Assembly: GCA_033764015.1 (NCBI GenBank) | Contig: JANRJK010000019.1 | Coordinates: 4,872 to 68,871 of the forward strand | Source of the DNA: Candidatus Sumerlaeia bacterium | Lineage (GTDB): Bacteria > Sumerlaeota > Sumerlaeia > SLMS01 > JANRJK01 | DNA length: 64,000 nucleotides | Direction of reading: 5' to 3' | In this document: positions 1 through 64,000 of the stretch, in pieces | How positions within the stretch are numbered: position 1 is the stretch's first letter | Layout of the letters: each line of letters opens with the position of its first letter | The notes under the pieces: generated by a model | The model's input: the letters and a program-made list of their open reading frames with translations, nothing else | Database searches by the model: none | What the model was told of the DNA's origin: nothing | Made by a program: the position numbers and the translations under genes

Positions 1-510
1 CAAGGCCGTATACTCGGTGAAGTCCCGCTCCTCGTCCGGATCCTCCGCGATGGAAGCGGTCTTGATCGTGTCCGAATCGTCGTACTGGCTCTCCCAATCG
101 ACGTCGTTCTGGGAAAAAGTCTCGAACTCCGCGGACTCCTCGCCGGCGGCGCTCGCCTCGACGCCGGACCCGTCCGGGGGTGCCGCGGCGATGCGGTCCA
201 ACGTGGCCTCGGGGCCCTCGGAGAAGTCCTCGTCACCCATGGCGGGGTCCGGAGCGGCCTGCTCCGAGAGACCCGACTCTGGCGCGGCGGGGAACTCCGG
301 CGCGTCGGAGCCCTCCACGGTGGACGGCCCCGATTCGAGCTGCTCCAAGTCGTCGGCCACCTCGAGGAACGGGTTCTCGAGCATCTCGTTCCGGATCATC
401 TGCTCGAGGTCCATCGAGTTCATCTGGAGGAGCTGGATCGACTGCTGCATCTGCGGCGTCATGATCAGACGCTGCGTCTGCCGCATCGATTGCTGCATCG
501 AGAGAGCCAT
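1..510 (-). CDS. rpoN: RNA polymerase sigma-54 factor, N-terminal part (gene continues beyond window start)
   Basis: Reverse-complement translation from ATG (complement of 508-510) gives MALSMQQSMRQTQRLIMTPQMQQSIQLLQMNSMDLEQMIRNEMLENPFLEV..., the Gln/Leu-rich region I typical of sigma-54, followed by an acidic linker. There is no stop before position 1. Confidence 0.8.
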   Translation of the reverse strand, partial: MALSMQQSMRQTQRLIMTPQMQQSIQLLQMNSMDLEQMIRNEMLENPFLEVADDLEQLESGPSTVEGSDAPEFPAAPESGLSEQAAPDPAMGDEDFSEGPEATLDRIAAAPPDGSGVEASAAGEESAEFETFSQNDVDWESQYDDSDTIKTASIAEDPDEERDFTEYTAL

Positions 511-854
511 GGCTCCGCTTCCTGAGGGCCTAGCCGGTGGACACCGACGCGCCCTTGCCAAGGATTGACACGCTTGGTGTTAGGTCCGGATTTCCGCTAG
601 CTGTGGTGGCTTCTGGCTTACACACTAGCAAGAATCGGGCTAACCCCGAGGGCTAGAATGCGGGAACTTGGCGGGTGGTCAAGCAGTTCCCGAAGCAAGA
701 AAGGTGACGACTCGACAAGACCAACCCCGGAGGGCGCCGGGCGCAAGGGCAGGGCCGCATCCCGAGAGGGAACTTCGCCGTTGCTCGGCGCCGCTACCCA
801 TGTGATTCCTCCACCCAGACCCAGACCATTTATCCCCCCGGCAAAGTCATCGAC

Positions 855-2615
855 ATGGCCTCCCCCCCCCGAACGTGGGCGCTCCTCATTCTGGTGCTTC
901 TCCTCCTGGGCGGAGGCGCGGCGCTCTTCTTCGTCGGATTCCGTTCCATTCCACCCGACGAAAGCCGTGCGGATGCCGTGGAGACCCCCTCCCCCACACC
1001 CCCCCCGCCGAGCGGCCCGCGCACCTACTTCGACGACTATCCCCCCGATCCGCTCGGCGTTGCCTCCACGCGCCTGCGCGGCACGGTGCTCGTCCTGCCG
1101 GCCGCCGCCCCCGCCGGCGCCTATGCCACCGCCGCGGCGGTCCGCGACGCCCTCCTCGACCATCTCAACGCGCGGAGCAGCGGTTCGGTCCGCTTCGCCG
1201 ACTACGAAACGCTCCATGGCCTCGTCGATTGGGACGATGCGCGCCCGACAGGCGAGGCGCCCTCGCCCAATGATGCCGACTTCGCCATGCGGTACATCCG
1301 CGCGGACCTTTCGGTGCTGGTGGAGGCGACCGGCGATCCGGCCACACTCCGCCTCCTGCTCCGCAGCCCGGACGGCTCCGAGTCGGCATCGACGGTGGCG
1401 TTCTCCGCGGAGCAGCCACTCGCCGCAGTAAGTGAGCTTGCGGGCGCCATCGCGGACGAACTCCCCGCCGACCTCCCGGCGGAGGAGCGCGCCGCGTACG
1501 GCGTTCCGCCCTACGCGGGGCTTTTCCAGACCTTCGACGAAGTGGCCGAGGCGCGGGCGTCCGACCGCGCCGCCGCGGAGGAACTCCTCGCGAAGGCTCC
1601 CGGCGACGTCGAGGTCCGCGCGCTGGTCGCGCCCGCGCTTCTCGCCGCGGACGCGGAGCGCGCCGCGGAGCTGCTCGTCACCGGCCCCGCCGGATTCGCC
1701 GCCGGACCAGCCGAACACCTCCTCCGCGTCGCGGTCTGGCGAGGGAACGGCGCGCGCCGCGCCGCGCGCTTCGAACTCCTTATCGGGCACAACCGCTTTC
1801 CCGGCGGATTCCCCACGCTCGCGGAGGTCTCCAACGCGTTCGGCCCCCGCGATCTCCCAGAGGCCATCTACAACATCCTCCACTATTGGCACGGCAGGGC
1901 CCCGCAAACCGGTCCCGAGCTTTCCCTTTCCGCCGCGCTCGCGACACGGGTGTGCGAGGGTTTCGTGGTCGAGCGCCCCTACGCGGAACTAGATGCAGAG
2001 ACCCTGGACACGATAAGCTACTTCCGCGAAGCCACTGAGTTGAGGATCGCTTCGCTGCGCGAGGCGGTGGGGTCGCGCCCCGAGCAAGTCGCTCTCGAGA
2101 TTTCGAAGGCCGCCATCCAGGGCCAGCGCGACGACGTGCACCTGCTCCTTCGCGAGGGCCTCGTGCTCCACCCCGCCAGCTTCGCGATCCGGGCGGCCGC
2201 CCTCAAGGCGGCGCTCCCGCGCTTCGGCGGTTCCGGGGACGAGTTCGCCGCGCTCGCCACCGAGTTCGCCGCCGAAGCCGCAAACCATCCGGAACTCCAC
2301 CTGCTCCCGTACCACGCGTTCCGCGCGGAGCGCTTCCTCGACCATCTTCGCGGCGAGGCGGAGGCGGGCGCGCTTCGCGAGGCCGCCGCCGCGGACGCCT
2401 CCGCATGGGAGCCGGCCGCGCAGGGCCTCGCCGCCTTCGTCGAGGCCGGGCCTCCCGCCCACCGCGCCGCCTACGCGCTGCGCCTGCTCGCCGCCGGCGG
2501 GGGGGCGCGCCTCGACGAGGCGCTCGCCGCGGTCCCCGCCGACCGCGCGCCGCTCGTGGCGGCGGAGCTGCGCCGCCACGGCGCCGAGGAACTGGCCGGG
2601 CGCGTGCTCCCGTAG
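855..2615 (+). CDS. hypothetical Ala-rich membrane-anchored protein
   Basis: 586-aa ORF with an N-terminal hydrophobic helix ([22 protein letters not shown]) and coding-like GC3 bias. No family recognised. The antisense ORF 618..1907 is considered spurious. Confidence 0.5.
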
Positions 2616-2692
2616 CGGGGCGGGCCCGATTGACCACGCCGCACCCGCGCGGCACCATCGATACGAACGCGCACCGCAAGGAGCACCCGCCC

Positions 2693-3928
2693 ATGTCCGA
2701 TAGCACCGCCACCCAACTGCCCCACTCGACCGCGCTCCCCGACGCGGCGGGGCGCTTCGGGGGCTTCGGCGGGCGCTACGTGCCCGAAACACTGATGCAG
2801 ACGCTGATCGAACTCGAGGCGGCGTACCGCTCCGTGGCCTTCGACGACGCGTTCCAAGCCGAACTGGCCCGCCTGCTCTCCGAGTTCGCCGGCCGCGAGA
2901 CGCCGCTCACCCGCGCGCGCCGCTACGAGCACGCCCTCGGCGGGCGCTTCCGCATCTACTTCAAGCGCGAGGACCTGCTCCACACCGGCGCCCACAAGCT
3001 GAACAACACCCTCGGCCAGGCGCTCCTCGCGCAGCGCCTCGGCAAGCGCCGCATCATCGCGGAAACCGGCGCCGGACAGCACGGCGTCGCCACCGCCACC
3101 GCCTGCGCGCTCCTCGGCCTCGAATGCACCGTCTTCATGGGCGAGGAGGACACCCGCCGCCAAGCGCTCAACGTCACCCGCATGCGCCTCATGGGCGCCA
3201 AGGTGCAGCCCGTCACCAGCGGCACCGGCACGCTGAAGGACGCCACCAACGAAGCGATGCGCGAGTGGATGTCCACCTGCGACGACACGCACTACATCAT
3301 CGGCTCCTGCGTGGGCCCGCACCCGTTCCCCATGATGGTGCGCGACTTCCAGAGCGTGATCGGCAAGGAGGCCAAGGAGCAGCTCGCGGAGCGCGAAGGC
3401 CGCCTGCCGGACCACGTCGTCGCCTGCGTCGGCGGCGGATCGAACGCCATGGGCATCTTCTTCCCGTTCTACGACGAGCCCTCCGTGCGCCTCTGGGGCG
3501 CGGAGGCCGCCGGCCACGGCGTCGCGAGCGGACTCCACGCCGCCTCCATCGCCGCCGGGCAGATCGGCGTCTTCCACGGCTCCCGCAGCTTCGTCCTCCA
3601 AACCCCCGACGGACAGATCACCCCGGCTCACTCGATCAGCGCCGGCCTCGACTACCCCGGCATCGGCCCCGAGCACGCCTTCTACGCCGATAGCGGCCGC
3701 GCCACCTACCTCCCCATCGACGACGACGAGGCGATCGCCTCGCTCCGCCGCGTGAGCGAACTCGAAGGCATCATCCCCGCCATCGAAACCGCCCACGCCA
3801 CCGCGCTGCTCGAAAAGCTCGCGCCCAGGATCGCCGACGACGCCGTGGTGCTCGTCTCCCTCTCCGGCCGCGGCGACAAGGATGTGGCCACGCTGAAGGC
3901 CCTGCTGGACGCGGAAGCGGAGAGCTAG
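2693..3928 (+). CDS. trpB: tryptophan synthase beta subunit
   Basis: MSDSTATQ...[16 protein letters not shown]...HTGAHKLNN...[10 protein letters not shown]...[11 protein letters not shown] are canonical TrpB/PLP-fold motifs. AAGGAG RBS lies 11 nt upstream of the ATG at 2693. The upstream in-frame Arg-rich extension to 2405 is judged non-coding. Confidence 0.95.
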
Positions 3929-4011
3929 TCGAGGGGGAGGCCCGCCCCGATTCCGGTTGCGAGAACGCCGTAAGCCGGGCTTCCCTCGCCGCCACGGAGG
4001 AAGCCGACGAC

Positions 4012-5280
4012 GTGTGCTTGACGAGATCGAGCAAGACGGGGAAAGCGCCGCCAACGGCCGAGGTCATCGGCGAAGAGTCGAGCGGGATGCAGACGCTTCG
4101 CGTGCCGCCCGGTGGCGGGGGCATCATCGAGTTGGATCGCATCTTTGGGCTAAAGGCGGTCGAAGCTTACGAGTACACCCCCTACGGCATTCCTACCGTT
4201 CACTACAAGGACGGGGCGATGGTTCGCACCGTCGTGTGGGACGACGACAAGGATACTGTCACCACCACTTCAAGCGTTACCAGTAATACACGTCGAGGCG
4301 AGTTTGCGGACGCGGCGTACCTGACGATGAGCGACTCTCCGTTCGGAGCGAGCTCATTTGACAAGGGGCGCGTGCGTAACTCCGCCGCGATGTCGCGGAT
4401 TGGTATCAAGCACCTCTACATGGCCCGGCCTTGGATTCCAGTTGGCGAAGTGTACCACATCCGCGCACGTTGGTACTCCCCGTTCGAGGGGCGGTTCATT
4501 ACTCTTGATCCGATTGGGTACGCAGGGGGTGCGAGTCAGTACATGTATTGCATGGGGGATTCTATTGACTTTATCGATCCGTTTGGCGAGGCCCCACTTG
4601 ACTGGGGCATTTGGTTGCAGGAGTGGTCTGAACCGCTGGAGGTGAAGGCTGCAAGATATGGTACGGGACCGATCAGCAATGTCATCGGGTTCGGTGGTTA
4701 CTACATGGCCAGTAGTGTAACTGCAGTTGGAGATATGCTGCAAGTCGGCACAGGACTGCACGCTGCTTGTAGCGGCTACGACATGAGTGGGCGGAAGCTT
4801 TCGACATTGGAGCGTTCTGAGCATCTATCCGGTGACATTTTCCGGGGTGTCGCCATCGGAGCTAGTGTGTATGGTGTCGGTAGAGGTTTCGACAGGATGG
4901 CATTTGGAAGTCGTAGGAATAGATTCTTGTACGATGGATGGGAAAAGAGTCGCGGCGAGATTTTGATCTTGGCTGAGAAGAACGGTGGACGAATGCTGGC
5001 GAATACTCCTGCCGGTCGCTTTGCTACAACTCTAGATAATGCAATGGGAAAGTCGGGGATGAGTAGCGAGCTAAGAGGGGGAGTATCGAATCGCATGTGG
5101 GATCATATGTCCCGCCACTATGCTCGGACTGCAAGGGGGAGGACATTCATCGCCCCGCTGGGAAAGAACCCTAACTCCGTGCTAAGGCGGGTTGAGATGC
5201 CTGAACTGATGAACAATAGTTGTGCTGATGTGCGTTACGTAGCGCGCGAGTACTTCGAGGCGCTTGGATGGCATCAATGA
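4012..5280 (+). CDS. orphan Rhs/YD-repeat C-terminal fragment: Rhs core end plus variable toxin domain
   Basis: YD-like repeats (YEYTPYGIPTVHYKDG) then the Rhs core signature RARWYSPFEGRFITLDPIGYAGGASQYMYCMGDSIDFIDPFGE (DPxG autoproteolysis motif at 4576-4590). A roughly 230-aa C-terminal domain of unknown family follows. GC falls from about 70% to about 50% downstream of the core. Confidence 0.75.
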   Translation: MCLTRSSKTGKAPPTAEVIGEESSGMQTLRVPPGGGGIIELDRIFGLKAVEAYEYTPYGIPTVHYKDGAMVRTVVWDDDKDTVTTTSSVTSNTRRGEFADAAYLTMSDSPFGASSFDKGRVRNSAAMSRIGIKHLYMARPWIPVGEVYHIRARWYSPFEGRFITLDPIGYAGGASQYMYCMGDSIDFIDPFGEAPLDWGIWLQEWSEPLEVKAARYGTGPISNVIGFGGYYMASSVTAVGDMLQVGTGLHAACSGYDMSGRKLSTLERSEHLSGDIFRGVAIGASVYGVGRGFDRMAFGSRRNRFLYDGWEKSRGEILILAEKNGGRMLANTPAGRFATTLDNAMGKSGMSSELRGGVSNRMWDHMSRHYARTARGRTFIAPLGKNPNSVLRRVEMPELMNNSCADVRYVAREYFEALGWHQ

Positions 5281-5302
5281 ATCGTCCCTTCGGAGGTGCA
5301 TC

Positions 5303-5701
5303 GTGAATCTGATGTCCGTTCTGAAGAGGGCTGTTTCCTTTCTGTGTGGTCGAAGTCAGACAGCATCGAGCGGTTCAAGAGGGCGCTTGAGAAGGATGGG
5401 TCCAGAGGGCGGTTACTTCGAGTTCTGGCACGAGGGAAGGATGCATTCTGTCGTCGCAGGGCTTCGCTACGACACAGACGTGGAGCAGGTTTTCTTGTAT
5501 CGGGATATCATCCTCACGGGGGCAGAGTGCCTAGACGTCGCGGAGTCGTCCGACGATTTGGTTGCGAGTCTCGAACAGAGCGCGAAGGAGTACTTTAAAC
5601 AAAGCGACGTGCGGCTTGTCGAGCACTCTGAAAGAAACCGCAATGTTCAACTTCGGGCAATGGAAGAGTTGAAGGCACTTCGTGCTCGAAAGGGTAGATG
5701 A
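5303..5701 (+). CDS. putative cognate immunity protein for the Rhs C-terminal toxin
   Basis: Low-GC ORF immediately downstream of, and overlapping, the toxin 3' end, in the frame of track ORF 5264..5701. GGAGG lies 6 nt upstream of GTG 5303 (alternative ATG at 5312). Its composition is balanced, whereas the alternative frame 5296..5598 is Arg-rich. No family recognised; the start is uncertain. Confidence 0.45.
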   Translation: MNLMSVLKRAVSFLCGRSQTASSGSRGRLRRMGPEGGYFEFWHEGRMHSVVAGLRYDTDVEQVFLYRDIILTGAECLDVAESSDDLVASLEQSAKEYFKQSDVRLVEHSERNRNVQLRAMEELKALRARKGR

Positions 5702-6057
5702 GTGATTTAGGGATGAACTGTCTGGTCACGATGCGAGACCAGCTACCTAATCCCTCACCCCATTGATGCTGACCTGCACTTGATTGCTTGACGTTGTTTG
5801 GGCGCGTTTGCGCCAGCGGCCCGTATGTCCACCCGCTAGCCCTACCGCTACCACATGCTTGTCGATCTTGAGCGCTTCGCGCGGGTCCGCCGCGAGGCGA
5901 TCCTCGAGGTCGACCGGGGGCGCGACGAAGGCCGATGTCGCGCGCCAAGTCGGCGTCGGCCGGCTGACGGAAGTCGACTACCTCCAGTTCGCGATCCCCA
6001 AGAAGCCTGTGGCCAAGGATCACCGTCCGTCGACTGCTCCAGTGGGGCATTTTCTCA

Positions 6058-6342
6058 ATACTCCACCCTCCAAGTCGGCGACTCCTCCACCCTGCTCCGC
6101 CTCCGGTCGTAGAGTCTGGTCGTGCTGACGTTTGCGTGCCCGAGCCATTCCTGCACCTTCGCGATGTCGGCTTGGTGCTCCAGGGCGTTGGTCGCGGCGG
6201 TTGCGCGGAGCGAGTGGACGCAGAGGCCGCGGATGTCGATGCCGGCACGGCGGGTGGGGTGCTGGACGATGTCGCGGAGGACGGATTCGGGGTGAGAAGA
6301 GAAGCTCTCACGCGAGGCCGCGAGGACGCGAAGTGTTGCGCT
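6058..6342 (-). pseudogene. tyrosine recombinase/phage integrase C-terminal remnant (no start codon, N-terminus missing)
   Basis: Reverse-complement frame reads ...HPESVLRDIVQHPTRRAGIDIRGLCVHSLRATAATNALEHQADIAKVQEWLGHANVSTTRLYDRRRSRVEESPTWRVEY*. HxLR and LGHxxxxTTxxY(catalytic Tyr) are integrase box II motifs. The frame opens directly after an in-frame stop, so this is a 95-aa fragment only. Confidence 0.6.
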
Positions 6343-6388
6343 TCAGGAACGCGGCAGGCCGCATGGACGCCCGCGACACTCTGCCGCG

Positions 6389-7300
6389 TTACCTGAAGAA
6401 GGCGTCCGCGCGCGAGTCGTCCGCCAGCTCGCGGACGCGGTCGCGGTCGAGGCCCGGCGAGAGGTCGCAGGCGAGGGCGATTTCGCGCTCCATGTCGAGC
6501 GCGGCGTTGCTCGCCAGCGAGTCGGTCCCGAGGTAGCAGCGCACGCCGCCCTCGAGCAGCCGCGCCAGCGGGAACGGGCCGCGCGCGAAGTAGGCGTGCG
6601 TGCCCGGGCAGACGACGGCGCTCGCGCCCGATTCGCGCATCAGGCGGATGTCCTCGTCGTCGATGTCGTTGCAGTGGGCGAGGAGCGTGCGCGGCCCGAG
6701 GGCGCCGCATTCCGCAAGCCACGGGACCGGGCGCAGGCCGGGGTGTTCCCAACCCGCGCGCAGGTGGAACTCGAGGAGGAAGTCCGCCAGCGGCCCGCGC
6801 CGGCGCAGCAGCAGTTCCGTCTCCTCCACGGTTTCCGCGGCGTGGATGCAGAGCCACTGGCCGCGGGCGCGCGCTTCGCGCACCGCCGCGCGCAGCAGCG
6901 GCGCCGTGATCGTGTACGGCGCGTGGGGCGAGAGGCCGTGGCGCGCGAGCGCGTCCTTGGCGCGGGAGAGCGCCTGCCGGTCCAGCGCGCCGCGCAGCGT
7001 CTCCTCGCCGGTGCGCGGGTTGGTGTCGATCACCTCGCGGAACAGCACGCGCCGCAGGGTGGTTGACTCAGTCAACGGTTCGTCCGCGGTGTCCATGGCG
7101 AGGATGTCGGCCACGGCGGTGGTGCCGTTCGCGGCGAGCTCCGCGAGGCCCGCGCGGGCGCTCGCGGCGCTGGCGAGCGCGGACCCGGCGCGCTTCAGCG
7201 GCAGCAGCCGCTCGAGCCACTCGGCGAAGGGGAGCCCCGGCGGGATCGCGCCCTTGAGGAACCCGAGTTCGAGGTGGCAGTGCGAGTTGAACGTGCCCAC
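6389..7300 (-). CDS. amidohydrolase-family metal-dependent hydrolase (lacks the usual N-terminal composite domain)
   Basis: The HCHLELG (HxH) metal-binding motif sits at residues 7-9 and later HxxE/D motifs are typical of the amidohydrolase superfamily. GTG start at 7300 lies 2 codons after the U32 stop and in the same frame. Confidence 0.65.
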   Translation of the reverse strand: MGTFNSHCHLELGFLKGAIPPGLPFAEWLERLLPLKRAGSALASAASARAGLAELAANGTTAVADILAMDTADEPLTESTTLRRVLFREVIDTNPRTGEETLRGALDRQALSRAKDALARHGLSPHAPYTITAPLLRAAVREARARGQWLCIHAAETVEETELLLRRRGPLADFLLEFHLRAGWEHPGLRPVPWLAECGALGPRTLLAHCNDIDDEDIRLMRESGASAVVCPGTHAYFARGPFPLARLLEGGVRCYLGTDSLASNAALDMEREIALACDLSPGLDRDRVRELADDSRADAFFR

Positions 7301-7303
7301 CGG

Positions 7304-9856
7304 CTACTCGCGGTCCAGGCTGCCGCGCGTGACGCCGAGCTTGCTGTTCGCGCGGAGATGCCGCCAGATCTCTCGCCCGTCCACTTCGCCGCGCACCGCG
7401 GGCGCGTAGAGCGCGACGGCCCGCCGCACCGCCTCCGCGTCCTCGCGCAGGAAGTCGATGCGCCAGCGCGAAACGCCCGCCGCGAGCAACTGCGGCAAGT
7501 ACGCCGAAGCGCTCTGCGCCACCGCGTTGAACACCGTGTTGCGGCACCCTGCGTCGGCCTTCACGTAGTGCTCGTAGCCGACGCGGTCGCGCAGCGCCAG
7601 CTCGTGCGACTCGCAGGGGCGTCCGCAGTTCGTGAAGTCCGTGCCGTCCGACAGGTACCGGCAGAACACGCAGTGCTCCATGTGGAACATCGGGATGTAC
7701 TGGTGGAGCGTGACCTCGAACCACGCCGGGGGCGCCGCGCGAAGCAGGTCGAGGAGTTGCTCGATGTTGAGGTCGTAGCTCGGGACGAGCTGCGTGAAGG
7801 CGCGCCCGCGCAGCAGCGCGGCGGTGAGCTCGTTCGCGACGTTCAGCGAGTAGTCGCCGAGCAGTTCCAGGCCGGGCGCCTCGGCGCGGAGCACCTGCCA
7901 GGCGGCGAGGTTGCGCACCAGCACGGCGTCAGGCGCGGCCTCGATGAGCTTGCGGACGAAGCCGGACTCGCCGGGCTTCATCACGCGGAGCGTCGCCGGC
8001 ACGAAGCGCGGCCCCACCGCCGGCACCAGCGCGCGCGCCTCGCGGTGGAGCCGGATGTCCTCGAAGTCCGTGTACACCGTGTGCACCGCGCCCGATTCGA
8101 CCGCGGCGCGCACTTGCGCGAGCGTGCGGCACAGGACCGACAGGCGCGGCTCCGCGTCGGGCTCGGCGTGGGGCACCTCCGCGCGCAACCGCGCCAGCGC
8201 GCCGGGATCGGCGGAGCGCCGCGTGCCGCGCTCGCGGCGAAGATCCACCAGCGCGGCGACCGCGCGGCGGCGAAGCTCGTTGAGTCGGCTCACCGGGACA
8301 TAGAGCGCGCCCTCGAGTTCCGCCTCGAGTCCTCGCAGCTCGAACGGCGTGTTGCCCAAGCGGCCGAGCTGCTCGCAGAGCGTGGCCTCGTCCAGCGCGT
8401 GCTTCGCCGCGGTTGCGGCGGGCTCCGCATCGAGCACCTCGGCGCGGAGGCCGTCCTCGTCGGTGATCTCCAGCGCGAGCGGCGCGCCCGCCGCGCCGCG
8501 CACCACCATCTCCACCGGACGGCGGAAGCGGATCCGGTCGCCGGCCCAGGTGGCGTCGAGCTCCGCGTCCAGCGCGGGGTCGCTCGTCTTCCACACGCGG
8601 TCGCCGACGTTCACCTTCGCGAGGTCAACGGCGCCGGAGCCGAACTCGAGCAGCGCTTCAACGAACGGTTCCGCGTCGAGGAGCGGATCGAAGATCTTCA
8701 TGAGCTGCCCGTCGCGGAACATCGTGTACACGCGGCCGCCCTGCTCGTCGCCATCCGGGCGCCCCGCGTCGAACACCACGCCGTCGCCGCACTTGAGCGG
8801 CCCCTGGAGCCGCACGGCGACGCGGCGCTGCGCGACGGCGGTGACGGTGCCGAGGAAGAGCCCGCGCTTCTTCGGGAAGCGGCCCTCGACCACCGCCTGG
8901 TGGTTGATCTCGTGCAGATAGCCGCCGGTGAAGCCACGGCTAAAGGTCATCTCGAGCGCGCGCCGGTTCGCCTCGTCCAGCGCGGGGTCGGCGATCTCGT
9001 CCGCGGCGAACGCGCGGTCCACCGCGTCGCGGTAGGCGCGCACCGTGGCGGCGACGTAGGCGGGCGACTTGAGCCGGCCCTCGATCTTGAGACTCACGAT
9101 GCCGAGCCGCACCAGGTCGCCGATGTCCTCGAAGCCGGAGAGGTCCTTCGGCGAGAGGACGTAGCGCAGGTCGCCGACATCGAGGTGCTTGCCGTCCACC
9201 ATCAGGTCGTAGGGAAGGCGGCACGCCTGCGCGCACTCGCCGCGGTTCGCGCTGCGCCCGCCGAGCGCCTCGCTCGTGAGGCACTGGCCGCTGTACGCCA
9301 CGCAAATCGCGCCGTGGACGAACACCTCGAGCTCCGCCTCCGTGCCGCGGCGCACGGTGCCCAGTTCCTTGCGCGATAGCTCGCGCGCCAGCACCACGCG
9401 CGAGAGGCGCAGCCCGAGCGCTTCGACGCCCGCGACGGACTCCGCCGAGGTGAGCGACATTTGCGTCGAGGCGTGCACCGGCATCTCCGGCGCGAGTGCG
9501 TTCGCCAGCCGCGCCACGCCGAGGTCCTGCACCAGCACCGCGTCGATCCCCGCGGCGTTCACGGCGAGCAGCACGCGCGCCGCCTCCTCCAGTTCCGACG
9601 GAAAGACGAGGGTGTTGAGCGTGAGGTAGCCGCGCACGCCGCGCTCGTGGAGCCAGGCGAGCGTCTCGGGCAATTCGTCCAGCGCGAAGTTCGCCGCGCG
9701 GAGGCGCGCATTGAACTCCTGCACGCCGAAGTAGACCGCGTCCGCGCCGTTCTCGACGGCGGCTCGCATCATATCGCGCGTCCCGGCAGGCGCCAAGATC
9801 TCCGGGCGCGATGCGAGGGCTTTCGGAAGCGGTGCGGGCTTGAAGGCGGCGGGCAT
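7304..9856 (-). CDS. peptidase U32 family protein, double-U32 type with two Cys clusters (RlhA/UbiU-UbiV-like)
   Basis: True start MPAAFKPAPLPKALASRPEILAPAGTRDMMRAAVENGADAVYFG is the U32 N-terminal signature. A first Cys cluster (CVAYSGQCLTSEALGGRSANRGECAQACRLPY) and a second (CVFCRYLSDGTDFTNCGRPCES) are present. The Arg/Pro-rich extension to 10357 is rejected. Confidence 0.85.
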   Translation of the reverse strand: MPAAFKPAPLPKALASRPEILAPAGTRDMMRAAVENGADAVYFGVQEFNARLRAANFALDELPETLAWLHERGVRGYLTLNTLVFPSELEEAARVLLAVNAAGIDAVLVQDLGVARLANALAPEMPVHASTQMSLTSAESVAGVEALGLRLSRVVLARELSRKELGTVRRGTEAELEVFVHGAICVAYSGQCLTSEALGGRSANRGECAQACRLPYDLMVDGKHLDVGDLRYVLSPKDLSGFEDIGDLVRLGIVSLKIEGRLKSPAYVAATVRAYRDAVDRAFAADEIADPALDEANRRALEMTFSRGFTGGYLHEINHQAVVEGRFPKKRGLFLGTVTAVAQRRVAVRLQGPLKCGDGVVFDAGRPDGDEQGGRVYTMFRDGQLMKIFDPLLDAEPFVEALLEFGSGAVDLAKVNVGDRVWKTSDPALDAELDATWAGDRIRFRRPVEMVVRGAAGAPLALEITDEDGLRAEVLDAEPAATAAKHALDEATLCEQLGRLGNTPFELRGLEAELEGALYVPVSRLNELRRRAVAALVDLRRERGTRRSADPGALARLRAEVPHAEPDAEPRLSVLCRTLAQVRAAVESGAVHTVYTDFEDIRLHREARALVPAVGPRFVPATLRVMKPGESGFVRKLIEAAPDAVLVRNLAAWQVLRAEAPGLELLGDYSLNVANELTAALLRGRAFTQLVPSYDLNIEQLLDLLRAAPPAWFEVTLHQYIPMFHMEHCVFCRYLSDGTDFTNCGRPCESHELALRDRVGYEHYVKADAGCRNTVFNAVAQSASAYLPQLLAAGVSRWRIDFLREDAEAVRRAVALYAPAVRGEVDGREIWRHLRANSKLGVTRGSLDRE

Positions 9857-9969
9857 GGCGTGGCGGCTCCTTGGCCGCCGCGAGGCGACTCCACCAGCGG
9901 CGCGCCGGGCCCACAAGCCCGATTGCTCCGCGGCCTCCCGCGGCGCACAACAAGTGCTTCGCGATCCGC

Positions 9970-11208
9970 ATGGAGGCGCCCGTGGAATCCGCCGCACTGC
10001 CCAAGCTGCTGTCCGCCGTGCTCGCGACGCATCGCGAGCTGGCCCGGCTGCTGGTCGCCGGCGCCCCGCCGCGGCGCTCCGCCCCCGGTGGGCCGATGCC
10101 GCTCCTGCTCTTCTCGCAGGTGCCGTGGGACAGCGTCTGGCAGCGTCCGCAGGAGCTCGCGCTCGGCCTATCGCGGCGCCGTCCGGTCGTGTTCTTCGGC
10201 CCGGTGCAATGGCACGAGGCCGCGCTGCGCGTCGGCGCCGCCCGCGAACCGGTCCGCCGCCTCGAGGACGGCCGCCTGCTCGTCCTCTCCCCGGTCGAGT
10301 TCTCCGGCACCTACAAGGTCGGTGCGGTGGCGGCGCTGAACAACCTCCTTCGCGCACGGCTGCTCAGCCGCGTCCTGCCGGGGCGCGACTTCATCTACCT
10401 CACCAACTCGCTGTTCGACTGGGAGCTGGCGCGCGCGCTGCGCCCGCGCCACCTCGCGCTGGACCTGATCGACGACTTCGCCGGGTTCGCCTGGGCGCCG
10501 CGCGGCGCCCGCCGCAGCGAGCGTCTCCTCGCGCGCCGCGCCGACCTCGTCGTCGCCGGCACCGGCACGCTGGCGCGGCGCTGGCGCCAGCGCGGCTTCG
10601 ACGTGGACTATCTGCCCAGCGGCGTCCACGCGGAGCGTTTCGCCGGTTCCTTCACCGAACCGGGGGACCTGCGCGCCGCGCCGCGCCCGCGGCTGCTCTA
10701 CGTGGGCACGCTCAACGACCGGCTCGACGCGTCGCTCCTGCTCCGCGCGGCGGAGGCGAACCGCTCCGGCAGCGTCGTCGCCGTCGGGCCCCGCCACGGC
10801 TCCTTCGCCCTTCCGGGGCCGGCGCCAAAGAACTTGCTCTTCCTCGGCTTGAAGCCACACTCCGACCTGCCCGCCTACTACGCCCATTGCGATGCGGGGA
10901 TCATGCCCTTCGCCGACACCCCCGCCGCCCGCGCCATCAATCCTGTGAAGGCCCTCGAGTACCTCGCCGCCGGGCTTCCGGTCCTTTCGACACCGATCCC
11001 CGACGTGGTAGCCGAGTACCCCCCGCACGCGACCATCGCGGCGGCGCCGGATTGGCCCGCGGCGCTCGCCGAACTGCTCGCCCGTCGCGAGCCGGAGACG
11101 GTCCGCGAAGCGCGCCGCGCCTTCGCCCGCGGGCGCTCCTGGGGCGCCATGGTCGACGCCTTCGAGGAGCGCATCGGCCGCCTCGAAGCCGCGGAGGCCC
11201 GCGCGTGA
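9970..11208 (+). CDS. glycosyltransferase family 1 (GT4-like)
   Basis: C-terminal GT1 motifs LLYVGTLNDRLD...LLFLGLKPHSDLPAYYAHCDAGIMPF...INPVKALEYLAAGLPVLST. Start chosen at MEAPVESAALPKLL; MPLLLFSQVPW at 10096 is an alternative. Confidence 0.8.
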   Translation: MEAPVESAALPKLLSAVLATHRELARLLVAGAPPRRSAPGGPMPLLLFSQVPWDSVWQRPQELALGLSRRRPVVFFGPVQWHEAALRVGAAREPVRRLEDGRLLVLSPVEFSGTYKVGAVAALNNLLRARLLSRVLPGRDFIYLTNSLFDWELARALRPRHLALDLIDDFAGFAWAPRGARRSERLLARRADLVVAGTGTLARRWRQRGFDVDYLPSGVHAERFAGSFTEPGDLRAAPRPRLLYVGTLNDRLDASLLLRAAEANRSGSVVAVGPRHGSFALPGPAPKNLLFLGLKPHSDLPAYYAHCDAGIMPFADTPAARAINPVKALEYLAAGLPVLSTPIPDVVAEYPPHATIAAAPDWPAALAELLARREPETVREARRAFARGRSWGAMVDAFEERIGRLEAAEARA

Positions 11209-12902
11209 GCAGCCGACTCAAGTTCCTCTTCGCGCTCTACCGCTGGGGGGAGGATCTGCTCGGCGGCGCCGAGCTGCTCCACCGCCGCCTCGCCTTCGAA
11301 CTCCTCGAACTCGGCCACGAGGTCGAGGTTTGGACCACCACCGGCCACAAGTTCGAGCACTTCGCCCACTGGGGCGAGCGCTGGACCGAATTCCACGCCG
11401 CGGGCGACACGCTCGACAACGGCATCAAGGTGCGCCGCTTCCCGATGCGCCCGCAGTCGAAGCTCCTCATGGGGATCTTCGCCAAGGCGCTCCAGTTCGA
11501 ATGGGAGCGCCACGCCGTCGAGGTCGATCCGCGCCGCCTTTTCCTGACGCCGGAGCGCATCCTCCTCGGCCCCGACTGGCACGAGGCGGAATCCGCCGGC
11601 GAGGGTCTCGCGCGCCGGTGGAGCTGGGCGCGCTCGAGCGTGTTCCTCGCCCCGGGCGGGCGGGAATCGCTCCTCACCATCAACGGTTACACCCCGCGCC
11701 CGCAGCAGCTCCAGCTCCGCTGCGCCGGCCCCGACACCCGAGAGGTGGTGAAGCGCCAGGCGGTCGACCAGCACTTCAGCATCCAAGTCACCGTGCCGGC
11801 GACACGGGAGGCCGTGGTGCTGCAGCTCCGCGCGGAAGGCGCCTTCCGCCCTCCCAAGGACTTCCGCGAACTCGGCGTCCTCGTCTCCGACATCTTTCTC
11901 GACACCGGCGAGGCGTCCTACGGCGCGAACATGTGGATCGACGCGCGACCTCTCGCCCGCGACTCCGCCCTGGTCGCGCGCGCGGCGAAGCGCCCGCCCG
12001 CCTCGGGAATGCTCTTCGACTACCTGCGCGGGCCGAACAGTCCCGCGCTCCAGCGCGCCCTCGCGCGCGAGTCGCGCAACCGCGACGTCATCTTCACCGC
12101 GAACCTCCCGTGGCGCCTCTTCGACCCGCCGAAGGTCACCCGCGGCGGCGCCATCCGAACCATCATGCCGCTGATGCACCTCGGCGACTCGTACTACTAC
12201 TGGAGCCACTACTTCGACGCGATGCGCGGGGCGGACTTGAACCTCGCGATCAACCAGGCGAGCGGCGAGACGCTCTTCAAGGAGATCGGCGCCAAGTCCG
12301 CCTTCATCGGCCCGCCCATCTGGCCCGACGAACGGCTCACCCGCCTCGAGACGAAGCGCGCCAACTCGAAGAACATGCCGGTCGTCGTCTTCACCCTCTC
12401 GCGCAAGACGGGCGAGAAGCGATACATGGAGATCGCCGCCTCCGTCGGAAGGCTACGCGCCGCCGGTCTGCCGCTGGTGATGATCGGCGCCGGCCCCGAC
12501 GCGGACGGCGCCCCCCTCCCGGAGGGTTGCCGCTGGCTCGGGCGCCTCTCGGAGGACGAGCTGGTCGAGGCATGGGCCAACGCACATATCTTCGTCCTCA
12601 TGAGCGAGTCCGAGTCCTTCGGGATGGTCATCGTCGAGGCGTGGCACGCCGGGCTCCCGGTCGTGGTCAACCGACGCTGCCGCGCCGCCGCCTCGCTGGT
12701 GGAGCACGATGTGGACGGCTACGTGGTGAGCCCCGGCGGCGAGCTGGACTCGGCGCTCGAGTTGCTGGCGGAGGACGCCGGCCTGCGCGCGCGGCTGGCC
12801 GCCGCGGGCCGCCGCCGCGCCCGCCAGGAATTCGTCCGCGGCGCCGCCGGCAAGCGCTTCGTCCAAGCGGTCGAGCCCCTCGTCCGCGAACGCCGCAAGT
12901 GA
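11204..12902 (+). CDS. glycosyltransferase family 1, large N-terminal domain
   Basis: GTG start overlaps the upstream stop (GTGA). C-terminal GT1 motifs VVVFTLSRKTGEKRYMEI...FVLMSESESFGMVIVEAWHAGLPVVV... Confidence 0.75.
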
Positions 12903-13735
12903 CCGGTGCCGAGCTGGCCGCCGCGGTCGAAGGCGTCATCGCCCCGTACGGACGCGCCGTCGTCGCCTTCAGCGGCGGGGTCGATAGCAGCGTCGTCGCC
13001 GTCGCCGCGCACCGCGCGCTCGGCGCCGGCGCCTTGGCGGTCACCGCCCGCTCGGAGAGCAACACCGCCGAGGACATCGCACTGTGCCGACTTGTCGCGG
13101 AGAGCGCCGGTCTCGCGCACGAGGTGCTCGAATACAGCGAACTCGCGATCCCCAACTACGCCGCCAACCCCGCGAACCGCTGCTACTTCTGCAAGAACGA
13201 GCTCTACACGCGCCTCGGAGCGCTCGCCGCCGGGCGCGGCTTCCAAGCGGTGCTGGACGGCAGCAACGTAGACGACGCGGGGGACTACCGCCCCGGGCTG
13301 CGCGCGGTGTCGGAGCACGGCGTCCGCTCGCCGCTCCGCGAAGCCGGGCTCCGGAAGGCCGACGTGCGCGCCTTGGCGCGCCACTACGGGCTCCCCAACC
13401 ACGACCGCCCCGCCGCGCCCTGCCTCTCGTCGCGGATCCCCTACGGCCAGCAGGTCACCGCGGAGAAATTGCGGCAGGTCGCCGAATCGGAGCGATTCCT
13501 GCATTCGCTCGGATTCAACGAATTGCGATGCCGCCACCACGGAGACCTGGCCCGCTTGGAAGTTTCCCCCGACGATTTCCCCGCCCTGATGCAGAAAAGG
13601 GCCGAGATCGAGTCGCACCTCAAGTCGCTGGGCTTCCGCTGGGTGGCCCTCGACCTCGGGGGATTCCGGTCCGGCAGCCTCAACGAGGCGCTCCGGCCAA
13701 CCAATCCTCCATCTAACGGGTACGGTTCTGGCTGA
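12899..13735 (+). CDS. PP-loop ATP pyrophosphatase, LarE-like (TIGR00268-type sulfur transferase family)
   Basis: AFSGGVDSSVVA PP-loop (SGGxDS) motif, CYFCK and C-terminal HHGDLARLEV. GTG start overlaps the upstream GT stop (GTGA). Confidence 0.75.
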   Translation: MTGAELAAAVEGVIAPYGRAVVAFSGGVDSSVVAVAAHRALGAGALAVTARSESNTAEDIALCRLVAESAGLAHEVLEYSELAIPNYAANPANRCYFCKNELYTRLGALAAGRGFQAVLDGSNVDDAGDYRPGLRAVSEHGVRSPLREAGLRKADVRALARHYGLPNHDRPAAPCLSSRIPYGQQVTAEKLRQVAESERFLHSLGFNELRCRHHGDLARLEVSPDDFPALMQKRAEIESHLKSLGFRWVALDLGGFRSGSLNEALRPTNPPSNGYGSG

Positions 13736-13802
13736 ACGGCGTCCCTACTCGCGCGAGCATTCCCGCGTCGCCAACCGCTTTCCCCACAGGAGAAGTCCCA
13801 AG

Positions 13803-14990
13803 ATGAACACGCTGAGACGCACCGCCTTCCTCGCCGCCGTCGCCGGTTGCGCGCTGCTCGCGGTGCCCGCCGCTGCCCAGGTCGAGTCCTCCACTCCCCC
13901 CGCGAAGGTCGGGCAGCCCGCCCAGCAGGCCTCGCCCGGTAACGCTCTCAAGTTCGAGGCCACCACCAAGGACTACGGCATCATCTCCGAGGGCGAGACG
14001 ATCGACATCGCATTCCCCGTCACGAATGCGACGGATCGACGCATCAACATCACCCGCATCCAGGTCTCCTGCGGCTGCACCAAGGCCACCGACAACCCCG
14101 AGTTCATCGAACCGGGACAGACGGACGAGATCAAGGTCGCCTACAACTCGACCGGCCGCCCCGGCCGCCAGTCCAAGACCGTTTCGATCTTCACCGACGA
14201 GAGCGAAGGCGGCGGCCTCTACACGCTCACCTTCACCGGCGAAGCGACGCAGATCAACTACCTGTCGGAGCGCAACATCCAGTTCGGCGAGATCGAGTTC
14301 GGCCAGGGCGCCACGCGCACCGTCGATTTCCTCACCTTCTCCGACCCTCCCGTTGTGGTGAACGGCGCGTCGACCTCCGAGGAGAAGGTGAAGGTCACGC
14401 TCGGCGAAACCGTCGACGTGGAGTTGGATGGCAAGAAGGGCAAGCGCACGCCGATCGCCATCGAGATCGGATCCGACTACCCGGTGCGCCCGTTCAACAC
14501 CGTCCTCACGGTCGACACGACGGACCCGAAGCGCCCGCGCTACACGGCGCCGCTGAACGGAACCGTCTCCGGCCAGTTCATCGTCGCGCCCCGCCGCCTG
14601 GCCATGGGGCGCCTCGCCCCCGGCAGCAGCGTGACCCGCGAAGCGTCGATCACGACGCGCAAGGGTGGCGACTTCGTGATCAGCGGCGTCCGCACCGGCG
14701 ACGCGGCGCAGCGCTTCACCGTCACCGAGAAGGCCACCCCCGGGGCGAACGGCGGCAAGACGCTCGTCGTCAGCTTCAAGGCCCCCGACAGCCTCGGCGC
14801 CTTCAGCTCGATCATCGAGGTCGACGCCAAGATGGGCGACTACAGCGAGACGATCCGCCTCCCAGTGACCGTCCAGGTGATGACGAGCCCCGAGAACGCC
14901 GGCCCCGTCGCTCCGCAGGGCGCCTCCCGCCCGGCGCTCCCGCAAGGCAACGCCGACGCCGCGAAGCGCACCGTCGTCCCCAAGAAGTAG
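13803..14990 (+). CDS. secreted DUF1573 domain protein (two repeats)
   Basis: Signal peptide MNTLRRTAFLAAVAGCALLAVPAAAQ and the DUF1573 signature ITRIQVSCGCTKA. AGGAGA RBS lies upstream. Confidence 0.75.
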   Translation: MNTLRRTAFLAAVAGCALLAVPAAAQVESSTPPAKVGQPAQQASPGNALKFEATTKDYGIISEGETIDIAFPVTNATDRRINITRIQVSCGCTKATDNPEFIEPGQTDEIKVAYNSTGRPGRQSKTVSIFTDESEGGGLYTLTFTGEATQINYLSERNIQFGEIEFGQGATRTVDFLTFSDPPVVVNGASTSEEKVKVTLGETVDVELDGKKGKRTPIAIEIGSDYPVRPFNTVLTVDTTDPKRPRYTAPLNGTVSGQFIVAPRRLAMGRLAPGSSVTREASITTRKGGDFVISGVRTGDAAQRFTVTEKATPGANGGKTLVVSFKAPDSLGAFSSIIEVDAKMGDYSETIRLPVTVQVMTSPENAGPVAPQGASRPALPQGNADAAKRTVVPKK

Positions 14991-15003
14991 CGTACCAGCC
15001 CCC

Positions 15004-15037
15004 GGGCGGGGCGGCCCTTCGGGACGCCGCCCCGCCC
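15004..15037 (+). terminator. GC-rich hairpin downstream of the DUF1573 gene (putative intrinsic terminator without a clear U-tract)
   Basis: Perfect 12-bp stem GGGCGGGGCGGC / GCCGCCCCGCCC with a 10-nt loop, starting 14 nt after the stop at 14990. Confidence 0.4.
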
Positions 15038-15070
15038 CATCCTCACCCGACCCCCTCCGGAGGCCGTCCC

Positions 15071-15595
15071 GTGGCAGGCTTCTGCCCGTACCGTTTCGTC
15101 GCCATCGGCTTCGTGATCCTCTCCGTTTCCGCGGTCGACGGCTCCCTGCGCCCCGTCACCCTGCCCAAGTTCGGCGAACCGCGCGCGGACCGGCAGCCGC
15201 TCGCCGTCTCGATTCCCGTGTCCGAGGACGCCGGCGCCGAACCCGCCGCGGCCACCGAGCTCTCGGACGATACGCTCACCGCGCCGATCCTCCGCCAGCT
15301 CATCGATGGCGGCAGCCTCTTCCTCGTGGATGCCCGCATTCCGGCGGAGTTCGAGGCGGGCCACCTGCCTTACGCGGTGAACCTCACGCTGCCGGACTTC
15401 CTCGCCGGGCGCCCGGAGGTGTTGGATTTCCACGACCCCTCCACGCTCACCGTGGTCTACTGCGGCGGCGGCGACTGCGACTCCTCCGAGAAGGTTCGCG
15501 AGATGCTCGAAAGCTACGGGTTCCAGAGCGTCCTCGTCTACAAGGAAGGCTTCCCGGGCTGGATCGCCCACGGCGGGGAGCTGATGACGCCGTGA
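15071..15595 (+). CDS. rhodanese-like sulfurtransferase domain protein
   Basis: LFLVDARIPAEFEAGHLPYAVNL ... VVYCGGGDCDSS (active-site Cys loop) ... VYKEGFPGW. N-terminal hydrophobic segment. GTG start. Confidence 0.8.
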   Translation: MAGFCPYRFVAIGFVILSVSAVDGSLRPVTLPKFGEPRADRQPLAVSIPVSEDAGAEPAAATELSDDTLTAPILRQLIDGGSLFLVDARIPAEFEAGHLPYAVNLTLPDFLAGRPEVLDFHDPSTLTVVYCGGGDCDSSEKVREMLESYGFQSVLVYKEGFPGWIAHGGELMTP

Positions 15596-16173
15596 GCTTC
15601 CTCCGCAACCCGCCCGGAACCCCGGAAAGCGCGTTCCTCCTTTTCTGCCGCCTTGTATTCGGCGGTCTCCTGCTCCTCGCCGGCGGCGGCAAGCTGATGA
15701 ACCCGGGCGCGTTCGCGCTTGCGATCGACGCCTTCAAGCTGCCGCTTCCGCCGGAGGCGCTCCCGGTGCTCGCGTTCGTGATCCCCTGGGCCGAAGTGAT
15801 CGCCGGCGCGCTCCTCGTCGTCGGCTGGGCTTCACGCGAAGCCGCGGCGGTCCTCTTCGCGATGATGCTCGGCTTCACCGGGGGCATCATCTCGGTGATC
15901 GCGCGCGACCTTCCGATCGACTGCGGCTGCTTCGGGAACACCTTCGACGGCCTGCGGCGGGTCCCCCTGCTCGGCGGCGTGGCCAAGTTCCTTTCCGGCG
16001 ACCAGATATCCATGACGACCGTTCTTCGGAACGCGACCTTCTTGGGAGCGTTTCTTGCCGTGCTTCTACGCGGCGGCGGACGCTTCGCCCTTGAATCGTC
16101 CCGGGTGTCGCGGGCTGACTCACCGGCGTCCCGCGACGAGTCCCTCCCCCAGCCGGAGGCCGCCCGAACCTGA
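15592..16173 (+). CDS. DoxX/MauE-like integral membrane protein
   Basis: Four predicted TM helices with a CGCFG motif in a loop. GTG start overlaps the rhodanese stop (GTGA). The pairing with rhodanese resembles DoxX-SseA modules. Confidence 0.6.
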   Translation: MSFLRNPPGTPESAFLLFCRLVFGGLLLLAGGGKLMNPGAFALAIDAFKLPLPPEALPVLAFVIPWAEVIAGALLVVGWASREAAAVLFAMMLGFTGGIISVIARDLPIDCGCFGNTFDGLRRVPLLGGVAKFLSGDQISMTTVLRNATFLGAFLAVLLRGGGRFALESSRVSRADSPASRDESLPQPEAART

Positions 16174-16210
16174 ACCCGCGACGGCGAGCGCGCACTCCTC
16201 GCATCACGCC

Positions 16211-18259
16211 ATGGCACCCAAGGCCAAAGTCCTCGTCTTTCCACTCGCCGCCGCCGGGAACACGCACCTCAGCAGCTCGAACCGCCTCGCGCGCGGCCTG
16301 ACCGAGTACGTCCAGGAGCGCCTCGACCGGCTGCCTGGGGTCGAGGTCCTAACGCAGAAGCTGCTCCTTTCCGCCGAGGGGCCCGACGGCCCCATCGAAG
16401 CGCCGATGCCGGGCGCCGTCTGGACCCTTGAGCAGATCGTCGAAATGCCGATACCCGGCGAGCTGGGCGCCACGCACGTCCTGCACGGCGCCATGCGCCG
16501 GGACCGGGGCCAGTGGCAGCTCGACCTCCAGCTCGTCGAGCTCGAAGCCTCCATGGCGCAGTGGGAACAGCGCATCGGGCGCGGCGAGCAGGAGTTCCCC
16601 GCGGAGCTGCGCATCGCGATGCTCGACCTCGCGCGCCAGCTCGTCGGCGAAATGCCGGAGCACGCGCTCAAGTCGCCCCTCGATCCCCCCACGCGCCTCG
16701 CCGCCTCCTTCGAGCCGTACCTCATGGCGCTCGGGCACCTCGCCGCCGCCCGCCTTCCCGCCTATCCGCGCCAAGCCCTCGAGTGCATGCTCCAAGCGAT
16801 CGAGGCGGACCCGACCAACATCGAATGCGCCGAGCGGCTGAACGGCCTCCTCCTCTACTTCCTGTGGGAGGACAAGTCGCACGAGGCGGAGGCGATCTCC
16901 GTGCTGCGCCGCGCGGTCGAAACGCTCCCGGCCTACGCCCCGTTCCACGGCTCGCTCGGGATGTGGATGGCCTCGCACGGCAACGTCACCGCCGGCCAGC
17001 GCGTGCTCGAGCAGTACCTCACCCTCGAGACGGACCGCCAAGGCCGATCCCGCGGGCTCAGCATCCTCGGCACGCTCCACCGGTCCCAGGGCCGCCGCGG
17101 CGACGCCGCGAAGCTCTTCGAGGAGGCGGTCCTCCTCGACGAGGAGAACATCAACGCGTGGGGCGAACTCGCCGCCTGCCACGCCGAGGAGCAGCGGCTC
17201 CACGAGGCGAAGCGCTGCCTCCGCAAGGTGCTCGACCTCGATCCGGAGCACACCGGCGCCCTGATGAACCTCGGGAATCTGCTCTGGAACGAGGACGACC
17301 GCGACCGCTCGCTGATCCTCTTCGAACGCGCCCTCGCCACCGGGCGCGACCGCGACCCGGTCCGTATGCGACTCGTGCAGGCGTACCTCGCCGCCGGCCG
17401 CGTCGCCGACGCCAACGACATCGCCACCGATTGGGCGGAAGCCTCCGACACGCAGGCCATGCCCTGGCTGCTGCTGGCCCGCACGCGCCGCACCCTCGGC
17501 GAACTCCGCGCCGCGCGCTTCGCGCTCGACCAGGCGCGCCGCCTCGCCACCGCCGAGCCCGAGCGGCTCGAACTCGAAATGGAGGAGTTCGCCCTCGCCT
17601 CGCCGGGGGACCACGACCTGTTCCGCACGACGCTGGAAGCGGAGCTCGCCGCCCTGCCGCCGGCCCTGCGCGACCGTGGACGCTTCCTGCAGGCCGTCGC
17701 TGAGGCGCGCCCGGTCCTGACCACGGAGGAGGGCATGGCCCGCCTCGACGCGTTCTCCGGGCTCGCGGACCGCCACCGCGGCGTGACGCCGCTCTGGCTT
17801 GTGCTGGCGGAGGCGCGCCTCCGCCGCGGCCTCTATTCCGCCGCCGCCGAGGCCCAGCGCCATGTCGTCGAAGCGCTGCCGCTGAACCCCGCCCAGTGGA
17901 GCAGCCTCGGCGTTCTCCTCGCCCAGTCGTCGCAGCGCGTCGAGGCCCTCGACGCCTTCGAGAAGGCGTGCGGCCTCGCCCCCAAGGCTCCCCAGTTCCG
18001 CAGCAACTACGCGCTCTGCCTCAAGGAACTCGGCCAGGAGGAGCGCGCCGAGGGCGAATTCCGCAAGGTCCTCGCGCTCGACCCGAACGAACCGGTCGCC
18101 CGCAAGGAGCTCGGCGAGATGGAAGAGCGGCGCCGGGCGCGCGAGCTCGCGGCCCACGAGGCGCAAGCCGCGCTTCCCTCCCCGCCGGCGGGCTTGGTGG
18201 GCCGCCTGGCCGCCGCTCTAGAAAGCCTCGCGCGCTGGGCGCGCGAAAAGGCCGGCTGA
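16211..18259 (+). CDS. TPR repeat-containing protein
   Basis: Multiple TPR-like repeats (e.g. AWGELAACHAEEQRLHEAKRCLRKVLDLDPEHTGALMNLGNLLW). Start at MAPKAKVLVF (16211) is preferred over the Pro/Arg-rich upstream extension. Confidence 0.7.
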   Translation: MAPKAKVLVFPLAAAGNTHLSSSNRLARGLTEYVQERLDRLPGVEVLTQKLLLSAEGPDGPIEAPMPGAVWTLEQIVEMPIPGELGATHVLHGAMRRDRGQWQLDLQLVELEASMAQWEQRIGRGEQEFPAELRIAMLDLARQLVGEMPEHALKSPLDPPTRLAASFEPYLMALGHLAAARLPAYPRQALECMLQAIEADPTNIECAERLNGLLLYFLWEDKSHEAEAISVLRRAVETLPAYAPFHGSLGMWMASHGNVTAGQRVLEQYLTLETDRQGRSRGLSILGTLHRSQGRRGDAAKLFEEAVLLDEENINAWGELAACHAEEQRLHEAKRCLRKVLDLDPEHTGALMNLGNLLWNEDDRDRSLILFERALATGRDRDPVRMRLVQAYLAAGRVADANDIATDWAEASDTQAMPWLLLARTRRTLGELRAARFALDQARRLATAEPERLELEMEEFALASPGDHDLFRTTLEAELAALPPALRDRGRFLQAVAEARPVLTTEEGMARLDAFSGLADRHRGVTPLWLVLAEARLRRGLYSAAAEAQRHVVEALPLNPAQWSSLGVLLAQSSQRVEALDAFEKACGLAPKAPQFRSNYALCLKELGQEERAEGEFRKVLALDPNEPVARKELGEMEERRRARELAAHEAQAALPSPPAGLVGRLAAALESLARWAREKAG

Positions 18260-18336
18260 CCCCGCGCTCCCTTTCGCCGTGACAGCGCGGCGGAAGCGCC
18301 CCATCCTTGGTTCCGAGACCCTATGGATGCAGCGCC

Positions 18337-18552
18337 ATGATCAAGGTCGCCTGCCGTCAAAGCTCCTGTGCCTACTTCAACCGCCTGGAACTCGCGGCCG
18401 AGGCGCAAACGCACTGCAACTGCTCGCATCCCGAAAAGCGCCACTACCTCGGCGCCACGCCCTGCCCGCTCTTCCGCATGAACTGGGAAGGGGTCGAAAT
18501 CAAGGGCATCGACAAGGCCAAGGAACTGATCCGCTCGAAGCGGCGCATGTGA
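18337..18552 (+). CDS. small Cys-rich hypothetical protein (possible zinc-binding)
   Basis: 71-aa ORF MIKVACRQSSCAYFNRLELAAEAQTHCNCSHPEKRHYLGATPCPLF... with 6 Cys. No clear RBS; weak support. Confidence 0.3.
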   Translation: MIKVACRQSSCAYFNRLELAAEAQTHCNCSHPEKRHYLGATPCPLFRMNWEGVEIKGIDKAKELIRSKRRM

Positions 18553-18618
18553 CCCTCCGGCGACGTTGACCGCGCGCCGCTCCTCGCGCCTGCTTGTCGG
18601 CGAAACAAGGAGCGCACT

Positions 18619-19050
18619 GTGACCCAACCCGACTCCCCGCGCCGCGTCCTCTCCGACACCAGCGGCCTCACCCAGCTCGGCGCCCCGACCAAGGGCCCCA
18701 CGCGCCAGCTCGAGTCCTTCCCCTTCCGCCACGCCGGCCGCGACACCGTCGTGACCTTCCGCTGCTCCGAGTTCACGTGCTTCTGCCCCCTCACGGGCCA
18801 GCCCGACTACGCCGCGCTCGAGATCGCCTACATCCCCGCCGCGCGCGCCATCGAATCGAAGTCGCTCCGCAACTACCTCTGGAGCTACCGCGACACCGGC
18901 GTCTTCCACGAGGACCTCGCGAACATCCTCCTGGACGAGCTCTTCGACTTCGTCCAGCCCAAGTGGATGAAGGTGACCGCGCGCTTCAACGTCCGCGGCG
19001 GCATCGCGATCGACGTCGAGGTCGAGCGCTCCGCGCCGACGCAGGGTTGA
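18619..19050 (+). CDS. queF: NADPH-dependent 7-cyano-7-deazaguanine reductase
   Basis: EFTCFCPLTGQPDYAALEIAYIPA...ESKSLRNYLWSYRDTGVFHED...RGGIAI are type I QueF motifs. AAGGAG RBS lies 8 nt before the GTG start. Confidence 0.9.
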   Translation: MTQPDSPRRVLSDTSGLTQLGAPTKGPTRQLESFPFRHAGRDTVVTFRCSEFTCFCPLTGQPDYAALEIAYIPAARAIESKSLRNYLWSYRDTGVFHEDLANILLDELFDFVQPKWMKVTARFNVRGGIAIDVEVERSAPTQG

Positions 19051-19057
19051 TCCGGCG

Positions 19058-20722
19058 TTGAACACAGAAGGCAGCGGGACTCCACACCGGGGGATTCGCC
19101 CGGCGCTCCTCGCGGGGGGAGGCGTGGCGGCGCTCGCGCTGCTGCCACAGCTCCTGCTGTTCCGCGCCTACGTCAACGACGACGCGTACATCACGTTCCG
19201 CTACAGCGCGAACCTCGCGGCCGGCGTCGGGCCGTACTTCAACCCGGGCGAGCACGTGGAAGGGTACACCAACCCGTTGCTGATGCTGCTCGCGGCGTTG
19301 TGGATCGCGCTCGGCGGCGGCGATTCCGTGCATCTCTTCGCCAAGGCGCTCGGCGCCTTGTCCGCCGTTGGCTTGGTCCTCGTGGCGGCGTGGGCCGCGT
19401 GGCGCTGGCATCCCGACCGGGACGACATGTTCGTACCTGCCGCGGCGGCCTTCATCGCCGCCGCGTTCCTCTCGTTCACCCCCAACGTCGCGGTGAACGC
19501 CATGAGCGGCCTCGAAACGCTGCCCACCGCGCTGCTAGTGCTGCTCGGGATAGCCGCATTGGCGCTGACGGCGGAGTCCCGCCGTTGGCGCGGGGCGGGC
19601 GTGCTGTGGGGGCTGGCGGTCTGGTGCCGCCCCGAAGTGCCGCTGGTCTTCGCCGTGGCATGGTGCGCCGCCGCCGCGTGGGCCTTGGCCGCGGCAGGGG
19701 ATTGGCGCCGCTTCCCGCGCGCGCTCCTCGCCGACGGCTTTACCGCCTTCGGCGCGTTCCTGCTCCTCGTGGGCCTGCGCTACGCGCTCTATGACGGCGA
19801 GTTGGTGCCGAACACCTATCACGCGAAGTCCGGCGGCTTCGGGCGCGTCGAATCGGTGAGCTACCTCGCCGAGTCGTTGGCCCGCCCGTTCCTTGGCTGG
19901 CTGCCGCTGGTCGCGGGGTTCGGCCTCGCTGCGTTCGCGGCGAAGCGCGCCCCGGCTCTCGCGGTGCTGGGTGTCGCCGGTCTCGCGGGCGCGGCGCTCC
20001 CGATCTGGACGGGGGCGGACTGGATGATGGGCGGGCGCATGAGCGTCCCCTATCTGGCGCCGCTCGCGGTCGCGCTGGCGTGCGGCTGGTCCTGGGCGCT
20101 TTGCCGCGCGGCGCGACCCACGGGGTTGCGGCTGGCCGGGCTCACGCTCCTCGTGGTGGCCCTCTTCGCGGTCCCGGCGCGGCAGCGCCTGCTCACCGCG
20201 CAGAACGTCGCGGTGCGCGCCAAGGGGTACGAAACCGGGCACGGCGCCGTCGCTGCCTTCGTCGGCGGGAACGCGAAGCCCGGCGAGACGGTCGCGGTGA
20301 TGGACATCGGCATCATCGGCTACCGCAACCCGCGGCTCCGCATCCTCGATGTCAGCGGCCTCACGGATCGGGAGATCGCCAAGTCCCCCGGGGCCTTCCT
20401 GCAGAAGCTCTACGACCCCGCGTACGTCTTGGACCAGCGGCCGCGCTACATCGTGCACGCGCTCTACCGCCGCCCCGGCGCGCCGTACCGCGCGCCCGAG
20501 TCGCTCGACGGATTCCGCGGATGGACGCCGATGGAGGAGCGGCTGCTGGCGCACCCGGACCACCTGTCGGGCTACCGCAAGCGCGACTGGGAGGGGGAGC
20601 CCCCGCCCCGGGACTGGGTGGAGCAGCTCGCGCGGCAGCTCGGCGCCGTGGCCGCCTTCGAGCACGGCCACCCGGGCATCAGCTTCGTGCTGGTCGTCTT
20701 CGAACGGCAGGACGCCGGGTAG
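19058..20722 (+). CDS. polytopic membrane glycosyl/arabinosyl-transferase-like protein (GT-C fold, PMT/ArnT-like)
   Basis: The N-terminal DDAYITFRYSANLAAG motif sits in the first periplasmic loop, followed by about 10 TM helices and a soluble C-terminal domain. TTG start 8 nt after the queF stop. Confidence 0.5.
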   Translation: MNTEGSGTPHRGIRPALLAGGGVAALALLPQLLLFRAYVNDDAYITFRYSANLAAGVGPYFNPGEHVEGYTNPLLMLLAALWIALGGGDSVHLFAKALGALSAVGLVLVAAWAAWRWHPDRDDMFVPAAAAFIAAAFLSFTPNVAVNAMSGLETLPTALLVLLGIAALALTAESRRWRGAGVLWGLAVWCRPEVPLVFAVAWCAAAAWALAAAGDWRRFPRALLADGFTAFGAFLLLVGLRYALYDGELVPNTYHAKSGGFGRVESVSYLAESLARPFLGWLPLVAGFGLAAFAAKRAPALAVLGVAGLAGAALPIWTGADWMMGGRMSVPYLAPLAVALACGWSWALCRAARPTGLRLAGLTLLVVALFAVPARQRLLTAQNVAVRAKGYETGHGAVAAFVGGNAKPGETVAVMDIGIIGYRNPRLRILDVSGLTDREIAKSPGAFLQKLYDPAYVLDQRPRYIVHALYRRPGAPYRAPESLDGFRGWTPMEERLLAHPDHLSGYRKRDWEGEPPPRDWVEQLARQLGAVAAFEHGHPGISFVLVVFERQDAG

Positions 20723-20728
20723 TCCGGC

Positions 20729-22108
20729 TCAGCACTCGACCACGTTGACGGCGAGGCCGCCGCGGCTCGTCTCCTTGTACTTCGTCGCCATGTCGCGCCC
20801 GGTGCGCGCCATGGTGCGGATCACCTTGTCGAGCGACACCTTGTGCTCGCCGTCGCTGAGCATCGCGAGGCGCGAGGCGTTGATCGCCTTCACGGCGCCC
20901 ATCGCGTTGCGCTCGATGCAGGGGATCTGCACGAGGCCGCCGATCGGGTCGCAGGTGAGCCCCAGGTTGTGCTCCATGCCGATCTCCGCCGCGTTCTCGA
21001 TCTGCGCGTTGGTACCTCCCAGCGCCGCGGTGAGCCCCGCCGCGGCCATGGAGCACGCCACACCCACCTCGCCCTGGCAGCCGACCTCCGCGCCGCTGAT
21101 CGAGGCGTTCACGATGTACAGGTGGCAGACCCCCGCGGCGGTCAGGATGAAGCGGAACACGCCGTCCGGCGTCGTCTTGCAGAACCGGTGGTAGTAGTGC
21201 AGCACGGAGGGGATGATGCCCGCCGCGCCGTTCGTCGGCGCCGTCACCACGCGCCCGCCCGCCGCGTTCTCCTCGTTCACCGCGAGTGCGTACAGGCTCA
21301 CCCAGTCCAGCGCCGCCATCGGGTCGCCGACGTGGCGCTCCATGTTCTCCGTCAGCGAGCGGTGCATCAGCGGAGCTCGCCGACGGACGTGCAGGCCGCC
21401 GGGCAGCTCGCCGTCGGTCCTGATGCCGCGGCGCACGCAGTCCTGGAACGCGGCCCAGAGGCGCTCGACCCCGGCGCGGACCTCCGGCTCCGGCCGCAGC
21501 ACGCACTCGTTCGCCAGCACCAGCTCCCAGATCGCGAGCCCGTCGCGCGCGCACAGGGCCAGAAGCTCCGCGCCGGTCGAGTACTCGTAGGGGAACTCGC
21601 GCAGGTCGAGCTTCTGCACGAGGATCGAGCTGTCCGGCGCGGCGTCCGCGATGAAGCCGCCGCCGACCGAATAGTAGACTTTGTCAAGCAATTCGCCGCC
21701 GGCGCCGTCGAAGGCGGTGAACTGCATCCCGTTGCTGTGGCCGGGCAGGCGCTTCCCGCGGTTGAACAGGAGGTCGTCCTTCGTCGAGAAGTCCACCTCA
21801 TGGGTACCGCCGAGGCGCAGCCGCCCCGCGCGGGCGATCTCGTCGCAGCGCGGGTTCACGGCGGTGGGTTCGACGGTCTCCGGCGAGGCGCCCTCGAGCC
21901 CCATCAGGATCGCCTTGTCGGAATGGTGGCCCTTCCCGGTGGCGCCGAGGGAGCCGTAGAGCTGGACGAGGACGCGGGCCGTCGCCTCGAGCAGGTGCTC
22001 GTCGGTGAGCTTGCGCGCGAAGCGGTCGGCGGCGCGCATCGGGCCGACGGTGTGCGAGGACGACGGGCCGATACCGATCTTGAAGACGTCGAAGACGGAC
22101 GTGGGCAT
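20729..22108 (-). CDS. sdaA: L-serine dehydratase, iron-sulfur dependent, single chain
   Basis: [24 protein letters not shown]... is the canonical SdaA N-terminus (beta domain), with the alpha-domain Cys motifs downstream. True start at 22108; the upstream extension is rejected. Confidence 0.9.
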
Positions 22109-22112
22109 AAGG

Positions 22113-22148
22113 GCGCTCCGGTGTTCAATATATTGAACAAAGGAGCGC
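22113..22148 (-). promoter_or_regulatory. 36-bp inverted repeat in the sdaA 5' UTR containing a perfect AT-rich 18-bp palindrome TGTTCAATATATTGAACA; candidate operator and/or SD-sequestering hairpin
   Basis: GCGCTCC-gg-TGTTCAATATATTGAACA-aa-GGAGCGC (22113-22148). On the mRNA the 3' arm contains the GGAG Shine-Dalgarno located 8 nt before the sdaA AUG. Confidence 0.55.
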
Positions 22149-22170
22149 GGCGACGGCAAGCGGAATCCCG

Positions 22171-22209
22171 GAAAAGGGCCGTCCCCCGGCGCGCGGCGCC
22201 GGGGGACGG
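22171..22209 (-). terminator. rho-independent terminator after rpsI
   Basis: 14-bp stem CCGTCCCCCGGCGC / GCGCCGGGGGACGG with a 3-nt loop, followed on the minus strand by CCCUUUUC. Confidence 0.7.
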
Positions 22210-22235
22210 GGAAGGCTCCGGTGGAACCGGGGCTG

Positions 22236-22637
22236 TTAGCGCTTGCTGAACTGGCTGCGCTTGCGCGCCTTGAGGAAGCCGTACTTGCGGCGTTCCTTCG
22301 CGCGCGGGTCGCGCGTGAGGAAGCCGGCCTTCTTGAGGGCGGGACGGTTCTCCGCATTCACCTTGAGCATGGCGCGGGCGATGCCGTGGCGGATCGCGCC
22401 GACCTGGCCCATGACGCCGCCGCCGTTCACGTTCACGAGGACGTCGAACTTCGTCAGGCTGTTCGTCTCGGCGAGCGGCGAGCGCATCACCGAGTCGATG
22501 CCGGTACGGCCCTCGAAGTACTTCTTCCAGTCCTTGCCGTTGATGATGAGCTTGCCCTTGCCGGGGCGGAGGTACACGCGGGCGACAGCGGTCTTGCGGC
22601 GCCCGGTGGCCAGGAATTGTTCCAGCGTGATAGCCAT
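22236..22637 (-). CDS. rpsI: 30S ribosomal protein S9
   Basis: [35 protein letters not shown]...[11 protein letters not shown], 133 aa. Confidence 0.95.
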
Positions 22638-22669
22638 GGTTCCTCGGGTGGTCCTTGCGGGAAAGGGGG

Positions 22670-23131
22670 TCAGACCGTCTCGCGGGTCTGGATGTCGATG
22701 ACCTGCGGCTGCTGCGCCGCGTGCTGGCCCGTGTACTCGCCCGACTTGTAGATGCGGACGTGGCGGTCCATCACCGAGCCGAGGCGGTTCTTCGGGAGCA
22801 TGCCGTGGATCGCGCGGCGGAGGACTTCCTCCGGGCGGCGCTCGAGGAGCGCGCCGGCGGTCTCCGACTTCAGGCCCGTGCGGTAGCGCGAGTGCCAGTA
22901 GTACTTCTTCGACACCAGCTTGTCGCCGGTGAAGACCGCCTTGTCCGCGTTCTTGATGATCACGTGGATCTTGTGGTCCGCGTGCGGCGTGAAGTTGGGC
23001 AGGTGCTTGCCGCGCAGGAGCGTGGCCACGCGCGCCGCGAAGCGGCCCACGATCTGGCCCGCCGCGTCCAACTCGTACCAAGTTTCGGCGAGGTCTTGCG
23101 CCTTCGCCATCGTCGTCTGTCGTGCGTTCAT
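22670..23131 (-). CDS. rplM: 50S ribosomal protein L13
   Basis: ...[43 protein letters not shown]...[11 protein letters not shown]. Start at 23131 (MNARQTT); an alternative start at 23110 (MAKAQ) is possible. Confidence 0.9.
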
Positions 23132-23395
23132 CTGGTGTAAACCTGTGTGGGGGCGTCCGCTTGGGAAACGAAATCGCCGGTGCGCGAACGCCGGCCGTGC
23201 AGCGGCCCCGTTCACAAAGCAGGCGAGGGTAGCGCCTCCCCGCGGCGCGTCAAGCCCATTCCTTTACATCCCCGCCCCGCCGCGGCAGGGCCCTTCGCCC
23301 CCCGCCCCCCACACCTCCGTTGACGTCGCCCCGCCGATGGCGTCCCCTAGCGCCTCCGGGGGCGCTCACGCCGCCGGCCCGCGAAAGGAAACGCC

Positions 23396-23650
23396 ATGAC
23401 CGCCCATCTCGCCACCCTAGGCGCGCTCGCGATCCTCGGGCTCGGATACCAGGAACTCTTCGTCATCTTCCTGCTCGTCCTGCTCCTCGTCGGTCCCAAG
23501 GCGATCCCCGCGCTGGCCCGCGCGCTCGGTCAGGGCATGCGCGAGTTCCGCTCCGCCGCCAACACCTTCAACGACGAACTTACCAAGGAGCCGCCGGAGG
23601 AAGGCAAGAAGCCCTCCGTCGAGCCGCCCGCCACGACCGCCGGCAAGTAG
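23396..23650 (+). CDS. tatA: twin-arginine translocase subunit TatA/E
   Basis: LGYQELFVIFLLVLLLVGPKAIPALARALGQGMREFRSA is the TatA TM-plus-amphipathic-helix signature. Confidence 0.85.
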   Translation: MTAHLATLGALAILGLGYQELFVIFLLVLLLVGPKAIPALARALGQGMREFRSAANTFNDELTKEPPEEGKKPSVEPPATTAGK

Positions 23651-23743
23651 CGCCGCCCCCCCCCGCGTCCCCGCCCGGAGTTGTCCACCGGTCCCGCCCC
23701 CTCCACCCGGTCCGCCCGGCAAGGCCACGACCAGCATCGGTCG

Positions 23744-24643
23744 ATGCCGATCCTGGAGCACCTGGCGGAGCTGCGCTCGCGGCTGATCCGCGTCTGCCTC
23801 GCCGCCGCGCCGGCGCTCCTGCTCGCTTGGCTCGCCGCCCCGCACGTCATCCACCTCCTCACGCGCCCCTTCGACGAGCTGAACGAGCAGTGGCGCCGCC
23901 GCGAGTTGCGCCTTGTGGTCGACGCCGAGGGCCTCGTCCGCGCCGAGGGGCTTGAAGCGCTTGCGCGGAGCGGCGCGAAGCTGGACCGCATCGCCTTCGT
24001 CTCCGCCGCCGATCCCGCGACGGAACTGCTCTGGCTCGGCACCACCCCCTCCGGCATCATCTACTCCACCCCCGCCGGGCCGTTCACCACGACCATGAAC
24101 GTCTCGCTCATCCTCGCGCTCGTCTTCGTGTTCCCCTACGTCCTGGGCGAACTATGGGGGTTCATCAGCCCCGGATTGCTCGAGACCGAACGCCGCTGGG
24201 GCGGCCCCTTCGTCGTGGCCGGAGCCGCGCTGTTCGCCTTCGGCGCGGCCTTCGCCTACTTCAGCCTCAAGTTCGCCCTCATTTTTTTCTCCGGCTTCAT
24301 CCAGGAGGGCGCCTTCTACTACAACGACATGACGCGCTACCTCGGCTTCGTGCTGCTCACCATGGCGGCCTTCGGGGCGCTCTTCCAACTGCCGCTCGCG
24401 ACGCTCCTCGCGGTGCGGCTCGGGCTGGTGCGCCGGAGCTGGCTCGCGGAGCGCCGCCGCTACGTGTTCATCGCCCTCCTCGTGGTCGCCGCCGTCGTCA
24501 CGCCCACGCAGGACGCTTTCACGCTAGCACTCATGGCGGGGCCCTTGTACGTACTGTTCGAGATTTCCTTGGCGCTGAGCCGACTCGTCGAACGCCCCGA
24601 CCCCGCCGGGGAGGCGTTCGCCGCGCTCGACAGCAGCGCCTAG
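23744..24643 (+). CDS. tatC: twin-arginine translocase subunit TatC
   Basis: MPILEHLAELRSRLIRVCLA... with six TM helices, typical TatC. Confidence 0.9.
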   Translation: MPILEHLAELRSRLIRVCLAAAPALLLAWLAAPHVIHLLTRPFDELNEQWRRRELRLVVDAEGLVRAEGLEALARSGAKLDRIAFVSAADPATELLWLGTTPSGIIYSTPAGPFTTTMNVSLILALVFVFPYVLGELWGFISPGLLETERRWGGPFVVAGAALFAFGAAFAYFSLKFALIFFSGFIQEGAFYYNDMTRYLGFVLLTMAAFGALFQLPLATLLAVRLGLVRRSWLAERRRYVFIALLVVAAVVTPTQDAFTLALMAGPLYVLFEISLALSRLVERPDPAGEAFAALDSSA

Positions 24644-24653
24644 CGGACCGGCG

Positions 24654-25622
24654 ATGAGCGACGAAGCAACCGGCGGCACGATCCTCTACCTCGACCGCGA
24701 CGCGGAAGCCTCCGCGCCGTTCCTCGAACTCGCCCGCCGATTCGCCGCCGTCGAGGTGTACCCATCCCTCGACCAGCTCTTCACAGCGCTCCACGACCGC
24801 GACGGCGCGACCGTCCTCCTCGACTGGGACACGCTCCGCGACACGCCGACGAGCGCCCTCGGCGGCCTCCGCGACCTCCGCGGCAGGGTCCCCATGGCCG
24901 CCGTCGCCGGCCAGCCCTACGAGGACCACTTCTCCGACCTCCGCCGCTGGGGCATCCTCCAGGTCGGCGTCAAGGCGCCCCCCCTCGACGACTTCGAGTT
25001 CGGCCTCTTCCTCCGCTCCGTCCGGGCGCCCATCGAAGGCTTCGGGCTGCTGCGCTACATGGCCAACACCTGCCAAGTGCACAGCCTCGCCATCCGCACG
25101 ATCCACGGCAAGATCGAGGCGATCGAGCGCGCCATCAACCACTTCGCCACCATCGGCTTCAACATCCACGAGCTCTACGACGTCCGCCTCACCCTCGAGG
25201 AGCTCTGCAACAACGCGCTCTTCCACGCCTTCCGCACCCCCGGCGGCGCCGAGAAGTACTCGATCCGCGAGTTCATGCAGCTCGACGACGGCGAATCGGT
25301 GCGCCTCGATTTCGGCAGCGACGGCGCCACCACGGGCTTCGCCGTCACCGACAGCTCGGGCTCGCTCCCGGTCCGCGTGATCCTCGCCAAGCTCGAGCGG
25401 CACTTCAACCGCGAGGGCCTGCTCGACGATAGCGGCCGCGGCCTCTACCTCACGCGGATGCTCTCCTCGCAGATGATCGTCAACATCGAGCGCGGGCGCC
25501 GCACGCAGTTCATTGTGCTCTTCGACGACCGGCGCAAATCGCCCCGCCCCAAGCCCTTCGTCGTCAACTACGTCGGAACGGACACGTTCGACGAGTGGGG
25601 AATCGATCCGGACTTCGACTGA
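24654..25622 (+). CDS. receiver-like domain fused to a GHKL ATPase of the RsbW/SpoIIAB type (HATPase_c_2)
   Basis: The N-terminal part, TILYLDRD...TVLLDWDT, is REC-like with acidic-pocket and phospho-acceptor-like Asp. The C-terminal part, LTLEELCNNALFHAF...DSGRGLYLTRMLSS, carries anti-sigma-factor-kinase motifs. Confidence 0.55.
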   Translation: MSDEATGGTILYLDRDAEASAPFLELARRFAAVEVYPSLDQLFTALHDRDGATVLLDWDTLRDTPTSALGGLRDLRGRVPMAAVAGQPYEDHFSDLRRWGILQVGVKAPPLDDFEFGLFLRSVRAPIEGFGLLRYMANTCQVHSLAIRTIHGKIEAIERAINHFATIGFNIHELYDVRLTLEELCNNALFHAFRTPGGAEKYSIREFMQLDDGESVRLDFGSDGATTGFAVTDSSGSLPVRVILAKLERHFNREGLLDDSGRGLYLTRMLSSQMIVNIERGRRTQFIVLFDDRRKSPRPKPFVVNYVGTDTFDEWGIDPDFD

Positions 25623-27028
25623 TGGTGGATGATCGCAAGCAAAGCGGCGCCGCGCGCCCCAAGAAGGGCGGCGAGGCGGAGGTGGTCGTCGAGTCGCTCG
25701 CGTTCGGCGGCGCGGGAGTCGCCCGCGCCGACGGCTTCGTCCTCTTCGTCCCGCACACCGCGCCGGGCGACCGGCTCCGCGTGGTGGTCACGAAGTCCAA
25801 GGGCTCCTGGGGCGAGGCCCGCGGGCGCGAACTCCTCGAAGCCGGCCCCGCCCGCGTCGAGCCCCTGTGCCCCCTCGTCGGCACCTGCGGCGGCTGCAAC
25901 TGGCAGCACGTCTCCATCGAGGCCCAGCGCGAGGCCAAGGAGCGCATCGTCCGCGACGCGCTCCGCCAGATCGCCGGCCTCGCCGACGCCGTCGTCGAAC
26001 CGCTCGTCGAGAGCCCCGACACCTGGCGCTACCGCAACAAGATGGAGTTCACCTTCGGCGCCTCGCGCCTCGACGGCGGCCTGGTGGCCGGCTTCCACGA
26101 GGCCGGCAACTGGCGACACATCCTCGACGCGGAGCGCTGCTGGCTCGCGCCCGAGTCGATGGAGCGCGCGCTCCGCGCCGCCGTCGCCGAGGGCGCCCGC
26201 CAGGGGCTCTCCGCCTGGTGCCCCCACGAAAAGCGCGGCACGCTCCGCCAGCTCGTCGTCCGCCACAGCGTCCACGAGGACGCGCTGCTCGCGCTGCTCC
26301 TCACCGGCGACGAATCGCTCGATTTCCCCGCCTTCGCCGCCGCGCTGCGGAGCGCGGAGCCCTCGCTCAAGGCGGTCGTCTGGGGCCTCAACGCGCGCGA
26401 CAGCGACGTCGCCCGCGCGGAGCGCGTGCTCGCCACCGACGGCGACGCGTTCCTGGAGGAGCGCCTCGGCGGCCTCCGCTTCCGCATTTCGCCCGCCAGC
26501 TTCTTCCAGTCGAACACCCGCGGCGCGGAACGCCTCTACGAGGTGGTGCGCGGATACGCCTCGCTCACCGGCGCGGAAAGCGTCCTCGACGCCTACTGCG
26601 GCACCGGGACCATCGCGCAGTACTGCGCGCCCGCCGCGCGCGAGGTCCTGGGCCTCGAACTGCTCACCGAGGCGGTCTGGGACGCGCGCGAGAACGCCGA
26701 GCGCAACGGCCTCGCGAACTGCCGGTTCGTCTCCGGCGACATCCGCCACACGCTCCCCGTGGCGCTCGGCTCCATGCCCGGGCGCATCGACCGCGTGATC
26801 GTCGACCCCCCGCGCGGCGGCATGGAGCGCAAGGCGCTCGAGCAACTCCTCGCGATCCGCGCCCCCGTTTTCGTCTACGTCTCCTGCAACCCCACGACCA
26901 TGGCCCGCGACCTGCAGCAGGCGCTCGAGGCCGGCTACCGGCTCGACCGCGTCCGCCCCGTCGACATGTTCCCCCAGACGTACCACGTCGAGGCGGTCGC
27001 CCGCCTCGTCCTCGGAGGCGGCGCTTGA
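25622..27028 (+). CDS. rlmD: 23S rRNA (uracil-5)-methyltransferase, RlmD/RumA family
   Basis: TRAM domain, Fe-S Cys cluster CPLVGTCGGCNWQH, YRNKMEF, and a SAM methyltransferase fold (DAYCGTGT...DPPRGG). ATG overlaps the upstream stop (TGATG). Confidence 0.85.
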   Translation: MVDDRKQSGAARPKKGGEAEVVVESLAFGGAGVARADGFVLFVPHTAPGDRLRVVVTKSKGSWGEARGRELLEAGPARVEPLCPLVGTCGGCNWQHVSIEAQREAKERIVRDALRQIAGLADAVVEPLVESPDTWRYRNKMEFTFGASRLDGGLVAGFHEAGNWRHILDAERCWLAPESMERALRAAVAEGARQGLSAWCPHEKRGTLRQLVVRHSVHEDALLALLLTGDESLDFPAFAAALRSAEPSLKAVVWGLNARDSDVARAERVLATDGDAFLEERLGGLRFRISPASFFQSNTRGAERLYEVVRGYASLTGAESVLDAYCGTGTIAQYCAPAAREVLGLELLTEAVWDARENAERNGLANCRFVSGDIRHTLPVALGSMPGRIDRVIVDPPRGGMERKALEQLLAIRAPVFVYVSCNPTTMARDLQQALEAGYRLDRVRPVDMFPQTYHVEAVARLVLGGGA

Positions 27029-27867
27029 TCGAAGCGGCCCGTGAGCTGTGGGGCGCCCGCGAGCTCGTCTTCACTCTCGTGAAGCGCGACCTCAAGATCC
27101 GCTACAAGTCCACCGCGCTCGGCTTCCTCTGGAGCTTCGGGCGGCCGCTCGCCATCATGGCGATCCTGTGGGCCGTGTTCTCCCAGTTCGTCGGCATCGA
27201 AACCGCCCACGCCGACCTGCCGTACCCGCTGCAACTGCTCTCGAGCCTCCTCCCCTGGATGTTCCTCACGGGGGCGGTCTTCGAAGCCAACGGGAGCATC
27301 CTCGCCAACGGCAACATCGTGAAGAAAATCGCCGTGCCCTCCATCGTCTTTCCGACCGCGGCGGTCCTTGGCAACCTCGTCCACCTGTTCCTGGCGCTCG
27401 GCGTGCTGGCGGTTTTCGTGCTCTTCTCCAGCATCCCCTTCGGCTGGGAAGTGCTGCTGCTTCCCTTCCTGATCGCGGTGCAAACGCTCATGCTGCTCGG
27501 CATCGCCTACCTGGTCGCGGCGCTCAATGTCTTCTACCGCGACGTCGGAAGCGTCACCGAGATCGTCGTCACGATGTGGTTCTACCTCACGCCGATCATC
27601 TACCCGCTGCAGCTCGCGCGGAACAAGCTGCGCGACGACGGCCACGAGGTGCTGTACTACCTGTACCTGCTGAACCCGATGACGCCGATCGTCTGCGCCT
27701 ACCGCCGGCTCTGGTTCGGCTCGCTCCTGCGCCACGGCGGACGCGAACTGGACGACAAGACGCTCCTGCTCGCGGTGGCCTCCTCGACGGTGTTCGCGGT
27801 GCTGGTCTTCCTGGCGGGCCAGGCGGTGTTCCGGCGCCTGAGCGACCGCTTCGCCGACGAACTCTAG
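27025..27867 (+). CDS. ABC-2 type transporter permease (Wzm/KpsM/TagG-like polysaccharide exporter)
   Basis: VFTLVKRDLKIRYKSTALGFLWSFGRPL signature with six TM helices. TTG start overlaps the rlmD stop. No ATPase partner is adjacent. Confidence 0.65.
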   Translation: MIEAARELWGARELVFTLVKRDLKIRYKSTALGFLWSFGRPLAIMAILWAVFSQFVGIETAHADLPYPLQLLSSLLPWMFLTGAVFEANGSILANGNIVKKIAVPSIVFPTAAVLGNLVHLFLALGVLAVFVLFSSIPFGWEVLLLPFLIAVQTLMLLGIAYLVAALNVFYRDVGSVTEIVVTMWFYLTPIIYPLQLARNKLRDDGHEVLYYLYLLNPMTPIVCAYRRLWFGSLLRHGGRELDDKTLLLAVASSTVFAVLVFLAGQAVFRRLSDRFADEL

Positions 27868-28592
27868 CGCCCGAGCGCCTTCACGGCGAACGCGCCCAGC
27901 CGCCAGAGCGCCTCCAGCGGCAGCGTTCCGAACGCCCGCTCCGCGTGCTTGCCGTGCATCATGCGCCCCGCCCCCTCCGCCACCATCAGCGCCAGGACCA
28001 ACAGCTCCACCGGCCCCGGCGGCGACGCGGCGTCCCCCGCGCCGAGGCCCGCCGCGAACAGGCGCGCGATGGCGATCGCCCCCAGCGTGAGGCCCAGCGT
28101 GAACTCCACCATCCCGCTCCGCGCCGTGGCCCGCGCCGTGTCGAAGTGCAGCCGTTCCGCCAGCAGCTCCTGCGCGCCGCCGGGAAGCACCCCCAGCGCC
28201 CAGTCGTACCAGCCGGCGGCCTCGCTCCGGGTGGTCTCCTTCTCGCGCTCCTGCCGCGCCATCTCCTCCTCGAGCAGCGCCTCCGCTGTCAGCAGCACCT
28301 TGTGCGGCGCCCGGACGCCCTCCGCGAGCGGCTCCGCCACATAGAGCCAACCGGCCCCGTCCGCGCGCTCCTCCTCGAGCCGGAACAGACCGCCCTCGAA
28401 CTCGAAGACCGTGGCGACCATGCCGGCGCGGCCGGGCACCGAGGTGTCGTGCGTGCGTGGGATCCATTCCGTGCGCCGCGCCTCGCACGCGACGTACAGC
28501 ACCGCGGCTCCCTCCGCGCCGATGGCGCAGGCGTGGATTCCGGGGAAGAGCTCGGACCAGGTTGGCTCGGCCATCGGTTCGTCGTGCGACAT
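27864..28592 (-). CDS. hypothetical protein with C-terminal TM segments
   Basis: 242-aa ORF; its stop overlaps the ABC-2 permease stop region. No family recognised. Confidence 0.4.
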   Translation of the reverse strand: MSHDEPMAEPTWSELFPGIHACAIGAEGAAVLYVACEARRTEWIPRTHDTSVPGRAGMVATVFEFEGGLFRLEEERADGAGWLYVAEPLAEGVRAPHKVLLTAEALLEEEMARQEREKETTRSEAAGWYDWALGVLPGGAQELLAERLHFDTARATARSGMVEFTLGLTLGAIAIARLFAAGLGAGDAASPPGPVELLVLALMVAEGAGRMMHGKHAERAFGTLPLEALWRLGAFAVKALGR

Positions 28593-28635
28593 TAGAGAGT
28601 CGGAGCGGGCGGCGTGCCGTGCGGACGGCGCGCGC

Positions 28636-31600
28636 CTAGCGCTCCGCCAGCGGCCCCAGCTCCGGCAACCCCTCCTCGGGCGCCACGTCCAGCGCGAGAC
28701 GGTCGCGCGCGACTTGCGTGTAGGGCGCCTCCGGCGCGACTTCGACGGCGCGCTGGTAGGATTGGCGCGCCTTCTCGCGCTCGCCGAGCCGTTCGTAGGT
28801 GAGCCCCAGCGTCGTCCAGGCGCGCGTGTGGCGCTGTTCGATCGCGACCGCCTTCTTCAGCGCCTCCTCCGCCTTGGAGTACTGCTCGAGGCGGAAGAAG
28901 GCGGAGCCGACGTTGTTGAGCACGTCGGGGTTCTCGGGCTCGCTCTCCAGCGCGATCTGGTACTGCTCGAGCGCGGGCCTCATGCGGCCGAGCCGCTGCA
29001 GGAAGTTGCCGTAGTCGTTGTTCGCCGCCGCCACCTTGTAGCCGGAGGAGGTCGCTCGCAGGAAGGACGATTCGGCGCGGGCGTCCGCGCCCATCGCGGC
29101 GAACGTGTGCGCGAGGTAGAGCGCGGGCGCGGCCGCCTTCGGATTCAGCGCCAGCGCCGCGTGGAAGTCCGTGTGCGCCGCCGCTAGGTCCGACTTCAGC
29201 AGCTCGATGAACCCGCTCTCCATCGCCTCGCGGTAGCGCCGCTCCCGCTGCGCCGCAAGCGCGGGCAGCGCCAGCGCCCCCGCCAGCGCCACGAGCGTCA
29301 GCCCCAGCGTCAGCGAAGTCGCCGTGCGCATTCCCGCGGGGTAGGGCATGTCCATGTCGCGGACGATGTGCAGCTCGCTGTAGAACCGGTGGCACGACCA
29401 GTGGCGGTTCAGCACCTGCTGCAGCGCGTTGAGCACCCCCTGCCGGTCCCGGGTGTAGGGCTTCATATCCAGCACCCAGCGGAGCGGCAACTCGCTCGGC
29501 TGCCGCACCAGGAATTCGCCCTTCGCCTGGTGCCCCTTCGGGACGAACTCGCCGTGCGGATCCGCCCAGGGGGCCGAGACCTCCTCCATGAAGTGGCGGA
29601 GCAGCACATGCGCCGTCAGCAGCATCGGGTAGATCTCGATCAGGAACAGCAGCAGCAGCGCGCCCGCGGGCCAGGCGAGCAGCGGAACAAGACTGTCCTG
29701 CGTCCAGGCGAGCGCCGCCAGCCCGGCCAGCAGGACCAACGAAATCCCGAGCGCGAACAGCAGGCGCCAGGTCGAGATCACCGGCACTTCGACGCCGGTG
29801 TGGTCGCGCACCCACCACGAGATCCGCTGCGCCTGGCGGTTCATCGCGCTCCAGGGCAGGCGCCCCTTCGGCAGCGGGTGGTGGTGGTCCGGCTTGGGCC
29901 GCTTGTTCGCCGGCAACGCGATGGTGCGGTGCTTCTGGAGGCTGCGCCACAGCACGACCGACAATCCCGCGCCGATCACCGCCAGCACCGCGCGCGCCAG
30001 GTGCATCTGGGGATCGAGCGACACCGTCACGAAGTAGCCGTACCACCAAAGCAGCCCCGAGAGCGCGATCGGCAGCCGCCCCAGGTCCAGAGGCGCGGAC
30101 GACAGCGAGAGCACCGATTCGATCTTCTGCCGCACGATCACGTTGGCGGGGTCGATCAGGAGGATCTCCCGGTAGCACTCCGCCTCCTTCGCGCGCTCGC
30201 GCGTCTGCTCGTAAAGCGCGGCGAGCGTGGACCACGCCTCGACGCGGCGCGGGTCCTCCTGGATCGCCATCTGCACCGCGCGGATGCACTCGTCCGGAGG
30301 GCGCTCCTCCATCACCATGTCCATCGCCTTCTCGAACTTGGCGACGAAGTCGTTCTTCGATTTCAGCGTCAGACGCGAGTCCCACGGATCGAAGTCCGCC
30401 TCGCGCATGTTCTCCAACTCGCGCCCCTTCTCGACCTCGGAGAGCTGCGTGGGCGCCCCGCAGTGCTTGCACTCGCGGTCCTCGGCGCCGAGCGCCAGGC
30501 CGCACATGCGGCAGTCGTGCTGCTGCGCCATCGTGGCGACCACTTCCTCGCCCGCGAAGCGCACGGTCTCGTCCGCTTCCGGCAGCACCGCGTCGCCGGG
30601 CCGGGCCGTGTGCCAGGCGACGGAACCCACCAGCCACGCGCCAAGCAGCAGCGGCAGCACCACCAGCAGCAGCGCGCTCCGGGTGTCGGGCTGGTTCTCC
30701 TCGTCCTGCAGGGTGACGACTTCAAAGCGTTCCCAGGCGGGGCTGTCGCGGTCGATCTCCGAGCGCTCACCTCCGAGCGCCGTGCGGCTGCGCTTCACCG
30801 TCCCGCCCCAGAGCTCCGGGTCAGCGAGCGAGGCGAACAGGCCCTCGCCCAGCATCGACTCGCGACGCACCACCGCGTCGATCCGCCGCTCGTGCTCGGC
30901 CAGCCACTCGGAGGCGCGGAGCCCGGCGACCGTGCCGCGGAACTCCTCGACGATGCGGCGCAGGATCGCGAGCGTTTCCTCCAGCAGCTCCTCCGCCATC
31001 TTCGCCTGCGCCTCGATCCACAGCTCCATCGCGGAGCGCTCCGCGGGGATCGACGCGGCCAGCTCCTCGACCGTCTTGGCGTCCTTGCTTTCCGCGAGCC
31101 TCGGGAAGTCGATGAGCTTGCGCAGCTCCGCCTCCGCCTCGTCGAACTCCGTCGCGGCGATCGCCATGCGGGCCTTCACCAGGCCGAGGGAAACGGGGGC
31201 CTCCACGGTGGCCTCGCGGTGCACCTGCCGGGCCTCCTCCGCGCCGGGACTGTCGGCGAAGCGCTCGAGGTACTCCATGGCCCGCGCGGCCGCGTCGTCA
31301 AAACGCCGCGCCGCGAGCGCCTCGCGTGCCTGCGCCAGCAGATCCGCCGCCTCCAGCTCCCCGGCGCTGTCGCCAGCGATGCGCGCCAGCCGCTCCTGCG
31401 CCGCCGCCGAATCGCGCAGCGACGCCGGCGCGTCCTTCGCCAGCCGGTACGCCTCCTCCAGCTTCCCGTCGCGGATCCGGCGGCGGAACGCGTCGAAGAA
31501 GGACGCCTCCTCGCGCAATTGCCGCACGCGCGCGTCGCCGGGGCGCAGGCTCTCCACGCTCTGGATCGAGGCCAGCGCCAAGTCCACCAAGTCGCGCGAA

Positions 31601-32508
31601 TCCGCGTAGTCGTAGACGCGGAGCAGCTTGTCCGCCTCGTCCTCCGCGGAGCGCTCCTGCGCGCGTTCCTGGAACTCCGCGTAGGTGATGGCGGCGCCGC
31701 CCGTGTCGCCGGTGATCTCGAGCAGGCGCACGAACGTCGCCACGGCGTCGGGGGCGCGGTCCTCCGCGAGGAGGCGGCGGCTGCGCTCGCCGAGCAGTTC
31801 GGCGAGCTTCGGCGCGGCGAGGTCGAAGTTCTTCGCCGGGGCGAGGCGCACCAGGGCCTCGAACGCGTCGATCGCGGAATCGTTGTCGCGGACGCGCACC
31901 GCGGTTTCCGCGCGCAGCCGCTGCACCTCCTCGCGGTCCGGCGCCAGCTCCGCCGCCCGGTTCAGCGCCATCAGCGCGGCGGGATACTCCACGCGGTCGA
32001 TCAGCGCCAGCGCCCGGTCGTACTCCGCCTGCGCGTCGTCGGCGCTGGTGCGCGTCGCGGTCAGCTCCGCGCGGAGCGCCGCGAGCTCGCCAGACAGCCG
32101 CGCATGGTCCTCGTCGCCAAGCTGCCCGGCGGCGCGCATCGCGTCCAGCGAGGCGGCCCGCTCCGCGATGATCTGCAGCGCGCGCGGCCGGTTCTGCGCC
32201 GCGGCCTGCGCCCGCGCCTCCGTCACCGACTTGCGCACTTCGGATTGGACGAACTCGAGCGAGAAGCCCCGCTCCACCGAAAGCACCTGCGCCTTCGGGA
32301 ACGAAAGCGTGCTGGTGCCCGTCTCGATCCGGACCGTCTTGTCGTCCTCGTCGAGCACCTTCCCTTCGATGACGCGCCCGTTGCGGAGCGTCACTTTGTC
32401 CGCCGGCGCCAGCGCGGGAAGCAGCAGCGCCAGCAGCGCGAGCAACGCTCCCCACAGCGCCGCGCGGCGCCGGGAACGACTCGTCCCGCCAAGATCTGAT
32501 CGATGCAT
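28636..32508 (-). CDS. very large TM/TPR/zinc-ribbon protein (1291 aa), possibly a fusion
   Basis: Signal/TM start MHRSDLGGTSRSRRRAALWGALLALLALLLPALAPA. The middle has a zinc ribbon (CRMCG...CKHCG) and several internal TM helices. The C-terminal has TPR repeats (NNVGSAFFRLEQYSKAEEALKKAVAIEQRHTRAWTTLGLTYERLGE). There is no stop over 3.9 kb. Confidence 0.5.
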   Translation of the reverse strand: MHRSDLGGTSRSRRRAALWGALLALLALLLPALAPADKVTLRNGRVIEGKVLDEDDKTVRIETGTSTLSFPKAQVLSVERGFSLEFVQSEVRKSVTEARAQAAAQNRPRALQIIAERAASLDAMRAAGQLGDEDHARLSGELAALRAELTATRTSADDAQAEYDRALALIDRVEYPAALMALNRAAELAPDREEVQRLRAETAVRVRDNDSAIDAFEALVRLAPAKNFDLAAPKLAELLGERSRRLLAEDRAPDAVATFVRLLEITGDTGGAAITYAEFQERAQERSAEDEADKLLRVYDYADSRDLVDLALASIQSVESLRPGDARVRQLREEASFFDAFRRRIRDGKLEEAYRLAKDAPASLRDSAAAQERLARIAGDSAGELEAADLLAQAREALAARRFDDAAARAMEYLERFADSPGAEEARQVHREATVEAPVSLGLVKARMAIAATEFDEAEAELRKLIDFPRLAESKDAKTVEELAASIPAERSAMELWIEAQAKMAEELLEETLAILRRIVEEFRGTVAGLRASEWLAEHERRIDAVVRRESMLGEGLFASLADPELWGGTVKRSRTALGGERSEIDRDSPAWERFEVVTLQDEENQPDTRSALLLVVLPLLLGAWLVGSVAWHTARPGDAVLPEADETVRFAGEEVVATMAQQHDCRMCGLALGAEDRECKHCGAPTQLSEVEKGRELENMREADFDPWDSRLTLKSKNDFVAKFEKAMDMVMEERPPDECIRAVQMAIQEDPRRVEAWSTLAALYEQTRERAKEAECYREILLIDPANVIVRQKIESVLSLSSAPLDLGRLPIALSGLLWWYGYFVTVSLDPQMHLARAVLAVIGAGLSVVLWRSLQKHRTIALPANKRPKPDHHHPLPKGRLPWSAMNRQAQRISWWVRDHTGVEVPVISTWRLLFALGISLVLLAGLAALAWTQDSLVPLLAWPAGALLLLFLIEIYPMLLTAHVLLRHFMEEVSAPWADPHGEFVPKGHQAKGEFLVRQPSELPLRWVLDMKPYTRDRQGVLNALQQVLNRHWSCHRFYSELHIVRDMDMPYPAGMRTATSLTLGLTLVALAGALALPALAAQRERRYREAMESGFIELLKSDLAAAHTDFHAALALNPKAAAPALYLAHTFAAMGADARAESSFLRATSSGYKVAAANNDYGNFLQRLGRMRPALEQYQIALESEPENPDVLNNVGSAFFRLEQYSKAEEALKKAVAIEQRHTRAWTTLGLTYERLGEREKARQSYQRAVEVAPEAPYTQVARDRLALDVAPEEGLPELGPLAER

Positions 32509-32643
32509 GGCAACCGCCTCCACGTCCGAGGCCAATGAACCCCATTTAAGACATCGAATGTGGGCGATTCCGGCACGGCAGGTAAAGGTGAATCGGGAAT
32601 CCCATCGCCACGCGCGGTCCGCTCCCGCAAAACTCGTCCTCGC

Positions 32644-33636
32644 ATGACTCTCCCCGACACCTCCGCCAGCACGTTCCACAAGCTCGTCTACGCCTCCGTT
32701 TGCTTTGTCTGGGGCACCACCTACCTCGCGATCAAGATCGGCGTCGAAACGCTTCCGCCCTTCCTCATGGGTGGCGTGCGCTTCCTGATCGCAGGTCTGC
32801 CGCTGCTCCTGGTGCTCAAGTGGCGCGGCGCCCCCTGGCCCACGCGATCGGACTGGCCTGCGATCGCGGTCGGTGGAGTCACCATGCTCGCGATCGGCAA
32901 CGGCTTGGTGGGCTGGGCAGAGCAATGGCTCCCGAGCGGCCTCACTGCCGTGCTCGTCCTCACGTCACCCTTCGCGTACGTCGGCCTCAGCGCGCTCCTC
33001 GGCGACCGCATCGTGCCTTCCACCTGGGCGGGTCTCGCGCTGGCCTTCGTCGGAGTCCTGGTGCTGTTCGGCGGCGACATCGCGAAGCTCGCCGGCGCGC
33101 CGGACGGCGCGAAGCTCCTCTGGCCGATTGTGGCGGTGCTCGTCTCCACTGTCACGTGGGCCGTCGGCGGCGTCGTCACCGCCCGCGCGCCGTCCAAGGC
33201 GCCGCTGCTGATGACCGTCGCCTGCCAGATGCTGATCGGCGCCGCCGGCCAGCTCGCCATCAGCGCCGCCGCGGGCGAATGGGCCCGCCCGCTCGCCCCG
33301 AGCCCCGAGTCCCTCGCGGCCCTCGGCTACCTCGTCGTCGCCGGATCGTGGATCGGCTTCGGCGGCTACGTCCTCATCCTGCGCACCATGTCGCCGGACG
33401 CGGTGTCGCTGATCACCTACATCAACACCGTCGTCGCGGTGCTGGTGGGTTGGCTGCTGGGCAGCGAAACCATGAGCCTCCGCCTGGTCGCCGGCAGCGC
33501 GGTCATCATCGCCGGCGTCGCGGTGGTGAATCGGGGGCTCGCGGTCGAGAAGCGGCGCAAGGCGGAGGAAGCGCGCCGGAGGCAGGAGGAAGAGCTCAAG
33601 CTGAGCCGCGAACTGCCGAAGTTCCAGACCCAGTAG
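32644..33636 (+). CDS. EamA/DMT-superfamily transporter
   Basis: Two EamA halves with 10 TM helices; start at MTLPDTSASTFHKL. Confidence 0.8.
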   Translation: MTLPDTSASTFHKLVYASVCFVWGTTYLAIKIGVETLPPFLMGGVRFLIAGLPLLLVLKWRGAPWPTRSDWPAIAVGGVTMLAIGNGLVGWAEQWLPSGLTAVLVLTSPFAYVGLSALLGDRIVPSTWAGLALAFVGVLVLFGGDIAKLAGAPDGAKLLWPIVAVLVSTVTWAVGGVVTARAPSKAPLLMTVACQMLIGAAGQLAISAAAGEWARPLAPSPESLAALGYLVVAGSWIGFGGYVLILRTMSPDAVSLITYINTVVAVLVGWLLGSETMSLRLVAGSAVIIAGVAVVNRGLAVEKRRKAEEARRRQEEELKLSRELPKFQTQ

Positions 33637-33651
33637 CCCCGTGGTCCCCCT

Positions 33652-34626
33652 TCAGCGCTCGCGGAACTCGTAGCGCTCCACCACCTCCGGCCGCGCGCCG
33701 AGGTACTCGTAGCTGTAGAAGGAGAACCCGTTCAGCCGCGCGTCGGTGCGCGTGTGCGACAGCACGATGTACTTGTTGTCGAGCACCTCGAAGTTCGTCG
33801 AGGGCAGCCGCTGCGCGTGCAGCGGGTCGAACGGCACCCAGCCGAAATCCTCGATCCAGACCTCGGCCCAGTTGTGCTTCACCGTGTCCGCGTCCTCCAC
33901 CGTCACCCCGGTCAGGACGCGCGCCGGGAAGCCCGACGCGCGCGCCAGCGCCACGAACAGGTCCGCGTACTCCGTGCAGTCGCCCCCGCCGCGGCGCAGC
34001 GTCTCCGTCGCGCCCACCGAGTCGGGATTGTATCCGTGGTAGGCGAGCCGACGGATCACGAACTGGTGCAAGTCGTGCAGCGTCTCCGTGTCGGCCGGCC
34101 GGCGCATCCGTTGGGCGAGCCCGACAATCTCCTGCGCGTCGCTCTCGATATAGGGCTCTGGAAGCGAGAACAGCGACAGCCGCCCCGTGCCCGCCGCGCC
34201 ACCCGCGCCCGCCGCGCCGCCCTTGCCTTCCGCCCCGGCGGCGACCGCCCGCTCCCCCTCGCGCAGACGCACCCGCGCCTTCGCGAGCCCGTCCCGCTCG
34301 AGACGGACCAGATACCGGGCCTCGAACGAAACCGGCCCCGACAGGTCCTCGAAGAGGAATTCCGCGTAACTCTCGCCCTCCGCCTCGAACTCCGCCGAAG
34401 GCGCACGGGAGAACGACCGCTCGATCACCCGTTGGCGGTGGTGGATGTCGCGCGGGGAGGACTGCCGCAGGACGATCCGCCGTAGCGGCCCCCGGGGGCG
34501 GATCTCGTACCGGACCACCAGCTCGACCTCGCGGACCGGCTGGTCGAACGGTTGCGGCGTCGACGTGTGAGACTCCGATGCGAGGAAGCTCAGCAGCGCG
34601 GCGGCGGTGGCGGCCCGGGTCTTCAC
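33652..34626 (-). CDS. secreted transglutaminase-like cysteine protease domain protein
   Basis: Signal peptide, then GGGDCTEYADLFVALARASGFPARVL...HNWAEVWIEDFGWVPFDP (Cys-His-Asp transglutaminase-like core). Confidence 0.75.
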   Translation of the reverse strand: MKTRAATAAALLSFLASESHTSTPQPFDQPVREVELVVRYEIRPRGPLRRIVLRQSSPRDIHHRQRVIERSFSRAPSAEFEAEGESYAEFLFEDLSGPVSFEARYLVRLERDGLAKARVRLREGERAVAAGAEGKGGAAGAGGAAGTGRLSLFSLPEPYIESDAQEIVGLAQRMRRPADTETLHDLHQFVIRRLAYHGYNPDSVGATETLRRGGGDCTEYADLFVALARASGFPARVLTGVTVEDADTVKHNWAEVWIEDFGWVPFDPLHAQRLPSTNFEVLDNKYIVLSHTRTDARLNGFSFYSYEYLGARPEVVERYEFRER

Positions 34627-34778
34627 GCGTGCGATCCTCTAGTGGGTGCGTCTCGTCCTGTTTTGTCCACCCTTGCCGCATGCTCGGTCAAGTCTAGGCG
34701 GACACGACCCTTTACATCGGTTATGGCGGCGTTCCCCCTTGCCGGTACGCGGGAGCCCGCGCAAACCATTTCAGGACC

Positions 34779-37700
34779 ATGGAAGACGATCCGACCCCCG
34801 ACGCGCGCGAGCTGGCGAACACCGTTCCGCTGCATGTCCCCAGCGACTTGCCGGCGAGACCGTCGCTATCGTACAACCGCCGCTTCCCGAACGCCCAGGA
34901 CTCTTCGGATTCGGAGGAGGGCGACGACGATGGCTCGCCGGAAACGCTCGCCCAGCAAGCGCCCGGCAGCCGCTCGGGATCCATCGGCAAGGCGATCCGC
35001 GACGGCGCGATCACTCACGACGCCGACGCGCTCGGCTTCCATTTCGAACGACTGATCGGCCGGGGCGGCATGGGCGAAGTTTGGGAGGCCGTCCAGGCAC
35101 GCCTCGGGCGCATCGTCGCCGTCAAGCGCCTGCGCCCGCGCGGACGCGACTCCGACGATCATCACAGCACCGCCGCCCTGCACTCCTTCGAAGGCGAGGC
35201 GCTGACCGCCGCCCTCCTGGACCACCCGAACATCGTGCCGGTCTACGACCTCGGCTTCGATTCCGCCGGCCGCCCCCTCATGGCGATGAAGCTGGTCCGC
35301 GGCACCAACTGGCAAAAAGTCATCGAGCGCGACTTCAAGGCCCTCGAACCGGAGGACTACCTCGCCAAGCACCTGCCCATCTTCATGCAGGTGGTCCAGG
35401 CGGTCCTCTTCGCGCACTCCCGCGGCGTCGTCCACCGCGACCTGAAGCCCACCCAGGTCATGATCGGAGAGTACGGCGAAGTGCTCCTCATGGACTGGGG
35501 CCTCGCCATGATGATCGGCGATCCGCCGAGCCACATCGACCGCTCCACGTACCACGCCCGCTACCCGACGGCGGCGACCGCGGACAACCCTTCCGGGACA
35601 CCGGGCTACATGGCGCCCGAGCAGACCGAGATGTTCACCACGCGCATCGGCCCGTGGACGGACATCTACCTCCTCGGCGGGACGCTCTACCGGCTCCTCA
35701 CCGGAAAGCTCCCGCATCCCGGACGCACCAGCCAGGAAGTCTACCTCCACGCCGCCCACGGAGTGGTCCAGCCGTTCGCGGAGGCGGCGCCGGGACGCCA
35801 CGTGCCGGCGGACCTCGAACGCGTCGCGATGTGGGCCATGCTGCCCAATCCGGCGGAACGCCCCACGGGACGCGAGTTCGCCGACGCGCTGCAGGAGTTC
35901 ATGACCGGCTCCTCGAACCGCCGGGAATCCGAGCGCATCACCGACGAGATGGCGCTCGAAGCGCCGGACGACAACTACGCGGCCTACGTCGCGGGCCTGG
36001 CGAAGCTCGCCAACGCGATCCGCCTCTGGCCCGGCAACCACGACGTTGCGCCGCTGCGCGAGCGCCACCTGCTCGGCTACGCGAAGCTGGCGCTCCGCGA
36101 GGGCGACCTCTCCCTCGCCCGCGCGCAGGCGGAGCGGCTCGACGACGGCGAGGCCAAGCTCCGGCTGCTGAAGCAGATCGACGACGCGGCGCGCGCGGCC
36201 GCGCTCCAGAAGCGCCGCAACCAGCAGCTCGGGCTCGCCGCCGCCGCCATGCTCCTCGTCATCCTCGGCGGCGGCGCGGTCTTCACCCTCAGGCTCTCCG
36301 AGGCCAATCATGCCACCCGGGTGCAACTCGTCCTCACCAGCGAAGCCCGTATCGCGGAGGCGGACGCCCGCCGCGCGGCGCAGTTCGAGCTCCGCCGCGC
36401 CACGCTCCTCCTCGCCGAGTCGCTGATCGCCGAGGACCGCCTCGACGACGCCGTGAACGAGCTGCGCCGCATCCCCCTCGAAGAGCGCGGCCTCGAGTGG
36501 CGCTATCTGCTCACCAAGGCGCTCAAGGACCTTTGGTACAGCCCCTACGAGTACATGCACTTCTCGCCCTCCCGCAGGTTCGTGCTGGGGAACTTGGAGG
36601 GGGAGGGCCTCGCCGCGCTCCTCGCGGAGCCCGGAACCGTGCTGGCGCCCCTGGTCGATGCCCTGCCGGACGGGTTGGTCGTCGCTTGGTCGCGCGACGA
36701 GTCGCTGTTGGCCCTCGACGCCCCGACGCTTCCGCTGACGGTTTGGGAAACGGATAGCTGGCGGGTGCTCCGCAGCGAGGACCCCTCGACCACCGACACG
36801 GTGCGCGCGATCGACTTCTCCCCGGACGGACGCCAGCTCGCACTGGGCTACGAAAGCGGGCTCGTGACCGTGATGCCGCTCGCGGATGGATCCGAGCGGG
36901 CGCTCGCCCGCCATTCGACTCCGATCATCGGGGTTTTCTGGGGGGAGACCAAGTTGATGACGGCATCCCCCGACGAGCTTCGCCGGGTAGATCCGAAGAG
37001 TGGTGCACATACATTGGTCTACCGCACCGGAGCGGCCAGTGTTCCCTTCCGTCCTTTTAAGATTAGTGCGAACCGGCAGCGCACCCACGTCGCCTTCGGA
37101 CATGTGTTTGAAAAGGTTGCCTCAGTGGGAATCGAGGCAGGCGTTCCCATTACCTACTCGCACCCAGCAATACAGTGGTCCTTTAGCGGTCTCCAACAGC
37201 ACTTGATCCTTCCAGGGTTTGGATTCGAACCGCAAGTGGCGGTCTACGACCTCGAGACCGGACAAGATGTGTCGCGAAGGGCGCAGCCGAAGGTGCAAGC
37301 TATCGATCAAAATAGTAGTTTGCATGTGGCGAACGATGTTCACTACGTGGACTTGTCCGCCGCGGAGGACGTCGCTCTGGTGCTCGAAAGGCGGCATGAT
37401 TATGCATTGCGGAACTACCCCTCATTCTCCGCCCTCTTGAACGGCAAGTCCGTTTACTCTGGCAGGGAAATGGACCGTGTCACACTCCATCCATCAGGGC
37501 GGGCCCTTTGGGTGGCGCGCCCCGGCGGCCCCACCCGGACAGTCCCGGCTTCCTCGGCGTGGGCGGGACTTCCCATCCCCGGCAGCTACCCGAGCTTCGG
37601 GACCAACGACGCCTATATCGCTGCGTTGCAGCACGAATCTCACGACCACTTCGACCCCTCCACTGGTGAGAGAATTTTCGACTCGGGAGGCAAATTCAAC

Positions 37701-39584
37701 ATCTACCGGGGTTCCGACATGTCTGAGGATCGGAAGCGCTTCCTTCTTCCCGGGGTGCGGAGCGAAAAATACACCGTCCGTGTGTTCGACTACGAGAAGA
37801 AAGTATTGTTGAAAGAGCATGTCTTCGACTTCGGCTTCCGACGCGCCTTCTTCTCCGCCGAGAAGTCCACCATTGGGTTCCTCGCCCCCGATGGGACAAA
37901 TGCTGAAATCTATTCATTGTCGGGCGATTCGCCAGTACTCCTCATCGAAATGAAGGCGGAGGCAGAAGACATTTTCACGTTCGGATCGAGCTCGCCGGAT
38001 GGTGCGACATACTATCTGGGTACCATGTCCGGGCGGCTATGTGTGGTCGATGCTGCGAAAGGCACCGTTCTCCGCGAGTTCGAGCCGACCCCCAACCCGA
38101 TCCTACTCATTTCACAACGCCTCGACGGTCACTTGGTGGTGATTGACAACTCGAACATCGTGACGTTGGTTTCCGCAATCGACGGCACCATGGTGAACCG
38201 GGTACCCTTCAGCTTCGAGCCGCAGGGGCTGGCGGTTTCGCGGGCGGGCGACTTGGTCGCCTCTTGGAGCGAGTCGGGGCAGATCGAGGTGCGCAGACTC
38301 GGGGATGGCACGGTCGTCTCCCAGTCCAAGCGGACGGACTTCCCGCTCTTCGCGCTCCGCTTCGTCGGCGGCGACTCGCGGCTCATGGCATACGGAGACG
38401 GCGAGGCCCGCCTGTTCGATCCCGCTACCGGCGAAGACATCTTCACGATCCGGGATGGCTTCGGATCGCTCAGCGCGAGCGAGGACATGTACCTCGCGGA
38501 GGTCGAGGCCGGCAGGATCAGCGCACTGGTGTCGCTGGCCCCGAAGGAAGCCTTCGCGGAAGTCGGCGCCGCGGGTTCCGACTCGGCGGATGCGGCCCTC
38601 CACCGCTGGCGGCTCGACCGATACAGGACATGGCACCAGTACGCGATCCGGCACCGCGTCCACCCGGGCTGGAGCGCGGGGGCGGCGGTCTTGGAGCCCG
38701 GGGCGGTTCCCGCCTTGCGCGATTTCAGCTACCTATTCTCGATCGGCGAAGTCCCCGCCAACGATACGGCACTTCGGTTCCCCCGGACACGGCTCGAGCT
38801 CTTCGCCGCGTTCACGCTCGCCGCCGACCTGTTCCGATCTCCAATTGAGGACGGCTTTACGGAGTTCCCGGTCCTGAACGCGACCGCCCAGGCGGCGCCG
38901 GAGCTGTTCAACGGCCCCGTGGGATCCGCGGCGATCCTCATCGGCTCGGCCTACAGCCGGCGCTTGGAGGAGTCGCCCAGGATCGACTCGGAAGTGTGGG
39001 CCTTCGCTAGCCTGCTCCGCCACCAGCTCGACGCCGCGCGCGCACTCGCGGAACGCGGCGACCGCGAGGCGGCCTCCGCCGTGCTGCTGCGCGCCGCCGC
39101 GCATGTCCGGCTCGCAGACACACCCACGGGAGATTGGGAGTACGAACTCCGGCGCCTTGGCCTCGAACTTCCGGTACCTCCGCCGGCGGAGCTGGTGCGC
39201 GGGCCGAACATGGGAAGCCCGCCCTTCGTGCTGGAGCGCATGGCCATGCTCGATCCGATGGCGCCGCTGGAGGTGCGCGCCGCGGTCGCGAAGCAGGCCG
39301 CCGACGAGTACGCCGAGCGCGCGCGCGAGTACCTCGACCGCGTCGCCCCCCTTGTGGACTGGGACGCCCTGGTCGCCCGCCACGCGCCGTTCCCAGAGGA
39401 CTCACCCGTCCGCGAGGGCGTCCCCTTCGGACCCTACATCGCCGAGCGCCTCCCCGACCTTGAGCGGGGCGTGCTCGGCGGGCTCACGCTCGACGAGGCG
39501 CTGGAAGCGGAGCGCCGCCGCATCGAGGAGTTGTTCGCACCTCCCGCCATCCCGGACAGCGGCAGCCGGGTAGTCGCTCCCTAG
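34779..39584 (+). CDS. Ser/Thr protein kinase with a large C-terminal beta-propeller/repeat region
   Basis: LIGRGGMGEVWEA (Gly loop), AVKRL (Lys), HRDLKPTQVM (catalytic loop), DWGLA (DFG-like), GTPGYMAPE (activation loop). Followed by a coiled coil, a TM segment and WD40-like repeats. Confidence 0.85.
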   Translation: MEDDPTPDARELANTVPLHVPSDLPARPSLSYNRRFPNAQDSSDSEEGDDDGSPETLAQQAPGSRSGSIGKAIRDGAITHDADALGFHFERLIGRGGMGEVWEAVQARLGRIVAVKRLRPRGRDSDDHHSTAALHSFEGEALTAALLDHPNIVPVYDLGFDSAGRPLMAMKLVRGTNWQKVIERDFKALEPEDYLAKHLPIFMQVVQAVLFAHSRGVVHRDLKPTQVMIGEYGEVLLMDWGLAMMIGDPPSHIDRSTYHARYPTAATADNPSGTPGYMAPEQTEMFTTRIGPWTDIYLLGGTLYRLLTGKLPHPGRTSQEVYLHAAHGVVQPFAEAAPGRHVPADLERVAMWAMLPNPAERPTGREFADALQEFMTGSSNRRESERITDEMALEAPDDNYAAYVAGLAKLANAIRLWPGNHDVAPLRERHLLGYAKLALREGDLSLARAQAERLDDGEAKLRLLKQIDDAARAAALQKRRNQQLGLAAAAMLLVILGGGAVFTLRLSEANHATRVQLVLTSEARIAEADARRAAQFELRRATLLLAESLIAEDRLDDAVNELRRIPLEERGLEWRYLLTKALKDLWYSPYEYMHFSPSRRFVLGNLEGEGLAALLAEPGTVLAPLVDALPDGLVVAWSRDESLLALDAPTLPLTVWETDSWRVLRSEDPSTTDTVRAIDFSPDGRQLALGYESGLVTVMPLADGSERALARHSTPIIGVFWGETKLMTASPDELRRVDPKSGAHTLVYRTGAASVPFRPFKISANRQRTHVAFGHVFEKVASVGIEAGVPITYSHPAIQWSFSGLQQHLILPGFGFEPQVAVYDLETGQDVSRRAQPKVQAIDQNSSLHVANDVHYVDLSAAEDVALVLERRHDYALRNYPSFSALLNGKSVYSGREMDRVTLHPSGRALWVARPGGPTRTVPASSAWAGLPIPGSYPSFGTNDAYIAALQHESHDHFDPSTGERIFDSGGKFNIYRGSDMSEDRKRFLLPGVRSEKYTVRVFDYEKKVLLKEHVFDFGFRRAFFSAEKSTIGFLAPDGTNAEIYSLSGDSPVLLIEMKAEAEDIFTFGSSSPDGATYYLGTMSGRLCVVDAAKGTVLREFEPTPNPILLISQRLDGHLVVIDNSNIVTLVSAIDGTMVNRVPFSFEPQGLAVSRAGDLVASWSESGQIEVRRLGDGTVVSQSKRTDFPLFALRFVGGDSRLMAYGDGEARLFDPATGEDIFTIRDGFGSLSASEDMYLAEVEAGRISALVSLAPKEAFAEVGAAGSDSADAALHRWRLDRYRTWHQYAIRHRVHPGWSAGAAVLEPGAVPALRDFSYLFSIGEVPANDTALRFPRTRLELFAAFTLAADLFRSPIEDGFTEFPVLNATAQAAPELFNGPVGSAAILIGSAYSRRLEESPRIDSEVWAFASLLRHQLDAARALAERGDREAASAVLLRAAAHVRLADTPTGDWEYELRRLGLELPVPPPAELVRGPNMGSPPFVLERMAMLDPMAPLEVRAAVAKQAADEYAERAREYLDRVAPLVDWDALVARHAPFPEDSPVREGVPFGPYIAERLPDLERGVLGGLTLDEALEAERRRIEELFAPPAIPDSGSRVVAP

Positions 39585-39650
39585 ACAAAGAGATCGGGCT
39601 CCGGGAGTCGCCTCCCGGAGCCCGTCTTGTACCGCGTTGTTGCACTCGCG

Positions 39651-42600
39651 CTACCTTGCCGGCGCCGGCGTCGGCGTGGGCGACGGCAGCGGCGTCGGCG
39701 TGGCGGCGGGGATCGATTCGTCCTCCGCGTCCGCCGAGCGCGCGCCCGTCGAGACCCGCAGGTTGTAGGTGTTCGTGCCGCGCGTCGCGCCGTAGACGCG
39801 GACGAGGAGTTGCGAGCGCCCGCCGGTCGGGATGTTCAGCGACTCGTTCACGTCGAGGTTCGGCGTGAAGTTGCCGAACAGGATGTCGTAACCGCAGCCC
39901 GGATCGACCGCCATCACCATGAAGTAGAGCTGGCCGGAGAGCTTGTTCGCCTCCATCCGAACGTTGATCGACGAGAGCCCCGTGGTATTGACGAGGTAGA
40001 AGTCGTCGTCCTTCAGGATCAGGTCGTTGTAGGTCTGGCCGAGGTTGATCGACGTGAACTGGCACGGCGAGTTGTTCGGTTCGAGCGCGTCGTCGGCGCC
40101 GAGTTCCGCGATGGTCACCGAGTACGACGGGTTGGTCGCCCCGCCCTCGCCGTAGATCCGCAGGAAGAGCTCCGTTCCGACACCGGAGCGGTCCACGTAG
40201 GTGAACGTCTCCTGGTTGGTGGTCGAGTAGCTCTCCGCGAGGCGCAGCGGGAAGCCGCCCGAATCGGTGCAGCGGCCGTCGTAAAGTTCCGCGTTTAGAT
40301 TACCGTTCGCGTGGGTGAAGTTCACCGTGACTCGCAACGTGCCGCAGGACGCGTTCGGCAGGCGGTACCAATCCTCGTTGAGGGAAACCAGCCCCGACGT
40401 CGTGCCAACCGGCAGCGAGGGGCGGGAGCGGGCCTCGGTGAGGTTGTTGTTCGACTCGAAGGAGTCGTCGCTGGGCGGGGCGCTGCCGGACTGCGTGACG
40501 GTCACCGAGGTACCCGCCACGGTGATCGTGCCCTGCCGCTGCGAGAGCCCGCTGTTCTGCGTCACCGTCACCTGCACGGTGCCCCCGCCAGTACCGGACG
40601 TGGGCGAGAGCGTCACCCAGTCGAGCGATTCGCTGCTGTCCCACGCGCAGCTCGGCGCGGAGGCGGTGACCGTGAGGTTCTGCGATCCCGAGGAGGCGCC
40701 GAAGCTCAGGCTAGTTGGCGATGCGGAAACTGTGCAGGGCGGCGCATCGCACTCGTCCGGGATCCCGTTGCTGTTCGTGTCCTGCGACGTGCCCGCGATC
40801 GAGGCTGGGCCGGTGAGCGTAAAGCTGTACGCGCCACCGGCGCCGTTGAAGCCGCCGAGCCGGATCGAGTAGACCGTGCCAGCCACCGCATTGAAGGTTG
40901 CGATGGATCGCGTGCTGGTGGCGCAGGAGCTGTCGTCGTTGCAGGCGACTTCCGCGCCGCCGCATCCGTCCGTCACGACGATCACGGTGTCGAAGGACGA
41001 GTCGCATGCGGAGATGGTCGCTTGGCCGCTCTGCGCCGGCCAGTAGGTGTAGAACACGCTCTTGCCGACATCCGCGCAGGATGCGGCGACAAGGTCCGTC
41101 GCCAGCGCCGATGTGTTGCCCGTGTAGGTGAAGCCCGGACCGATGTCCGGCCCGGCGCCGCACGACGCGGAGCCGACTGCCGCGGCGAGGTTCACCACGT
41201 CATAGAAGTCCGGCACACCGTTGCCGTTGCAGTCTTGGATGATCTCAAGGGACACGGCGATGGTCTGCGGCGAGTTGGATGCTCCAGACGCCGTCACGGT
41301 GATGGTCGCGTTGTAGCTCCCAGGCGTCAGGCCAGAGGTCGAGTAGGTAACGGTGACCGTATCCTCTTCGCCCGTCGAAGTGCCGCTGGTGGGCGAGACG
41401 GAGAGCCAAGTCTGGTTGTCGGACACCGTATAGGAGAGCGTGCCGGCCCCGCTGTTGCGCACCGTGAAAGTGTCGTTGCCCGGGCCCGAGCTTTCGGTGC
41501 CGACGGGGGCCAGGGTGGTCTTGTTGAGCGCGATGACCGGCGTCGCTGCGCCCGGGATCGCGTCGAAGGCGCGCTGCACGTTGACGAAGGGCTTGGTGAT
41601 CCCCGGGTTCAGGCCGCCATTCTTCGTGTCGGTGATGTTGTCCCCGTTGTTGACGAGGAGCGTGCGCATCTCGGAGGCGGTATAGTACGACCCGCGCTTC
41701 GTGAAGGATGCGGACTGGAGGATGGCGATCACGCCCGCCACATACGGCGTGGCGGCGGAGGTGCCGCCAAAGCTCTGCGTGTAGTTCCCCGTCGAATACC
41801 CGGCCGTGCCCACGAGGTCCGTCGCCGCCGCGTTGTTCGACGGGGCGAAGACGTCCATGAAGCTGGCGACGTTCGAATACATCGTCACCTTCTTGGCCGA
41901 GGTGGCTTCGAAAGCGAGGTCGAGGCCGCCGCACTGCGCATCCGCCGTGGCGCCCGCATAGCAGGTCGAGTTGTCCAGGCAGAAGCCGATGGTGCCGATA
42001 TTGGCGTCGTAGGCGGCGCCGACTCGGATGATCGGCGACACGCAGGCGGGCGCGGCGATCTGGTTGCAGAAGCCGTTGTTGCCCGTCGCCGCGACTACGA
42101 TGATCCCGGCGGCGATGGCCGAGTTGGCGGCGTTCAGGTACGAGGGGTTGCTCGCGTCGCAGCTCGACGCGCTCGTGAAGCCACCGCCGCCGAGCGACAT
42201 GCTCATCACCCGGATTGGCGCGCTGGGCACCACGGTGCGGTTCGTCACGCACCAGTCCATGCCCTGCACGATGTCGATGCTCGAGGCGAACTGGTCCGCG
42301 CCGTCGGGGAACACCTTCACTGCGGCGATGCGCGCGTCGGGCGCGACGCCGCCGATGTAGCTCCCGGGCGAGCCGGCGCCGCTCGGCACGCCGCCGCCCG
42401 AAATGCCCGCGCAGGCTGTGCCGTGGGCGCCGGTGGCGTTGCGAGGATCGCTGTCGCCCGCGCCGCCCGCCGCGGTGCCTGCTGTGTCGATGCCGCTCAC
42501 CACCTTGGAGTTCGGGAAGCCACCGCCCCCAAGGTCCGGGTGCGTGTAGTCCACGCCGTCGTCGAGGATCGCGATCGTCATTCCGGCGCCGCGGTGCGTG

Positions 42601-43136
42601 GTACGGACCGTCGTCGCGTTCAGGAGCGGGATCCCTTCCGCATCGAAGCGCTCGGCGAAGCGCTCCGGCTCGACCGACTGCACGCGCGGGTCCTCCAGCA
42701 GCGCCGCGAGGCCGGTCGCGTCCACGTCCACGGCGAAGGCCGCGAAATTCTCGTAAACCGCCATCACCTCGTGCGCGTTCTTGTCGAGCTGCGCCAGCAC
42801 GTCCTTGCTGTGCGACGTCACCTGCGAGCGCCACACCGAGAGGTCCGCGTCGGAGGACCAGTCCACCTGCGCCCGCGAGCGCTGCGGCGGATCGATCAGA
42901 TTCACGATCACGCGCATGCGTCCGCTCTCCGCGCGGGTGGAGGCGAAGATCGTCTCGGGCTCGATCAGCTTCGGCGAGCCGGGATGGAACTCGAGGAGCT
43001 GGCGGCTGAAGGCGGCCTGCTCCGTGTTGCTCGGCTTTGCAGCTGCCGGCAGGCGCGGTTCGGCGGCGGCGCCGAACGCCATCGCGGCGAAGACAGCGAG
43101 GACGGCGGCGCGACGCCAAGAGGTTTTAAGTGTCAT
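39651..43136 (-). CDS. secreted subtilisin-like serine protease (S8) with tandem PPC domains
   Basis: Signal peptide MTLKTSWRRAAVLAVFAAMAFGAAA. The catalytic triad is marked by AILDDGVD, HGTACAGI and GTSAATPYVAGV. Two PPC-like domains follow (FESNNNLTEA...EDWYRL and LEPNNSPCQF...DDFYLV), and the C-terminus is a Pro/Thr-rich tail. Start at ~43136 is derived from frame arithmetic; the TTG-initiated extension to 43511 is rejected. Confidence 0.85.
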   Translation of the reverse strand: MTLKTSWRRAAVLAVFAAMAFGAAAEPRLPAAAKPSNTEQAAFSRQLLEFHPGSPKLIEPETIFASTRAESGRMRVIVNLIDPPQRSRAQVDWSSDADLSVWRSQVTSHSKDVLAQLDKNAHEVMAVYENFAAFAVDVDATGLAALLEDPRVQSVEPERFAERFDAEGIPLLNATTVRTTHRGAGMTIAILDDGVDYTHPDLGGGGFPNSKVVSGIDTAGTAAGGAGDSDPRNATGAHGTACAGISGGGVPSGAGSPGSYIGGVAPDARIAAVKVFPDGADQFASSIDIVQGMDWCVTNRTVVPSAPIRVMSMSLGGGGFTSASSCDASNPSYLNAANSAIAAGIIVVAATGNNGFCNQIAAPACVSPIIRVGAAYDANIGTIGFCLDNSTCYAGATADAQCGGLDLAFEATSAKKVTMYSNVASFMDVFAPSNNAAATDLVGTAGYSTGNYTQSFGGTSAATPYVAGVIAILQSASFTKRGSYYTASEMRTLLVNNGDNITDTKNGGLNPGITKPFVNVQRAFDAIPGAATPVIALNKTTLAPVGTESSGPGNDTFTVRNSGAGTLSYTVSDNQTWLSVSPTSGTSTGEEDTVTVTYSTSGLTPGSYNATITVTASGASNSPQTIAVSLEIIQDCNGNGVPDFYDVVNLAAAVGSASCGAGPDIGPGFTYTGNTSALATDLVAASCADVGKSVFYTYWPAQSGQATISACDSSFDTVIVVTDGCGGAEVACNDDSSCATSTRSIATFNAVAGTVYSIRLGGFNGAGGAYSFTLTGPASIAGTSQDTNSNGIPDECDAPPCTVSASPTSLSFGASSGSQNLTVTASAPSCAWDSSESLDWVTLSPTSGTGGGTVQVTVTQNSGLSQRQGTITVAGTSVTVTQSGSAPPSDDSFESNNNLTEARSRPSLPVGTTSGLVSLNEDWYRLPNASCGTLRVTVNFTHANGNLNAELYDGRCTDSGGFPLRLAESYSTTNQETFTYVDRSGVGTELFLRIYGEGGATNPSYSVTIAELGADDALEPNNSPCQFTSINLGQTYNDLILKDDDFYLVNTTGLSSINVRMEANKLSGQLYFMVMAVDPGCGYDILFGNFTPNLDVNESLNIPTGGRSQLLVRVYGATRGTNTYNLRVSTGARSADAEDESIPAATPTPLPSPTPTPAPAR

Positions 43137-43281
43137 GTGGTTCACCGTGGGGCGGAATGGTCCGAGTTGTCCCGCCCCGGAGCCGTCTCTGCAAGCGTCT
43201 TCTAACCCCCCGCCCGGTTTGACAACCGGGGCCCGCCGCGCCATGCTTCCAGCCTGTAGCCGCGCGAGAGGAACCCCGCCA

Positions 43282-43881
43282 ATGCCCGATACCCCCGAGC
43301 CCCGCCCCGCCCCGTTGGGCCAGATCGACCTCTCCGCGGAGGTCGGCAAGGGTCCCCTCTCCTGGGCCGACGCGCTGAAGGAACTCGAATCGGCCACCCC
43401 GGCCCCGAAGCCGCAGCCCCGCCCCAAGGCGGAGGCGCCCGCCGCGGCTCCGGCCCCGCCCGCCGAGCCCACTCCGGCTCCCGCGCCAACGCTCCGCGCC
43501 GGCGAGCCCAACAGCCGCTACGACCAGATCCGCCGCACCCCGGGAATGCAGGTGAAGACCGAGGACGTCAAGATCCTCGACGAGCTGTCGACGATCCTCG
43601 GCTACGTCAACTCCGCGTCCGCCGCGCTGGCCAAGTTCACCAAGGACCACCCGACGCTGGTGGCGCCCAACATTTCGTATCTCTGGCAGGACAACTTGAA
43701 GGAGACCTCGACCGTCATGCTGCGCGAGTTCCACGCGCTGCGGAACGGGCGCCTCGCCAAGAGCTACGACAAGCGCAACGTTTGCACCAAGTGCCACACG
43801 GTCTACATGTCGCCGCTCCCGGACGGCATCTGCGACGAGTGCCGCAGCAACACCGGCGACCACACGACGGGCGAGTACTAG
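43282..43881 (+). CDS. hypothetical protein with C-terminal zinc ribbon
   Basis: Pro-rich N-terminus; C-terminal CTKCHTVYMSPLPDGICDEC. GAGGAA RBS upstream. Confidence 0.5.
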   Translation: MPDTPEPRPAPLGQIDLSAEVGKGPLSWADALKELESATPAPKPQPRPKAEAPAAAPAPPAEPTPAPAPTLRAGEPNSRYDQIRRTPGMQVKTEDVKILDELSTILGYVNSASAALAKFTKDHPTLVAPNISYLWQDNLKETSTVMLREFHALRNGRLAKSYDKRNVCTKCHTVYMSPLPDGICDECRSNTGDHTTGEY

Positions 43882-43888
43882 CCCCTCC

Positions 43889-44764
43889 TTGTCCTTCCTC
43901 GGCAAGCTCTTCAAGAGCACGCAAAGCGCCGTCCCGCTTGTGCCGGGATGCCTTGCGGCGCTCGCCCATGGCTTCCGCTTCGAGGTGCCCCCCGCCGAAT
44001 TCCCCGCGCGCCTCGCGGAGCTGCAGTCCCGCGGCATCGTCGCGGGCCTCTGGGCGGAGCTGAACCCGCAACTCGCGGAAGCCGCGGAGGCGCTCCTCGC
44101 GGCGCCGCCCGCCGATTCCATCGCACGCTGGCGGTCGCCGGGCGCGGCCTCCGCGCTCTTCCTCGGCGCCGAGCCCCCCGCCGGATCGCGGCGCGACCTC
44201 CAGTGGTTCAAGGCCGGCCTCCCCCTCGGCGGCCTCCGCGCCGAGCCCGCCCACCTGCTCGCGCCCGACAGCGAGCGCTCCTTCCGCTGCGACCCGGCCG
44301 CAACCCCCCGGCTCCGGTTCCGCGAGGAGTGGGAAGCGGAACTGGTGATGGCGCTCGCCCGCCCGCGGCCCCTCGCCGCGGACCGCGATCCTTGGGAGGA
44401 ACTCGGCGCCGAGCTCGACATCCCCGCCGCCGAGGTCCTTGCCGCGCTCAAGCGCCTCACGGTCGAGGGCGTGCTGCGGCGCGTGGCGCTTCGCTGGAGC
44501 CCCGCGGGCCTAGGCTGGCGCGGCTGCGGGCTCGCGGAGTGGGACTTCGAGGACGCCGCCGGGGCGGCACCGGCCGGCGACGCGCTGGCGGGCCTCCTGG
44601 GCACCGGCGATGTGGCGTGGCGCGAAGGCCCGGGCGGGAGCCCCCGCCTGACCGCGCTCTTCCTTGCTCCCGGCGAGGGCGTCGGCCGCGCGGCGGCGGA
44701 ATCCGTCGCCGCGCAATGGTCCCGGCCCCTTGCCGCGTGGACCACTCTCCCGGAACTCCGCTAA
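43889..44764 (+). CDS. hypothetical protein with two AsnC/NirD-AhbA-like repeats (tentative)
   Basis: Repeated pattern LAELQSRGIVAGLWA and AEVLAALKRLTVEGVLRRVALRW...GLAEWDF, reminiscent of siroheme-decarboxylase (NirDL/AhbAB) regulatory-fold proteins. Weak. Confidence 0.35.
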   Translation: MSFLGKLFKSTQSAVPLVPGCLAALAHGFRFEVPPAEFPARLAELQSRGIVAGLWAELNPQLAEAAEALLAAPPADSIARWRSPGAASALFLGAEPPAGSRRDLQWFKAGLPLGGLRAEPAHLLAPDSERSFRCDPAATPRLRFREEWEAELVMALARPRPLAADRDPWEELGAELDIPAAEVLAALKRLTVEGVLRRVALRWSPAGLGWRGCGLAEWDFEDAAGAAPAGDALAGLLGTGDVAWREGPGGSPRLTALFLAPGEGVGRAAAESVAAQWSRPLAAWTTLPELR

Positions 44765-44862
44765 ACCACCCCTCGAAGCCAAACCCGCCGCGCTAAGGAC
44801 TTGTCCCACTTACCGGGTCCAGTCGGAATAACCCGGATTCGCAGCCTCCCCGAAGGCGGACC

Positions 44863-45483
44863 GTGGCCCTTTCCGACGTACCGGTGGAACTCGTTCAGCG
44901 TTGCCGTGGCGGTGACTCCGCCGCCTTCGACGAGCTGTTCACGATGTTGCACCAGGACCTGTACCGCTGGCTCTACTCGCTGCTCCGCAACGAGGACGAC
45001 GCCGAAGAGGCCCTGCAGGAATGCTTCGTCCGCATCTACCGCCACATCGGATCACTCTCCGACGACCGCAAGTTCGCCGGCTGGGTCGGGCGCATGGTGG
45101 TGAACCTTGCGAACACCTGGCGCACCCGCGGCTCCAAGATCCGCTTCGAGGAATTCGAGCCCGCGATCGAAACCGAGGATTCGCAGCTACCGGTGCAGGC
45201 GAAGGCCGGCCCCAACCCGCGCGAAGCCGCCGAACGCAAGCAGGTGATGGCCCGCGTCAACGAAGCGATCACGCACCTCCCGCCGCGGCAGCGGACCGCC
45301 GTCCTCATGTTCGACGTCCAGGGGCACAGCATCGCCCATATCGCCGGACAGCTCGGGTGCAGCGAGGGGGCGGTCAAGTTCAACATCTTCCAAGGACGCA
45401 GGAAGCTCCGCGTCCTGCTCGCCGATCTGGCGGACGAACGGGGCCTCGGCCTCGGCGAACCGGAACCCCGGGGAAAGGAGTGA
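44863..45483 (+). CDS. ECF-type RNA polymerase sigma-70 factor
   Basis: The sigma-2 region (FDELFTMLHQDLYRWLYSLLRNEDDAEEALQECFVRIY) and sigma-4 region (LPPRQRTAVLMFDVQGHSIAHIAGQLGCSEGAVKFNIFQGRRKL) are both present. GTG start. Confidence 0.85.
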   Translation: MALSDVPVELVQRCRGGDSAAFDELFTMLHQDLYRWLYSLLRNEDDAEEALQECFVRIYRHIGSLSDDRKFAGWVGRMVVNLANTWRTRGSKIRFEEFEPAIETEDSQLPVQAKAGPNPREAAERKQVMARVNEAITHLPPRQRTAVLMFDVQGHSIAHIAGQLGCSEGAVKFNIFQGRRKLRVLLADLADERGLGLGEPEPRGKE

Positions 45484-45489
45484 CCAGCC

Positions 45490-46971
45490 ATGGCACCGCA
45501 TAACGAAGACCTCATGGAGCAGGAACTCCCCGCCGGCTGGGATCCCGCCGCCGACGCCGACGAGCGCTGGCTGGCCATCGCCGACTCGCTCCGCGAGGCG
45601 GACCCGGCTCCGCGCCTGCTTCCCGCCCAGAGCGACGCCCTCCGCGCGGAGATCCGCTCGCGCCTCGAGGCGGAGTCGCTCCTGCGCCCCGCCGACGCGG
45701 CGCGCGCCGGCGGTTTCGCCGACTGGCTCCGCACGCTATTCCTCGGCGGCGGCGTCGCCGCGCAGACCGTCCGCCTCGGCGTCGCCGCCGCGATCGCGGT
45801 CATGGTCGTGGCCCCCGACACGCCCCAGCCCGGCCTCGCGCCGGCGAACCGCCCCCGCCCCGTCGACGTTGTGGTGCAGCGCGACCTTCCCGCCGGCAAC
45901 GCGATCGGCGAGGTGGCATCCGCGCCGGAAGCCGCAGCGCAGGCGCCGCCCCCCGCCACGGAAGGGCGGGCGATGGACGAAGTGGTCGCCTCCGCGCCCG
46001 GCACCCGTTCCGAGGTTGCCATGCGCGCATTCCCCGCCGCGGACGCCGATGCGAAGCTGGCCGGCCAGTTCGCGATGGATTCGGGCTTCCCTTCCCTCGA
46101 CGGCGCGCTCCTGGGCCGCGCGCTCCAGCAGGTGCAGGGCATCAAGCTCGCCTCCGTCGCGAAGGACGACCTCCGGATCGGGGCGCAGTTGCGGAACCTC
46201 GAGGCGCTGATCGTCGCCCTCGCCGGCGCCGCCTCCGACCCGGGCATCCAGCTCGAAGTCGCCGCCCTCGCCGAGTACGCCCGCGGCGAGCAGGCGCTCG
46301 AAGCGCTCCGCCCGGACGAGGCGCTCGCCGCCTTCGACGCCGCCCGCGCCGCGTCCCCCGACGGCCTTGTCGGCTTCCTCGCGCTTTACCAGACCGCCCG
46401 CGTCCAGTTCGAGTACCGGAACGACTTCGAGGCCGCCGAGGCGACCTACCGCCGCTGCCTCGACGAGTTCCCCGAGCAGCTCCTTCCCCCCGACGTGCAG
46501 AGCGAAGTGGCGGACCGCCTCCGCCTCCTCGCCCAGAGCGCCCCGCTCGGTCATCGCGACCTGCGCATCTGGCAGGCCGCCACGCGCACCGCCTCGCCGG
46601 TCGCCCGCGCGGACCGGCTGCGGGAACTCCTCGCCTCGTATCCGGATTCGGCCCTCGCCGCGCCCGCGGCGGAGGAACTCGGCGCCCTGCTCGTGGCCGA
46701 CGCCGGCCTCCAGCGCCTGAACCTCGACGACTCGATGGCCCTCCTCGAATCCACCGTCGCCTCCCGCGAGGACGGACCCGAGACCGCGCGGATCCAGTTC
46801 ACCCTGGCGGAGCTGGTGTACCGCCGCGCCATGAACCCCCGCCGCGCCACCGCCGAATACCGCGAAGTCCTCCGCATGGGCGCCGACCGCGAGCTCCGCA
46901 GCCGCGCCGAGGAGCGCCTCGCCAGCGTCGCGGTGGACCGGCTCACCTGGCCGACGGCGATGGAAAACTAG
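45490..46971 (+). CDS. putative anti-sigma factor (single-pass membrane protein)
   Basis: Immediately downstream of the ECF sigma with an AAGGAG RBS. One TM helix (LGVAAAIAVMVVAP) and a periplasmic Ala-rich domain. Confidence 0.55.
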   Translation: MAPHNEDLMEQELPAGWDPAADADERWLAIADSLREADPAPRLLPAQSDALRAEIRSRLEAESLLRPADAARAGGFADWLRTLFLGGGVAAQTVRLGVAAAIAVMVVAPDTPQPGLAPANRPRPVDVVVQRDLPAGNAIGEVASAPEAAAQAPPPATEGRAMDEVVASAPGTRSEVAMRAFPAADADAKLAGQFAMDSGFPSLDGALLGRALQQVQGIKLASVAKDDLRIGAQLRNLEALIVALAGAASDPGIQLEVAALAEYARGEQALEALRPDEALAAFDAARAASPDGLVGFLALYQTARVQFEYRNDFEAAEATYRRCLDEFPEQLLPPDVQSEVADRLRLLAQSAPLGHRDLRIWQAATRTASPVARADRLRELLASYPDSALAAPAAEELGALLVADAGLQRLNLDDSMALLESTVASREDGPETARIQFTLAELVYRRAMNPRRATAEYREVLRMGADRELRSRAEERLASVAVDRLTWPTAMEN

Positions 46972-46976
46972 TCCCT

Positions 46977-47972
46977 GTGGCGGCGCCGGCGGAACCGCAC
47001 TGGCGCGAGGACCCGGTGACCCGCGAGCGGGTCATCATCGCGCCCCTCCGCGCCGCCCGTCCCTTCACCGCCCCCGCGCTCGCCGCCGGGCCGCCGTACG
47101 ACGCCGCCCGCGATCCCTTCGCCCCGGGCAACGAATCCGAGACCCCGCCGGAGATCGCCGCCGTCCGCGCCGGCGGCGCCCCCGCCGACGGGGTCGGCTG
47201 GACCACGCGCCTCGTCCCGAACCGCTATCCGGCGCTGACGCCCAACTGCGTCGCCCCCGCGCCCGGCCCCGGAGGTCCGGGCCACGGGTTCCACGAGGTC
47301 CTCATCGAGTCCCCCGGCATGGAACCCTTCGACGAACTCCCGCCGGCGCGCGCCGCCGACGCCTTGGTGCTCCTCGCGCGCCGCGTCGCCGAGCTTTACC
47401 GCGAGCCCGGCGTCGCGGCCGTCGAGGTGTTCAAGAACCACGGACGGCTCGCCGGCGCCTCCCTCGAGCACCCGCACTTCCAGCTCCTCGCGCTGCCCTT
47501 CCTGCCGGCCCGCACCGCGGCGGTCGTTGACTCTGTCAAGGAATACGCCGCGCGCACGGGGCGCGACCTCGGCGCCGACCACGTGGCGGGGGAGGAGGCC
47601 GCCGTGGAGCGCCTGCTCCACCGCTCGCCGCGGTTCCTCTGCGCCTGCCCCTTCGCCTCGCGCGTCCCCTTCGAGCAGGCCCTATGGCGCCTCGGAGGCG
47701 CCGCGCCCTTCCACGGCGAGCCGGAGGACGCGCTCTCGGAGGCGGCGGAGCAGTTCCGCGCCATGGTGCGCCGGATGCGCCGCGCCTGCGGCGACCCGCC
47801 TTACAACGCGCTGCTGCGTTCCCTGCCGCCGGGCTGCGGCGCCGCGCTCCCCTGGAGCCTGCACCTGCTGCCGCGCCGCGGCGTCTTCGGCGGCTTCGAA
47901 TGGGCCACCGGCGCCTACATCAACTCGACCCCGCCGGAGGACGCCGCCGCCCGGCTCCGGGCCGCGGTGTGA
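46977..47972 (+). CDS. GalT-branch HIT family nucleotidyltransferase/phosphorylase (galactose-1-P uridylyltransferase / Ap4A-phosphorylase-like)
   Basis: GFHEVLIESP..., HPHFQL (HxHxQ) HIT-like motif, Cys/His zinc site upstream. GTG start. Confidence 0.7.
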   Translation: MAAPAEPHWREDPVTRERVIIAPLRAARPFTAPALAAGPPYDAARDPFAPGNESETPPEIAAVRAGGAPADGVGWTTRLVPNRYPALTPNCVAPAPGPGGPGHGFHEVLIESPGMEPFDELPPARAADALVLLARRVAELYREPGVAAVEVFKNHGRLAGASLEHPHFQLLALPFLPARTAAVVDSVKEYAARTGRDLGADHVAGEEAAVERLLHRSPRFLCACPFASRVPFEQALWRLGGAAPFHGEPEDALSEAAEQFRAMVRRMRRACGDPPYNALLRSLPPGCGAALPWSLHLLPRRGVFGGFEWATGAYINSTPPEDAAARLRAAV

Positions 47973-49277
47973 TCAGCGCCCCGCGGACAGCTCCGCCAGC
48001 ACGGTCCGGTTGCTGATCCAGGGGAACTGCATCGCCTCCGCGTTCTTCGCGAAGTCGGGGTACGTCATCTCGACGAAGGCGGACAGCTCCCGCGCCATGT
48101 CCAGCGCGTCCTTCGGCGGGCAGGGGACGGTGCCGTGCGCGAGCACCAGCCGCCGCCGCGCCTCCAGCACCTGCTGGAACGACGTGTTCTCGCGGAACGC
48201 GGTTCCCAGCGGATGGCCGAGGGTCTCGAGCAGTTCGTAGGACCGGCGCAGGCCGAGCTTGATCGTCGCGTCGTCGATCCTGCGCAGCGACTCGAACATG
48301 GCGCGGCGCCGCGGCGGCACGCGCCGGATGTCCAGCCGGTCCGTCCGCAGGCCGTACTCCTTGAAGATCACCGCCTGCGCGTAGAGCTCCGCCGCGCGGT
48401 AGAGGCGGGCAAGCGCGTCGTCGAAGCGGTGCTCGCGCAGGCGGCGCACCGCGTTGTTGAAGAGGTCCACGATGAGTTCCGGCGGGAAGTCCACGCACTC
48501 GCGCCCGGTGCGCGCGATGGGGCGCAGCAGCTCGATCGCGCGCGGGCGCAGCCGCAGCCCCTTCAGCCTCCCCTTCGCGGGGATCCGCGCCTCGTGGCGC
48601 TCGTACTCCGACAGGAAGGTGTCCACCTGGAAGTTGTCCCACGCGCCGTAGGCGACGGCGAACGCCTCGACCAGTTCGCGGCGCTCGCGGGCCGGGGGCG
48701 GCAGCAGCGAGGCGTCCAGCGAATGCGCCGTCTCCGCCGCCTTGTCGAAGCGCTGCTCGAAGAAGAAGTCGGTCGCCTCGTCCAGCCGGCGCCGCGCGAC
48801 GAGCGCCGCCGGCGTGCTGGCGTGCACCGCTTCGGACGCGCCGGCGCTCCCCTTCGGCGCGGGCAGCAGGTAGCGCAGCCCCTCGATCCCCGCGCCGACC
48901 GCCGCGAGCACCGCCCCCGCGGACATCGCCTTGGTCCCCGCGGTGTAGTTCAGCACGATCCGCCGCCGGTCGAAGCCGCCGTCCAGCAGCGCCTCGATCT
49001 CCTCGCTGGCCCGCGAGTACGCCTCGTCGATCGAGTGGTGCGACTCTAGGAGCACCAGCCGGAACTTGCCCTTCGGCAGCCGGAGGCCGGCGCGCAGCCG
49101 TTCCGCGTTGTCGACCGAATCGCCGGTGGCCATCACCGACAGGTGCGCCGGGCGCAGCGGCTTCAAGTCCGCGATCAGCGCCTCGACCACGTCGCTGGGG
49201 ACGCCGGAGGGCGTGGTGCCGATGGTGACGAGGTGGGCGGTGTCGGCGTTTGTCGCGGCGGGGGGCTTGCGGGGCAT
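47973..49277 (-). CDS. CARF-HEPN protein (Csm6/Csx1-like, TIGR02710-like), standalone
   Basis: N-terminal Rossmann-like CARF core: LVTIGTTPSG (strand 1 plus Thr-rich loop), LSVMATGDS, and IVLNYTAGTKAMSAGAV, which matches the CARF [DN]x[ST]xxx[RK] / GTK motif. The C-terminal alpha-helical domain carries RRLREH (Rx4H, HEPN). Confidence 0.6.
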   Translation of the reverse strand: MPRKPPAATNADTAHLVTIGTTPSGVPSDVVEALIADLKPLRPAHLSVMATGDSVDNAERLRAGLRLPKGKFRLVLLESHHSIDEAYSRASEEIEALLDGGFDRRRIVLNYTAGTKAMSAGAVLAAVGAGIEGLRYLLPAPKGSAGASEAVHASTPAALVARRRLDEATDFFFEQRFDKAAETAHSLDASLLPPPARERRELVEAFAVAYGAWDNFQVDTFLSEYERHEARIPAKGRLKGLRLRPRAIELLRPIARTGRECVDFPPELIVDLFNNAVRRLREHRFDDALARLYRAAELYAQAVIFKEYGLRTDRLDIRRVPPRRRAMFESLRRIDDATIKLGLRRSYELLETLGHPLGTAFRENTSFQQVLEARRRLVLAHGTVPCPPKDALDMARELSAFVEMTYPDFAKNAEAMQFPWISNRTVLAELSAGR

Positions 49278-49449
49278 CGGCGGGGCGGGCTCCAGGCGGT
49301 CTGGTGGATGGGCGACCGTTCACGCCGGGCCGCCGCGGGGTCAACGGCCCCTTGCCCGCGGGGAATCCGCCCTTGCCACGCGAGCGGCGCGTTCACCTCT
49401 ATGTCCAAGACGCGCACAGCGCCAAACGCCAAGCCCCGCAGGACCCCGC

Positions 49450-49734
49450 ATGAAGCTCAACCCCGGACTCCGCGAACAGACCGAAGAGAAGGTGCTCCTC
49501 GTCGTGCGCTCAAAGAGCAACGGCGGCACCCGCATAGACTGGTTCCCCTCCGTCGAGGAGGCGCAGGCCCACGACATGGAAGTCCTCGAGGTGCGCGAGC
49601 GCATCCAGCTCGCGAAGAAGCCCGAGGCCACCGGCTTCATGAAGCTGCTCGAAATGACGCTGGGCCGCGCCGCGTCCCAGGACCGCCTGATCCACGAGAA
49701 GACGCTGCGCCAGAAGGAATACTTCCGCCGCTAG
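49450..49734 (+). CDS. hypothetical small protein
   Basis: 94-aa ORF MKLNPGLREQTEEKVLLVVRSKSNGGTRIDWFPS... upstream of pilT. No family recognised. Confidence 0.35.
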   Translation: MKLNPGLREQTEEKVLLVVRSKSNGGTRIDWFPSVEEAQAHDMEVLEVRERIQLAKKPEATGFMKLLEMTLGRAASQDRLIHEKTLRQKEYFRR

Positions 49735-49777
49735 CACCGGCGCGCGCGGACCCCACACCCGAGGAGCTACCACCGCC

Positions 49778-50872
49778 GTGGCGATGAACTTCAACGCGCT
49801 GCTCATCGGAGCCGTCCAGAACGGCGCCTCCGACGTGCACATTATCGAGGGACAGCTCCCGTACTTCCGCATCCGCGGCGACCTCAAGCGCGTCGAGACA
49901 CCGCCCCTCTCCCACGACGACATGGTCGCCCTCCTCAAGCAGATCATGCCGGACCGCTACAAGTCCGACCTCGAAGCCAACTACGGCGTCGACTTCTCCT
50001 ACCAGCACGAGACCATCGCCCGCTTCCGCTGCGTCGCCTACTACCAGGACAGCAAGCTCGCGGTCGCCATGCGCAACATCCCGCTCAAGGTGCCGTCCAT
50101 CGACGACATGCACCTGCCCGAGGTGCTGAAGAAGATCGCCATGCTGCACCGCGGAATGGTGCTCGTCACCGGCATCACGGGCTCCGGCAAGTCCACCACG
50201 CTCGCCTCGATGCTGAACCACATGAACACCCTCGAGGCGCGCCGCATCATCACCATCGAGGACCCGATCGAGTTCAAGTACGCCAACGTGAAGAGCGTCA
50301 TCTCGCAGCGCGAGATCGGGCGCGACGTCGCGGACTTCCCCTCCGCGCTCCGCCAGGCGATGCGCGCCGACCCGGACGTGATCCTGGTCGGCGAAATGCG
50401 CGACCAGCAGACGATCCGCATCGGCATCAAGGCCGCCGAAACGGGCCACCTCGTCTTCTCCACGCTCCACACCCGCGGCGCCGTCCACACGATCCAGCGC
50501 ATCATGGGCTACTTCGACCTCGCGGAGCACGACCTCCTCCGCGACCAGCTCTCGCTCAACCTCGCCGCCGTCATCACGCAGCGGCTCGTCAAGACCGTGG
50601 ACGGCAAGGGCCGCCGCGCCGCCCAGGAGATCATGATCGTCAACGGCATCATCAAGAAGCTGATCCGCGAAGGGCGCGTGCTCGACATCGGCGGCGTCAT
50701 GGCGGGCCGCGACGAAGGCATGCAGAACATGGACCAGGCGCTCGCCGAACTGGTGCGCGAAAAGGCGATCTCGACGGACGAAGGCGCCAAGTTCTGCGAC
50801 GACTTCTACGCCATGAAGCGCTACATCGCCGGCGTCTCCTCCTCCGCCGACAAGGGCGGCATCGTCGGCTAA
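49778..50872 (+). CDS. pilT: type IV pilus retraction ATPase PilT
   Basis: Walker A GITGSGKSTT, AIRH/His-box region and Asp box are all PilT-like. GTG start at 49778 or ATG at 49784. Confidence 0.9.
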   Translation: MAMNFNALLIGAVQNGASDVHIIEGQLPYFRIRGDLKRVETPPLSHDDMVALLKQIMPDRYKSDLEANYGVDFSYQHETIARFRCVAYYQDSKLAVAMRNIPLKVPSIDDMHLPEVLKKIAMLHRGMVLVTGITGSGKSTTLASMLNHMNTLEARRIITIEDPIEFKYANVKSVISQREIGRDVADFPSALRQAMRADPDVILVGEMRDQQTIRIGIKAAETGHLVFSTLHTRGAVHTIQRIMGYFDLAEHDLLRDQLSLNLAAVITQRLVKTVDGKGRRAAQEIMIVNGIIKKLIREGRVLDIGGVMAGRDEGMQNMDQALAELVREKAISTDEGAKFCDDFYAMKRYIAGVSSSADKGGIVG

Positions 50873-50895
50873 GGGCCGCGGCGCGCAACCCGGCC

Positions 50896-51495
50896 ATGTG
50901 GCTCGTCGTCGGACTCGGCAACCCGGGCACTCGCTACGAGCGCACGCCGCACAACTTCGGCTTCGACGTCGTCGACCTCTTCGCGCGCCGCCACGGCCTG
51001 CGCTGGCACGAGGAGCGCCGCTTCCAATGCGCCGCCACCCACCGGGGCGAGGGCGAGGACCGCGTCTACCTCGCCAAGCCCGCCACGTTCATGAACCTCT
51101 CCGGCGAAAGCGCCGGCCCCTTCTCGCGCTACTACAAGATCCCCCCGGAGCGCGTCCTCGCCATCAGCGACGACGTCGCGCTGCCGATGGGGCGCCTCCG
51201 CGTCCGCGAAGGCGGATCCAGCGGCGGCCACAACGGCCTCAACAACCTCATCCAACACCTCGGCACGCAGGACTTCCCGCGCCTGCGCCTCGGCATCGAG
51301 CCCACCGGCGTCCAGAAGATCCCGCTTCGCGAGTTCGTCCTCATGAAAACGCACGGCGCCTACGCCGAGGACGCCGCCTACATGACGGAGATCGCCTGCG
51401 ACTGCCTAGAGGCGATCCTCCGCGACGGCGTCGCCAAGGCCGCCGGAAAGTACAACGGCTTCGACGCCCGCAAGGCCGCGGAGGGAGCGGATTGA
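50896..51495 (+). CDS. pth: peptidyl-tRNA hydrolase
   Basis: [23 protein letters not shown]...GGHNGLNN is the canonical Pth sequence. Confidence 0.9.
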
Positions 51496-51623
51496 CAGGC
51501 GCTCCGGCGCGGTTCCCCGTCGCGATCCTCCAAGCGGAAAGGCTTGACAGCACCTTGGCCGCCGAGGCTCACTTCCACGCTTGTGTTATGGCGGTATTCG
51601 CCGCCCACCCGCAGGAGTCCTGA

Positions 51624-52001
<378 letters not shown>

Positions 52002-52090
52002 CCTCAGACCCCAGACTTCATACGCTCCGAAAGGTTTCCACGGTGCCCAAGCGCAAGAAAAAGGACCAGCGGTCACGCAGCCAACGCAAG

Positions 52091-52564
52091 ATGTCGCGCC
52101 GCCGCATACCCCCCGGCCGCGGCCTAGTACCCGATCTCCGCTACGGCAGCACGCTCGTCAGCAAATTCATCAACGCCATCATGGTCGACGGCAAGAAGTC
52201 CGTCGCCCAGTCGATCTTCTACGGCGCCATGGACATCATCAAGGCCAAGATGCCCGAGCAGGAGCCCGTCGAGGTCTTCAACAAGGCGATCGACAACATC
52301 AAGCCGATCGTCGAAGTGAAGAGCCGCCGCGTCGGTGGCGCCAACTACCAGGTCCCCATCGAAGTCAAGACGCACCGCCAGCAGGCCCTCGCCTTCCGCT
52401 GGCTCGTCAACTACACCCGCGCACGCGGCGAACGCGGCACCGCCGCCAAGCTCGCGAACGAGGTCATGGACGCCTTCAACGGCACCGGTGGCGCCTTCAA
52501 GAAGAAGGAAGACACCCACCGCATGGCCGAAGCCAACAAGGCCTTCGCCCACTACCGCTGGTAA
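52091..52564 (+). CDS. rpsG: 30S ribosomal protein S7
   Basis: [37 protein letters not shown]...[19 protein letters not shown] at 52043 with a Lys-rich extension is an alternative start. Confidence 0.9.
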
Positions 52565-52675
52565 CCCGGCCGCGCGTCCGCGCGCGAGCAGTCGACCCCG
52601 AACAACAAGCGCGCCCCGCCGGACCATCCGGCGGGGCGGTTTCGTTTCGCTTCGAGACCAAGAGCTGCGCCCCGG

Positions 52676-53698
52676 CTACCGACCGGGTGCGAAGTCCAAG
52701 GTCGCCTCGTTGAAGACGAGCCGCCTTCCGGTCTTCGAGTTCGGATCCTCGAAAATCGGGATCGGCGCCGCCCCCGAATCTCCCGACCGGTAGAACAAGG
52801 AACGCTCCGCCAATCCCGCCGGCGAGACAATGTCCCGAGCAGGATCAACAGGGCGAACCTCCTCCAGCGTATACGTACTCCGGCTCTTCGCGACCGCCTC
52901 GTACTCCCCCAACAGGGCGCGCAGCTCCGCGGCGGATGTTGCGCTCCGGAGGTCGGTGCGGATCCCGTAAGAAGTCTCCGTCACCTGATGACCGGGCTCG
53001 TTCGGACGGCCTCCGGATGTTTGCATCGAAATCGACGGGAGAAAGGTCACCTCGGAGCCGCTGCCCCAAACCACGGCGGTCCCTGCCGCACTCCTCGTGA
53101 CGCTTCCATTGGAAGCGTCGATGAAGTCGAAGAAACCGCTGTAGGTGGTGAAGCCCTCTTGCGTTGCGACTGGTTCCTTCCCCGACACCCAGAGCACGCC
53201 CGGCTCGGGGGCCGATATCAGGTACGGACGCGAGGACCTCGAAACCTCTTCCACCATCAACGCCCGGCTGGACACGGAATCCGGGCCAACGATCATGTCT
53301 CCGACTACACTGAAGGGGGGAACGAACGTGGCAACGCTTGAGGCACTCGGGAACGCCGTGTAGGCTCCCCCCATCCATTCCACGGTCAGGACGCCATCCC
53401 AGAACATCAAGAACTGTGGCGAGGCCGCAAGCGTCGGGTCGGTCGTCTCCATATGCTGGAACACGACTGATCGATCCGTAGCAATCGCCTTGAAGTCAAA
53501 AGACTTGGACTCCGACGGCGCCTTCCCGCCGCCTGCCTGTTCGGAGCGAAGCGAGTAACGGAACACGGTACCGGACTCCAACGGCGCGATGGCCGAGTAC
53601 AGCTCTAGCGCTTCGCTCGGGGTTGATTCGACGACCTTCATGTTGATCGGCGCCTCGACCGATGCGCCGAGGCTGAGAACTAGGAATGCGAGGACCAT
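52676..53698 (-). CDS. secreted hypothetical protein (lower-GC gene)
   Basis: Signal peptide MVLAFLVLSLGASVEA. 340 aa, GC about 58%. No family recognised. Confidence 0.5.
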   Translation of the reverse strand: MVLAFLVLSLGASVEAPINMKVVESTPSEALELYSAIAPLESGTVFRYSLRSEQAGGGKAPSESKSFDFKAIATDRSVVFQHMETTDPTLAASPQFLMFWDGVLTVEWMGGAYTAFPSASSVATFVPPFSVVGDMIVGPDSVSSRALMVEEVSRSSRPYLISAPEPGVLWVSGKEPVATQEGFTTYSGFFDFIDASNGSVTRSAAGTAVVWGSGSEVTFLPSISMQTSGGRPNEPGHQVTETSYGIRTDLRSATSAAELRALLGEYEAVAKSRSTYTLEEVRPVDPARDIVSPAGLAERSLFYRSGDSGAAPIPIFEDPNSKTGRRLVFNEATLDFAPGR

Positions 53699-53716
53699 CT
53701 GGTGTCTCCTTTCGGG

Positions 53717-54160
53717 TCAACCTGCGGGGAAGCTCAGGCTCGGATGATTGCAGCCGATCGTGCTGTAGAAGACCGTCGCAAGACCGAGTCGACAGGAGTA
53801 ACTGCCGGTTCGGCGGTTATAGATCGTGGTCCACGGTCTCCTCGTAACGCAGGGGATCGTTCCGGCGTTGCACTCCTTGTTAATGGCGGCCGCGCAGGAA
53901 GCGAAGTTCGGAGTTGGGTCGTACTGGTAAGCGTCGATGGTATCCGCGCAGGATTGCCAACCGTTCGGCAAGATTCCACAGTACCCCGCGCCTGGTTCAA
54001 GGCAGATATCGTAATCGTCGTCGGGTGGGACCACACACGGATTGGCCGTCAACACGCATTCGGCTCCCGGCCAAACCTCCGCGTGGACTTTCGCCAAAGT
54101 TAAGGGGATCGCCGACAGCACAGCAAGCGCTGAGAGTAGCCCGGTGATGGATCTCCTCAT
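53717..54160 (-). CDS. small secreted Cys-rich hypothetical protein
   Basis: Start at MRRSITGLLSALAVLSAIPLTLAKVHA (signal peptide). The mature part has about 12 Cys. The TTG-initiated extension to 54238 is rejected. Confidence 0.45.
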   Translation of the reverse strand: MRRSITGLLSALAVLSAIPLTLAKVHAEVWPGAECVLTANPCVVPPDDDYDICLEPGAGYCGILPNGWQSCADTIDAYQYDPTPNFASCAAAINKECNAGTIPCVTRRPWTTIYNRRTGSYSCRLGLATVFYSTIGCNHPSLSFPAG

Positions 54161-54332
54161 CTCTATCTCCCTAAAGGGTGGAAATCTCACTCGATCAAGT
54201 CGAGATAGGGGGTCGCTACCCCCCCCCTCATCCGTCAACAGAAAACTTCAAGCGGTCAAGGCGCGATACCTTGCGCCGATTCCGGCGCGGCGCGCCTCCG
54301 CCCCGCCGGCGATCCCGGCTAAATCCCACCGC

Positions 54333-54383
54333 CCACTCCAAAAGCCGGCGCGCCGGGAGGCTTTCGGCCCCCCGGCGCGCGGC
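54333..54383 (-). terminator. rho-independent terminator after rplL
   Basis: Stem GCCGGCGCGCCGGG / CCCGGCGCGCGGC with a 12-nt loop and one bulge, followed on the minus strand by UUUUGG. Confidence 0.6.
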
Positions 54384-54433
54384 TGTTGTCCGCGTCCCGA
54401 TCCGGAACGCAAGACCTTGTGGAAGCGGCCTGC

Positions 54434-54811
54434 TTACTCGATGACGACGACGGCGCCGACGGCCTCGAGCTGCTTCTTGACCTTCTCCGCGTCGGCCTTC
54501 GGGACGTCCTTGACGACTTCCTTCGGGGCGCCTTCGACGAGATCCTTGGCCTCCTTGAGGCCGAGGTTCGTGATCGCGCGGACTTCCTTGATGACCTTGA
54601 TCTTCTCGGCACCGCCGTCCTTGAGGATGACCGTGAACTCGGTCTTCTCCTCAACGGGGGCCGCCGCCGCGGCCGGAGCCGCGCCGCCCGCTACCGCCAC
54701 CGGGGCGGCGGAGACGCCGAACGTCTCCTCCATCAGCTTCACAAGCTCCACCACTTCCATGAGCGGCTTCGCCTTGATCGCCTCGACGATTTCCTGGTTC
54801 GAGAGAGCCAT
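54434..54811 (-). CDS. rplL: 50S ribosomal protein L7/L12
   Basis: [35 protein letters not shown]...Ala/Pro hinge...[25 protein letters not shown]. Confidence 0.95.
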
Positions 54812-54931
54812 GATTCGAATCGTTCCTTTCCGAACGTCAGAGTGTTTGTCCCCCGCTACCCGGGGGGGGCGGGGCCGCTGCGGGCCACCGCGTTGGGAAC
54901 TACGCCAATGGGTTCGGGCCGGGGCGCCGCG

Positions 54932-55507
54932 TTACGCGGCGCTCTGCCCCTCTTCCAGCTTCCGGCGGTGCGCATCGACCGCGTAGACGACCTTGCCGAC
55001 CGCCTGATTGAGCGCCAGGACCGTCTTGGTCGCCGGCGACAGCAGGCTGCCGCAGAGGCGTCCGAGCATCTCCTCGCGCGACGCGGTCTTGCTGAGCGCT
55101 TCGACACCGGCCGCGTTGAGCGCCTGGCCTTCGAAGTAGCCGCCCTTCACGACCAGCTTGCCGTTCAGGTCCTTCGCCGCCGCGATCAGGAGCTTCGCCG
55201 GGGTCACCGGATCCTCCTGCCCCGCGAACATCACCGTCGGGCCCTTCAGCATCTTGTCGAGCTTCGAGACGTCGTACCCGCGTTCCGCGAGAACACGCTT
55301 CAGGAGCGTGTTCTTCACGACGCGGACCGATACCTTCGCCTCGCGCGCCTTCGCGCGCAGGGCGGTCGCATCGGCCACCGTCATGCCCTTGTTGTCCGCG
55401 AAAAGGACGCCGTTGCCGTCCACGATCGCCTTCGCGATCTTGGAGGAGGCGACGACCTTCGGGGCGCGTCCGCGCCGCTTGCGGGCTTCTTTGCCGAGCT
55501 TTGCCAT
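54932..55507 (-). CDS. rplJ: 50S ribosomal protein L10
   Basis: MAKLGKEARKRRGRAPKVVASSKIAKAIVDGNGVLFADNKGMTVADATALRAKARE... Confidence 0.95.
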   Translation of the reverse strand: MAKLGKEARKRRGRAPKVVASSKIAKAIVDGNGVLFADNKGMTVADATALRAKAREAKVSVRVVKNTLLKRVLAERGYDVSKLDKMLKGPTVMFAGQEDPVTPAKLLIAAAKDLNGKLVVKGGYFEGQALNAAGVEALSKTASREEMLGRLCGSLLSPATKTVLALNQAVGKVVYAVDAHRRKLEEGQSAA

Positions 55508-55832
55508 GTGGGTTTCACCACCTTTCCTGCTCGCCCCGTCCGGGCCACTCGTCGTGCGAGGGCCCGCGGGGCGGAGCGGTCGCCCGCGCCGGAGTCGTCC
55601 TCCGGGGGCGGGTGGCGCCGTTCCGTTGCGGGGCCTCGGCAGGTCCTCCGCGCGTTGCCTCGCGGGGGCTTAGGGGGGTTGCGGCGGCACCGCTTGGTGC
55701 GCCGCGCGCCCCGCCTGCTGTCTCTGGCGGCCGTGTAGGCGATTCGTTGTTCGGCCGCTCGCGCGGCCGGTCGAGGGGTTGCCCCCGGCGCGCTTTCGCG
55801 CGCCGGGGCGTTCCGTTACCGTGGAAAAATCG
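55508..55832 (-). promoter_or_regulatory. long structured rplJ leader (candidate L10(L12)4 autoregulatory leader / attenuator)
   Basis: 325-nt GC-rich untranslated region between rplA and rplJ with several strong inverted repeats (e.g. GCCCCCGGCGCGC-tttc-GCGCGCCGGGGCG at about 55780-55810). Its position matches the conserved L10 leader of many bacteria. Confidence 0.45.
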
Positions 55833-56543
55833 TCAGCCCGCCGCTGCGAGCGCCGTGCCCGCCGACGTTGCGATCCGGATGCCCGGGCTCATCGTCGAGG
55901 ACAGGCAGATCGTCCGGAGGTAGTTGGCCTTCACGGAAGCCGGGCGCGCCTTCTGGATCGCCTCCAGCACCGCTTGGATGTTCTCCGCCAGCTTCGCCGC
56001 GTCGAAGGACATCTTGCCGACCACGAGGTGCATGTTCGCCAAGCGGTCCAGCTTGTACTCGATGCGGCCCGCCTTCAGCGATTCGATGGCGCTCTTCACG
56101 TCCGCGGTGACCGTGCCGGCCTTCGGGTTCGGCATCAGGTTGCGGGGGCCGAGCACCTTGCCGAGCTTGCCGACGTCGCGCATCATGTCCGGCGTCGAGA
56201 TCGCCGCGTCGAAATCGAGGAAACCCTCGAGGACCTTCTGCACCAGCTCCGCGCCGCCGGCGATGTCCGCCCCGGCCTCTTCCGCCTCGCGCAGCTTGTC
56301 GCCCTTGGCGAACACCAGCACGCGCACCTTCTTGCCGGTGCCGTGGGGCAGCGCGACGGTGCCGCGCACCTGCTGGTCCGCCTGGCGCGGGTCGACCCCG
56401 AGCCGGATATCGAGGTTCACCGTCTCGTCGAACTTCGCGAAGCTCACCATCTTGAGCAGCGCCACCGCCTCTTCGACGGTCAGCAGCTTCGCCTTGTCGA
56501 CGAGCGGGGCTACCTTCGCGTACTTCTTGCCGTGCTTCTTCAT
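55833..56543 (-). CDS. rplA: 50S ribosomal protein L1
   Basis: MKKHGKKYAKVAPLVDKAKLLTVEEAVALLK...VKANYLRTICLSSTMSPGIRI. Confidence 0.95.
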   Translation of the reverse strand: MKKHGKKYAKVAPLVDKAKLLTVEEAVALLKMVSFAKFDETVNLDIRLGVDPRQADQQVRGTVALPHGTGKKVRVLVFAKGDKLREAEEAGADIAGGAELVQKVLEGFLDFDAAISTPDMMRDVGKLGKVLGPRNLMPNPKAGTVTADVKSAIESLKAGRIEYKLDRLANMHLVVGKMSFDAAKLAENIQAVLEAIQKARPASVKANYLRTICLSSTMSPGIRIATSAGTALAAAG

Positions 56544-56601
56544 CTTAGCGTCTCCATGTGGTCCGAGCGGCGGCCGCCGAAGGGCCGCCTCCCACCGAAT
56601 G

Positions 56602-57027
56602 TCAGTCCACGACCTCGATGCCCATGTTGCGGGCGGTGCCGGCCATCATCGAGACGGCGGCTTCCAGGCTTGCGGCGTTGATGTCCTTCTTCTTCATCTC
56701 GGCGATCTCCGCGAGCTGCTTGCGGGTCACCTTGCCCACCTTCTCCTTGTTCGGCTTCGCGGAGCCCTTGGCGATGCCCGCGGCCTTGAGGAGCAGCGTC
56801 GGAGCGGGGGGCGACTTCGTCTCGAAGGTGAACGATCGGTCCGAGAAGACCGTGATCACCACCGGGATCGTGTAGCCTTCCTGCTTCGCGGTGCGCGCGT
56901 TGAATTCCTTGCAGAACTGCATGATGTTGACGCCGTGCTGGCCCAGCGCGGGGCCGACCGGCGGCGAGGGGTTCGCCTTTCCGGCGGGGCACTGCAGCTT
57001 GACCTGGGCGACTGCCTTCTTGGCCAT
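56602..57027 (-). CDS. rplK: 50S ribosomal protein L11
   Basis: [44 protein letters not shown]... Confidence 0.95.
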
Positions 57028-57087
57028 TTAGCCTACTCCGATTGGGTCTTCGGGGCGCCTTGGCGGCCCCCGTTCGGTCGAGGGTCC

Positions 57088-57618
57088 TTAGATCGCTTCC
57101 ACTTCGAGCACGTTCAAATCCACCGGGGTCGCGCGGCCGAAGATCGACACCATGACGCGGAGCCGCGCCTTGTCCACGTCGATCTCCTCGACAGTCCCCT
57201 GGAAGTTCGCGAACGCGCCCTCGATCACCTTCACCTTGTCGCCCTTGCGGAAACGGATCTCCGCCTTCGGCTTGTCCTTCTTGTCCTCGATCAGCCCCAG
57301 CACATTCCCGATCTCCTCTTCCGAGAGGGCCACCGGGGTGTCGCCGGTGCCGGCGAAGCTCGACACGCCGCCGACTTCCCGCACCATCTTGAACACCTCC
57401 CCATCCGATTCCATCTGGATGAAGACGTATCCGGGCATAAAGTTGCGGCTCGACTCCTTCTTCTTGCCGTCCTTGACCTCGACGACCTTCTCCTCCGGCA
57501 CGACGATCTGACCGATCTTATCGCGCAGGCCCTCGATCGAAGCGCGATGTTCGATGTCGCGCTTCACCTTCTTCTCGAAGCTGGAGTAGGTATGCACCGC
57601 ATACCATTGCATGGACAT
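57088..57618 (-). CDS. nusG: transcription termination/antitermination factor NusG
   Basis: MSMQWYAVHTYSSFEKKVKRDIE... (NGN domain) and a C-terminal KOW (FRKGDKVKVIEGAFANFQGTVEEID). Start at 57618. Confidence 0.9.
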   Translation of the reverse strand: MSMQWYAVHTYSSFEKKVKRDIEHRASIEGLRDKIGQIVVPEEKVVEVKDGKKKESSRNFMPGYVFIQMESDGEVFKMVREVGGVSSFAGTGDTPVALSEEEIGNVLGLIEDKKDKPKAEIRFRKGDKVKVIEGAFANFQGTVEEIDVDKARLRVMVSIFGRATPVDLNVLEVEAI

Positions 57619-57750
57619 CGGAGTCTCCTGTCCGCGTCGTGGGGTGGCCGTTCCGCAACCCGCGCCTCGCCGGGCGCGCGCGTCACTCAAAGCCGTTCAG
57701 GGATGCCGTGGGCGGGGTGCCGCCGAGGCGCAGGCGGGCCGGAGCCCTCC

Positions 57751-57993
57751 TTAGCCGATCAGCGACAAGATGAGCTGGACCAGCTCCGAAAGCCCCTTGT
57801 CCAGCGAGAAGAACACGACCGAGGCGACCGCCGTGGAAACCAGCACCAGCGACGTGTACGCCTTGACCTGCTCCTTCGTGGGCCAGGTGACCTTCGTCAT
57901 CTCGACCTTCACCTCGCGGAAATAGTTTCCCGTCGAGGCGAGGAAGCCGTTGAACCCTTTTGGCTTGGTGGCTGCAGCTTCAGCCATCCGCAA
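57751..57993 (-). CDS. secE: preprotein translocase subunit SecE
   Basis: ...FREVKVEMTKVTWPTKEQVKAYTSLVLVSTAVASVVFFSLDKGLSELVQLI, the SecE single TM signature. Confidence 0.85.
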   Translation of the reverse strand: MRMAEAAATKPKGFNGFLASTGNYFREVKVEMTKVTWPTKEQVKAYTSLVLVSTAVASVVFFSLDKGLSELVQLILSLIG

Positions 57994-58058
57994 CTCCTTG
58001 GTTCTCCTGCGAGACGCGGGGCCGTGGCCCGGGTGCGACCGCAGTGTGGCGATTCGTT

Positions 58059-58133
58059 TGGCAGGGGCAGAGGGAATCGAACCCCCAACCTACGGTTTTG
58101 GAGACCGGCGCTCTACCAATTGAGCTATGCCCC
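58059..58133 (-). tRNA. tRNA-Trp (anticodon CCA), CCA end encoded
   Basis: The cloverleaf was folded manually: acceptor AGGGGCA/TGCCCCT, D-stem GCTC/GAGC, anticodon stem CCGGT/ACCGG with loop CUCCAAA, T-arm GGGGG-TTCGATT-CCCTC, discriminator G, and an encoded CCA. Its position upstream of secE-nusG is the classic one. Confidence 0.9.
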
Positions 58134-58339
58134 TACCGCCGAGCCGAGCGGTAACCGCCCGGCAAGCGCGGCAGTGAGCCCCACCCCCACGCCCCCGCGC
58201 AAGCCTTTTTTGCGCAACCACGACACCGGCGCGCGCCGTTCTCCACCCGCAAGGAAACTATCCGGCGTCCAACGAATGTTTGGCTAGCCAATAATCCGCT
58301 TGCAACCCCAGCCGCCGCAGCCCCTAGAGTCCCCACATC

Positions 58340-58591
58340 ATGACCGACACCGACGCCATCCGCCCGCTCGCCGCCCTCCGCCCCAACGAAGAGGCCCTCA
58401 TCGTCGAGGTCGCCCACGCGCGCGGCTGCGGACGCCGCCTCTGCGAACTCGGCCTCTGCCCCGGCATGGTCGTCCGGATGCTCGCCCCTGGCCGCACCTG
58501 CCTCCTGCGCGCCGGCGGCGCCAGCCTCTCCATCCGCGCCGAGGAACTCGACGCGATCCTCGTCGAGCGCCTGCTCCCCGCCGCGTCGTGA
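58340..58591 (+). CDS. feoA: ferrous iron transport protein A
   Basis: 83-aa FeoA (SH3-like) domain: LRPNEEALIVEV...RRLCELGLCPGMVVRML. Confidence 0.8.
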   Translation: MTDTDAIRPLAALRPNEEALIVEVAHARGCGRRLCELGLCPGMVVRMLAPGRTCLLRAGGASLSIRAEELDAILVERLLPAAS

Positions 58592-58824
58592 CGCTCGCGC
58601 TCGACAAGCTCAAGCCCGGACAGACCGCGACCGTTCTCGAAGTAGGTGGCGAGCCCGTCCTCGCGCAGCGCCTCATGGCCCTCGGCCTCGTCGAAGGCGC
58701 CAACGTCGAGTTCCTCCGCACCGCCCCCCTGGGCGACCCCATCGAAATCCGAGTGGACGGCGCAATCGCGCTGTCGCTCCGCGCCGCCGACGCGCGCGCC
58801 GTCTCCGTTTCGCCCAACCCCTGA
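58588..58824 (+). CDS. feoA: second FeoA-domain protein
   Basis: GTG start overlaps the upstream stop (GTGA). LKPGQTATVLEVGGEPVLAQRLMALGLVEGANVEFLRTAPLGDPIEIRVDG. Confidence 0.7.
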   Translation: MTLALDKLKPGQTATVLEVGGEPVLAQRLMALGLVEGANVEFLRTAPLGDPIEIRVDGAIALSLRAADARAVSVSPNP

Positions 58825-58836
58825 TCCGGACCGCCC

Positions 58837-61029
58837 ATGGCAGCCACCGCGACCCGAGACCGGCGCATCGCGCTGATCGGCAATCCGAACACCGGAAAGA
58901 CGACGCTCTTCAACGCCCTCACCGGCCACCGCGCCCGCGTGGGCAACTACTCGGGCGTCACTGTTGAGAAGCGCGAGGGGCTCCTTAAGGCCGCCGCGGC
59001 CCCCACAACCCTCGTCGACCTTCCCGGCACCTACAGCCTCGCCGCCGCCTCGCCCGACGAGATGCTCGCCGTCAACCTGCTCCTCGGCCTCCAGGAAGGG
59101 GAGGAGCGCCCCGACGGCCTGGTCGTCGTGGTCGACTCCACCAACCTCGAACGCAACCTCTTCCTCGCGCTGCAGCTCCTCGAGGCGGGACTCCCCACCG
59201 TCGTCGCGCTCAACATGGCGGACGCCGCGCGCGAGCAGGGCCGCCTCGTGGACGCCGCCGCGCTCGCGCAACGGCTCGGCGCCCCCTGCCTCGCCGTCAG
59301 CGCGCGCACCGGCGACGGATTGCCGGAGCTCGCCAAGGCCCTCGACGCCCTCGGCGGCGCGCCGCCCGCGCCGCCGCAGTGCTTCCCCGCCGAGTTCGAA
59401 CGCGCGGCCGCGGAACTCGCCGCCGCGGTCGACCCCGCCTCCGCGCCCGGCACCGGCTTCCTCGTCCGCCGCGCGCTGCTCGAAGCCGAGGGCATGGCGG
59501 AGCGCGAACTCGCCGAACTCTTCCCCGGCTCGCCGGAGCGCGTCGCCGCCGCCCGCTCGGCGCTCGAAGCCGCCGGCCTGAAGCCGCGCTCCCTCGAAGC
59601 CACCTCCCGCTACCGGTGGATCCGCGAGCACGTCGCGCCCCTGCTTCCGAAGGCCCCCTCCGCACCCCGCGACGCGCTGACGGACCGCGTGGACGCCATC
59701 CTCACGCACAAGGTCTTCGGCACCGCCATCTTCCTCGTCCTGATGGCCGTCGTCTTCCAGTCGATCTACTCCTGGAGCGGCCCGTTGATGGACCTCATCG
59801 ACGCCGCCTTCGGAGCGCTCGGAGGCTGGGCTTCGGAGGCGCTGCCCGAGGGCCCGATGCGGAGCCTCGTCGCAGACGGCATCCTCGCCGGCGTGGGGGG
59901 CGTCCTCATCTTCCTCCCGCAGATCTGCATCCTCTTCCTCTTCATCTCGCTCCTCGAGGACATCGGCTACATGAGCCGCGCCGCGTTCCTGATGGACCGC
60001 GTGCTGTCGCGCTGCGGCCTCAGCGGCCGCAGCTTCATCCCGATGCTCTCCAGCTTCGCCTGCGCGATCCCCGGCGTCATGGCGGCGCGCACCATCGAAG
60101 ACCCGCGGGACCGCCTCGCCACGATCCTTGTGGCGCCGCTCATGAGCTGCTCGGCGCGCCTCCCCGTGTACACGCTGCTCATCGGCGCCTTCGTCCCGGA
60201 CCGGCCGGTTCTCGGAGTGCTCAACCTTCAAGGACTCACGCTTCTCGCGATGTACCTCGTCGGGGTCGTGGTCGCGATCCCGGTCGCGCTGCTGCTCAAG
60301 CGCACGATCCTGAAGGGCAAGACACCCACCTTCCTCATCGAGCTTCCGCCCTACCGCCGCCCCCTCGTCGGCAACCTCCTGCACCGCGTCATCGAGCGTG
60401 GACAGGTCTTCGTCGTGAAGGCCGGCACCGTCATCATGGCCGCGTCGATCATCATCTGGGGCCTCAGCTACTACCCCCGGTCCCTCGACGTGGACCTCGT
60501 TTACGACACCAAGGCGCTCGGTGCCGAAATGCGGCTCGCCTCGGCCGAGGCCGGCGCGCTGGAGGCGGCGCTCGCAGAGGTGGAGGCGGAGCGCGAGGGC
60601 GCCCACCTGCGCAACTCCTTCCTCGGGCGCTTCGGCCGGGTCATCGAACCGGCGGTCGAGCCCCTCGGCTGGGATTGGCGCATCGGCATGGCGGCCATCG
60701 CGAGCTTCCCCGCGCGCGAGGTGATCGTCGCCACGCTCGGCGTCATCTTCGATCTCGGGGCGGAGAGCGCCGACGACGAGGCCTCCCTAGCGCAGAAGCT
60801 CGCCGCCGCCACGCGCGAGGACACCGGCGAGCCGCTCTTCAACCTCCCCGTCGCGCTGTCGATCATGGTCTTCTTCGCGCTCTGCATGCAGTGCGTCTCG
60901 ACGCTCGCCATCATGCGCCGGGAAACCAACGGCTGGAAATGGCCCGCCTTCGCCTTCGGCTACATGACCACCCTCGCCTACCTCGGCGCGTTCGCCGCCT
61001 ACCAGATCGCTTCGGCGCTGCTGGCATGA
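58837..61029 (+). CDS. feoB: ferrous iron transporter B
   Basis: The N-terminal GTPase (IALIGNPNTGKTTLFNALTG) is followed by the polytopic FeoB membrane domain. Confidence 0.95.
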   Translation: MAATATRDRRIALIGNPNTGKTTLFNALTGHRARVGNYSGVTVEKREGLLKAAAAPTTLVDLPGTYSLAAASPDEMLAVNLLLGLQEGEERPDGLVVVVDSTNLERNLFLALQLLEAGLPTVVALNMADAAREQGRLVDAAALAQRLGAPCLAVSARTGDGLPELAKALDALGGAPPAPPQCFPAEFERAAAELAAAVDPASAPGTGFLVRRALLEAEGMAERELAELFPGSPERVAAARSALEAAGLKPRSLEATSRYRWIREHVAPLLPKAPSAPRDALTDRVDAILTHKVFGTAIFLVLMAVVFQSIYSWSGPLMDLIDAAFGALGGWASEALPEGPMRSLVADGILAGVGGVLIFLPQICILFLFISLLEDIGYMSRAAFLMDRVLSRCGLSGRSFIPMLSSFACAIPGVMAARTIEDPRDRLATILVAPLMSCSARLPVYTLLIGAFVPDRPVLGVLNLQGLTLLAMYLVGVVVAIPVALLLKRTILKGKTPTFLIELPPYRRPLVGNLLHRVIERGQVFVVKAGTVIMAASIIIWGLSYYPRSLDVDLVYDTKALGAEMRLASAEAGALEAALAEVEAEREGAHLRNSFLGRFGRVIEPAVEPLGWDWRIGMAAIASFPAREVIVATLGVIFDLGAESADDEASLAQKLAAATREDTGEPLFNLPVALSIMVFFALCMQCVSTLAIMRRETNGWKWPAFAFGYMTTLAYLGAFAAYQIASALLA

Positions 61030-61487
61030 GGATCCTCGTCCAGCGCGTCGCCAGGGCGAAGGTCGAGGTGGGGGAGCGGACCACCGGGGCCATCGGCCCG
61101 GGGCTGCTGCTCCTTGTCGGCTTCGGCGCCGGCGACACGGAGCGGCTGATCCGCCCCGCGGCCGAGAAGGTGCTGAACCTGCGCATCTTCCCCGACGACG
61201 CCGGGAACATGAACCGGAGCCTCCTCGAAACCGGCGGCGGCGTGCTGGTCGTCTCGCAGTTCACGCTCTACGCCGACGCGCGCAAGGGCCGCCGCCCCTC
61301 CTTCACCGGCGCCTTGGCGCCCGCCGATGCCTCCCGCCTGTGCGACGCCTTCATCGCCACGCTCCGCCAGCTCCACCCCGGCGGCGACATCGAGACCGGG
61401 GAGTTCGGCGCGATGATGGAGGTGTCGCTGGTCAACTCCGGGCCGGTGACGATCTGGCTCGATTCGGCGGAGATGGGCTGGGCTTAG
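61026..61487 (+). CDS. dtd: D-aminoacyl-tRNA deacylase
   Basis: MRILVQRVARAKVEV...LLVVSQFTLYADARKGRRPSF...SGPVTIWLD has the Dtd signature (SQFTL, NxGPVT). ATG overlaps the feoB stop (ATGA). Confidence 0.9.
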   Translation: MRILVQRVARAKVEVGERTTGAIGPGLLLLVGFGAGDTERLIRPAAEKVLNLRIFPDDAGNMNRSLLETGGGVLVVSQFTLYADARKGRRPSFTGALAPADASRLCDAFIATLRQLHPGGDIETGEFGAMMEVSLVNSGPVTIWLDSAEMGWA

Positions 61488-61728
61488 GGAGAAGTCGGCG
61501 CTGGTTTGTCGACACAGCCTGTCGATTCCCGCCTCCCGGGGCTATCCGATGAATACAAGCGTATATTTCAGAGTACTCTATACTAAATAGACTAATCACG
61601 TGGGACAAATCCGCTTTTTTCGTCCCGGAGCCCGGTCATGGTTGACGCCTGCCGGGGTAAACGGTTTCCTTACATGCTCACTACCGGCGGGGCGGCCGCC
61701 CCTCCATGCCTGCAAGGAGGCTTCCTAC

Positions 61729-64000
61729 GTGAACTTCGACCATCGGCGCCCGCCCGGGCGCGTCTCGGGACTGTCCGCGCTCGCCATCGCGCTCGCCGCG
61801 CTTGGCGTGCTGACGGCTCCCGTCGCCGCTCCCGCGCAAGGCCAGGTGAACCGCGCACCCAAGGTGACGTGGCACTGGCACCAGCATCAACCGATCTACT
61901 GGAACGACAAGACCCGCTCTTCCGCGGACGACCGCTACGAGACCGCCTGGGAGTCGATCCAACAGAAGGACGGCGGCAATGCCCACCCCTCGAACAATCT
62001 GCGCGAGATCTTCGGCAAGGACGACCGCGTCGCGGCCTACCAGTGGCGCATGCGCGACTCCCTCGGCAGCATCGGGAGCCACCTCAACTCCGGCGTCACT
62101 GTCACCTACTCCGGCGCCCTCATGGAGAACATCAAGAGCCTCGGCAACGCCAACCAGCTAGGCTACTCGGGCGGTTGGAAGAACCCGATCCTCGAGGCGA
62201 TCAACTGGCGCACCACCGGCGGCGCGCGCCGCATGGACATCACCAACTTCACTCACCACCACTCGCTGACCGGCCTACAGGACCCGGTCACGATCGCGAT
62301 GGAGATCCGCCTCAACCAGGAAATGCAGATGCAGACCCTGGGCCTCTCCATGAACGACCTCTCCGACGGCTTCTTCCCGACGGAGCTGACGTTCTCGACG
62401 CGCCTGATCCCGACGCTGCTGGACGCGGGCATCGAGTGGACCTACGTCTCGGGCGAGAAAATCGCGCGTGCCATGCCCGACTTCCCGCTCGTCCTCGGGT
62501 CCGGCGGCGTCATGTGCGCACCGCCCAACCGCGCCGACAAGCTCAACCCCCCGGGCGTGAATTTCCTCCGTTACTCCATCGACCGCGGCTGCTCGCCGGT
62601 GAACGCCAACCCGGCCTCCTACCAGCCGGCCTACGTCCAGTGGGTCGATCCCAACAGCCCGCTCGGCAATCCGACGGTCCGCAAGATGGTCGCGGTCCCC
62701 ATCGACCAGGCGTGGAGCTGGAACGACGGCTACCGCTGCATCGGCTCCTCGTTCCTCGATGACATCAACTCTCGCAACAACACCAACCAGCCTTCGCTCG
62801 TGGTGCTCGGGCACGACGGCGACAACGCGTTCGGCGGCGGCTTCTCCTACTACCTCGAATGCGTTCCGAACCTCGCCAACGACGCGCGCAACAAGGGCTA
62901 CGAAGTCACCGTCGTCGAGCAGTACCTCAGCCAGTTCCCGCCCAGCACCTCGAACGTGATCCATGTCGAGGACGGCGGCTGGGTGAACGCCGATTCGGAC
63001 TTCGGCTCCCCGACCTTCATCAACTGGAACTACCCGCTGCTGTCGTCGACGGGGCAGGTCGATCCGGTGAACGGCTGGCACGAGAAGATCCGAGACATGG
63101 CGATCTTCACGGCGACGCTGAACCGCGTCCTCACCGCCCAGCAGATCACCGGCCACACGCCGAACTTCGCCAAGATCCTCAACCCCGACGGCTCCACCGC
63201 CGCGGTCGACAAGGCCTGGCACTACTTCCTGGGCTCGCTCGACTCCGGCAACGTGTACTTCGGGCCCGCCGAGGACCTCGAAGTGAAGGCCACGTTGGGC
63301 TGCAACGAAGCGAACCAGCGCATCGACTCGATCCTCTCGAACCTGTCGAACGACCTCACGCCCCCTTCCATCCTCCTGCCGCAGCGCTTCCCGTACAACC
63401 CGGGCGGCGAGAACTACGGCGTCGAGTTCGGCTACCGCCGCGTCGTCGACGACGGCGACTTCCACATCTACACGTTCGCCGCCGACGCCTCCGGCGTGGC
63501 CTCCTCGACGCTGAAGTACCGCATCGACACCGACGGCGCGAACCCCCTCACGTCGCACGTGAACGAGCTGTACGCGGACGGCAGCTCCACCGGCGAGGTC
63601 GGCGCCTGGCAGTCGCTGGCGATGACCAAGCGCGTCTTCCCGAAGGGCCTCCCCGCGGGTTACACCAACGGCGCGATCAACTTCTTCGAGCTACCCACCC
63701 ACATCGCCGACCACTTCTCGGTGCCGGTGAACGGCCTCCGCGACGTGCTGATCGACTACTACGTCGAATCGGTCGACACGCGCGGCAACGTCAGCCGCTC
63801 GCCAATCCAGCACGTGTACATCGGCGACGGTTCCGGCTCCGGCGGCGGCGACACCACCGTCACCATCGCCCCCAACCCGCCGGTCCGCGGCGAATCCGCC
63901 ACGATCACCTACAACGCCACCGGCCGTCCGCTCGACGCCGCCGCGAACGTCTACATCCACCGCGGCCAGAACGGCTGGCAGAACGTCGTGACCCCGGACC
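61729..64000 (+). CDS. secreted glycoside hydrolase, GH57-like (partial; continues beyond window end)
   Basis: The open frame is not in the ORF track because there is no stop before the window end. CAAGGAGG RBS lies 8 nt before GTG 61729. An N-terminal signal with an RR motif is followed by WHWHQHQPIYW, resembling the GH57 region-I H-Q-P motif. A beta-rich domain sits towards the window end. Confidence 0.55.
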   Translation, partial: MNFDHRRPPGRVSGLSALAIALAALGVLTAPVAAPAQGQVNRAPKVTWHWHQHQPIYWNDKTRSSADDRYETAWESIQQKDGGNAHPSNNLREIFGKDDRVAAYQWRMRDSLGSIGSHLNSGVTVTYSGALMENIKSLGNANQLGYSGGWKNPILEAINWRTTGGARRMDITNFTHHHSLTGLQDPVTIAMEIRLNQEMQMQTLGLSMNDLSDGFFPTELTFSTRLIPTLLDAGIEWTYVSGEKIARAMPDFPLVLGSGGVMCAPPNRADKLNPPGVNFLRYSIDRGCSPVNANPASYQPAYVQWVDPNSPLGNPTVRKMVAVPIDQAWSWNDGYRCIGSSFLDDINSRNNTNQPSLVVLGHDGDNAFGGGFSYYLECVPNLANDARNKGYEVTVVEQYLSQFPPSTSNVIHVEDGGWVNADSDFGSPTFINWNYPLLSSTGQVDPVNGWHEKIRDMAIFTATLNRVLTAQQITGHTPNFAKILNPDGSTAAVDKAWHYFLGSLDSGNVYFGPAEDLEVKATLGCNEANQRIDSILSNLSNDLTPPSILLPQRFPYNPGGENYGVEFGYRRVVDDGDFHIYTFAADASGVASSTLKYRIDTDGANPLTSHVNELYADGSSTGEVGAWQSLAMTKRVFPKGLPAGYTNGAINFFELPTHIADHFSVPVNGLRDVLIDYYVESVDTRGNVSRSPIQHVYIGDGSGSGGGDTTVTIAPNPPVRGESATITYNATGRPLDAAANVYIHRGQNGWQNVVTPD

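Follow-up and report, generated by a model that had tools for sequence, protein, structure and literature searches.

What stands between trpB and an amidohydrolase gene in this contig of a Candidatus Sumerlaeia bacterium, and whether it took the place of trpA, is the question raised by a patch of low GC content in the window, that is, the whole 64-kb stretch of DNA that was analysed. The initial annotation had read positions 3929-6388 as an orphan Rhs toxin/immunity module, displaced from a resident rhs gene, delivered by a degraded integrative element and inserted where trpA would be expected. Our analysis indicates that the segment is probably an Rhs toxin/immunity cassette of the orphan type that stands alone between the two genes and was acquired horizontally (Table 1). 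The module itself had been recognised correctly, as the segment holds a core fragment, a variable C-terminus after a DPxG motif, an adjacent 132-codon ORF and a truncated recombinase beside them.

Table 1. Features of the segment and of the two genes that flank it, in coordinates of the window.
Feature	Positions	Strand	Basis or remark
trpB (left flank, context only)	2693..3928	+	TIGR00263 596.5 bits; MDX2176098.1
Spacer, host-like GC	3929..4062	+	GC 0.72 and 0.65
Rhs ORF	4012-5280	+	422 codons from GTG; NCBI: 397 aa from ATG 4087 (P0001, MDX2176099.1)
Rhs core end	4063..4590	+	~176 aa, VIGEESSG to DPFGE; RARWYSPFEGRFITLDPIGYAGG...DPFGE is the autoproteolysis/plug region
Linker or pre-toxin segment (putative role)	4591..4881	+	Gly-rich and hydrophobic, ~95 residues
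C-terminal toxin domain	4882..5280	+	~132 aa and stop (residues 291-422); predicted divergent ADP-ribosyl-cyclase (CD38-fold) NAD(P)+ glycohydrolase-like domain
Sigma-70-like promoter match in the toxin gene end, 5' of the immunity ORF	5192..5220	+	Consensus match only, 9/12 positions
Immunity candidate	5303..5701	+	132 aa, GTG start (P0010, MDX2176100.1, locus tag SF028_06480)
Non-coding stretch, immunity gene to integrase stub	5702..6057	.	GC 0.53 to 0.65
Tyrosine recombinase remnant	6058..6294	-	Last 81 aa, with HSLRAT and LGHANVSTTRLY; N-terminal ~240 aa missing
Amidohydrolase (right flank, context only)	6389..7300	-	PF01979 87 bits

Solitary trpB as a trait of the lineage

The absence of trpA was confirmed, as tblastn with three TrpA queries gave no TrpA match in the 64-kb window. 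The view that trpA normally follows trpB and was replaced here did not survive comparison with relatives, however, since trpB is solitary in all five Sumerlaeota loci compared (L002, L082, L083, L084 and L085; TrpB 73-79% identical). In none of these five recovered loci was trpA adjacent to trpB or found elsewhere within the contig or ±10 kb of trpB, and a trpB standing alone is therefore taken as a lineage trait. The absence of trpA is thus a property of the lineage and not a result of insertion, and it is unrelated to the cassette. As trpB without trpA is normal in the lineage, the islet did not disrupt tryptophan synthesis. The nearest TrpB among the relatives was 79% identical and gene order around trpB was not kept.

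Base composition and borders of the patch

The drop in GC content was confirmed and no deeper one occurs in the window, with a minimum of 0.524 in 500-nt windows compared to a mean of 0.693 (sd 0.046). It had been said to extend across the whole of 3929-6388; it spans only about 4100-5850 (~1.75 kb, GC 0.52-0.58). Outside of it the composition is host-like, at 0.72 for positions 3929-4011, 0.67 for the integrase fragment and 0.74 for positions 6343-6388. Both flanking genes are high in GC or GC3: trpB has a GC of 0.71 and a GC3 of 0.85-1.0, and the amidohydrolase gene, which lies on the minus strand 3 nt downstream of a U32 peptidase gene, keeps a GC3 of 0.95-1.0 up to its stop. Compared to its PDB homologues the amidohydrolase is shorter at the N- as well as the C-terminal end.

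Within the Rhs core fragment GC3 declines from 0.85 to 0.6. The toxin domain has a GC of 0.52 and the toxin and immunity part as a whole 0.52-0.54, compared to 0.69-0.75 in the flanks, and this part is compositionally foreign. A comparable pattern, with low-GC toxin/immunity parts on host-GC cores, was observed in locus L001. As the composition is far from ameliorated, a recent arrival can be argued. The non-coding stretch at 5702-6057 contained no convincing ORF and no Rfam family at gathering score. No convincing direct repeats (att) flank the patch and no tRNA target is found at it, the sole tRNA of the window lying at 58059-58134.

An Rhs core fragment without a shell

The Rhs reading frame is not a chance occurrence, given that it stays open for 422 codons at about 55% GC and has homologues. 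A GGAGG at 3996-4000 in the spacer lies 11 nt 5' of the possible GTG start at 4012, and no terminator-like site was found between trpB and the ORF. The ORF scored 47.3 bits with the TIGR03696 (Rhs_assc_core) profile and so passed its cutoff of 32.5, the match spanning residues 146-192 of the ORF and 29-75 of the 76 profile positions. The core aligned with the terminal ~45 residues of solved Rhs/TcC shells (8h8a 1108-1151 of 1152, YenC2 644-695 and 7q97 1250-1289). Two DPxG aspartyl-protease motifs are present, the Asp of both being invariant in six homologues. The second is the DPFGE variant, in which the P1 residue after DPFG is Glu and not the usual Leu.

No RHS_repeat or YD-shell Pfam match was obtained in the ORF at E≤0.1, and only ~176 residues precede the junction, with trpB immediately 5'. 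The locus was therefore rightly described as an Rhs fragment that lacks the N-terminal shell and ends in the conserved core. Of the few YD-like repeats also ascribed to it, a single YEYTPYG motif remains, as no YD-repeat model matches. Neither a PAAR, VgrG-binding or other trafficking domain nor a signal peptide was found in the ORF, whose N-terminal 25 residues are hydrophilic, and it is thus predicted to lack export. Across the 64-kb window no T6SS, PAAR, VgrG or full-length Rhs gene was found.

A polymorphic junction

A second short Rhs protein, P0002 (MDX2177236.1), equals the Rhs ORF in length and in its 5' homology boundary. The two proteins are 85% identical (149/176) up to the DPxG junction and ~25% identical after it, and this break in identity is the signature of a polymorphic toxin. 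To judge from nearby accession numbers only, P0002 probably belongs to the same metagenome-assembled genome (MAG). Other C-termini occur on the same core, namely a lipase-like one in P0002 and a Colicin_D domain in P0003. The linker that follows the junction is weakly common to P0003, P0004 and P0012 and matched no Pfam family at E≤10.

Homologous short Rhs-core genes occur in classical orphan arrays at three loci. In L001 an rhs end with its immunity gene is followed by the orphan P0003 with a Colicin_immun gene, L086 holds three short modules, and in L090 a full rhs gene is followed by transposase genes and then the orphan P0004. In L092 two cassettes lie between two tyrosine-recombinase genes. 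The proposal that the module was displaced from a resident rhs gene, which had called for a full-length donor with a matching core, found no such donor: the window holds no full-length Rhs, and among 5.8 billion proteins, including the annotated proteins of the MAG, no full-length rhs has a closely matching core, the longest match being 543 aa. No recombination partner is thus evident in this set, and MAGs are incomplete.

The toxin domain as a proposed divergent ADP-ribosyl cyclase

In a phmmer search of 1.84 billion representative proteins the toxin domain had only two relatives, P0012, which is itself an Rhs C-terminus, and P0013. A profile of these three sequences (A1) was compared with PDB sequences and matched 9ro8, an "ADP-ribosylcyclase toxin", at E=8.5e-4, followed by the CD38-like 5bnf (0.019) and 9ouf (0.054) and the Aplysia cyclases (1lbe, 1.9); six of the seven PDB matches have the CD38 (ADP-ribosyl cyclase, ARC) fold. 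An hhalign comparison with a hand-entered sequence of human CD38 gave E=0.0027 over the W189-E226 block. The profile match is weak: the single sequences gave no match to ARC structures, and the Pfam ADP-ribosyl-cyclase model did not match the domain. The AlphaFold2 model had a mean pLDDT of 46 and was unusable, and its Foldseek matches were meaningless. On account of this failed model, the assignment of the toxin tip as a divergent ADP-ribosyl-cyclase (CD38-fold) NADase domain is made with moderate confidence.

The putative catalytic residue is Glu395 (codon 5194-5196) in the motif RRVEMPEL. It is invariant in A1, aligns with the Glu found in VELPRL (9ro8) and in RVEVHSL (5bnf), and is the counterpart of the catalytic Glu of CD38 (E226), Tac1 (E573) and ARCtox (E356). 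The W-x3-S-x2-[FY]-A block is kept, its Trp363 being equivalent to W189 of CD38. Of the four canonical active-site residues of ARC enzymes, two, at the positions of CD38 W125 and E146, appear changed in an alignment that is weak or made by eye. The second active-site Glu is missing in that Ala330 (MLANTPAGR) stands at the position of CD38 E146, Tac1 E516 and ARCtox E299 in a weakly aligned block, where the two relatives have Ser and Asp. The equivalent of CD38 W125 appears to be Tyr307, as read by eye from the FYSG block, an alignment that no tool reported. The domain is predicted to have NADase activity.

The immunity candidate

The small downstream ORF occupies the position of an immunity gene, as had been proposed, and its maximal frame of 5264-5701 overlaps the toxin gene. 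The overlap is lost if translation begins at the likely GTG at 5303, which is 22 nt past the toxin stop and six nt after a GGAGG at 5292-5296. The promoter-like site ahead of it is one of two sigma-70-like sites in 3 kb, compared to 0.6 expected.

Among 5.8 billion proteins the product matched itself only. It gave no Pfam or NCBIfam match at E≤10 and no PADLOC match, has no signal peptide and bears no likeness to the known ARC immunity proteins (Imm74/Tci1 and ARCimm) or to the gene next to P0012. Its position is that of the immunity genes in L001, L086, L090 and L092, and the ORF is likely to encode the antidote of the toxin.

A recombinase remnant next to the cassette

The element described as a 95-aa integrase C-terminus is an open frame at 6058-6342 on the minus strand that indeed has no start codon and is bounded by TGA at both ends; homology is confined to the 81 residues encoded by 6294-6058, and positions 6295-6388 have no recognisable origin. 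The fragment matched PF00589 at 44.9 bits (profile positions 109-167 of 172), is 69% identical to residues 242-322 of the 322-aa plasmid recombinase WP_064023788.1 of Methylomonas and contains the catalytic HxxR (HSLRAT) and Tyr (TTRLY). No further piece of this protein, such as the core-binding domain or the first catalytic Arg, was found in the window. With only a quarter of the protein left and no start codon, the remnant cannot be active.

The stub is debris of an Xer-like plasmid or ICE recombinase, and a link to the arrival of the cassette is plausible. That this integrase delivered the module does not follow from its adjacency alone: the GC3 of the fragment is 0.85-0.95 (about 0.9), which is host-like and unlike the cassette, and neither flanking repeats nor a tRNA target accompany it.

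Origin and role of the cassette

The reading as an acquired orphan-type cassette implies the following mode of action. If the toxin domain acts like Tac1 and the Pantoea ARC toxin, it would use up NAD+ and NADP+ and so kill a cell, and the product of 5303-5701 would act as a cytoplasmic immunity protein that blocks the active-site cleft of the toxin. Without a YD-repeat shell, a PAAR/VgrG-type trafficking domain or a signal peptide the toxin would not be deliverable on its own. The cassette would most likely persist in two roles. One would be immunity against the same toxin when it comes from neighbours, and the other would be that of a reserve, a spare toxin tip that may be recombined via the conserved core onto a full-length rhs gene.

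The foremost alternative, though an unlikely one, is that the pair is expressed and self-contained inside the cell, as a type II toxin-antitoxin or addiction module or possibly an abortive infection module that depletes NAD+ or makes cyclic ADP-ribose. Orphan rhs-CT/rhsI pairs of Salmonella have internal promoters and act as type II toxin-antitoxin modules (PMC7043789). Here both ORFs are intact and each is preceded by a GGAGG, no terminator was found between trpB and the toxin ORF, a promoter-like site precedes the immunity gene and no full-length rhs partner was found. A protein of equal length and 5' boundary, P0002, probably lies elsewhere in the same MAG, and the Ala at the CD38 E146 position matches the cyclase-type Nac1. 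Against this, no PADLOC defence model matched, core homologues in L001 and L090 belong to classical orphan arrays that follow full-length rhs genes, the E146 equivalence derives from a weak alignment and P0002 was placed in the MAG by its accession number only.

It is rather improbable that the segment is inert and now functionless, being what decay has left of an old mobile element or of an rhs locus that used to be full-length. Such decay would fit an integrase cut to a quarter of its length, the loss of att repeats, the lack of both a delivery domain and a partner rhs, the Glu in place of Leu after DPFG and an immunity ORF that has no relatives. Yet frames of 422 and 132 codons run uninterrupted at about 53% GC, a composition in which stop codons come up easily. 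The catalytic Glu and the Asp of each DPxG motif are kept, and the composition is far from ameliorated.

We consider it improbable to a greater degree that the locus is a functional, stand-alone and shell-less "Rhs-core" enzyme module that makes cyclic ADP-ribose in an addiction, abortive-infection or signalling role. The aspartyl protease of the core would then release the CD38-like domain inside the producer, where a new kind of inhibitor protein would hold it in check. Cyclic ADP-ribose, and not mere destruction of NAD+, would be expected as the product given that Ala stands in for the second active-site Glu, which is also the case in Nac1. Cassettes with the fixed 5' boundary VIG[EQ]ESSG, seen at two loci that are probably of the same genome, might be moved as units by tyrosine recombinases, as is hinted by the recombinase-flanked pair in L092.

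A chimeric join made in assembly or binning, as might be suspected from a metagenome-assembled source, an abrupt shift in composition and junctions that no close relative confirms, is very improbable, as the patch lies inside a contig of 105,939 bp and is flanked on either side by high-GC genes typical of the lineage, GC3 drops gradually along the Rhs frame and does not jump, a paralogous core that is 85% identical occurs in a Sumerlaeia MAG and in L001 the toxin/immunity parts are as a rule of low GC on cores with the GC of the host.

The preferred reading of an acquired orphan-type cassette extends the range of the CD38-fold NADase toxins, which have been known since 2025, to Sumerlaeota, a candidate phylum that has been little studied. 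Here a very divergent form of the domain is carried by an Rhs core, beside an immunity candidate that has no relatives. The locus is also a clean case of an orphan toxin cassette that stands apart from every full-length rhs gene, and it is relevant to the question of how these cassettes spread and are maintained, be it as a reserve, for immunity only or as a selfish toxin-antitoxin pair. A tempting inference of trpA loss is corrected, and current understanding is not overturned.

Comparison with known systems

The cassette is of an ordinary kind among bacterial weapon cassettes. Orphan rhs-CT/rhsI modules were described in Enterobacteria (Dickeya, Yersinia and Salmonella; Poole et al. 2011, PMC3150448; Koskiniemi et al. 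2014, PMC3967940), where they lie directly 3' of a full-length rhs gene, usually by a T6SS, and share its core for recombination (PMC3150448, PMC3967940). As in these classical orphans, a core upstream of DPxG(L), a variable toxic C-terminus and a small immunity ORF are present without a delivery part, and conservation of the sequence ends at the junction, beyond which it is unrelated. Unlike them, the cassette is solitary between trpB and the amidohydrolase gene, with no rhs or T6SS within 64 kb and no matching full-length core in the database, and its P1 residue is Glu, not Leu.

The rhs orphan of Salmonella Typhimurium, a type II toxin-antitoxin module (PMC7043789), likewise consists of a shell-less Rhs-CT and immunity pair, which here too may be expressed in the producing cell and has a promoter-like site inside the toxin gene. 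The Salmonella orphan adjoins the main rhs gene, however, and carries a toxin of another, uncharacterised type (PMC7043789). The recombinase stub shares with Xer-like plasmid or ICE recombinases (WP_064023788.1) the C-terminal 81 residues, the HxxR and catalytic Tyr and the C-terminal end ...VEY, and differs from them in that only a quarter of the protein is left, with no start codon.

The closest parallels to the toxin tip are the ARC (CD38-fold) NADase toxins Tac1 of Streptococcus parasanguinis (PMC12356396) and ARCtox of Pantoea ananatis PANA_2924 (PMC12605009; PDB 9ro8), and fusions of ARC domains to Rhs, PAAR, LXG and CdiA are on record (PMC12356396, PMC12605009). The domain described here is set apart by its divergence (two relatives in 1.84 billion representative proteins and no Pfam match), by Ala for the second Glu and an apparent Tyr for the first Trp, and by a 3' gene that is unlike Imm74/Tci1 or any known immunity family. 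It resembles both toxins in being a C-terminal domain of ~130-150 residues on a polymorphic-toxin carrier that is followed by an immunity gene, and it resembles ARCtox further in the catalytic Glu motif, vE(L/M)PxL compared to VELPRL in 9ro8, and in the W-x3-S-x2-[YF]-A helix.

Layout and base composition of the islet

The elements previously placed after trpB by the initial annotation, namely an Rhs fragment, a second ORF, an integrase fragment and a drop in GC content, were all present. The window has a mean GC content of 0.693 (sd 0.046, 500-nt windows), that of a high-GC genome, and the drop to 0.52-0.58 is the minimum of the whole 64 kb. It was however confined to approximately 4100-5850 and did not span the 2.4-kb segment first described as low in GC. 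Values were 0.58 in the Rhs-core part, 0.55 in the linker, 0.52 in the toxin domain, 0.54 in the second ORF and 0.67 in the integrase fragment, while GC3 was 0.85-0.95 in the integrase fragment versus roughly 0.5 in the toxin and second ORF. As GC and GC3 differ by segment and low GC is found only within these limits, the islet is a mosaic and not one homogeneous block. In an Rfam search no family reached its gathering score; Ref68 alone was matched, at 24 bits (gathering score 44), and this is a chance match.

Features of the islet, its flanks and other regions of lower GC content in the window
Feature	Position	Strand	Remarks
trpB	2693-3928	+	TIGR00263, 596 bits
Spacer after trpB			134 nt, host-like GC
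Rhs-fragment/toxin ORF	4012-5280	+	422 codons from GTG; NCBI annotation 397 aa from ATG 4087
Second ORF (immunity candidate)	5303-5701	+
Non-coding DNA between second ORF and integrase frame			356 nt
Integrase-fragment open frame	6058-6342	-	TGA at either end
Amidohydrolase gene	6389-7300	-	stop at 6389
U32 peptidase/DUF3656 gene	7304-10363	-
GC dip within long ORF	36900-37900		GC 0.55-0.59
Ribosomal S12/S7 genes	51624-52564	+	named by translation only
Second lower-GC patch	52676-54238		GC ~0.58-0.60
Ribosomal L7/L12 gene	54434-54811	-	named by translation only

Lower GC content was also observed elsewhere in the window. The patch between the ribosomal S12/S7 and L7/L12 genes holds two minus-strand ORFs, one of 340 aa and a Cys-rich one of 173 aa, neither of which had a Pfam match, and it occupies a site where translation-factor genes might be expected. 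The other dip lies inside a 1629-codon ORF for a Ser/Thr protein kinase with WD40-like repeats.

The integrase fragment matched positions 109-167 of the 172 in the PF00589 profile (44.9 bits). It shares 69% identity with a tyrosine recombinase of 322 aa encoded on a Methylomonas plasmid, in the region of residues 242-322, and ends at the same ...VEY as that protein. Members of this recombinase family are often found on Pseudomonas plasmids. No further integrase pieces were found within the window, and neither flanking direct repeats (att sites) nor a tRNA target was found at the islet. The fragment is inactive debris from a mobile element, with a host-like GC3 unlike that of the cassette. Delivery of the cassette by an integrative element, as put forward in the initial annotation, is unproven, a link between the two being suggested by their adjacency and by analogy to a relative's locus (L092, below).

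The Rhs fragment and the loci of its relatives

The Rhs ORF passed the TIGR03696 Rhs-associated-core model at 47.3 bits versus a cutoff of 32.5, in a match limited to residues 146-192 (profile positions 29-75 of 76). This upheld the proposed conserved core end but not the few YD-like repeats said to precede it, as no YD-repeat or shell model matched the ORF. Compared with solved structures, only the terminal ~45 residues aligned, to the extreme end of Rhs/TcC shells (1108-1151 of 1152 in 8h8a, 644-695 in YenC2 and 1250-1289 in 7q97). The aligned stretch, RARWYSPFEGRFITLDPIGYAGG...IDPFGE, is the plug and aspartyl-protease region, and both DPxG aspartates are invariant in six homologues. Neither a trafficking domain nor a signal peptide is present in the ORF, and the gene immediately upstream is trpB.

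Nine matches to the ORF product (P0001) were found among 5.8 billion proteins: itself, P0002 (420 aa), P0003 (536 aa) and six weaker ones, all of ≤543 aa. Between VIGEESSG (nt 4063) and DPFGE (nt 4590), P0001 and P0002 share 85% identity (149/176), and beyond it 25%. Past the shared core the tip is a lipase-like domain in P0002 and Colicin_D in P0003. Conservation of the core as far as DPxG, with tips that are unrelated beyond it, is what defines polymorphic Rhs toxins (PMC3150448). P0011, considered as a relative of the linker, was judged spurious by sequence alone, being a repetitive protein of unrelated composition.

Short Rhs cassettes were found at the relatives' loci. At that of P0003 (L001), a same-core upstream rhs end and its immunity gene are followed by orphan P0003, which has a Colicin_immun gene after it; GC is low in the tips and immunity genes (0.42-0.5 versus 0.65). 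The locus of P0012 (L086), a relative of the toxin domain, holds three consecutive short Rhs-CT/immunity modules. At the P0004 locus (L090), a 1125-aa rhs with its immunity gene is followed by rve_3 and Y1 transposase genes and then by orphan P0004 with an immunity gene. The P0008 locus (L092, GCA_018402565.1) contains two short Rhs-core toxin/immunity cassettes, at 4269-5971 and 6445-9011, flanked by near-identical tyrosine-recombinase genes at 2957-3882 (frameshifted) and 11110-12036, and may be a recombinase-bounded toxin-cassette unit. The module in the window belongs with these orphan-type cassettes, which often travel alongside mobile-element genes. The part of the first reading that was borne out is that an Rhs toxin/immunity cassette of the orphan type lies next to what is left of an integrase.

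Assignment of the toxin domain

The toxin domain had no match in Pfam, NCBIfam or PADLOC. When the 228 residues downstream of DPFGE were compared exhaustively by phmmer with 1.84 billion representative proteins, three proteins other than the query were recovered. P0012, which is also an Rhs C-terminus (38% identity), and P0013 (32%) are genuinely related to the final ~130 residues; the third protein is P0011, judged spurious as noted above. A profile of the three domains (A1) again recovered only the P0012 locus in a metagenome scan and had no match in a viral scan, and a plasmid search gave no relatives of the toxin or immunity ORF.

When A1 was searched against all PDB sequences it matched 9ro8, an 'ADP-ribosylcyclase toxin' (E=8.5e-4), 5bnf, a CD38-like protein (E=0.019), 9ouf, a homologous toxin deposited as 'Ribonuclease' (E=0.054), and three Aplysia ADP-ribosyl cyclase sequences (1lbe, 3zwo and 3zwm, E=1.9-2.0). 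The ADP-ribosyl cyclase (ARC) fold is common to six of the seven PDB matches listed for A1. Two signature blocks were aligned, W-x3-S-x2-[YF]-A-x2-A-x-G and a second that holds the catalytic Glu in vE(L/M)PxL (RRVEMPEL here versus VELPRL in 9ro8). The same W189-E226 block was aligned to human CD38 by hhalign (E=0.0027), which is a lead only. No ARC structure was matched when single toxin sequences were compared with those in the PDB, and an AlphaFold2 model of the domain (pLDDT 46) was unusable, its Foldseek matches being noise. Two of the four canonical ARC residues are kept, the equivalents of W189 and E226; the W125 equivalent appears to be Tyr307, and E146 aligns to Ala330. We consider it likely that the toxin domain is a divergent ARC domain of the CD38 fold. 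What this adds is that the toxin is probably a divergent NADase with the CD38 fold.

P0013 (L087 3690-5165) is a protein of 491 aa in which the relative of the toxin domain is N-terminal and the tail is long and rich in Lys and Ser. As P0013 has no toxin scaffold and no obvious immunity gene, it may be a non-toxin ARC enzyme.

The immunity candidate

In its maximal form the second ORF has TTG 5264 as its start and runs across the toxin stop. Annotation places the start at GTG 5303, six nt past GGAGG at 5292-5296, and this is the more likely one. Of the small overlapping ORF described initially, the position was thus retained but probably not the overlap with the toxin gene. Its position, intact frame and ribosome-binding site make it a candidate for the immunity role. 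A promoter-like site, a consensus match only, lies just upstream at 5192-5220. The product (P0010) had no relative among 5.8 billion proteins, no family match in Pfam, NCBIfam or PADLOC, no similarity to the product of the gene after the homologous toxin P0012 and no signal peptide; its AlphaFold2 model (pLDDT 44) was unusable.

Genes flanking the islet

A TrpB scan of the genome collection gave 80 loci, one of them from Sumerlaeota (L002). Using three TrpA sequences as queries, tblastn was run on the window and on five Sumerlaeota and 79 non-Sumerlaeota trpB loci. trpA was found at 50 of the 79 non-Sumerlaeota loci, mostly directly downstream of trpB, and was absent from the window and from every one of the five Sumerlaeota loci. 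Because it is missing at all five, solitary trpB is a lineage trait; the islet did not displace trpA, and the initial reading, in which the segment took the place of trpA, is wrong on this point. At the Sumerlaeota loci trpB is followed by an AAA_14/DUF4143 ATPase gene (L002), an alpha/beta hydrolase gene (L082, L083) or small hypothetical genes (L084, L085). Even the closest TrpB has no more than 79% identity, and gene order around trpB is not conserved.

Further observations were made at these loci. The trpB frame in the window is open for 96 more codons upstream, from ATG 2405 (2405-2692); this Arg/Pro-rich extension is probably a high-GC artefact, since the NCBI protein begins at 2693. In L002, a TTTCAATCAGCCGAAC-like motif occurs about eight times in close succession in the spacer (2560-2720) that separates trpB from the ATPase gene. 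L084 (11210-12420) and L085 (3726-3796) encode an identical TrpB protein followed directly by different DNA, L084 having an additional ~0.9 kb that holds two small genes, one of them matching DUF6082 weakly. The region 3' of trpB thus varies in a further Sumerlaeota species as well. L084 also carries a gene for a class I aminoacyl-tRNA synthetase of 1094 aa (6567-9851), for which a precomputed Y1_Tnp (IS200-type transposase) Pfam match is listed between the synthetase domains.

On the other side of the islet, the amidohydrolase, with 2imr_A (DR_0824) as best PDB match, is short by ~95 N-terminal and ~40 C-terminal residues relative to its homologues, which is the whole beta-sandwich domain. 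Truncation by the islet was rejected, as GC3 is native up to the stop and the gene starts three nt past the stop of the U32 peptidase gene. On the same grounds a naturally short, barrel-only form is more likely, although the gene may be doubly truncated.

Origin and possible role of the cassette

No full-length Rhs was found within the window, and none with a closely matching core was found in the protein database, which includes the MAG's own annotated proteins. Displacement from a resident rhs, as first proposed, is thus unproven. P0002 most probably sits on another contig of the same MAG, since its accession (MDX2177236.1) is 1137 numbers from that of P0001 (MDX2176099.1); the immunity gene has the locus tag SF028_06480. 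As P0002 has the same length and 5' homology boundary as the window ORF, the pattern is more consistent with discrete cassettes than with a resident rhs having been truncated at random.

The toxin tip would be non-deliverable and would consume NAD(P)+, and the pair would be kept as an immunity gene plus spare warhead. Retention of such a tip with its inhibitor is the likeliest mechanism, and one in which we have moderate confidence. Its main rival, an expressed and selfish toxin-antitoxin-like pair, has a precedent in the Salmonella rhs orphans, which act in this manner (PMC7043789), and is considered unlikely here.

According to two papers from 2025, ARC domains are NAD(P)+-depleting toxins on PAAR, VgrG, Rhs, LXG and CdiA scaffolds, and adjacent immunity proteins neutralise them by plugging the active-site cleft (PMC12356396, PMC12605009). 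In Tac1, the ARC toxin of Streptococcus parasanguinis, loss of the second Glu, equivalent to the E146 that aligns to Ala330 here, led to release of cyclic ADP-ribose; Nac1, a natural cyclase, likewise carries Ala there (PMC12356396). The same change in the Pantoea toxin abolished toxicity (PMC12605009).

Follow-up and report, generated by a model that had tools for sequence, protein, structure and literature searches.

The C-terminal tail of a truncated Rhs protein from a Candidatus Sumerlaeia MAG is probably the toxin tip of a shell-less orphan Rhs cassette that this high-GC genome has taken up by horizontal transfer, with the last ~125 residues of the tail forming a divergent ADP-ribosyl cyclase (ARC) domain. 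The locus lies in a window of 64 kb, by which we mean the whole stretch of DNA analyzed. An earlier note on this DNA had seen in the tail a potentially new family of polymorphic-toxin tips, but profiles, a canonical HMM and hhalign place its C-terminal part among ARC domains. The possible new toxin family thus gives way to a concrete assignment, that of a predicted CD38-fold, NAD(P)+-consuming toxin. On sequence comparison the tail is a rare and divergent member of a known toxin kind, since Rhs–ARC toxins were already predicted in 2012 and experimentally shown in 2025. The remaining features of the locus are those of an ordinary orphan Rhs toxin/immunity cassette (table 1).

The Rhs reading frame (4012..5280, plus strand) is intact over 422 aa, with neither frameshifts nor stops, and its NCBI entry, MDX2176099.1, starts at the ATG at 4087 and is named "RHS repeat-associated core domain-containing protein". 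The encoded fragment consists, in order, of a last YD repeat (YEYTPYG, 4168-4188), the Rhs core and the toxin tail. The core is recognized by TIGR03696 (E = 2.2e-12, 47.3 bits where the cut-off is 32.5) and then shows two DPxG motifs, which by definition stand 17-18 residues apart. The same two-motif arrangement is found in Rhs and TcC proteins, where the catalytic Asp lies within the second motif (PMC8636562), and by analogy we predict that the tail is released by cleavage after DPFGE. Beginning with the Ala codon that follows this motif (4591-4593), the tail extends over 229 aa (APLDWGIWLQEW...EALGWHQ) up to the stop at 5278-5280. These observations agree with the earlier note, which had described a tail of ~230 aa after DPFGE, had taken it for the variable toxin tip downstream of an Rhs cleavage motif, and had quoted from it Gly-rich strings that are all present in the sequence.

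Only about 140 residues precede the Rhs core, and neither a YD-repeat shell nor an N-terminal delivery domain such as PAAR or a signal peptide was found in the protein, Pfam likewise giving no YD-shell. Beyond this gene, the 64-kb window showed neither YD repeats nor Rhs sequence, and a full-length rhs was not found in it; the large ORFs checked include no secretion-system genes. With no shell, no delivery domain and no other YD repeats in the window, the gene is thus an orphan fragment and not a complete Rhs effector. The cassette looks like a solitary orphan module, and delivery of its toxin tip would need recombination with a full-length rhs elsewhere.

The base composition of the locus is foreign to its surroundings, in line with horizontal acquisition, and the marked low GC of the tail described in the earlier note is confirmed. 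The GC content of the tail is 0.533, against about 0.72 for the surroundings, and that of the next ORF is 0.539, while trpB and an amidohydrolase gene have values of 0.707 and 0.745, and the window elsewhere about 0.70-0.75. Similarly, GC3 is 0.60 for the Rhs ORF versus about 0.9 for neighboring host genes. The low-GC island is flanked on one side by trpB (ending at 3928, plus strand) and on the other by the amidohydrolase gene (6389..7300, minus strand). We also looked around the island for signs of a mobile element or other features, covering tRNA genes, repeats at its flanks, Rfam families and any Pfam domains of the spacer at 5702-6388, and obtained chance-level matches only.

Table 1. Features of the Rhs locus, with positions in the 64-kb window and residue numbers counted along the tail unless stated otherwise
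Feature	Position	Strand	Basis and remarks
Low-GC island	4050..5850	.	GC about 0.51-0.58; borders approximate
Truncated shell-less Rhs protein	4087..5280	+	397 aa from ATG 4087; ORF open from GTG 4012
Rhs repeat-associated core	4447..4587	+	NCBIfam TIGR03696, aa 146-192 of the 422-aa ORF
Aspartyl-autoprotease motifs DPIGY (4507-4521) and DPFGE (4576-4590)	4507..4590	+	Sequence; 18 residues apart
Gly-rich N-terminal segment of tail	4591..4890	+	17% Gly; AF2 pLDDT < 50 for residues 1-88
Predicted divergent ADP-ribosyl cyclase (ARC/CD38-fold, Tox-ARC) domain	4891..5277	+	Tail residues ~101-229; profiles, hhalign, AF2, Foldseek
Tyr114 (FLYDG)	4930..4932	+	CD38 W125 position, FWSG strand
Ala137 (MLANT)	4999..5001	+	Position of second active-site Glu: CD38 E146, Tac1 E516, ARCtox E299
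Trp170 (5098-5100) and Ser174 (5110-5112) in RMWDHMS	5098..5112	+	Correspond to CD38 W189 and S193
Glu202 (VEMPEL)	5194..5196	+	Corresponds to catalytic Glu: CD38 E226, Tac1 E573, ARCtox E356; invariant in family
Candidate immunity gene, 132 aa, MDX2176100.1	5303..5701	+	GTG start; GGAGG at 5292-5296; position

Searched on its own, the tail has no match at E <= 1 in Pfam or NCBIfam, which agrees with the earlier description of a tail without family assignment. Its best phmmer match among PDB sequences has E = 1.3, none being significant, and a word-indexed search of 5.8 billion proteins returned MDX2176099.1 itself as the sole match. An exhaustive phmmer search against 1.84 billion cluster representatives gave three distant matches, P0002, P0003 and P0004. 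P0003 is an Rhs fragment (E = 2.6e-6) from a metagenomic tandem array of orphan Rhs modules. P0004 is a protein of 491 aa whose N-terminus aligns with tail residues 110-223 (E = 8e-5), and it founded a stand-alone group to which eight further members (P0005-P0012) were added by profile search. The match to P0002, a LamG-repeat protein (E = 1.5e-9, tail residues 6-116), was judged to be due to chance, because the score adds up four near-identical repeats, each worth about 37-40 bits, with an identity of 27%.

The query, P0003 and P0004 keep a common block in the last ~125 residues of the tail, which reads F-[YW]-[SD]-G ... T-P-A-G-R ... W-x-x-x-S-x-x-[FY]-A-x-x-A-x-G ... V-E-x-P-x-L. The branch to which they belong is extremely rare: among 15 billion proteins it comprises the two Rhs-linked members and the small stand-alone group, and both the Rhs tail protein and the product of the 132-aa ORF are singletons. 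Scans of GTDB-representative genomes and metagenomes for relatives gave the P0003 contig only, and the tail has no close orthologs on which a test of purifying selection could be run.

The query alone matches neither PF02267, the Pfam ADP-ribosyl cyclase family, nor any PDB sequence by phmmer, so that its placement among ARC proteins depends on profile comparisons and transitive homology. A three-sequence profile (query, P0003 and P0004) searched against the PDB gave 9RO8 ("ADP-ribosylcyclase toxin") as its top match, with CD38, 9OUF and Aplysia cyclase next. With a ten-sequence profile, eight ARC sequences were retrieved at E-values from 8e-7 to 5e-4, with 9RO8 at 8.2e-7, Aplysia cyclase at 2.8e-6, Tac1 (9OUF) at 2.1e-5 and CD38 at 4.9e-4, while the next match, a non-ARC protein, had E = 0.3. 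Furthermore, six of the ten family members match PF02267 singly (best E = 2.4e-5).

Because the ten-sequence profile is dominated by the stand-alone group, the query was also scored separately. For this we used an HMM of 100 canonical bacterial ARC toxins, out of 346 collected, with zero members of the query's own family. The tail scored 15.8 bits over residues 165-210, and all of its shuffles (2000 of 2000) scored lower, the best of them at 10.4. Additionally, hhalign of the query plus P0003 against the canonical set gave E = 1.2e-5 and a probability of 81% over tail residues 111-212. The identity of the query to canonical ARC toxins is 15-20%.

Structural modeling is consistent with this placement. 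A single-sequence AlphaFold model of the tail was unusable (pLDDT 35). With an alignment of 96 sequences, AF2 modeled residues ~105-229 at pLDDT 76-95 in a beta-alpha-beta layout, as a two-lobed alpha/beta domain with a four-stranded sheet and a helical cap. When this model was compared with the PDB by Foldseek, a check that the earlier note had itself proposed, ARC folds occupied places 1-43 and no new fold emerged. The matches include MARTX RDTND, 9RO8 (TM 0.60, normalized by 9RO8 length), 9OUF, Aplysia cyclase, CD38 and BST-1, at modest E-values of about 5e-4. Since canonical ARC toxins were part of the alignment given to AF2, the fold is not a wholly independent line of evidence. Judged by profile homology and by the modeled fold together, the last ~125 residues of the tail are a very divergent relative of ARC/CD38.

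The first ~100 residues of the tail are those that the earlier note had compared with membrane-active glycine zippers. No family or homolog matched the first 106 residues, Pfam included, and the Gly-rich half compared with the equivalent part of P0003 gave a nonsignificant BLASTP E-value of 10. We consider it highly improbable that the tail acts on membranes through a glycine zipper or represents an entirely new toxin fold. The segment does have 17% Gly, mild hydrophobicity in two stretches (tail residues 28-46 and 79-97) and a low-confidence model, as such a reading would expect. However, its highest 19-residue Kyte-Doolittle mean is 1.03, well under the usual membrane-helix threshold of about 1.6; it contains only two GxxxG motifs; even P0003 shows no significant conservation of the Gly-rich region; and the rest of the tail is an identifiable enzyme domain. 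Residues ~79-105 may form the N-terminal helix of this enzyme domain. The distance from the cleavage motif to the first strand is ~110 residues in the query, compared with about 45 in canonical Rhs–ARC fusions. The segment stays an unassigned pre-toxin linker, for which a role in entry into the target cell would be speculative.

The active site of ARC proteins offers a closer view of what the domain may do. The relevant residues are W125, E146, W189, S193 and E226 in CD38, and W273, E299, W323 and E356 in ARCtox (PMC12605009, PMC12356396). At the five CD38 positions, the 100 canonical bacterial ARC toxins have Trp (99), Glu (99), Trp (99), Ser (100) and Glu (99). The query has Tyr114, Ala137, Trp170, Ser174 and Glu202, and P0003 has Trp, Ser, Trp, Ser and Glu. 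Glu202 pairs with the ELP of every ARC reference aligned. Trp170 and Ser174 are present and G116 and P204 are also kept, whereas the residue at the W125 position is aromatic but not Trp. The second active-site acid is absent from both Rhs-linked members. Its placement at Ala137 follows the hhalign pairing of GGRMLANT with GGVTLEST, with which the alignment to Aplysia cyclase (ITLEDT) agrees, and the strand of the AF2 model ends there.

Experiments on characterized relatives bear directly on this substitution. Tac1 requires E573 and uses E516 to promote hydrolysis of the cyclic intermediate; the E516A mutant releases cADPR and retains toxicity (PMC12356396). In ARCtox, E299A abolishes toxicity in E. 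coli (PMC12605009). Nac1, which naturally has Ala at the E146 position, is active, yields roughly equal cADPR and ADP-ribose, and is non-toxic (PMC12356396). Given that Nac1 has Ala here and yet is active, the residue would govern the product and not family membership. A reduced potency of the tail toxin is nevertheless a real possibility by analogy, because ARCtox E299A lost toxicity and Nac1 is non-toxic.

By analogy with Tac1 and ARCtox, we propose that the ARC domain would accommodate NAD+ or NADP+ in the cleft that separates the beta-sheet from the helical cap. Trp170, Tyr114 and Ser174 would position the nucleotide, Glu202 would drive the release of nicotinamide, and the cell would be poisoned through loss of NAD(P)+. 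The second Glu, which favors hydrolysis of the cyclic intermediate, is replaced by Ala137 in the query, and we therefore expect a substantial share of the product to be cyclic and not linear ADP-ribose. It is in this sense that we infer the enzymatic activity, the product spectrum and the toxicity of the tail.

The protection of the producing cell would fall to the product of the 132-aa ORF directly downstream, whose position makes it the presumed cognate immunity protein. This ORF is intact, begins 22 nt after the toxin stop and has a good Shine-Dalgarno sequence, with GGAGG 6 nt before its GTG; NCBI labels its product a hypothetical protein, and Pfam gives no match. Imm74 is the classic Tox-ARC immunity (Zhang et al. 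2012; PMC12356396). It lies immediately downstream in five of the five canonical ARC loci that we opened, and the ORF after P0003, the nearest relative of the query, is Imm74-like (WEPPY motif, 17.8 bits, hhalign E = 2e-5), which speaks for the ARC reading. An identity of ORF 5303..5701 with Imm74 was rejected, the sequence ranking 263rd among its own shuffles against the Imm74 HMM, with an hhalign probability of 0.1%.

An alternative scenario would retain the ARC fold but change its chemistry. The domain could be dedicated to cyclization or base exchange, and its product (cADPR, NAADP or a variant) could be toxic or act in signaling; or else it could be a glycosidase acting on another nucleotide. 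We regard this as quite improbable, in that every characterized bacterial ARC toxin depletes NAD(P)+ (PMC12356396, PMC12605009), the sequence bears no sign of another substrate, and the reading largely overlaps the explanation that we favor. Points that speak for it are the Ala that the domain shares with the cADPR-releasing Nac1, CD38 E146A and Tac1 E516A at the E146 position, the extreme divergence from canonical toxins (15-20% identity), and an immunity candidate that differs from Imm74; the toxicity of the product was itself raised as a possibility by Zhang et al. (2012).

The same substitution, in combination with the orphan state of the gene, could also be read as decay. The locus would then be a crippled remnant, a stranded fragment of an acquired rhs whose ARC domain falls short of full activity, and which today is neither delivered nor toxic. 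The absence of a shell, of an N-terminal delivery domain and of a full-length rhs in the 64-kb window fits such a history. So do Ala137, where 99 of 100 canonical toxins have Glu, the change from Trp to Tyr at the W125 position, the lack of toxicity of both ARCtox E299A and Nac1 (PMC12605009, PMC12356396), and the singleton status of both proteins among 15 billion sequences. However, both ORFs are intact and a good Shine-Dalgarno sequence precedes the second; E202, S174, W170, G116 and P204 are kept; Tac1 E516A is still toxic (PMC12356396); and P0003, located in a typical array of orphan Rhs modules, has Ser for the same Glu. Since P0003 is also without the second Glu, the substitution is common to the subgroup and not a private lesion. 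We thus find a remnant unlikely.

We return, then, to a toxin tip with a divergent ARC domain as the preferred reading. The existence of canonical Rhs–ARC fusions also speaks for it, while the absent second Glu, the Tyr at the W125 position, the lack of a shell, PAAR domain or signal peptide, and a downstream ORF unlike Imm74 count against it. The tip would represent a remote branch of ARC toxins that is missed by current Pfam and NCBIfam models. As its Rhs-linked members naturally lack the residue on which the choice between hydrolysis and cADPR release depends, the branch offers a convenient natural test of the need for this Glu in killing. A more far-reaching proposal, which we put at rather unlikely, is that this locus and the one metagenomic Rhs array form a naturally Glu-less ARC lineage killing chiefly via cADPR or a related nucleotide, and not by simple NAD(P)+ hydrolysis, with a new immunity protein and a Gly-rich pre-toxin segment serving for entry.

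The known systems place the locus in context. Tox-ARC was predicted in silico as a tip of Rhs, CdiA, LXG and PAAR toxins; its [ST][DE], S and E residues are conserved, and Imm74 provides its immunity (Zhang et al. 2012). Two papers from 2025 established that ARC tips deplete NAD(P)+, and both list Rhs among the carriers (PMC12605009, PMC12356396). The eukaryotic cyclases (Aplysia cyclase, CD38 and BST-1; PF02267) share with the query the FWSG, T-x-x-G, W-x-x-x-S-x-x-x-A-x-x-A-x-G and E-L-P motifs, but have an extra N-terminal helical lobe of ~70 residues and disulfides, and act in signaling rather than as toxins. The Foldseek match with the lowest E-value (5.4e-4) is Vibrio vulnificus MARTX RDTND (8KA0/8KA1), a large toxin's ARC-like NADase effector domain; its rank above 9RO8 is not meaningful, because the alignment crosses the low-confidence half of the model (rmsd 9-10 Å). 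According to its PDB title, it differs from the query in being directed at eukaryotes and RID-dependent.

Among the bacterial proteins, Nac1 of Actinophytocola oryzae (PMC12356396) resembles the query, as far as its published description goes, in the Ala at the position of Tac1 Glu516 and CD38 E146. It is, however, a stand-alone, Sec-secreted protein without toxin context or immunity gene, whereas the query is fused to Rhs and followed by a small ORF. Tac1, the LXG/T7SSb toxin of Streptococcus parasanguinis (9OUF; PMC12356396), shares with the query the fold, the essential Glu (E573, corresponding to E202), and the arrangement of a toxin tip with a small gene directly downstream. It differs in having Glu516, linear ADP-ribose as its only product, Imm74 immunity and an LXG delivery domain. 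The PAAR-ARCtox of Pantoea ananatis (C-terminal domain of PANA_2924, 9RO8; PMC12605009) is the best profile match and the best domain-sized structural match. Both it and the query are C-terminal polymorphic-toxin tips with the catalytic Glu, Trp and Ser in common, but their identity is about 15%, and Glu299 and Trp273 of ARCtox are replaced by Ala137 and Tyr114. ARCtox is fused to PAAR instead of Rhs, and its immunity protein is unrelated to ORF 5303..5701. The query also carries a 'TPAGR' helix insertion relative to ARCtox, resembling the eukaryotic TLLGY/TLPGY.

In overall organization the query is like the canonical Rhs–ARC fusions (P0047, P0122), with an Rhs core, DPxG, a linker, the ARC domain and then an immunity gene or, in the query, its candidate. 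Unlike the query, the canonical tips are found by direct search and have Imm74 downstream in the five loci opened. The present locus adds a very remote and very rare branch to these systems: at the second catalytic site it has Ala, its pre-toxin segment is longer, and its candidate immunity protein is a different one.

A substitution unique to the Rhs protein of the window lies in its divergent ARC (CD38-fold) domain: position 115 of the tail, which adjoins the active site, is Asp in place of the Ser of nearly all ARC proteins.

Features discussed in the text and their locations
Feature	Location	Strand	Remarks
586-aa ORF	window 855-2615	+	upstream of trpB; GC3 0.85, host-like
Asp115 of the Rhs protein tail	window 4933-4935		FWSG replaced by FLYDG
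Spacer, candidate immunity gene to amidohydrolase gene	window 5702-6388		about 690 bp; GC 0.65 (intermediate)
Genes of stand-alone ARC-like proteins (P0004-P0012)	L002:1760-2437, L003:1663-2340

Within the Rhs ORF, Rfam reports the Enterococcus sRNA Ref68 at window 4069-4245 with a score of 24 bits, below the gathering score of 44; this match is almost certainly due to chance. The spacer to the right of the candidate immunity gene has no convincing ORF, Pfam match or Rfam match, and may be the island's right-hand margin in a degenerate state. Elsewhere in the window, GC falls to 0.63-0.65, compared with about 0.70, in three 2-kb bins. One of these (36001-38000) sits within a 1628-aa Ser/Thr kinase/beta-propeller ORF (34698..39584), and the other two (52001-54000 and 56001-58000) could be further foreign DNA. 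The 586-aa product encoded upstream of trpB is rich in Ala and Leu, has a hydrophobic segment at its N-terminus and lacks a Pfam match at E <= 1e-5.

In the stand-alone relatives of the Rhs protein's ARC domain (P0004-P0012), the ARC-like domain is N-terminal, with Asp or Glu at the position of the second active-site Glu of CD38 (E146). After it come a helical segment, which is conserved, and a tail rich in Lys, Ser and Gln with a PPPQQxxKRxR end. The stand-alone genes neighbour those for a coupling protein (TraG/TrwB) and a primase of the RepB type, which places them on a conjugative element; no obvious immunity gene lies beside them. An ARC enzyme borne on such an element is not described in the ARC-toxin papers PMC12356396 and PMC12605009.

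The contig of P0003, an Rhs-fragment relative, carries at least three orphan Rhs-CT modules in tandem (L001:4171-8536), near-identical in their core-end sequence (GGVEYVYDGDGQRVKK...) and differing in their tips, each with a small ORF on its 3' side. The ORF downstream of P0003 encodes a divergent and long version of Imm74, the usual Tox-ARC immunity family, with 117 aa versus the usual 77 or so.

Follow-up and report, generated by a model that had tools for sequence, protein, structure and literature searches.

The 18-bp palindrome that precedes sdaA in the window, the 64,000-nucleotide stretch of Candidatus Sumerlaeia DNA analyzed here, is in our judgment probably the DNA operator of a dimeric repressor, placed so that, in a small clade of Sumerlaeia, it would overlap the promoter of sdaA. 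The element itself is real and under selection, and on the alignments it is the sequence of the half-sites, not a structure, that stays conserved. A sequence-only reading of the same DNA had set two possibilities side by side, a repressor operator or an RNA switch or thermometer gating the translation of serine dehydratase. The operator possibility was supported by half-sites that are conserved despite a change of synteny, by an adjoining -35-like box, and by a second site at another promoter.

Both rpsI and sdaA lie on the minus strand; the earlier reading had given no strand. The features of the region are as follows.

22637..22236, minus strand: rpsI, ribosomal protein S9, upstream of sdaA (PF00380, 155 bits)
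22179..22209, minus strand: terminator-like hairpin 3' of rpsI, with a perfect 14-bp GC stem and a 3-nt loop, then CCCUUUUCC
22154..22159, minus strand: TTGCCG, predicted -35-like box, 14 nt upstream of the core (TTGCCG or TTGCAA at 14-15 nt in all lineages)
22142..22148, minus strand: 5' outer arm GCGCTCC (anti-Shine-Dalgarno), found in the window genome only
22122..22139, no strand assigned: 18-bp perfect palindrome TGTTCAATATATTGAACA, proposed operator core, each half-site TGTTCAA
22113..22119, minus strand: 3' outer arm GGAGCGC, including the Shine-Dalgarno sequence GGAG at 22119-22116, 7 nt before the ATG
22108..20729, minus strand: sdaA, single-chain iron-sulfur L-serine ammonia-lyase of 459 aa, the proposed regulated gene (TIGR00720, 667 bits)

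In the mRNA sense, the leader runs GCGCTCC-tt-TGTTCAATATATTGAACA-cc-GGAGCGC-cctt-ATG. A 36-bp inverted repeat with an inner perfect palindrome of 18 bp had been claimed for this region, and both were confirmed: the repeat sits between the rpsI hairpin and the sdaA start, at 22113-22148, and its arms (22113-22130 and 22131-22148) are complementary at 16 of 18 positions and have no spacer, while the palindrome occupies 22122-22139. The palindrome is perfect (9+9), and its half-site centres are 11 bp apart, a spacing compatible with a dimer. The protein encoded downstream is 100% identical to the Candidatus Sumerlaeia protein MDX2176113.1. The G+C content of the window was 0.69, in agreement with the surroundings of about 70% GC described before, and the palindrome core is the sole A+T-rich segment in the 127-nt rpsI-sdaA intergenic region. 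The proposed rpsI terminator stood in part. The hairpin is present at 22179-22209, with stem halves at 22179-22192 and 22196-22209; however, the terminator scan made no call for it, since its U-tract, with four U residues only, is below the length criteria of the scan.

Length alone does not make the palindrome remarkable. The window contains three further perfect palindromes of 18-20 bp, each of them GC-rich, and palindromes of this length arose in 28 of 40 Markov simulations. Its exceptional features are A+T composition and conservation: the core is 78% A+T and is the only AT-rich palindrome in the window, and none of the sequence shuffles gave even a 3-mismatch match to the 18-mer. A search for further copies, suggested by the earlier reading, found no second site within the 64-kb window. 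The core is single-copy there (at up to 3 mismatches) and single-copy at each related locus, without the dispersion of REP or MITE elements.

Several other parts of the window are worth recording. An AT-rich intergenic patch at 61549-61590, upstream of a GH57-family gene (61600+), contains a 10-bp palindrome, AGAGTACTCT, and may be an operator. The segment at 3930-6390, which adjoins trpB (2405-3928), has a GC content of 0.57 against 0.70 around it and contains ORFs at 4012-5280 and 5264-5701 without a Pfam match; it is possibly foreign DNA. At 51624-54811, rpsL (plus strand) is not followed by rpsG/fusA, and rplJ-rplL (minus strand) is not followed by rpoBC. Between rpsL and rplJ-rplL lies a 2.4-kb stretch with a GC content of 0.63, in which the ORFs 52124-52627, 52676-53698, and 53717-54238 have no Pfam match, and which may be an inserted island or a rearrangement of the ribosomal gene region. 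An ORF at 47973-49277 (minus strand) encodes a Csm6-type HEPN domain (PF09670, a CRISPR ancillary nuclease family), and Tandem Repeats Finder detected no repeat array in the 64-kb window.

Searching a collection of 5.8 billion proteins returned only three 90%-identity clusters near the window SdaA, at 69-70% identity. The motif TGTTYAA-N4-YTGAACA, ending 10-13 nt before the sdaA ATG, was present at all six SdaA-clade loci that were fetched. The earlier reading had named a unique motif, not conserved upstream of sdaA, as the outcome that would speak against its proposal, and this outcome was not observed. The six loci compared are L001, L141, and L142, in which sdaA is downstream of polA, and L002, L005, and L140, in which it is downstream of hypothetical genes. 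Together with the window they make up seven loci from three lineages and three gene neighbourhoods, with SdaA identities of 70-80% across the clade.

The site reads CGTTCAATATGCTGAACA-GGAGCGAGCC-ATG in L001 and TGTTTAAGATACTGAACA-GGGGATCGTT-ATG in L002, L005, and L140, and in the relatives the Shine-Dalgarno sequence (GGAG or GGGG) comes directly after the core. The genomes L141 and L142 were reached through their PolA proteins, 89% and 85% identical to that of L001, and in both polA is followed by sdaA with the exact L001 site. The nearest match of the L001 PolA is a named Sumerlaeia PolA (61% identity), with other phyla at 54% or less. In these three genomes the sequence right after the polA stop codon could not be aligned, and conservation extends from GTTTCTCC-ATTGCCGCG to the ATG. 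In L002, L005, and L140, three hypothetical genes precede sdaA, and a sigma-54 two-component pair is transcribed convergently to it. When the half-sites were examined separately, positions 2, 3, 4, and 6 (G, T, T, and A) were invariant in all eight, position 5 was C or T, and the centre was variable. Base identity is therefore kept in the dyad without compensatory pairs, which points to a sequence-specific dimeric binder.

The SdaA proteins whose genes bear the motif form one clade, and the motif was absent at the next-nearest sdaA loci, L006 (Thermoanaerobaculia) and L007, both of which are outgroups. A metagenome scan for TGAACA located 8-16 nt upstream of an sdaA-type N-terminus, in a collection that is incomplete for the clade (L002 and L005 were not recovered), returned only distant sdaA genes (43-60% identity), none of them with the left half-site.

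A second site was found on a 22.8-kb stretch (L143) from the same JGI sample as L005. The G+C contents of the two are 0.614 and 0.613, and from the common sample and the equal GC only, they are probably from the same organism. The L143 site, TGTTTAATATTCTGAACT at 22558-22575, reads AGTTCAGAATATTAAACA in the gene sense and is located 31 nt upstream of the ATG of a citrate/2-methylcitrate synthase gene. Compared with the L005 sdaA site in reverse complement, it is identical at 15 of 18 positions, and the TGTTTAA variant half-site of the L005 lineage is found in both. In simulations of 300 sequences, a match at 15 or more of 18 positions never occurred, and matches at 14 or more were expected 0.02 times. 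With respect to the gene downstream, the L143 site is oriented opposite to the sdaA site, and its RNA gave a folding energy of 0 kcal/mol compared to -6.1 for the sdaA sense, because the inversion turns a G-U pair of the sdaA leader into a C-A mismatch. A DNA dyad is indifferent to orientation, so the inverted site speaks for a DNA-binding protein that acts in trans on more than one target. No such site was found upstream of the 74%-identical synthase in L144-L147.

Scanning a genome collection for TGTTCAANNNNTTGAACA gave at least 120 matches, with no Sumerlaeota and no sdaA locus among the matches listed. Matches in coding sequence read CTG-TTC-AAY-NNN-TTG-AAC, which encodes the LFNxLN motif of LytS-type histidine kinases (L008, L012, L013, L021, L023, L031, L048, L054, and L118); these are systematic false positives, and since so many matches were of this kind, the scan could not define a regulon. 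In an Acidobacteriaceae MAG (L065:2122-2214, CAWHXN010000017.1), the region between isocitrate lyase and a divergently transcribed IclR-family gene contains an identical TGTTCAATATATTGAACA and, about 75 nt away, a second, similar site, TGTTCAGCCTATTGAACC. The two are probably a pair of operators for IclR in Acidobacteria; their motif does not resemble the IclR box of E. coli. In L094, an extended version of the palindrome overlaps the start of a TetR gene, and the L065 and L094 sites are likely autoregulated operators. The long inverted repeat at L117:7545-7622, almost perfect over about 78 bp and with TGTTCAAAGAGTTGAACA at its centre, has no connection to sdaA and looks like the end of a mobile element or a large hairpin.

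The distance from the TTGC box to the core is 14 nt in the window and 15 nt in L002 and L005. In L001, L141, and L142, the spacer between TTGCCG and the core is also 15 nt, constant in length and variable at 5 bases. The upstream regions of housekeeping genes in the window (rplM, rpsL, tRNA/secE, and feoA) contain GCTTGAC or GCTTGC boxes followed 16-19 nt on by GC-rich -10-like hexamers, the -10 regions being TACCCT, CTCACT, and TAGAGT. From the likeness of TTGCCG (22159-22154) to these boxes and its fixed distance to the core, we infer that it may be the -35 box of sdaA. The best TANNNT match near sdaA is TATATT, 21 nt from the -35-like box, and no convincing -10 hexamer was seen there. With TTGCCG as the -35 box, the palindrome would contain both the -10 region and the transcription start; if this start is right, the 5' arms would be outside the transcript from the sdaA promoter, and the hairpin could not regulate that transcript.

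A sigma-54 promoter was considered, given GG-N10-GC (CGGGATTCCGCTTGC) and rpoN in the window, and was rejected because the -24 GG is GT in L001 and GA in L002. The N-terminal activator-interacting domain of RpoN is encoded at 2-561 of the window (minus strand), and sigma-54 is thus present in this genome. The regions upstream of rpsL (51540-51580) and tRNA/secE (58170-58210, minus strand) have in common GGCTTG(A/C)..-N18-GGCTCACT, a candidate strong-promoter consensus with a GC-rich -10.

The alternative that survives best, with a small but appreciable probability, is a cis-acting RNA element in the sdaA 5' UTR, acting by occlusion of the Shine-Dalgarno sequence or through recognition by a ligand or by an RNA-binding protein with sequence specificity. 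Folding of the leader, as the earlier reading had recommended, showed the Shine-Dalgarno sequence fully paired in the hairpin of the window genome: in the MFE structure (-21.3 kcal/mol, z = -6.6), GGAG is paired with GCGCUCC, and seven consecutive Watson-Crick pairs (six G-C and one A-U) and a 7-bp inner stem form a GC-rich helix without mismatches. Every sdaA leader can form the inner 6-bp stem, in which a single position varies, from C to U opposite G, and this position retains pairing in RNA as a G-U pair. In addition, the core always abuts the Shine-Dalgarno sequence, and the MFE structures of L002 and L005 show weak CCUCC/CCCC:GGGG pairing. Against this, the leaders of the relatives are no more stably folded than shuffled sequence (z -0.8 to +1.2), and the Shine-Dalgarno sequence of L001 is wholly unpaired. 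The RNAalifold consensus (-3.85 kcal/mol) contains the inner 6-bp stem only, without the outer helix that pairs the Shine-Dalgarno sequence, and its covariation term is 0, with no compensatory changes although the flanks are saturated with substitutions; with three independent lineages only, absent covariation has limited power. Rfam gave no match at the gathering threshold, the best relaxed hits (E-values 0.57 to 9.7) being far below the family thresholds. Furthermore, RNA of the L143 site is unable to fold, and the conserved -35-like box would put the transcription start inside the element.

The outer helix that sequesters the Shine-Dalgarno sequence is a peculiarity of the window genome and is absent in the relatives. 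The earlier proposal of an RNA switch or thermometer gained no support as a conserved mechanism, given the restriction of this helix to the window genome, a hairpin of -21.3 kcal/mol that is too stable for a thermometer, the lack of covariation, and the lack of an Rfam match. A more specific version, in which the UGUUCA...UGAACA hairpin beside the Shine-Dalgarno sequence would be a sequence-specific RNA operator for a protein or small ligand, gating translation of serine dehydratase and representing a previously undescribed class of cis-regulatory RNA, seems quite improbable to us. If it were true, the 7-bp anti-Shine-Dalgarno extension of the window would make a full on/off translational lock.

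It is also unlikely that the palindrome is a promoter element only, with the AT-rich core as the -10 and start region, a fortuitous symmetry, and no regulator dedicated to it. Such an explanation would fit a core that is the one A+T-rich segment of the intergenic region and that follows a conserved -35-like box at a distance of 14-15 nt. However, the -10 regions of the housekeeping promoters in the window are GC-rich, so an AT-rich block is not required, and the symmetric conservation of both half-sites over 18 bp exceeds the needs of a -10 hexamer. The same dyad in L143, at another distance from the ATG and in the opposite orientation, also argues against it.

That the site is a LexA (SOS) box, of a type so far undescribed and specific to Sumerlaeota, is very improbable. 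The comparison with LexA made in the sequence-only reading stands as a formal resemblance: the GTTC/GAAC letters of the half-sites and the palindromic layout are common to LexA boxes and the sdaA site, and the TGTTC/GAACA half-sites resemble the Verrucomicrobia LexA motif, which is reportedly TGTTC-N4-GAACA and serves here as a lead only. The Gram-positive LexA box is GAAC-N4-GTTC. In contrast, the sdaA site is TGTTC-N8-GAACA, with a spacing of N8 instead of N4 and an orientation inverted relative to the Gram-positive box, and the genes at which the site was found, sdaA and citrate synthase, are metabolic and not SOS genes. In L001, the site after the polA stop codon belongs to the sdaA promoter block, and no other copies are present in the window.

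That the repeat arose by chance, belongs to the repetitive extragenic palindromes or MITEs, or serves as a second rpsI terminator is scarcely credible and, given the conservation data, appears effectively refuted: perfect 18-bp palindromes are not rare in the window and the element is 3' of a terminator-like hairpin, but it is single-copy in the window and at the related loci, keeps its position relative to sdaA in different neighbourhoods, is the only AT-rich palindrome in the window, and is followed by CCCUUAUG, without a U-tract and without a call from the terminator scan. Conservation specifically beside sdaA also led us to reject a dif site, a replication origin, and a MITE.

In the operator model, a putative homodimeric helix-turn-helix factor would bind the 18-bp dyad over the sdaA core promoter. 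The bound dimer would block RNA polymerase, and L-serine dehydratase would be repressed until an effector releases the dimer. The parts of this model that we infer are the promoter elements and the transcription start, repression as the direction of control, and the factor and its effector. The operator model leaves the perfect 7-bp outer arms of the window unexplained, and by our own estimate such arms have a chance of roughly 1e-3. If these arms, which occur in the window genome only, are active, they might hide the Shine-Dalgarno sequence only on transcripts that start upstream, for example by read-through from rpsI, which is speculation.

No transcription-factor gene adjoins sdaA at any locus examined, and none is marked as its regulator within the annotated window. 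An AsnC/Lrp-like HTH protein encoded at 43889-44764 was rejected as the regulator: it is 22 kb away, and it gave only far-below-cutoff matches to the siroheme decarboxylase AhbA/AhbB. Because the same class of 18-mer is used by different regulator families (IclR and TetR), the family cannot be assigned from the motif, and an IclR-type regulator for the sdaA site would be a lead only.

If the operator model is true, this would be the first regulatory motif for the Sumerlaeota lineage, perhaps common to sdaA and the citrate/2-methylcitrate synthase gene. For Sumerlaeota, an uncultured phylum previously called BRC1, a literature search turned up neither a description of transcriptional regulation nor a matching operator, and nothing relevant on the half-site geometry or on sdaA operators. 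The candidate operator hints at dedicated control over the entry of serine-derived pyruvate into central metabolism, and the 18-mer is a concrete bait sequence for finding the regulator. A repressor operator is an ordinary type of element, here in an unusual organism, and no current concept is challenged.

Compared to known systems, the window genome resembles thermometers of the ROSE/fourU type that sequester the Shine-Dalgarno sequence in that GGAG is paired in a stable leader hairpin. It differs from them in that the pairing is not conserved and the helix is perfect and GC-rich, without melting mismatches; moreover, the hairpin probably lies outside the transcript from sdaA's own promoter. 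The TyrR box, TGTAAA-N6-TTTACA, is known from Gammaproteobacteria, where TyrR can repress by overlapping sigma-70 promoters. The TGT-N12-ACA geometry over 18 bp and targets in amino-acid metabolism are common to the TyrR box and the sdaA site, whereas the inner bases of the half-sites differ (TTCA in the sdaA site, AAA in the TyrR box). No TyrR-like gene was seen at the loci, and the sigma-54 activator beside sdaA in L002 and L005 is of the response-regulator type and convergent. To our knowledge, none of the sites of ArgR, NrdR, Rex, CRP/FNR, TnrA/GlnR, GlpR/DeoR, Fur, IHF, and PrpR matches the sdaA motif in both half-site and spacing.

The operator of Bacillus subtilis DeoR (SorC family), ATTGAA-N6-TTCAAT, is part of a composite operator bound by a tetramer (PMC11229326). 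Like the sdaA site, it contains TTGAACA and has an 18-bp palindromic unit, but its half-sites are arranged oppositely, as TTGAA...TTCAA instead of the TTCAA...TTGAA of the sdaA site. From the dyad-symmetric operators of dimeric helix-turn-helix repressors, for example of the IclR, TetR, and GntR families, which lie over the -10 region and the transcription start, the sdaA site differs in having no cognate regulator gene nearby. It resembles them in its two inverted half-sites of 6-7 bp, with centres about one helical turn (11 bp) apart and a variable AT-rich centre, and in its placement between a -35-like box and the start codon, conserved at orthologous promoters.

Follow-up and report, generated by a model that had tools for sequence, protein, structure and literature searches.

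What does a CRISPR ancillary effector respond to when no CRISPR locus lies beside it? Hoikkala et al. 2024 describe Csx1 proteins as cA4-activated dimeric CARF-HEPN effectors, merge the cA4-dependent 'Csm6' proteins into them, and define Csx1/Csm6 as effectors of type III loci. The gene examined here encodes a protein that would belong to the same functional class, the difference in name being one of convention only; it stands outside such a locus. It lies in a 64-kb stretch (the window) of a 105.9-kb MAG contig. Unlinked CARF genes are a known phenomenon, and CARF homologues outside CRISPR-cas loci have explicitly been called abundant (PMC12669027). Two questions follow: is this an intact sensor-nuclease, and where does its signal come from?

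The first-pass annotation, made from the DNA letters, had called the protein a CARF-HEPN member of the Csm6/Csx1 family, and profile searches bear this out with scores far beyond chance. The NCBIfam equivalog TIGR02710 matches at 129.7 bits against a cutoff of 83.9 (E=1.3e-37; aa 34-387, model positions 6-366 of 384), and Pfam PF09670, 'Csm6 HEPN domain', at 95.7 bits against a cutoff of 27 (E=3e-27; aa 267-401). In PADLOC the CARF1--CARF_HEPN model covers aa 14-421 with 197 bits (E=8.8e-59), and the Csx1 models match almost the full length with E=1e-42 to 1e-47. Two Pfam models stay below threshold: the CARF model PF22208 taken alone (14.6 bits against 27.5) and Csm6_6H (13.4 bits against 27.6, aa 165-225). 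A phmmer search of PDB sequences with the target as a single sequence found no match; a profile of 52 family sequences aligns full length with Thermus thermophilus Csm6, TtCsm6 (5fsh/8jbb, E=8e-17), and also matches the Crn1 ring nuclease Sso2081 (E~4e-7) and Cam1. The AlphaFold (AF2) monomer model (pLDDT 91.4) superposes on TtCsm6 end to end, in structural alignments of 430-450 columns. Its top Foldseek matches are TtCsm6 8jh1 (the cA4-bound form), 8jbb and 5fsh (TM 0.62-0.66, probability 1.0), and Foldseek also matches the CARF domains of TtCsm6, Cam1 and Can2. The Rossmann-like N-terminal domain expected of a CARF protein is present in the model as an alternation of strands and helices (E14-19, H30-41, E45-51, H52-64, E72-77, H83-99, E107-113, H116-128, E133-138). 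The target is thus a full-length Csm6-family (TIGR02710, TtCsm6-like) CARF-HEPN protein.

NCBI already annotates the protein (from a Candidatus Sumerlaeia MAG) as a TIGR02710 CARF protein, and taken singly the gene is an ordinary member of the Csm6 family. The point of value is the clade-level pattern. In an alignment of 52 homologues we defined an orphan clade of the 27 closest members and examined 16 of its loci, the target included. The orphan sequences form one clade in a neighbor-joining (NJ) tree and come mostly from Sumerlaeota MAGs; overall identity within the clade is 42-54%. Features of the gene and protein are collected in the table, and the sequence strings quoted in the first-pass annotation were all found in their places, with coordinates verified by translation.

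Features of the Csm6-type gene and its product, with positions in the window and the basis of each assignment
Feature	Position	Strand	Basis or remark
Csm6-type CARF-HEPN gene	47973..49277	(-)	complete ORF, ATG start, 434 aa, NCBI MDX2176132.1
CARF (Rossmann-like) sensor domain, aa ~10-155	48813..49250	(-)	model secondary structure, family profile matches
CARF motif I, G20-T21-T22, after strand 1	49212..49220	(-)	aligns with TtCsm6 G58-T59-S60
Strand-2 motif T51-G-D53-S54, predicted adenine contact	49116..49127	(-)	by alignment: T51 = TtCsm6 T81, D53 = E83
CARF motif II, T112-A-G114-T115-K116, after strand 4	48930..48944	(-)	aligns with TtCsm6 T133/G135/K137
Y136, equivalent of TtCsm6 ring-nuclease residue Y161	48870..48872	(-)	alignment
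Helical linker (6H/HTH) domain, aa ~157-256	48510..48809	(-)	model helices, structural alignment to TtCsm6
HEPN ribonuclease domain, aa ~266-434	47976..48482	(-)	PF09670
HEPN motif R374-R375-R-L-V-L-A-H381-G382 (R-x6-H)	48132..48158	(-)	aligns with TtCsm6 R415-N416-x5-H422
E297, equivalent of TtCsm6 E332 latch	48387..48389	(-)	aligns with E332 in YRALELL helix
RRLREH string, R278-H283 (first-pass HEPN signature)	48429..48446	(-)	R278 and R279 invariant, H283 not conserved

TtCsm6 (TTHB152; PDB 5FSH, 8JBB, 8JH1) is a cA4-activated, self-limiting CARF-HEPN RNase (PMC10897365). Full-length sequence-profile and structural alignments place the target in the same three-part arrangement of CARF, helical linker and HEPN, the linker of the model being made of helices 157-173, 177-186, 194-214, 218-231, 237-241 and 245-256. 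The three CARF motifs picked out in the first reading proved real, and the likeness to TtCsm6 runs from motif I (G-T-S/T) through the T81/E83 equivalents, motif II (T-x-G-T-K) and the Y161 equivalent to the E332 latch and the R-x6-H spacing of the HEPN motif. In TtCsm6 the double mutant T59A/S60A loses both cA4 cleavage and RNase activation, T81 and E83 hydrogen-bond the adenine of cA4, K137A abolishes cA4 binding, and Y161A stops cA4 cleavage and keeps binding (PMC10897365). Their counterparts are strongly conserved: with few exceptions the orphan clade has G-T-[TS] as motif I, none of its 27 members departs from T51 or D53, T112, G114, T115 and K116 are present in 52/52 homologues, and Y136 occurs in at least 90% of the 52 and in every orphan-clade sequence. 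One residue departs from the pattern: N164, a ring-nuclease residue of TtCsm6, has no conserved equivalent, its place being taken by P139 in the target, and this sits uneasily with a self-limiting cA4 RNase.

It is in the HEPN domain that the first-pass annotation needs correcting. It had read RRLREH as the catalytic Rx4H signature; this is a chance match, for H283 is found in only one of the 52 homologues, the target itself (column 283 holds R in 22 sequences, G in 20, K in three, H in one, and others). The two arginines, R278 and R279, occur in 52/52 sequences and belong to a set in the first HEPN helices (N275-x2-R278-R279 ... D287 ... R291 ... R294) that is invariant in the target family and not shared with TtCsm6. 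The conserved motif is R374-R375-x5-H381, with R374 in 51/52 homologues and H381 and G382 in all 52; it aligns with R415, N416 and H422 of TtCsm6, each of which is needed for RNase activity (PMC10897365). E297, present in 51/52 sequences, corresponds to the latch that keeps the catalytic arginine of TtCsm6 in an inactive state (PMC10897365). Mutating the R and H of RRLREH would therefore target the wrong histidine, a correction that matters to designers of mutants.

The residue after the catalytic arginine is R375 in the target, not N, H or D, and all 27 members of the orphan clade have this arginine where N is canonical. The R-R-x5-H variant is thus a lineage-specific substitution and alters a position of the catalytic motif on which TtCsm6 depends. 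Because the N416 equivalent is an arginine, at a position where alanine substitution abolishes the RNase of TtCsm6, catalysis may differ in the target. In P0028 and P0029, which are intermediate sequences, this position is A or G, and P0029 also has Q at position 374. Within the clade, R374, R375 and H381 are invariant, as are G382, E297 and many other HEPN residues; the 27 members keep every tested cA4-binding, ring-nuclease and HEPN residue. Conservation of the functional residues at 42-54% overall identity indicates that sensor and nuclease alike are under purifying selection.

The first-pass annotation had noted an absence of repeats, cas10 and other cas genes, and our searches of the window agree. 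No CRISPR array was found by Tandem Repeats Finder, a direct-repeat search, Rfam or a custom array detector, which did pick up the arrays of the control loci L010 and L026. About 40 ORFs, all but a few small ones for ribosomal proteins, were scanned with Pfam, NCBIfam and PADLOC, and none matched a Cas or cyclase family; the Pfam scans found no CD-NTase/SMODS or other nucleotide cyclase in the window, and hence no CBASS-type linkage. The two flanks of the target, of 47.9 and 14.7 kb, are accordingly free of arrays and cas genes. The neighbours of the target are housekeeping genes (PilT, peptidyl-tRNA hydrolase, NusG, L10, an ECF sigma factor and FeoB), and they are common to no other examined locus. 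The third-codon-position GC of the ORF is 0.96, similar to that of host genes. The gene is thus native in composition, set among core genes, and unlinked to any cas gene or array. The abutment with the convergent HIT/GalT gene is exact, as first described: its tga stop codon occupies 47970-47972 and the stop of the target, read as tca, follows at 47973-47975 with a spacer of 0 nt. We considered this neighbour as a partner on account of its adenylyl-transfer fold and rejected it, since it is not conserved beside the gene in any other locus.

The same isolation is seen across the clade: cas genes and arrays are absent nearby in 16/16 loci, that is, the target and 15 further ones, and no alternative cyclase adjoins the gene in any of them. 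With no cyclase beside the gene in 16 loci, recruitment to a neighbouring non-CRISPR system is without positive support. PADLOC, run on 123 flanking ORFs with the CARF orthologues removed, matched 41 families; no CD-NTase, SMODS or cyclase family is among the best 25, which were inspected, and the remaining 16, where weak Cas matches are possible, all have E > 6.5e-28. Seven clade loci share all or part of a housekeeping neighbourhood, pilQ-pilM / gene / PRAI. A recurrent neighbour in the syntenic subgroup, 'c1', was considered as a signal generator and set aside: it has no PADLOC, Pfam or NCBIfam match and is absent from the target locus. A candidate array at L020 (19594-19818) lacks spacers and is a coding tandem repeat of 60 nt. 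A scan of viral contigs found no relatives.

More distant relatives show the canonical arrangement. In four of them, at 26-30% identity, the gene comes immediately after a cas10-csm operon; the closest CRISPR-linked relatives adjoin a Cas10 with an intact GGDD cyclase motif, and the positive-control loci L010 and L027-L029 have canonical cas linkage. The type III-A TIGR02710 Csm6 proteins P0035, P0044, P0049 and P0052 (Desulfobacterota- or Meiothermus-type) fall in the same NCBIfam and Pfam family as the target and share its invariant CARF and HEPN residues, including N275, R278 and R279. Their genes directly follow cas10-csm2-csm3-csm4-csm5, with or without cas6/cas1/cas2 and an array, whereas this is so in 0/16 loci of the target clade; they have the canonical R-N/H-x5-H and mostly a G-T-G motif I, in contrast to R-R-x5-H and G-T-T in the target. 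The motif states specific to the orphan clade are R375 against N/H elsewhere, an invariant D53, and G-T-[TS] against G-T-G in motif I.

By analogy with TtCsm6, the target is most likely a cyclic-oligoadenylate-gated, self-limiting RNase. It would form a homodimer, as TtCsm6 does, and a cyclic oligoadenylate would bind the pocket of the two CARF domains lined by G20-T21-T22, T51/D53 and T112-G114-K116. This ligand is most likely cA4, to judge from the likeness of the motifs to those of TtCsm6 and Crn1, at an overall identity to TtCsm6 of 17-19% in the structural alignment. The helical linker would relay closure of the CARF domains to the HEPN domains, where release of R374 from the E297 latch would make the R374/R375/H381 site competent. 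The active site would then cut single-stranded RNA non-specifically, leading to growth arrest or abortive infection, until the enzyme is shut down by cleavage of its activator at the CARF site (T21/T22, K116, Y136).

Given that neither the target nor its clade has a linked cas gene or array, the signal source is not encoded nearby. Most economically, the signal would come in trans from a Cas10 cyclase whose type III CRISPR system is encoded at another site in the genome; genome statistics have led to the proposal that distally encoded effectors are activated in trans (PMC11229360). We hold this model as a whole, a functional Csm6-type cOA sensor-nuclease taking its signal in trans from a distal type III Cas10, to be probable, with moderate confidence. 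Two points run against a Cas10 acting in trans: neither the window nor the 15 further clade loci showed a Cas10 or array, and an effector retained vertically over long periods would call for a type III system that persisted as long. A Cas10 profile search gave 1,497 matches, and none of the best 120 is a Sumerlaeota-labelled protein, these being Desulfobacterota-type; a search of the literature on CRISPR in Sumerlaeota/BRC1 found nothing relevant.

A CRISPR-independent, domesticated sensor-nuclease is possible and, in our judgement, rather unlikely. The gene would have left a type III-A locus on a single occasion, and its product would now respond to a nucleotide from a source other than Cas10 (for example a phage-derived product, a stress signal or a second messenger of the host), serving as a stand-alone abortive-infection or dormancy switch. 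The contrast between the 16 unlinked clade loci and the four relatives directly behind cas10-csm operons is consistent with this, as are the single orphan clade in the NJ tree and the clade-specific R375, D53 and motif I. The pilQ-pilM / gene / PRAI neighbourhood in seven loci suggests vertical inheritance and not the mobility of a defence island, in line with the want of relatives on the viral contigs scanned. The logic also has a precedent in an orphan TIR-SAVED effector, which responds to host c-di-AMP in the absence of its own cyclase (bioRxiv 10.1101/2025.06.19.660554). Like the target, it is a signalling effector that lacks a cognate cyclase; the comparison is one of analogy only, TIR-SAVED having SAVED in place of CARF and NADase in place of RNase activity, and belonging to a CBASS system. 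Several findings pull the other way, however. At the ligand contacts the target has the residues of cA4-binding TtCsm6; no signal-making partner gene is conserved with the target, whose neighbours recur at no other locus; 'c1' belongs to no known family and is missing there; and loci rather than whole genomes were surveyed, which leaves room for a distal type III system. The full scenario, in which a single detachment from a type III-A locus gave rise to a vertically inherited, CRISPR-independent R-R-x5-H sensor-nuclease across the Sumerlaeota that answers a non-Cas10 nucleotide, for instance a host second messenger or a product of infection, we regard as doubtful.

What carrier genomes hold decides what the clade can teach. 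This lineage keeps an intact cOA sensor/RNase on which purifying selection acts, among housekeeping genes and in part in synteny, with none of 16 loci beside cas genes. If the carriers lack Cas10, the clade would offer a clean natural test of how CRISPR ancillary effectors pass into independent immune or stress modules, and of which signals CARF domains can read outside CRISPR. If they have Cas10, it would illustrate well how unlinked loci can be tied by obligate trans-signalling. Either way, biochemistry has an easily approached target in the R-R-x5-H variant.

It is improbable that the protein is mainly a cOA-degrading ring nuclease or sponge, in which CARF activity is selected and the HEPN RNase is weakened by the N-to-R change. 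The family profile does match the Crn1 Sso2081, the TtCsm6 CARF domain has been described as Crn1-like in motifs I and II (PMC10897365), and the orphan motif I is G-T-[TS]; Crn1 enzymes share the CARF fold and these two motifs with the target. The N416 equivalent is moreover changed in all orphan sequences and in P0028 and P0029. Crn1 proteins, however, are of ~180 aa and consist of CARF only, which sets the target, with 434 aa and a conserved HEPN domain, outside that group; the invariance of R374, H381, G382, E297 and many further HEPN residues in the 27 members argues that the nuclease is itself selected, and with no cOA source nearby a ring nuclease would face the same signal problem.

A decaying, functionless remnant of a lost type III CRISPR locus would fit the lack of cas genes and arrays in 64 kb and is very improbable, the ORF being intact, full-length and native in codon composition, and synteny being conserved; the invariance of all functional residues across a clade of such divergence effectively refutes it.

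The csm6-type gene begins with ATG and encodes 434 amino acids, in agreement with the first-pass annotation. Since its third-codon-position GC (0.96) matches that of the surrounding genes (the window is ~70% GC), the gene is native by composition. We detected neither a sigma-70-like promoter nor an intrinsic terminator around it. The identical protein in NCBI is MDX2176132.1, 'TIGR02710 family CRISPR-associated CARF protein [Candidatus Sumerlaeia bacterium]', encoded on a 105,939-bp MAG contig.

The protein belongs to the TIGR02710/Csm6 family, and the CARF-HEPN (Csm6/Csx1) assignment made from the sequence holds in three profile collections. In Pfam, PF09670 ('Csm6 HEPN domain') matches aa 267–401 with 95.7 bits, the Csm6 CARF and Csm6 6H models matching below threshold only; the NCBIfam equivalog TIGR02710 ('CRISPR-associated CARF protein') scores 129.7 bits against a cutoff of 83.9; and in PADLOC, CARF1--CARF_HEPN covers aa 14–421 (197 bits), with several Csx1 models also matching (E=1e-42 to 1e-47). 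A single-sequence search of PDB sequences gave no match. A profile of the 52 homologues in the protein database can be aligned along its entire length with Thermus thermophilus Csm6 (TtCsm6; 5fsh/8jbb, E=8e-17), and its CARF part also aligns with Crn1 ring nucleases and Cam1. The AlphaFold2 model built on the same alignment is confident (mean pLDDT 91.4, pTM 0.81) and consists of an N-terminal domain in which strands and helices alternate, then a helical linker, then a C-terminal domain made of helices. Its eight best Foldseek matches in the PDB are all TtCsm6, the form bound to cyclic tetra-adenylate (cA4), 8jh1, among them (probability 1.0, TM 0.62–0.66, 430–450 aligned columns); cA6-type Csm6 proteins follow at lower scores.

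The profile alignment retains TtCsm6 numbering, so the functional residues of that enzyme (PMC10897365) map directly onto the protein. Motif I of TtCsm6 (G58, T59, S60; T59A/S60A neither cleaves cA4 nor activates the RNase) corresponds to G20, T21 and T22; T81 and E83, which hydrogen-bond adenine, to T51 and D53; and motif II (T133, G135, K137; cA4 binding is lost in K137A) to T112, G114 and K116. Y161 and N164 are each required for cA4 cleavage and dispensable for binding (PMC10897365): the first is Y136 here, the second is not conserved (P139). The HEPN residues R415, N416 and H422, each essential for RNase activity, correspond to R374, R375 and H381, and E332, the latch on R415 in the apo state, to E297. 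T112, G114, T115, K116, H381 and G382 are invariant in 52/52 homologues, and R374 and E297 are each present in 51. The three CARF motifs originally picked out are genuine, given this mapping and conservation. The stretch RRLREH, proposed as the HEPN motif, is not: H283 occurs in this protein only, column 283 holding R in 22 sequences, G in 20, K in three, H in one, and others. The true motif is R374-R375-R-L-V-L-A-H381-G382. RRLREH looked meaningful because R278 and R279 belong to a subfamily-specific signature in the first HEPN helices (N275, R278, R279, D287, R291, R294), invariant in all 52 homologues, orphan and CRISPR-linked, and without counterpart in TtCsm6.

No CRISPR array was found in the window by Tandem Repeats Finder, a direct-repeat search, Rfam (sole match: one tRNA) or a custom spaced-repeat detector, which did pick up the arrays of L010 and L026, used as controls. 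In Pfam scans, ~40 GC3-supported ORFs yielded no Cas, Cas10, CD-NTase or SMODS families, bearing out the reported lack of cas genes; for the ten with no Pfam match, PADLOC was likewise negative and NCBIfam added nothing of relevance. Nearby are a HIT/GalT-like DUF4921 gene, a TPR protein, an ECF sigma factor, PilT, peptidyl-tRNA hydrolase, NusG and L10, and farther away FeoB, TatC, L13, serine dehydratase, QueF, a U32 peptidase, a Ser/Thr kinase and a subtilase. Because these scans returned housekeeping families and no Cas or cyclase, the neighbourhood is core genome and not a defence island; at the level of local linkage the protein is not CRISPR-associated. The convergent neighbour, whose stop codon does abut that of the csm6-type gene, had been called HIT/GalT, of which the HIT-like part stands: DUF4921 scores 35.2 bits (cutoff 28.5), a weak match to the Ap4A-phosphorylase N-domain is present, and true GalT equivalogs reach 62 bits against a cutoff of 448 and 45 against 102. 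By these scores its product is a predicted HIT-like nucleotidyl transferase, not a true GalT. It was not seen beside the csm6-type gene at other loci. Between pilT and the csm6-type gene is a 94-aa ORF, which diverges from the csm6-type gene with 172 bp separating the two; the ORF is also called as a gene on independent Logan contigs and has no Pfam, PADLOC or NCBIfam match.

In a neighbour-joining tree of the 52 database proteins only, without support values, homologues P0002–P0027 (42–55% identity) and P0028/P0029 (33–34%, at the base) form one orphan clade, with P0030–P0038 as its sister group. A clade-profile scan of GTDB species-representative genomes gave 15 loci, of which 12 belong to Sumerlaeota/Sumerlaeia/BRC1 MAGs; the proteins of L005/L015, L012, L017 and the window are in the tree, the other scan loci being placed in the clade by tblastn identity. 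We examined 16 distinct orphan-clade loci: the window, five with precomputed Pfam annotation (±10 kb), and ten in which we looked for arrays and ran PADLOC in bulk on 113 flanking ORFs. In none of the 16 did we find a CRISPR array or recognise a cas or cyclase gene; for the ten, this negative covers the PADLOC matches listed, namely generic kinases, ATPases and a primase-like protein, the 16 weaker families beyond that list all having E > 6.5e-28. Four distant relatives (P0035, 30% identity; P0044, 27%; P0049, 27%; P0052, 26%) lie directly downstream of complete type III-A operons (cas10-csm2-csm3-csm4-csm5), some accompanied by cas6/cas1/cas2 and an array; Cas10 of L028 and L029 keeps its HD and GGDD motifs, and in the distant locus L026 a 20-repeat array adjoins the csm6-family gene. 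The canonical loci L027, L010 and L029 carry toxin-antitoxin-like pairs between csm5 and cas6 or csm6, and the Meiothermus-type III-A locus L027 has two TIGR02710 paralogues.

Seven orphan-clade loci share all or part of one neighbourhood (pilQ-pilP-pilO-pilN-pilM divergent upstream; convergent 'c1', PRAI, a metallophosphatase and a thioredoxin-like gene downstream), which indicates vertical descent within a subclade. The neighbours of the window gene are common to none of the other loci compared, and no relatives were found on viral contigs. The c1 gene (250–345 aa), directly downstream in six syntenic Sumerlaeota loci and tandemly duplicated in two, matched no family in Pfam, PADLOC or NCBIfam and is missing from the window locus.

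Coordinates of the features, in the window or in the loci of relatives
Feature	Locus	Position	Strand
csm6-type gene	window	47973-49277	-
True HEPN motif	window	48132-48158	-
Subfamily signature, aa 275-294	window	48396-48455	-
HIT-like gene	window	46977-47972	+
Abutting stops, tga and tca	window	47970-47972 and 47973-47975	
94-aa ORF	window	49450-49734	+
Low-GC patch	window	4001-6000	
422-aa ORF with RHS core	window	4012-5280	+
145-aa ORF	window	5264-5701	+
340-aa and 173-aa ORFs	window	52676-54238	-
P0028 gene	L009	6952-8271	
c1	L005	11401-12240 and 12325-13068	-
c1	L008	11423-12298	-
c1	L013	6895-7686	-
c1	L014	3081-4118	-
c1	L016	11329-12096	-
c1	L021	11391-12149 and 12196-12963	-
TIGR02710 paralogues	L027	5243-6448 and 10001-11212	
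PSK_trans_fac + PIN pair	L027	3608-4243	
PSK_trans_fac + PIN pair	L010	3675-4321	
Nucleotidyltransferase + small HEPN pair	L029	6976-7567	

The orphan clade also differs in sequence. Arg directly follows the catalytic Arg (R-R-x5-H) in 27/27 of its close members, and N or H does so in every sequence from P0030 to P0052, the four confirmed CRISPR-linked relatives all being among these. At this position the intermediate orphan P0028 carries A (R-A), and its close relative P0029 carries G, with R374 itself replaced by Q; the degenerate motif suggests that the RNase may have been lost on this side branch. Motif I is G-T-[TS] in the orphan clade, resembling TtCsm6 and Crn1, unlike the G-T-G of P0030–P0044 and P0046; D53 is invariant within the clade and variable elsewhere.

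With family, fold and residue conservation observed directly, the protein is best read as a self-limiting, TtCsm6-type RNase gated by cyclic oligoadenylate, its dimerisation, ligand and activities being predicted by analogy (PMC10897365). The ligand, most likely cA4, would bind the CARF dimer interface; CARF closure would be relayed through the helical linker, freeing R374 from E297 and letting the R374/R375/H381 site assemble and cut single-stranded RNA non-specifically, until the CARF site cleaves the activator and turns the enzyme off. The simplest source of the signal would be a Cas10 cyclase encoded elsewhere in the genome; statistical analysis has led to the proposal that loci activate one another in trans (PMC11229360). 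A Cas10 profile search returned only Desulfobacterota-type proteins among the best 120 of 1,497 matches. Alternatively, the protein could be a lineage-wide, CRISPR-independent, domesticated sensor-nuclease: the unlinked contexts in 16/16 loci, the grouping in a single clade, the synteny and the altered HEPN motif all fit this, and an orphan TIR-SAVED effector reading host c-di-AMP (bioRxiv 10.1101/2025.06.19.660554) is a conceptual precedent, but there is no positive evidence for an alternative signal. A relic is effectively ruled out by the 54 columns, functional positions mapped from TtCsm6 included, that are invariant within the 27-member clade at 42–54% overall identity, a conservation pattern that marks the protein as a working one.

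CARF genes without such linkage were known before: the 2025 CRISPR-Cas classification reports that they have abundant homologues outside CRISPR-Cas systems (PMC12669027). Noteworthy here are the orphan status seen across the clade and the R-R-x5-H form of its catalytic motif, and the interest would be greater should Cas10 turn out to be missing from complete Sumerlaeota genomes that carry the gene.

Two other stretches of the window stand out. Between the rpsL region and the L10/NusG/tRNA-Trp cluster, two ORFs of 340 and 173 aa without a family match occupy a stretch at 63% GC. A 2-kb patch at 57% GC, against ~70% for the window, includes a 422-aa ORF. Its aa 146–192 match the RHS repeat-associated core domain (TIGR03696, 47.3 bits, cutoff 32.5); ~230 C-terminal residues matching no assigned domain come next, and then an overlapping ORF. 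The pair resembles an orphan Rhs toxin tip and its putative immunity gene and was probably acquired horizontally.
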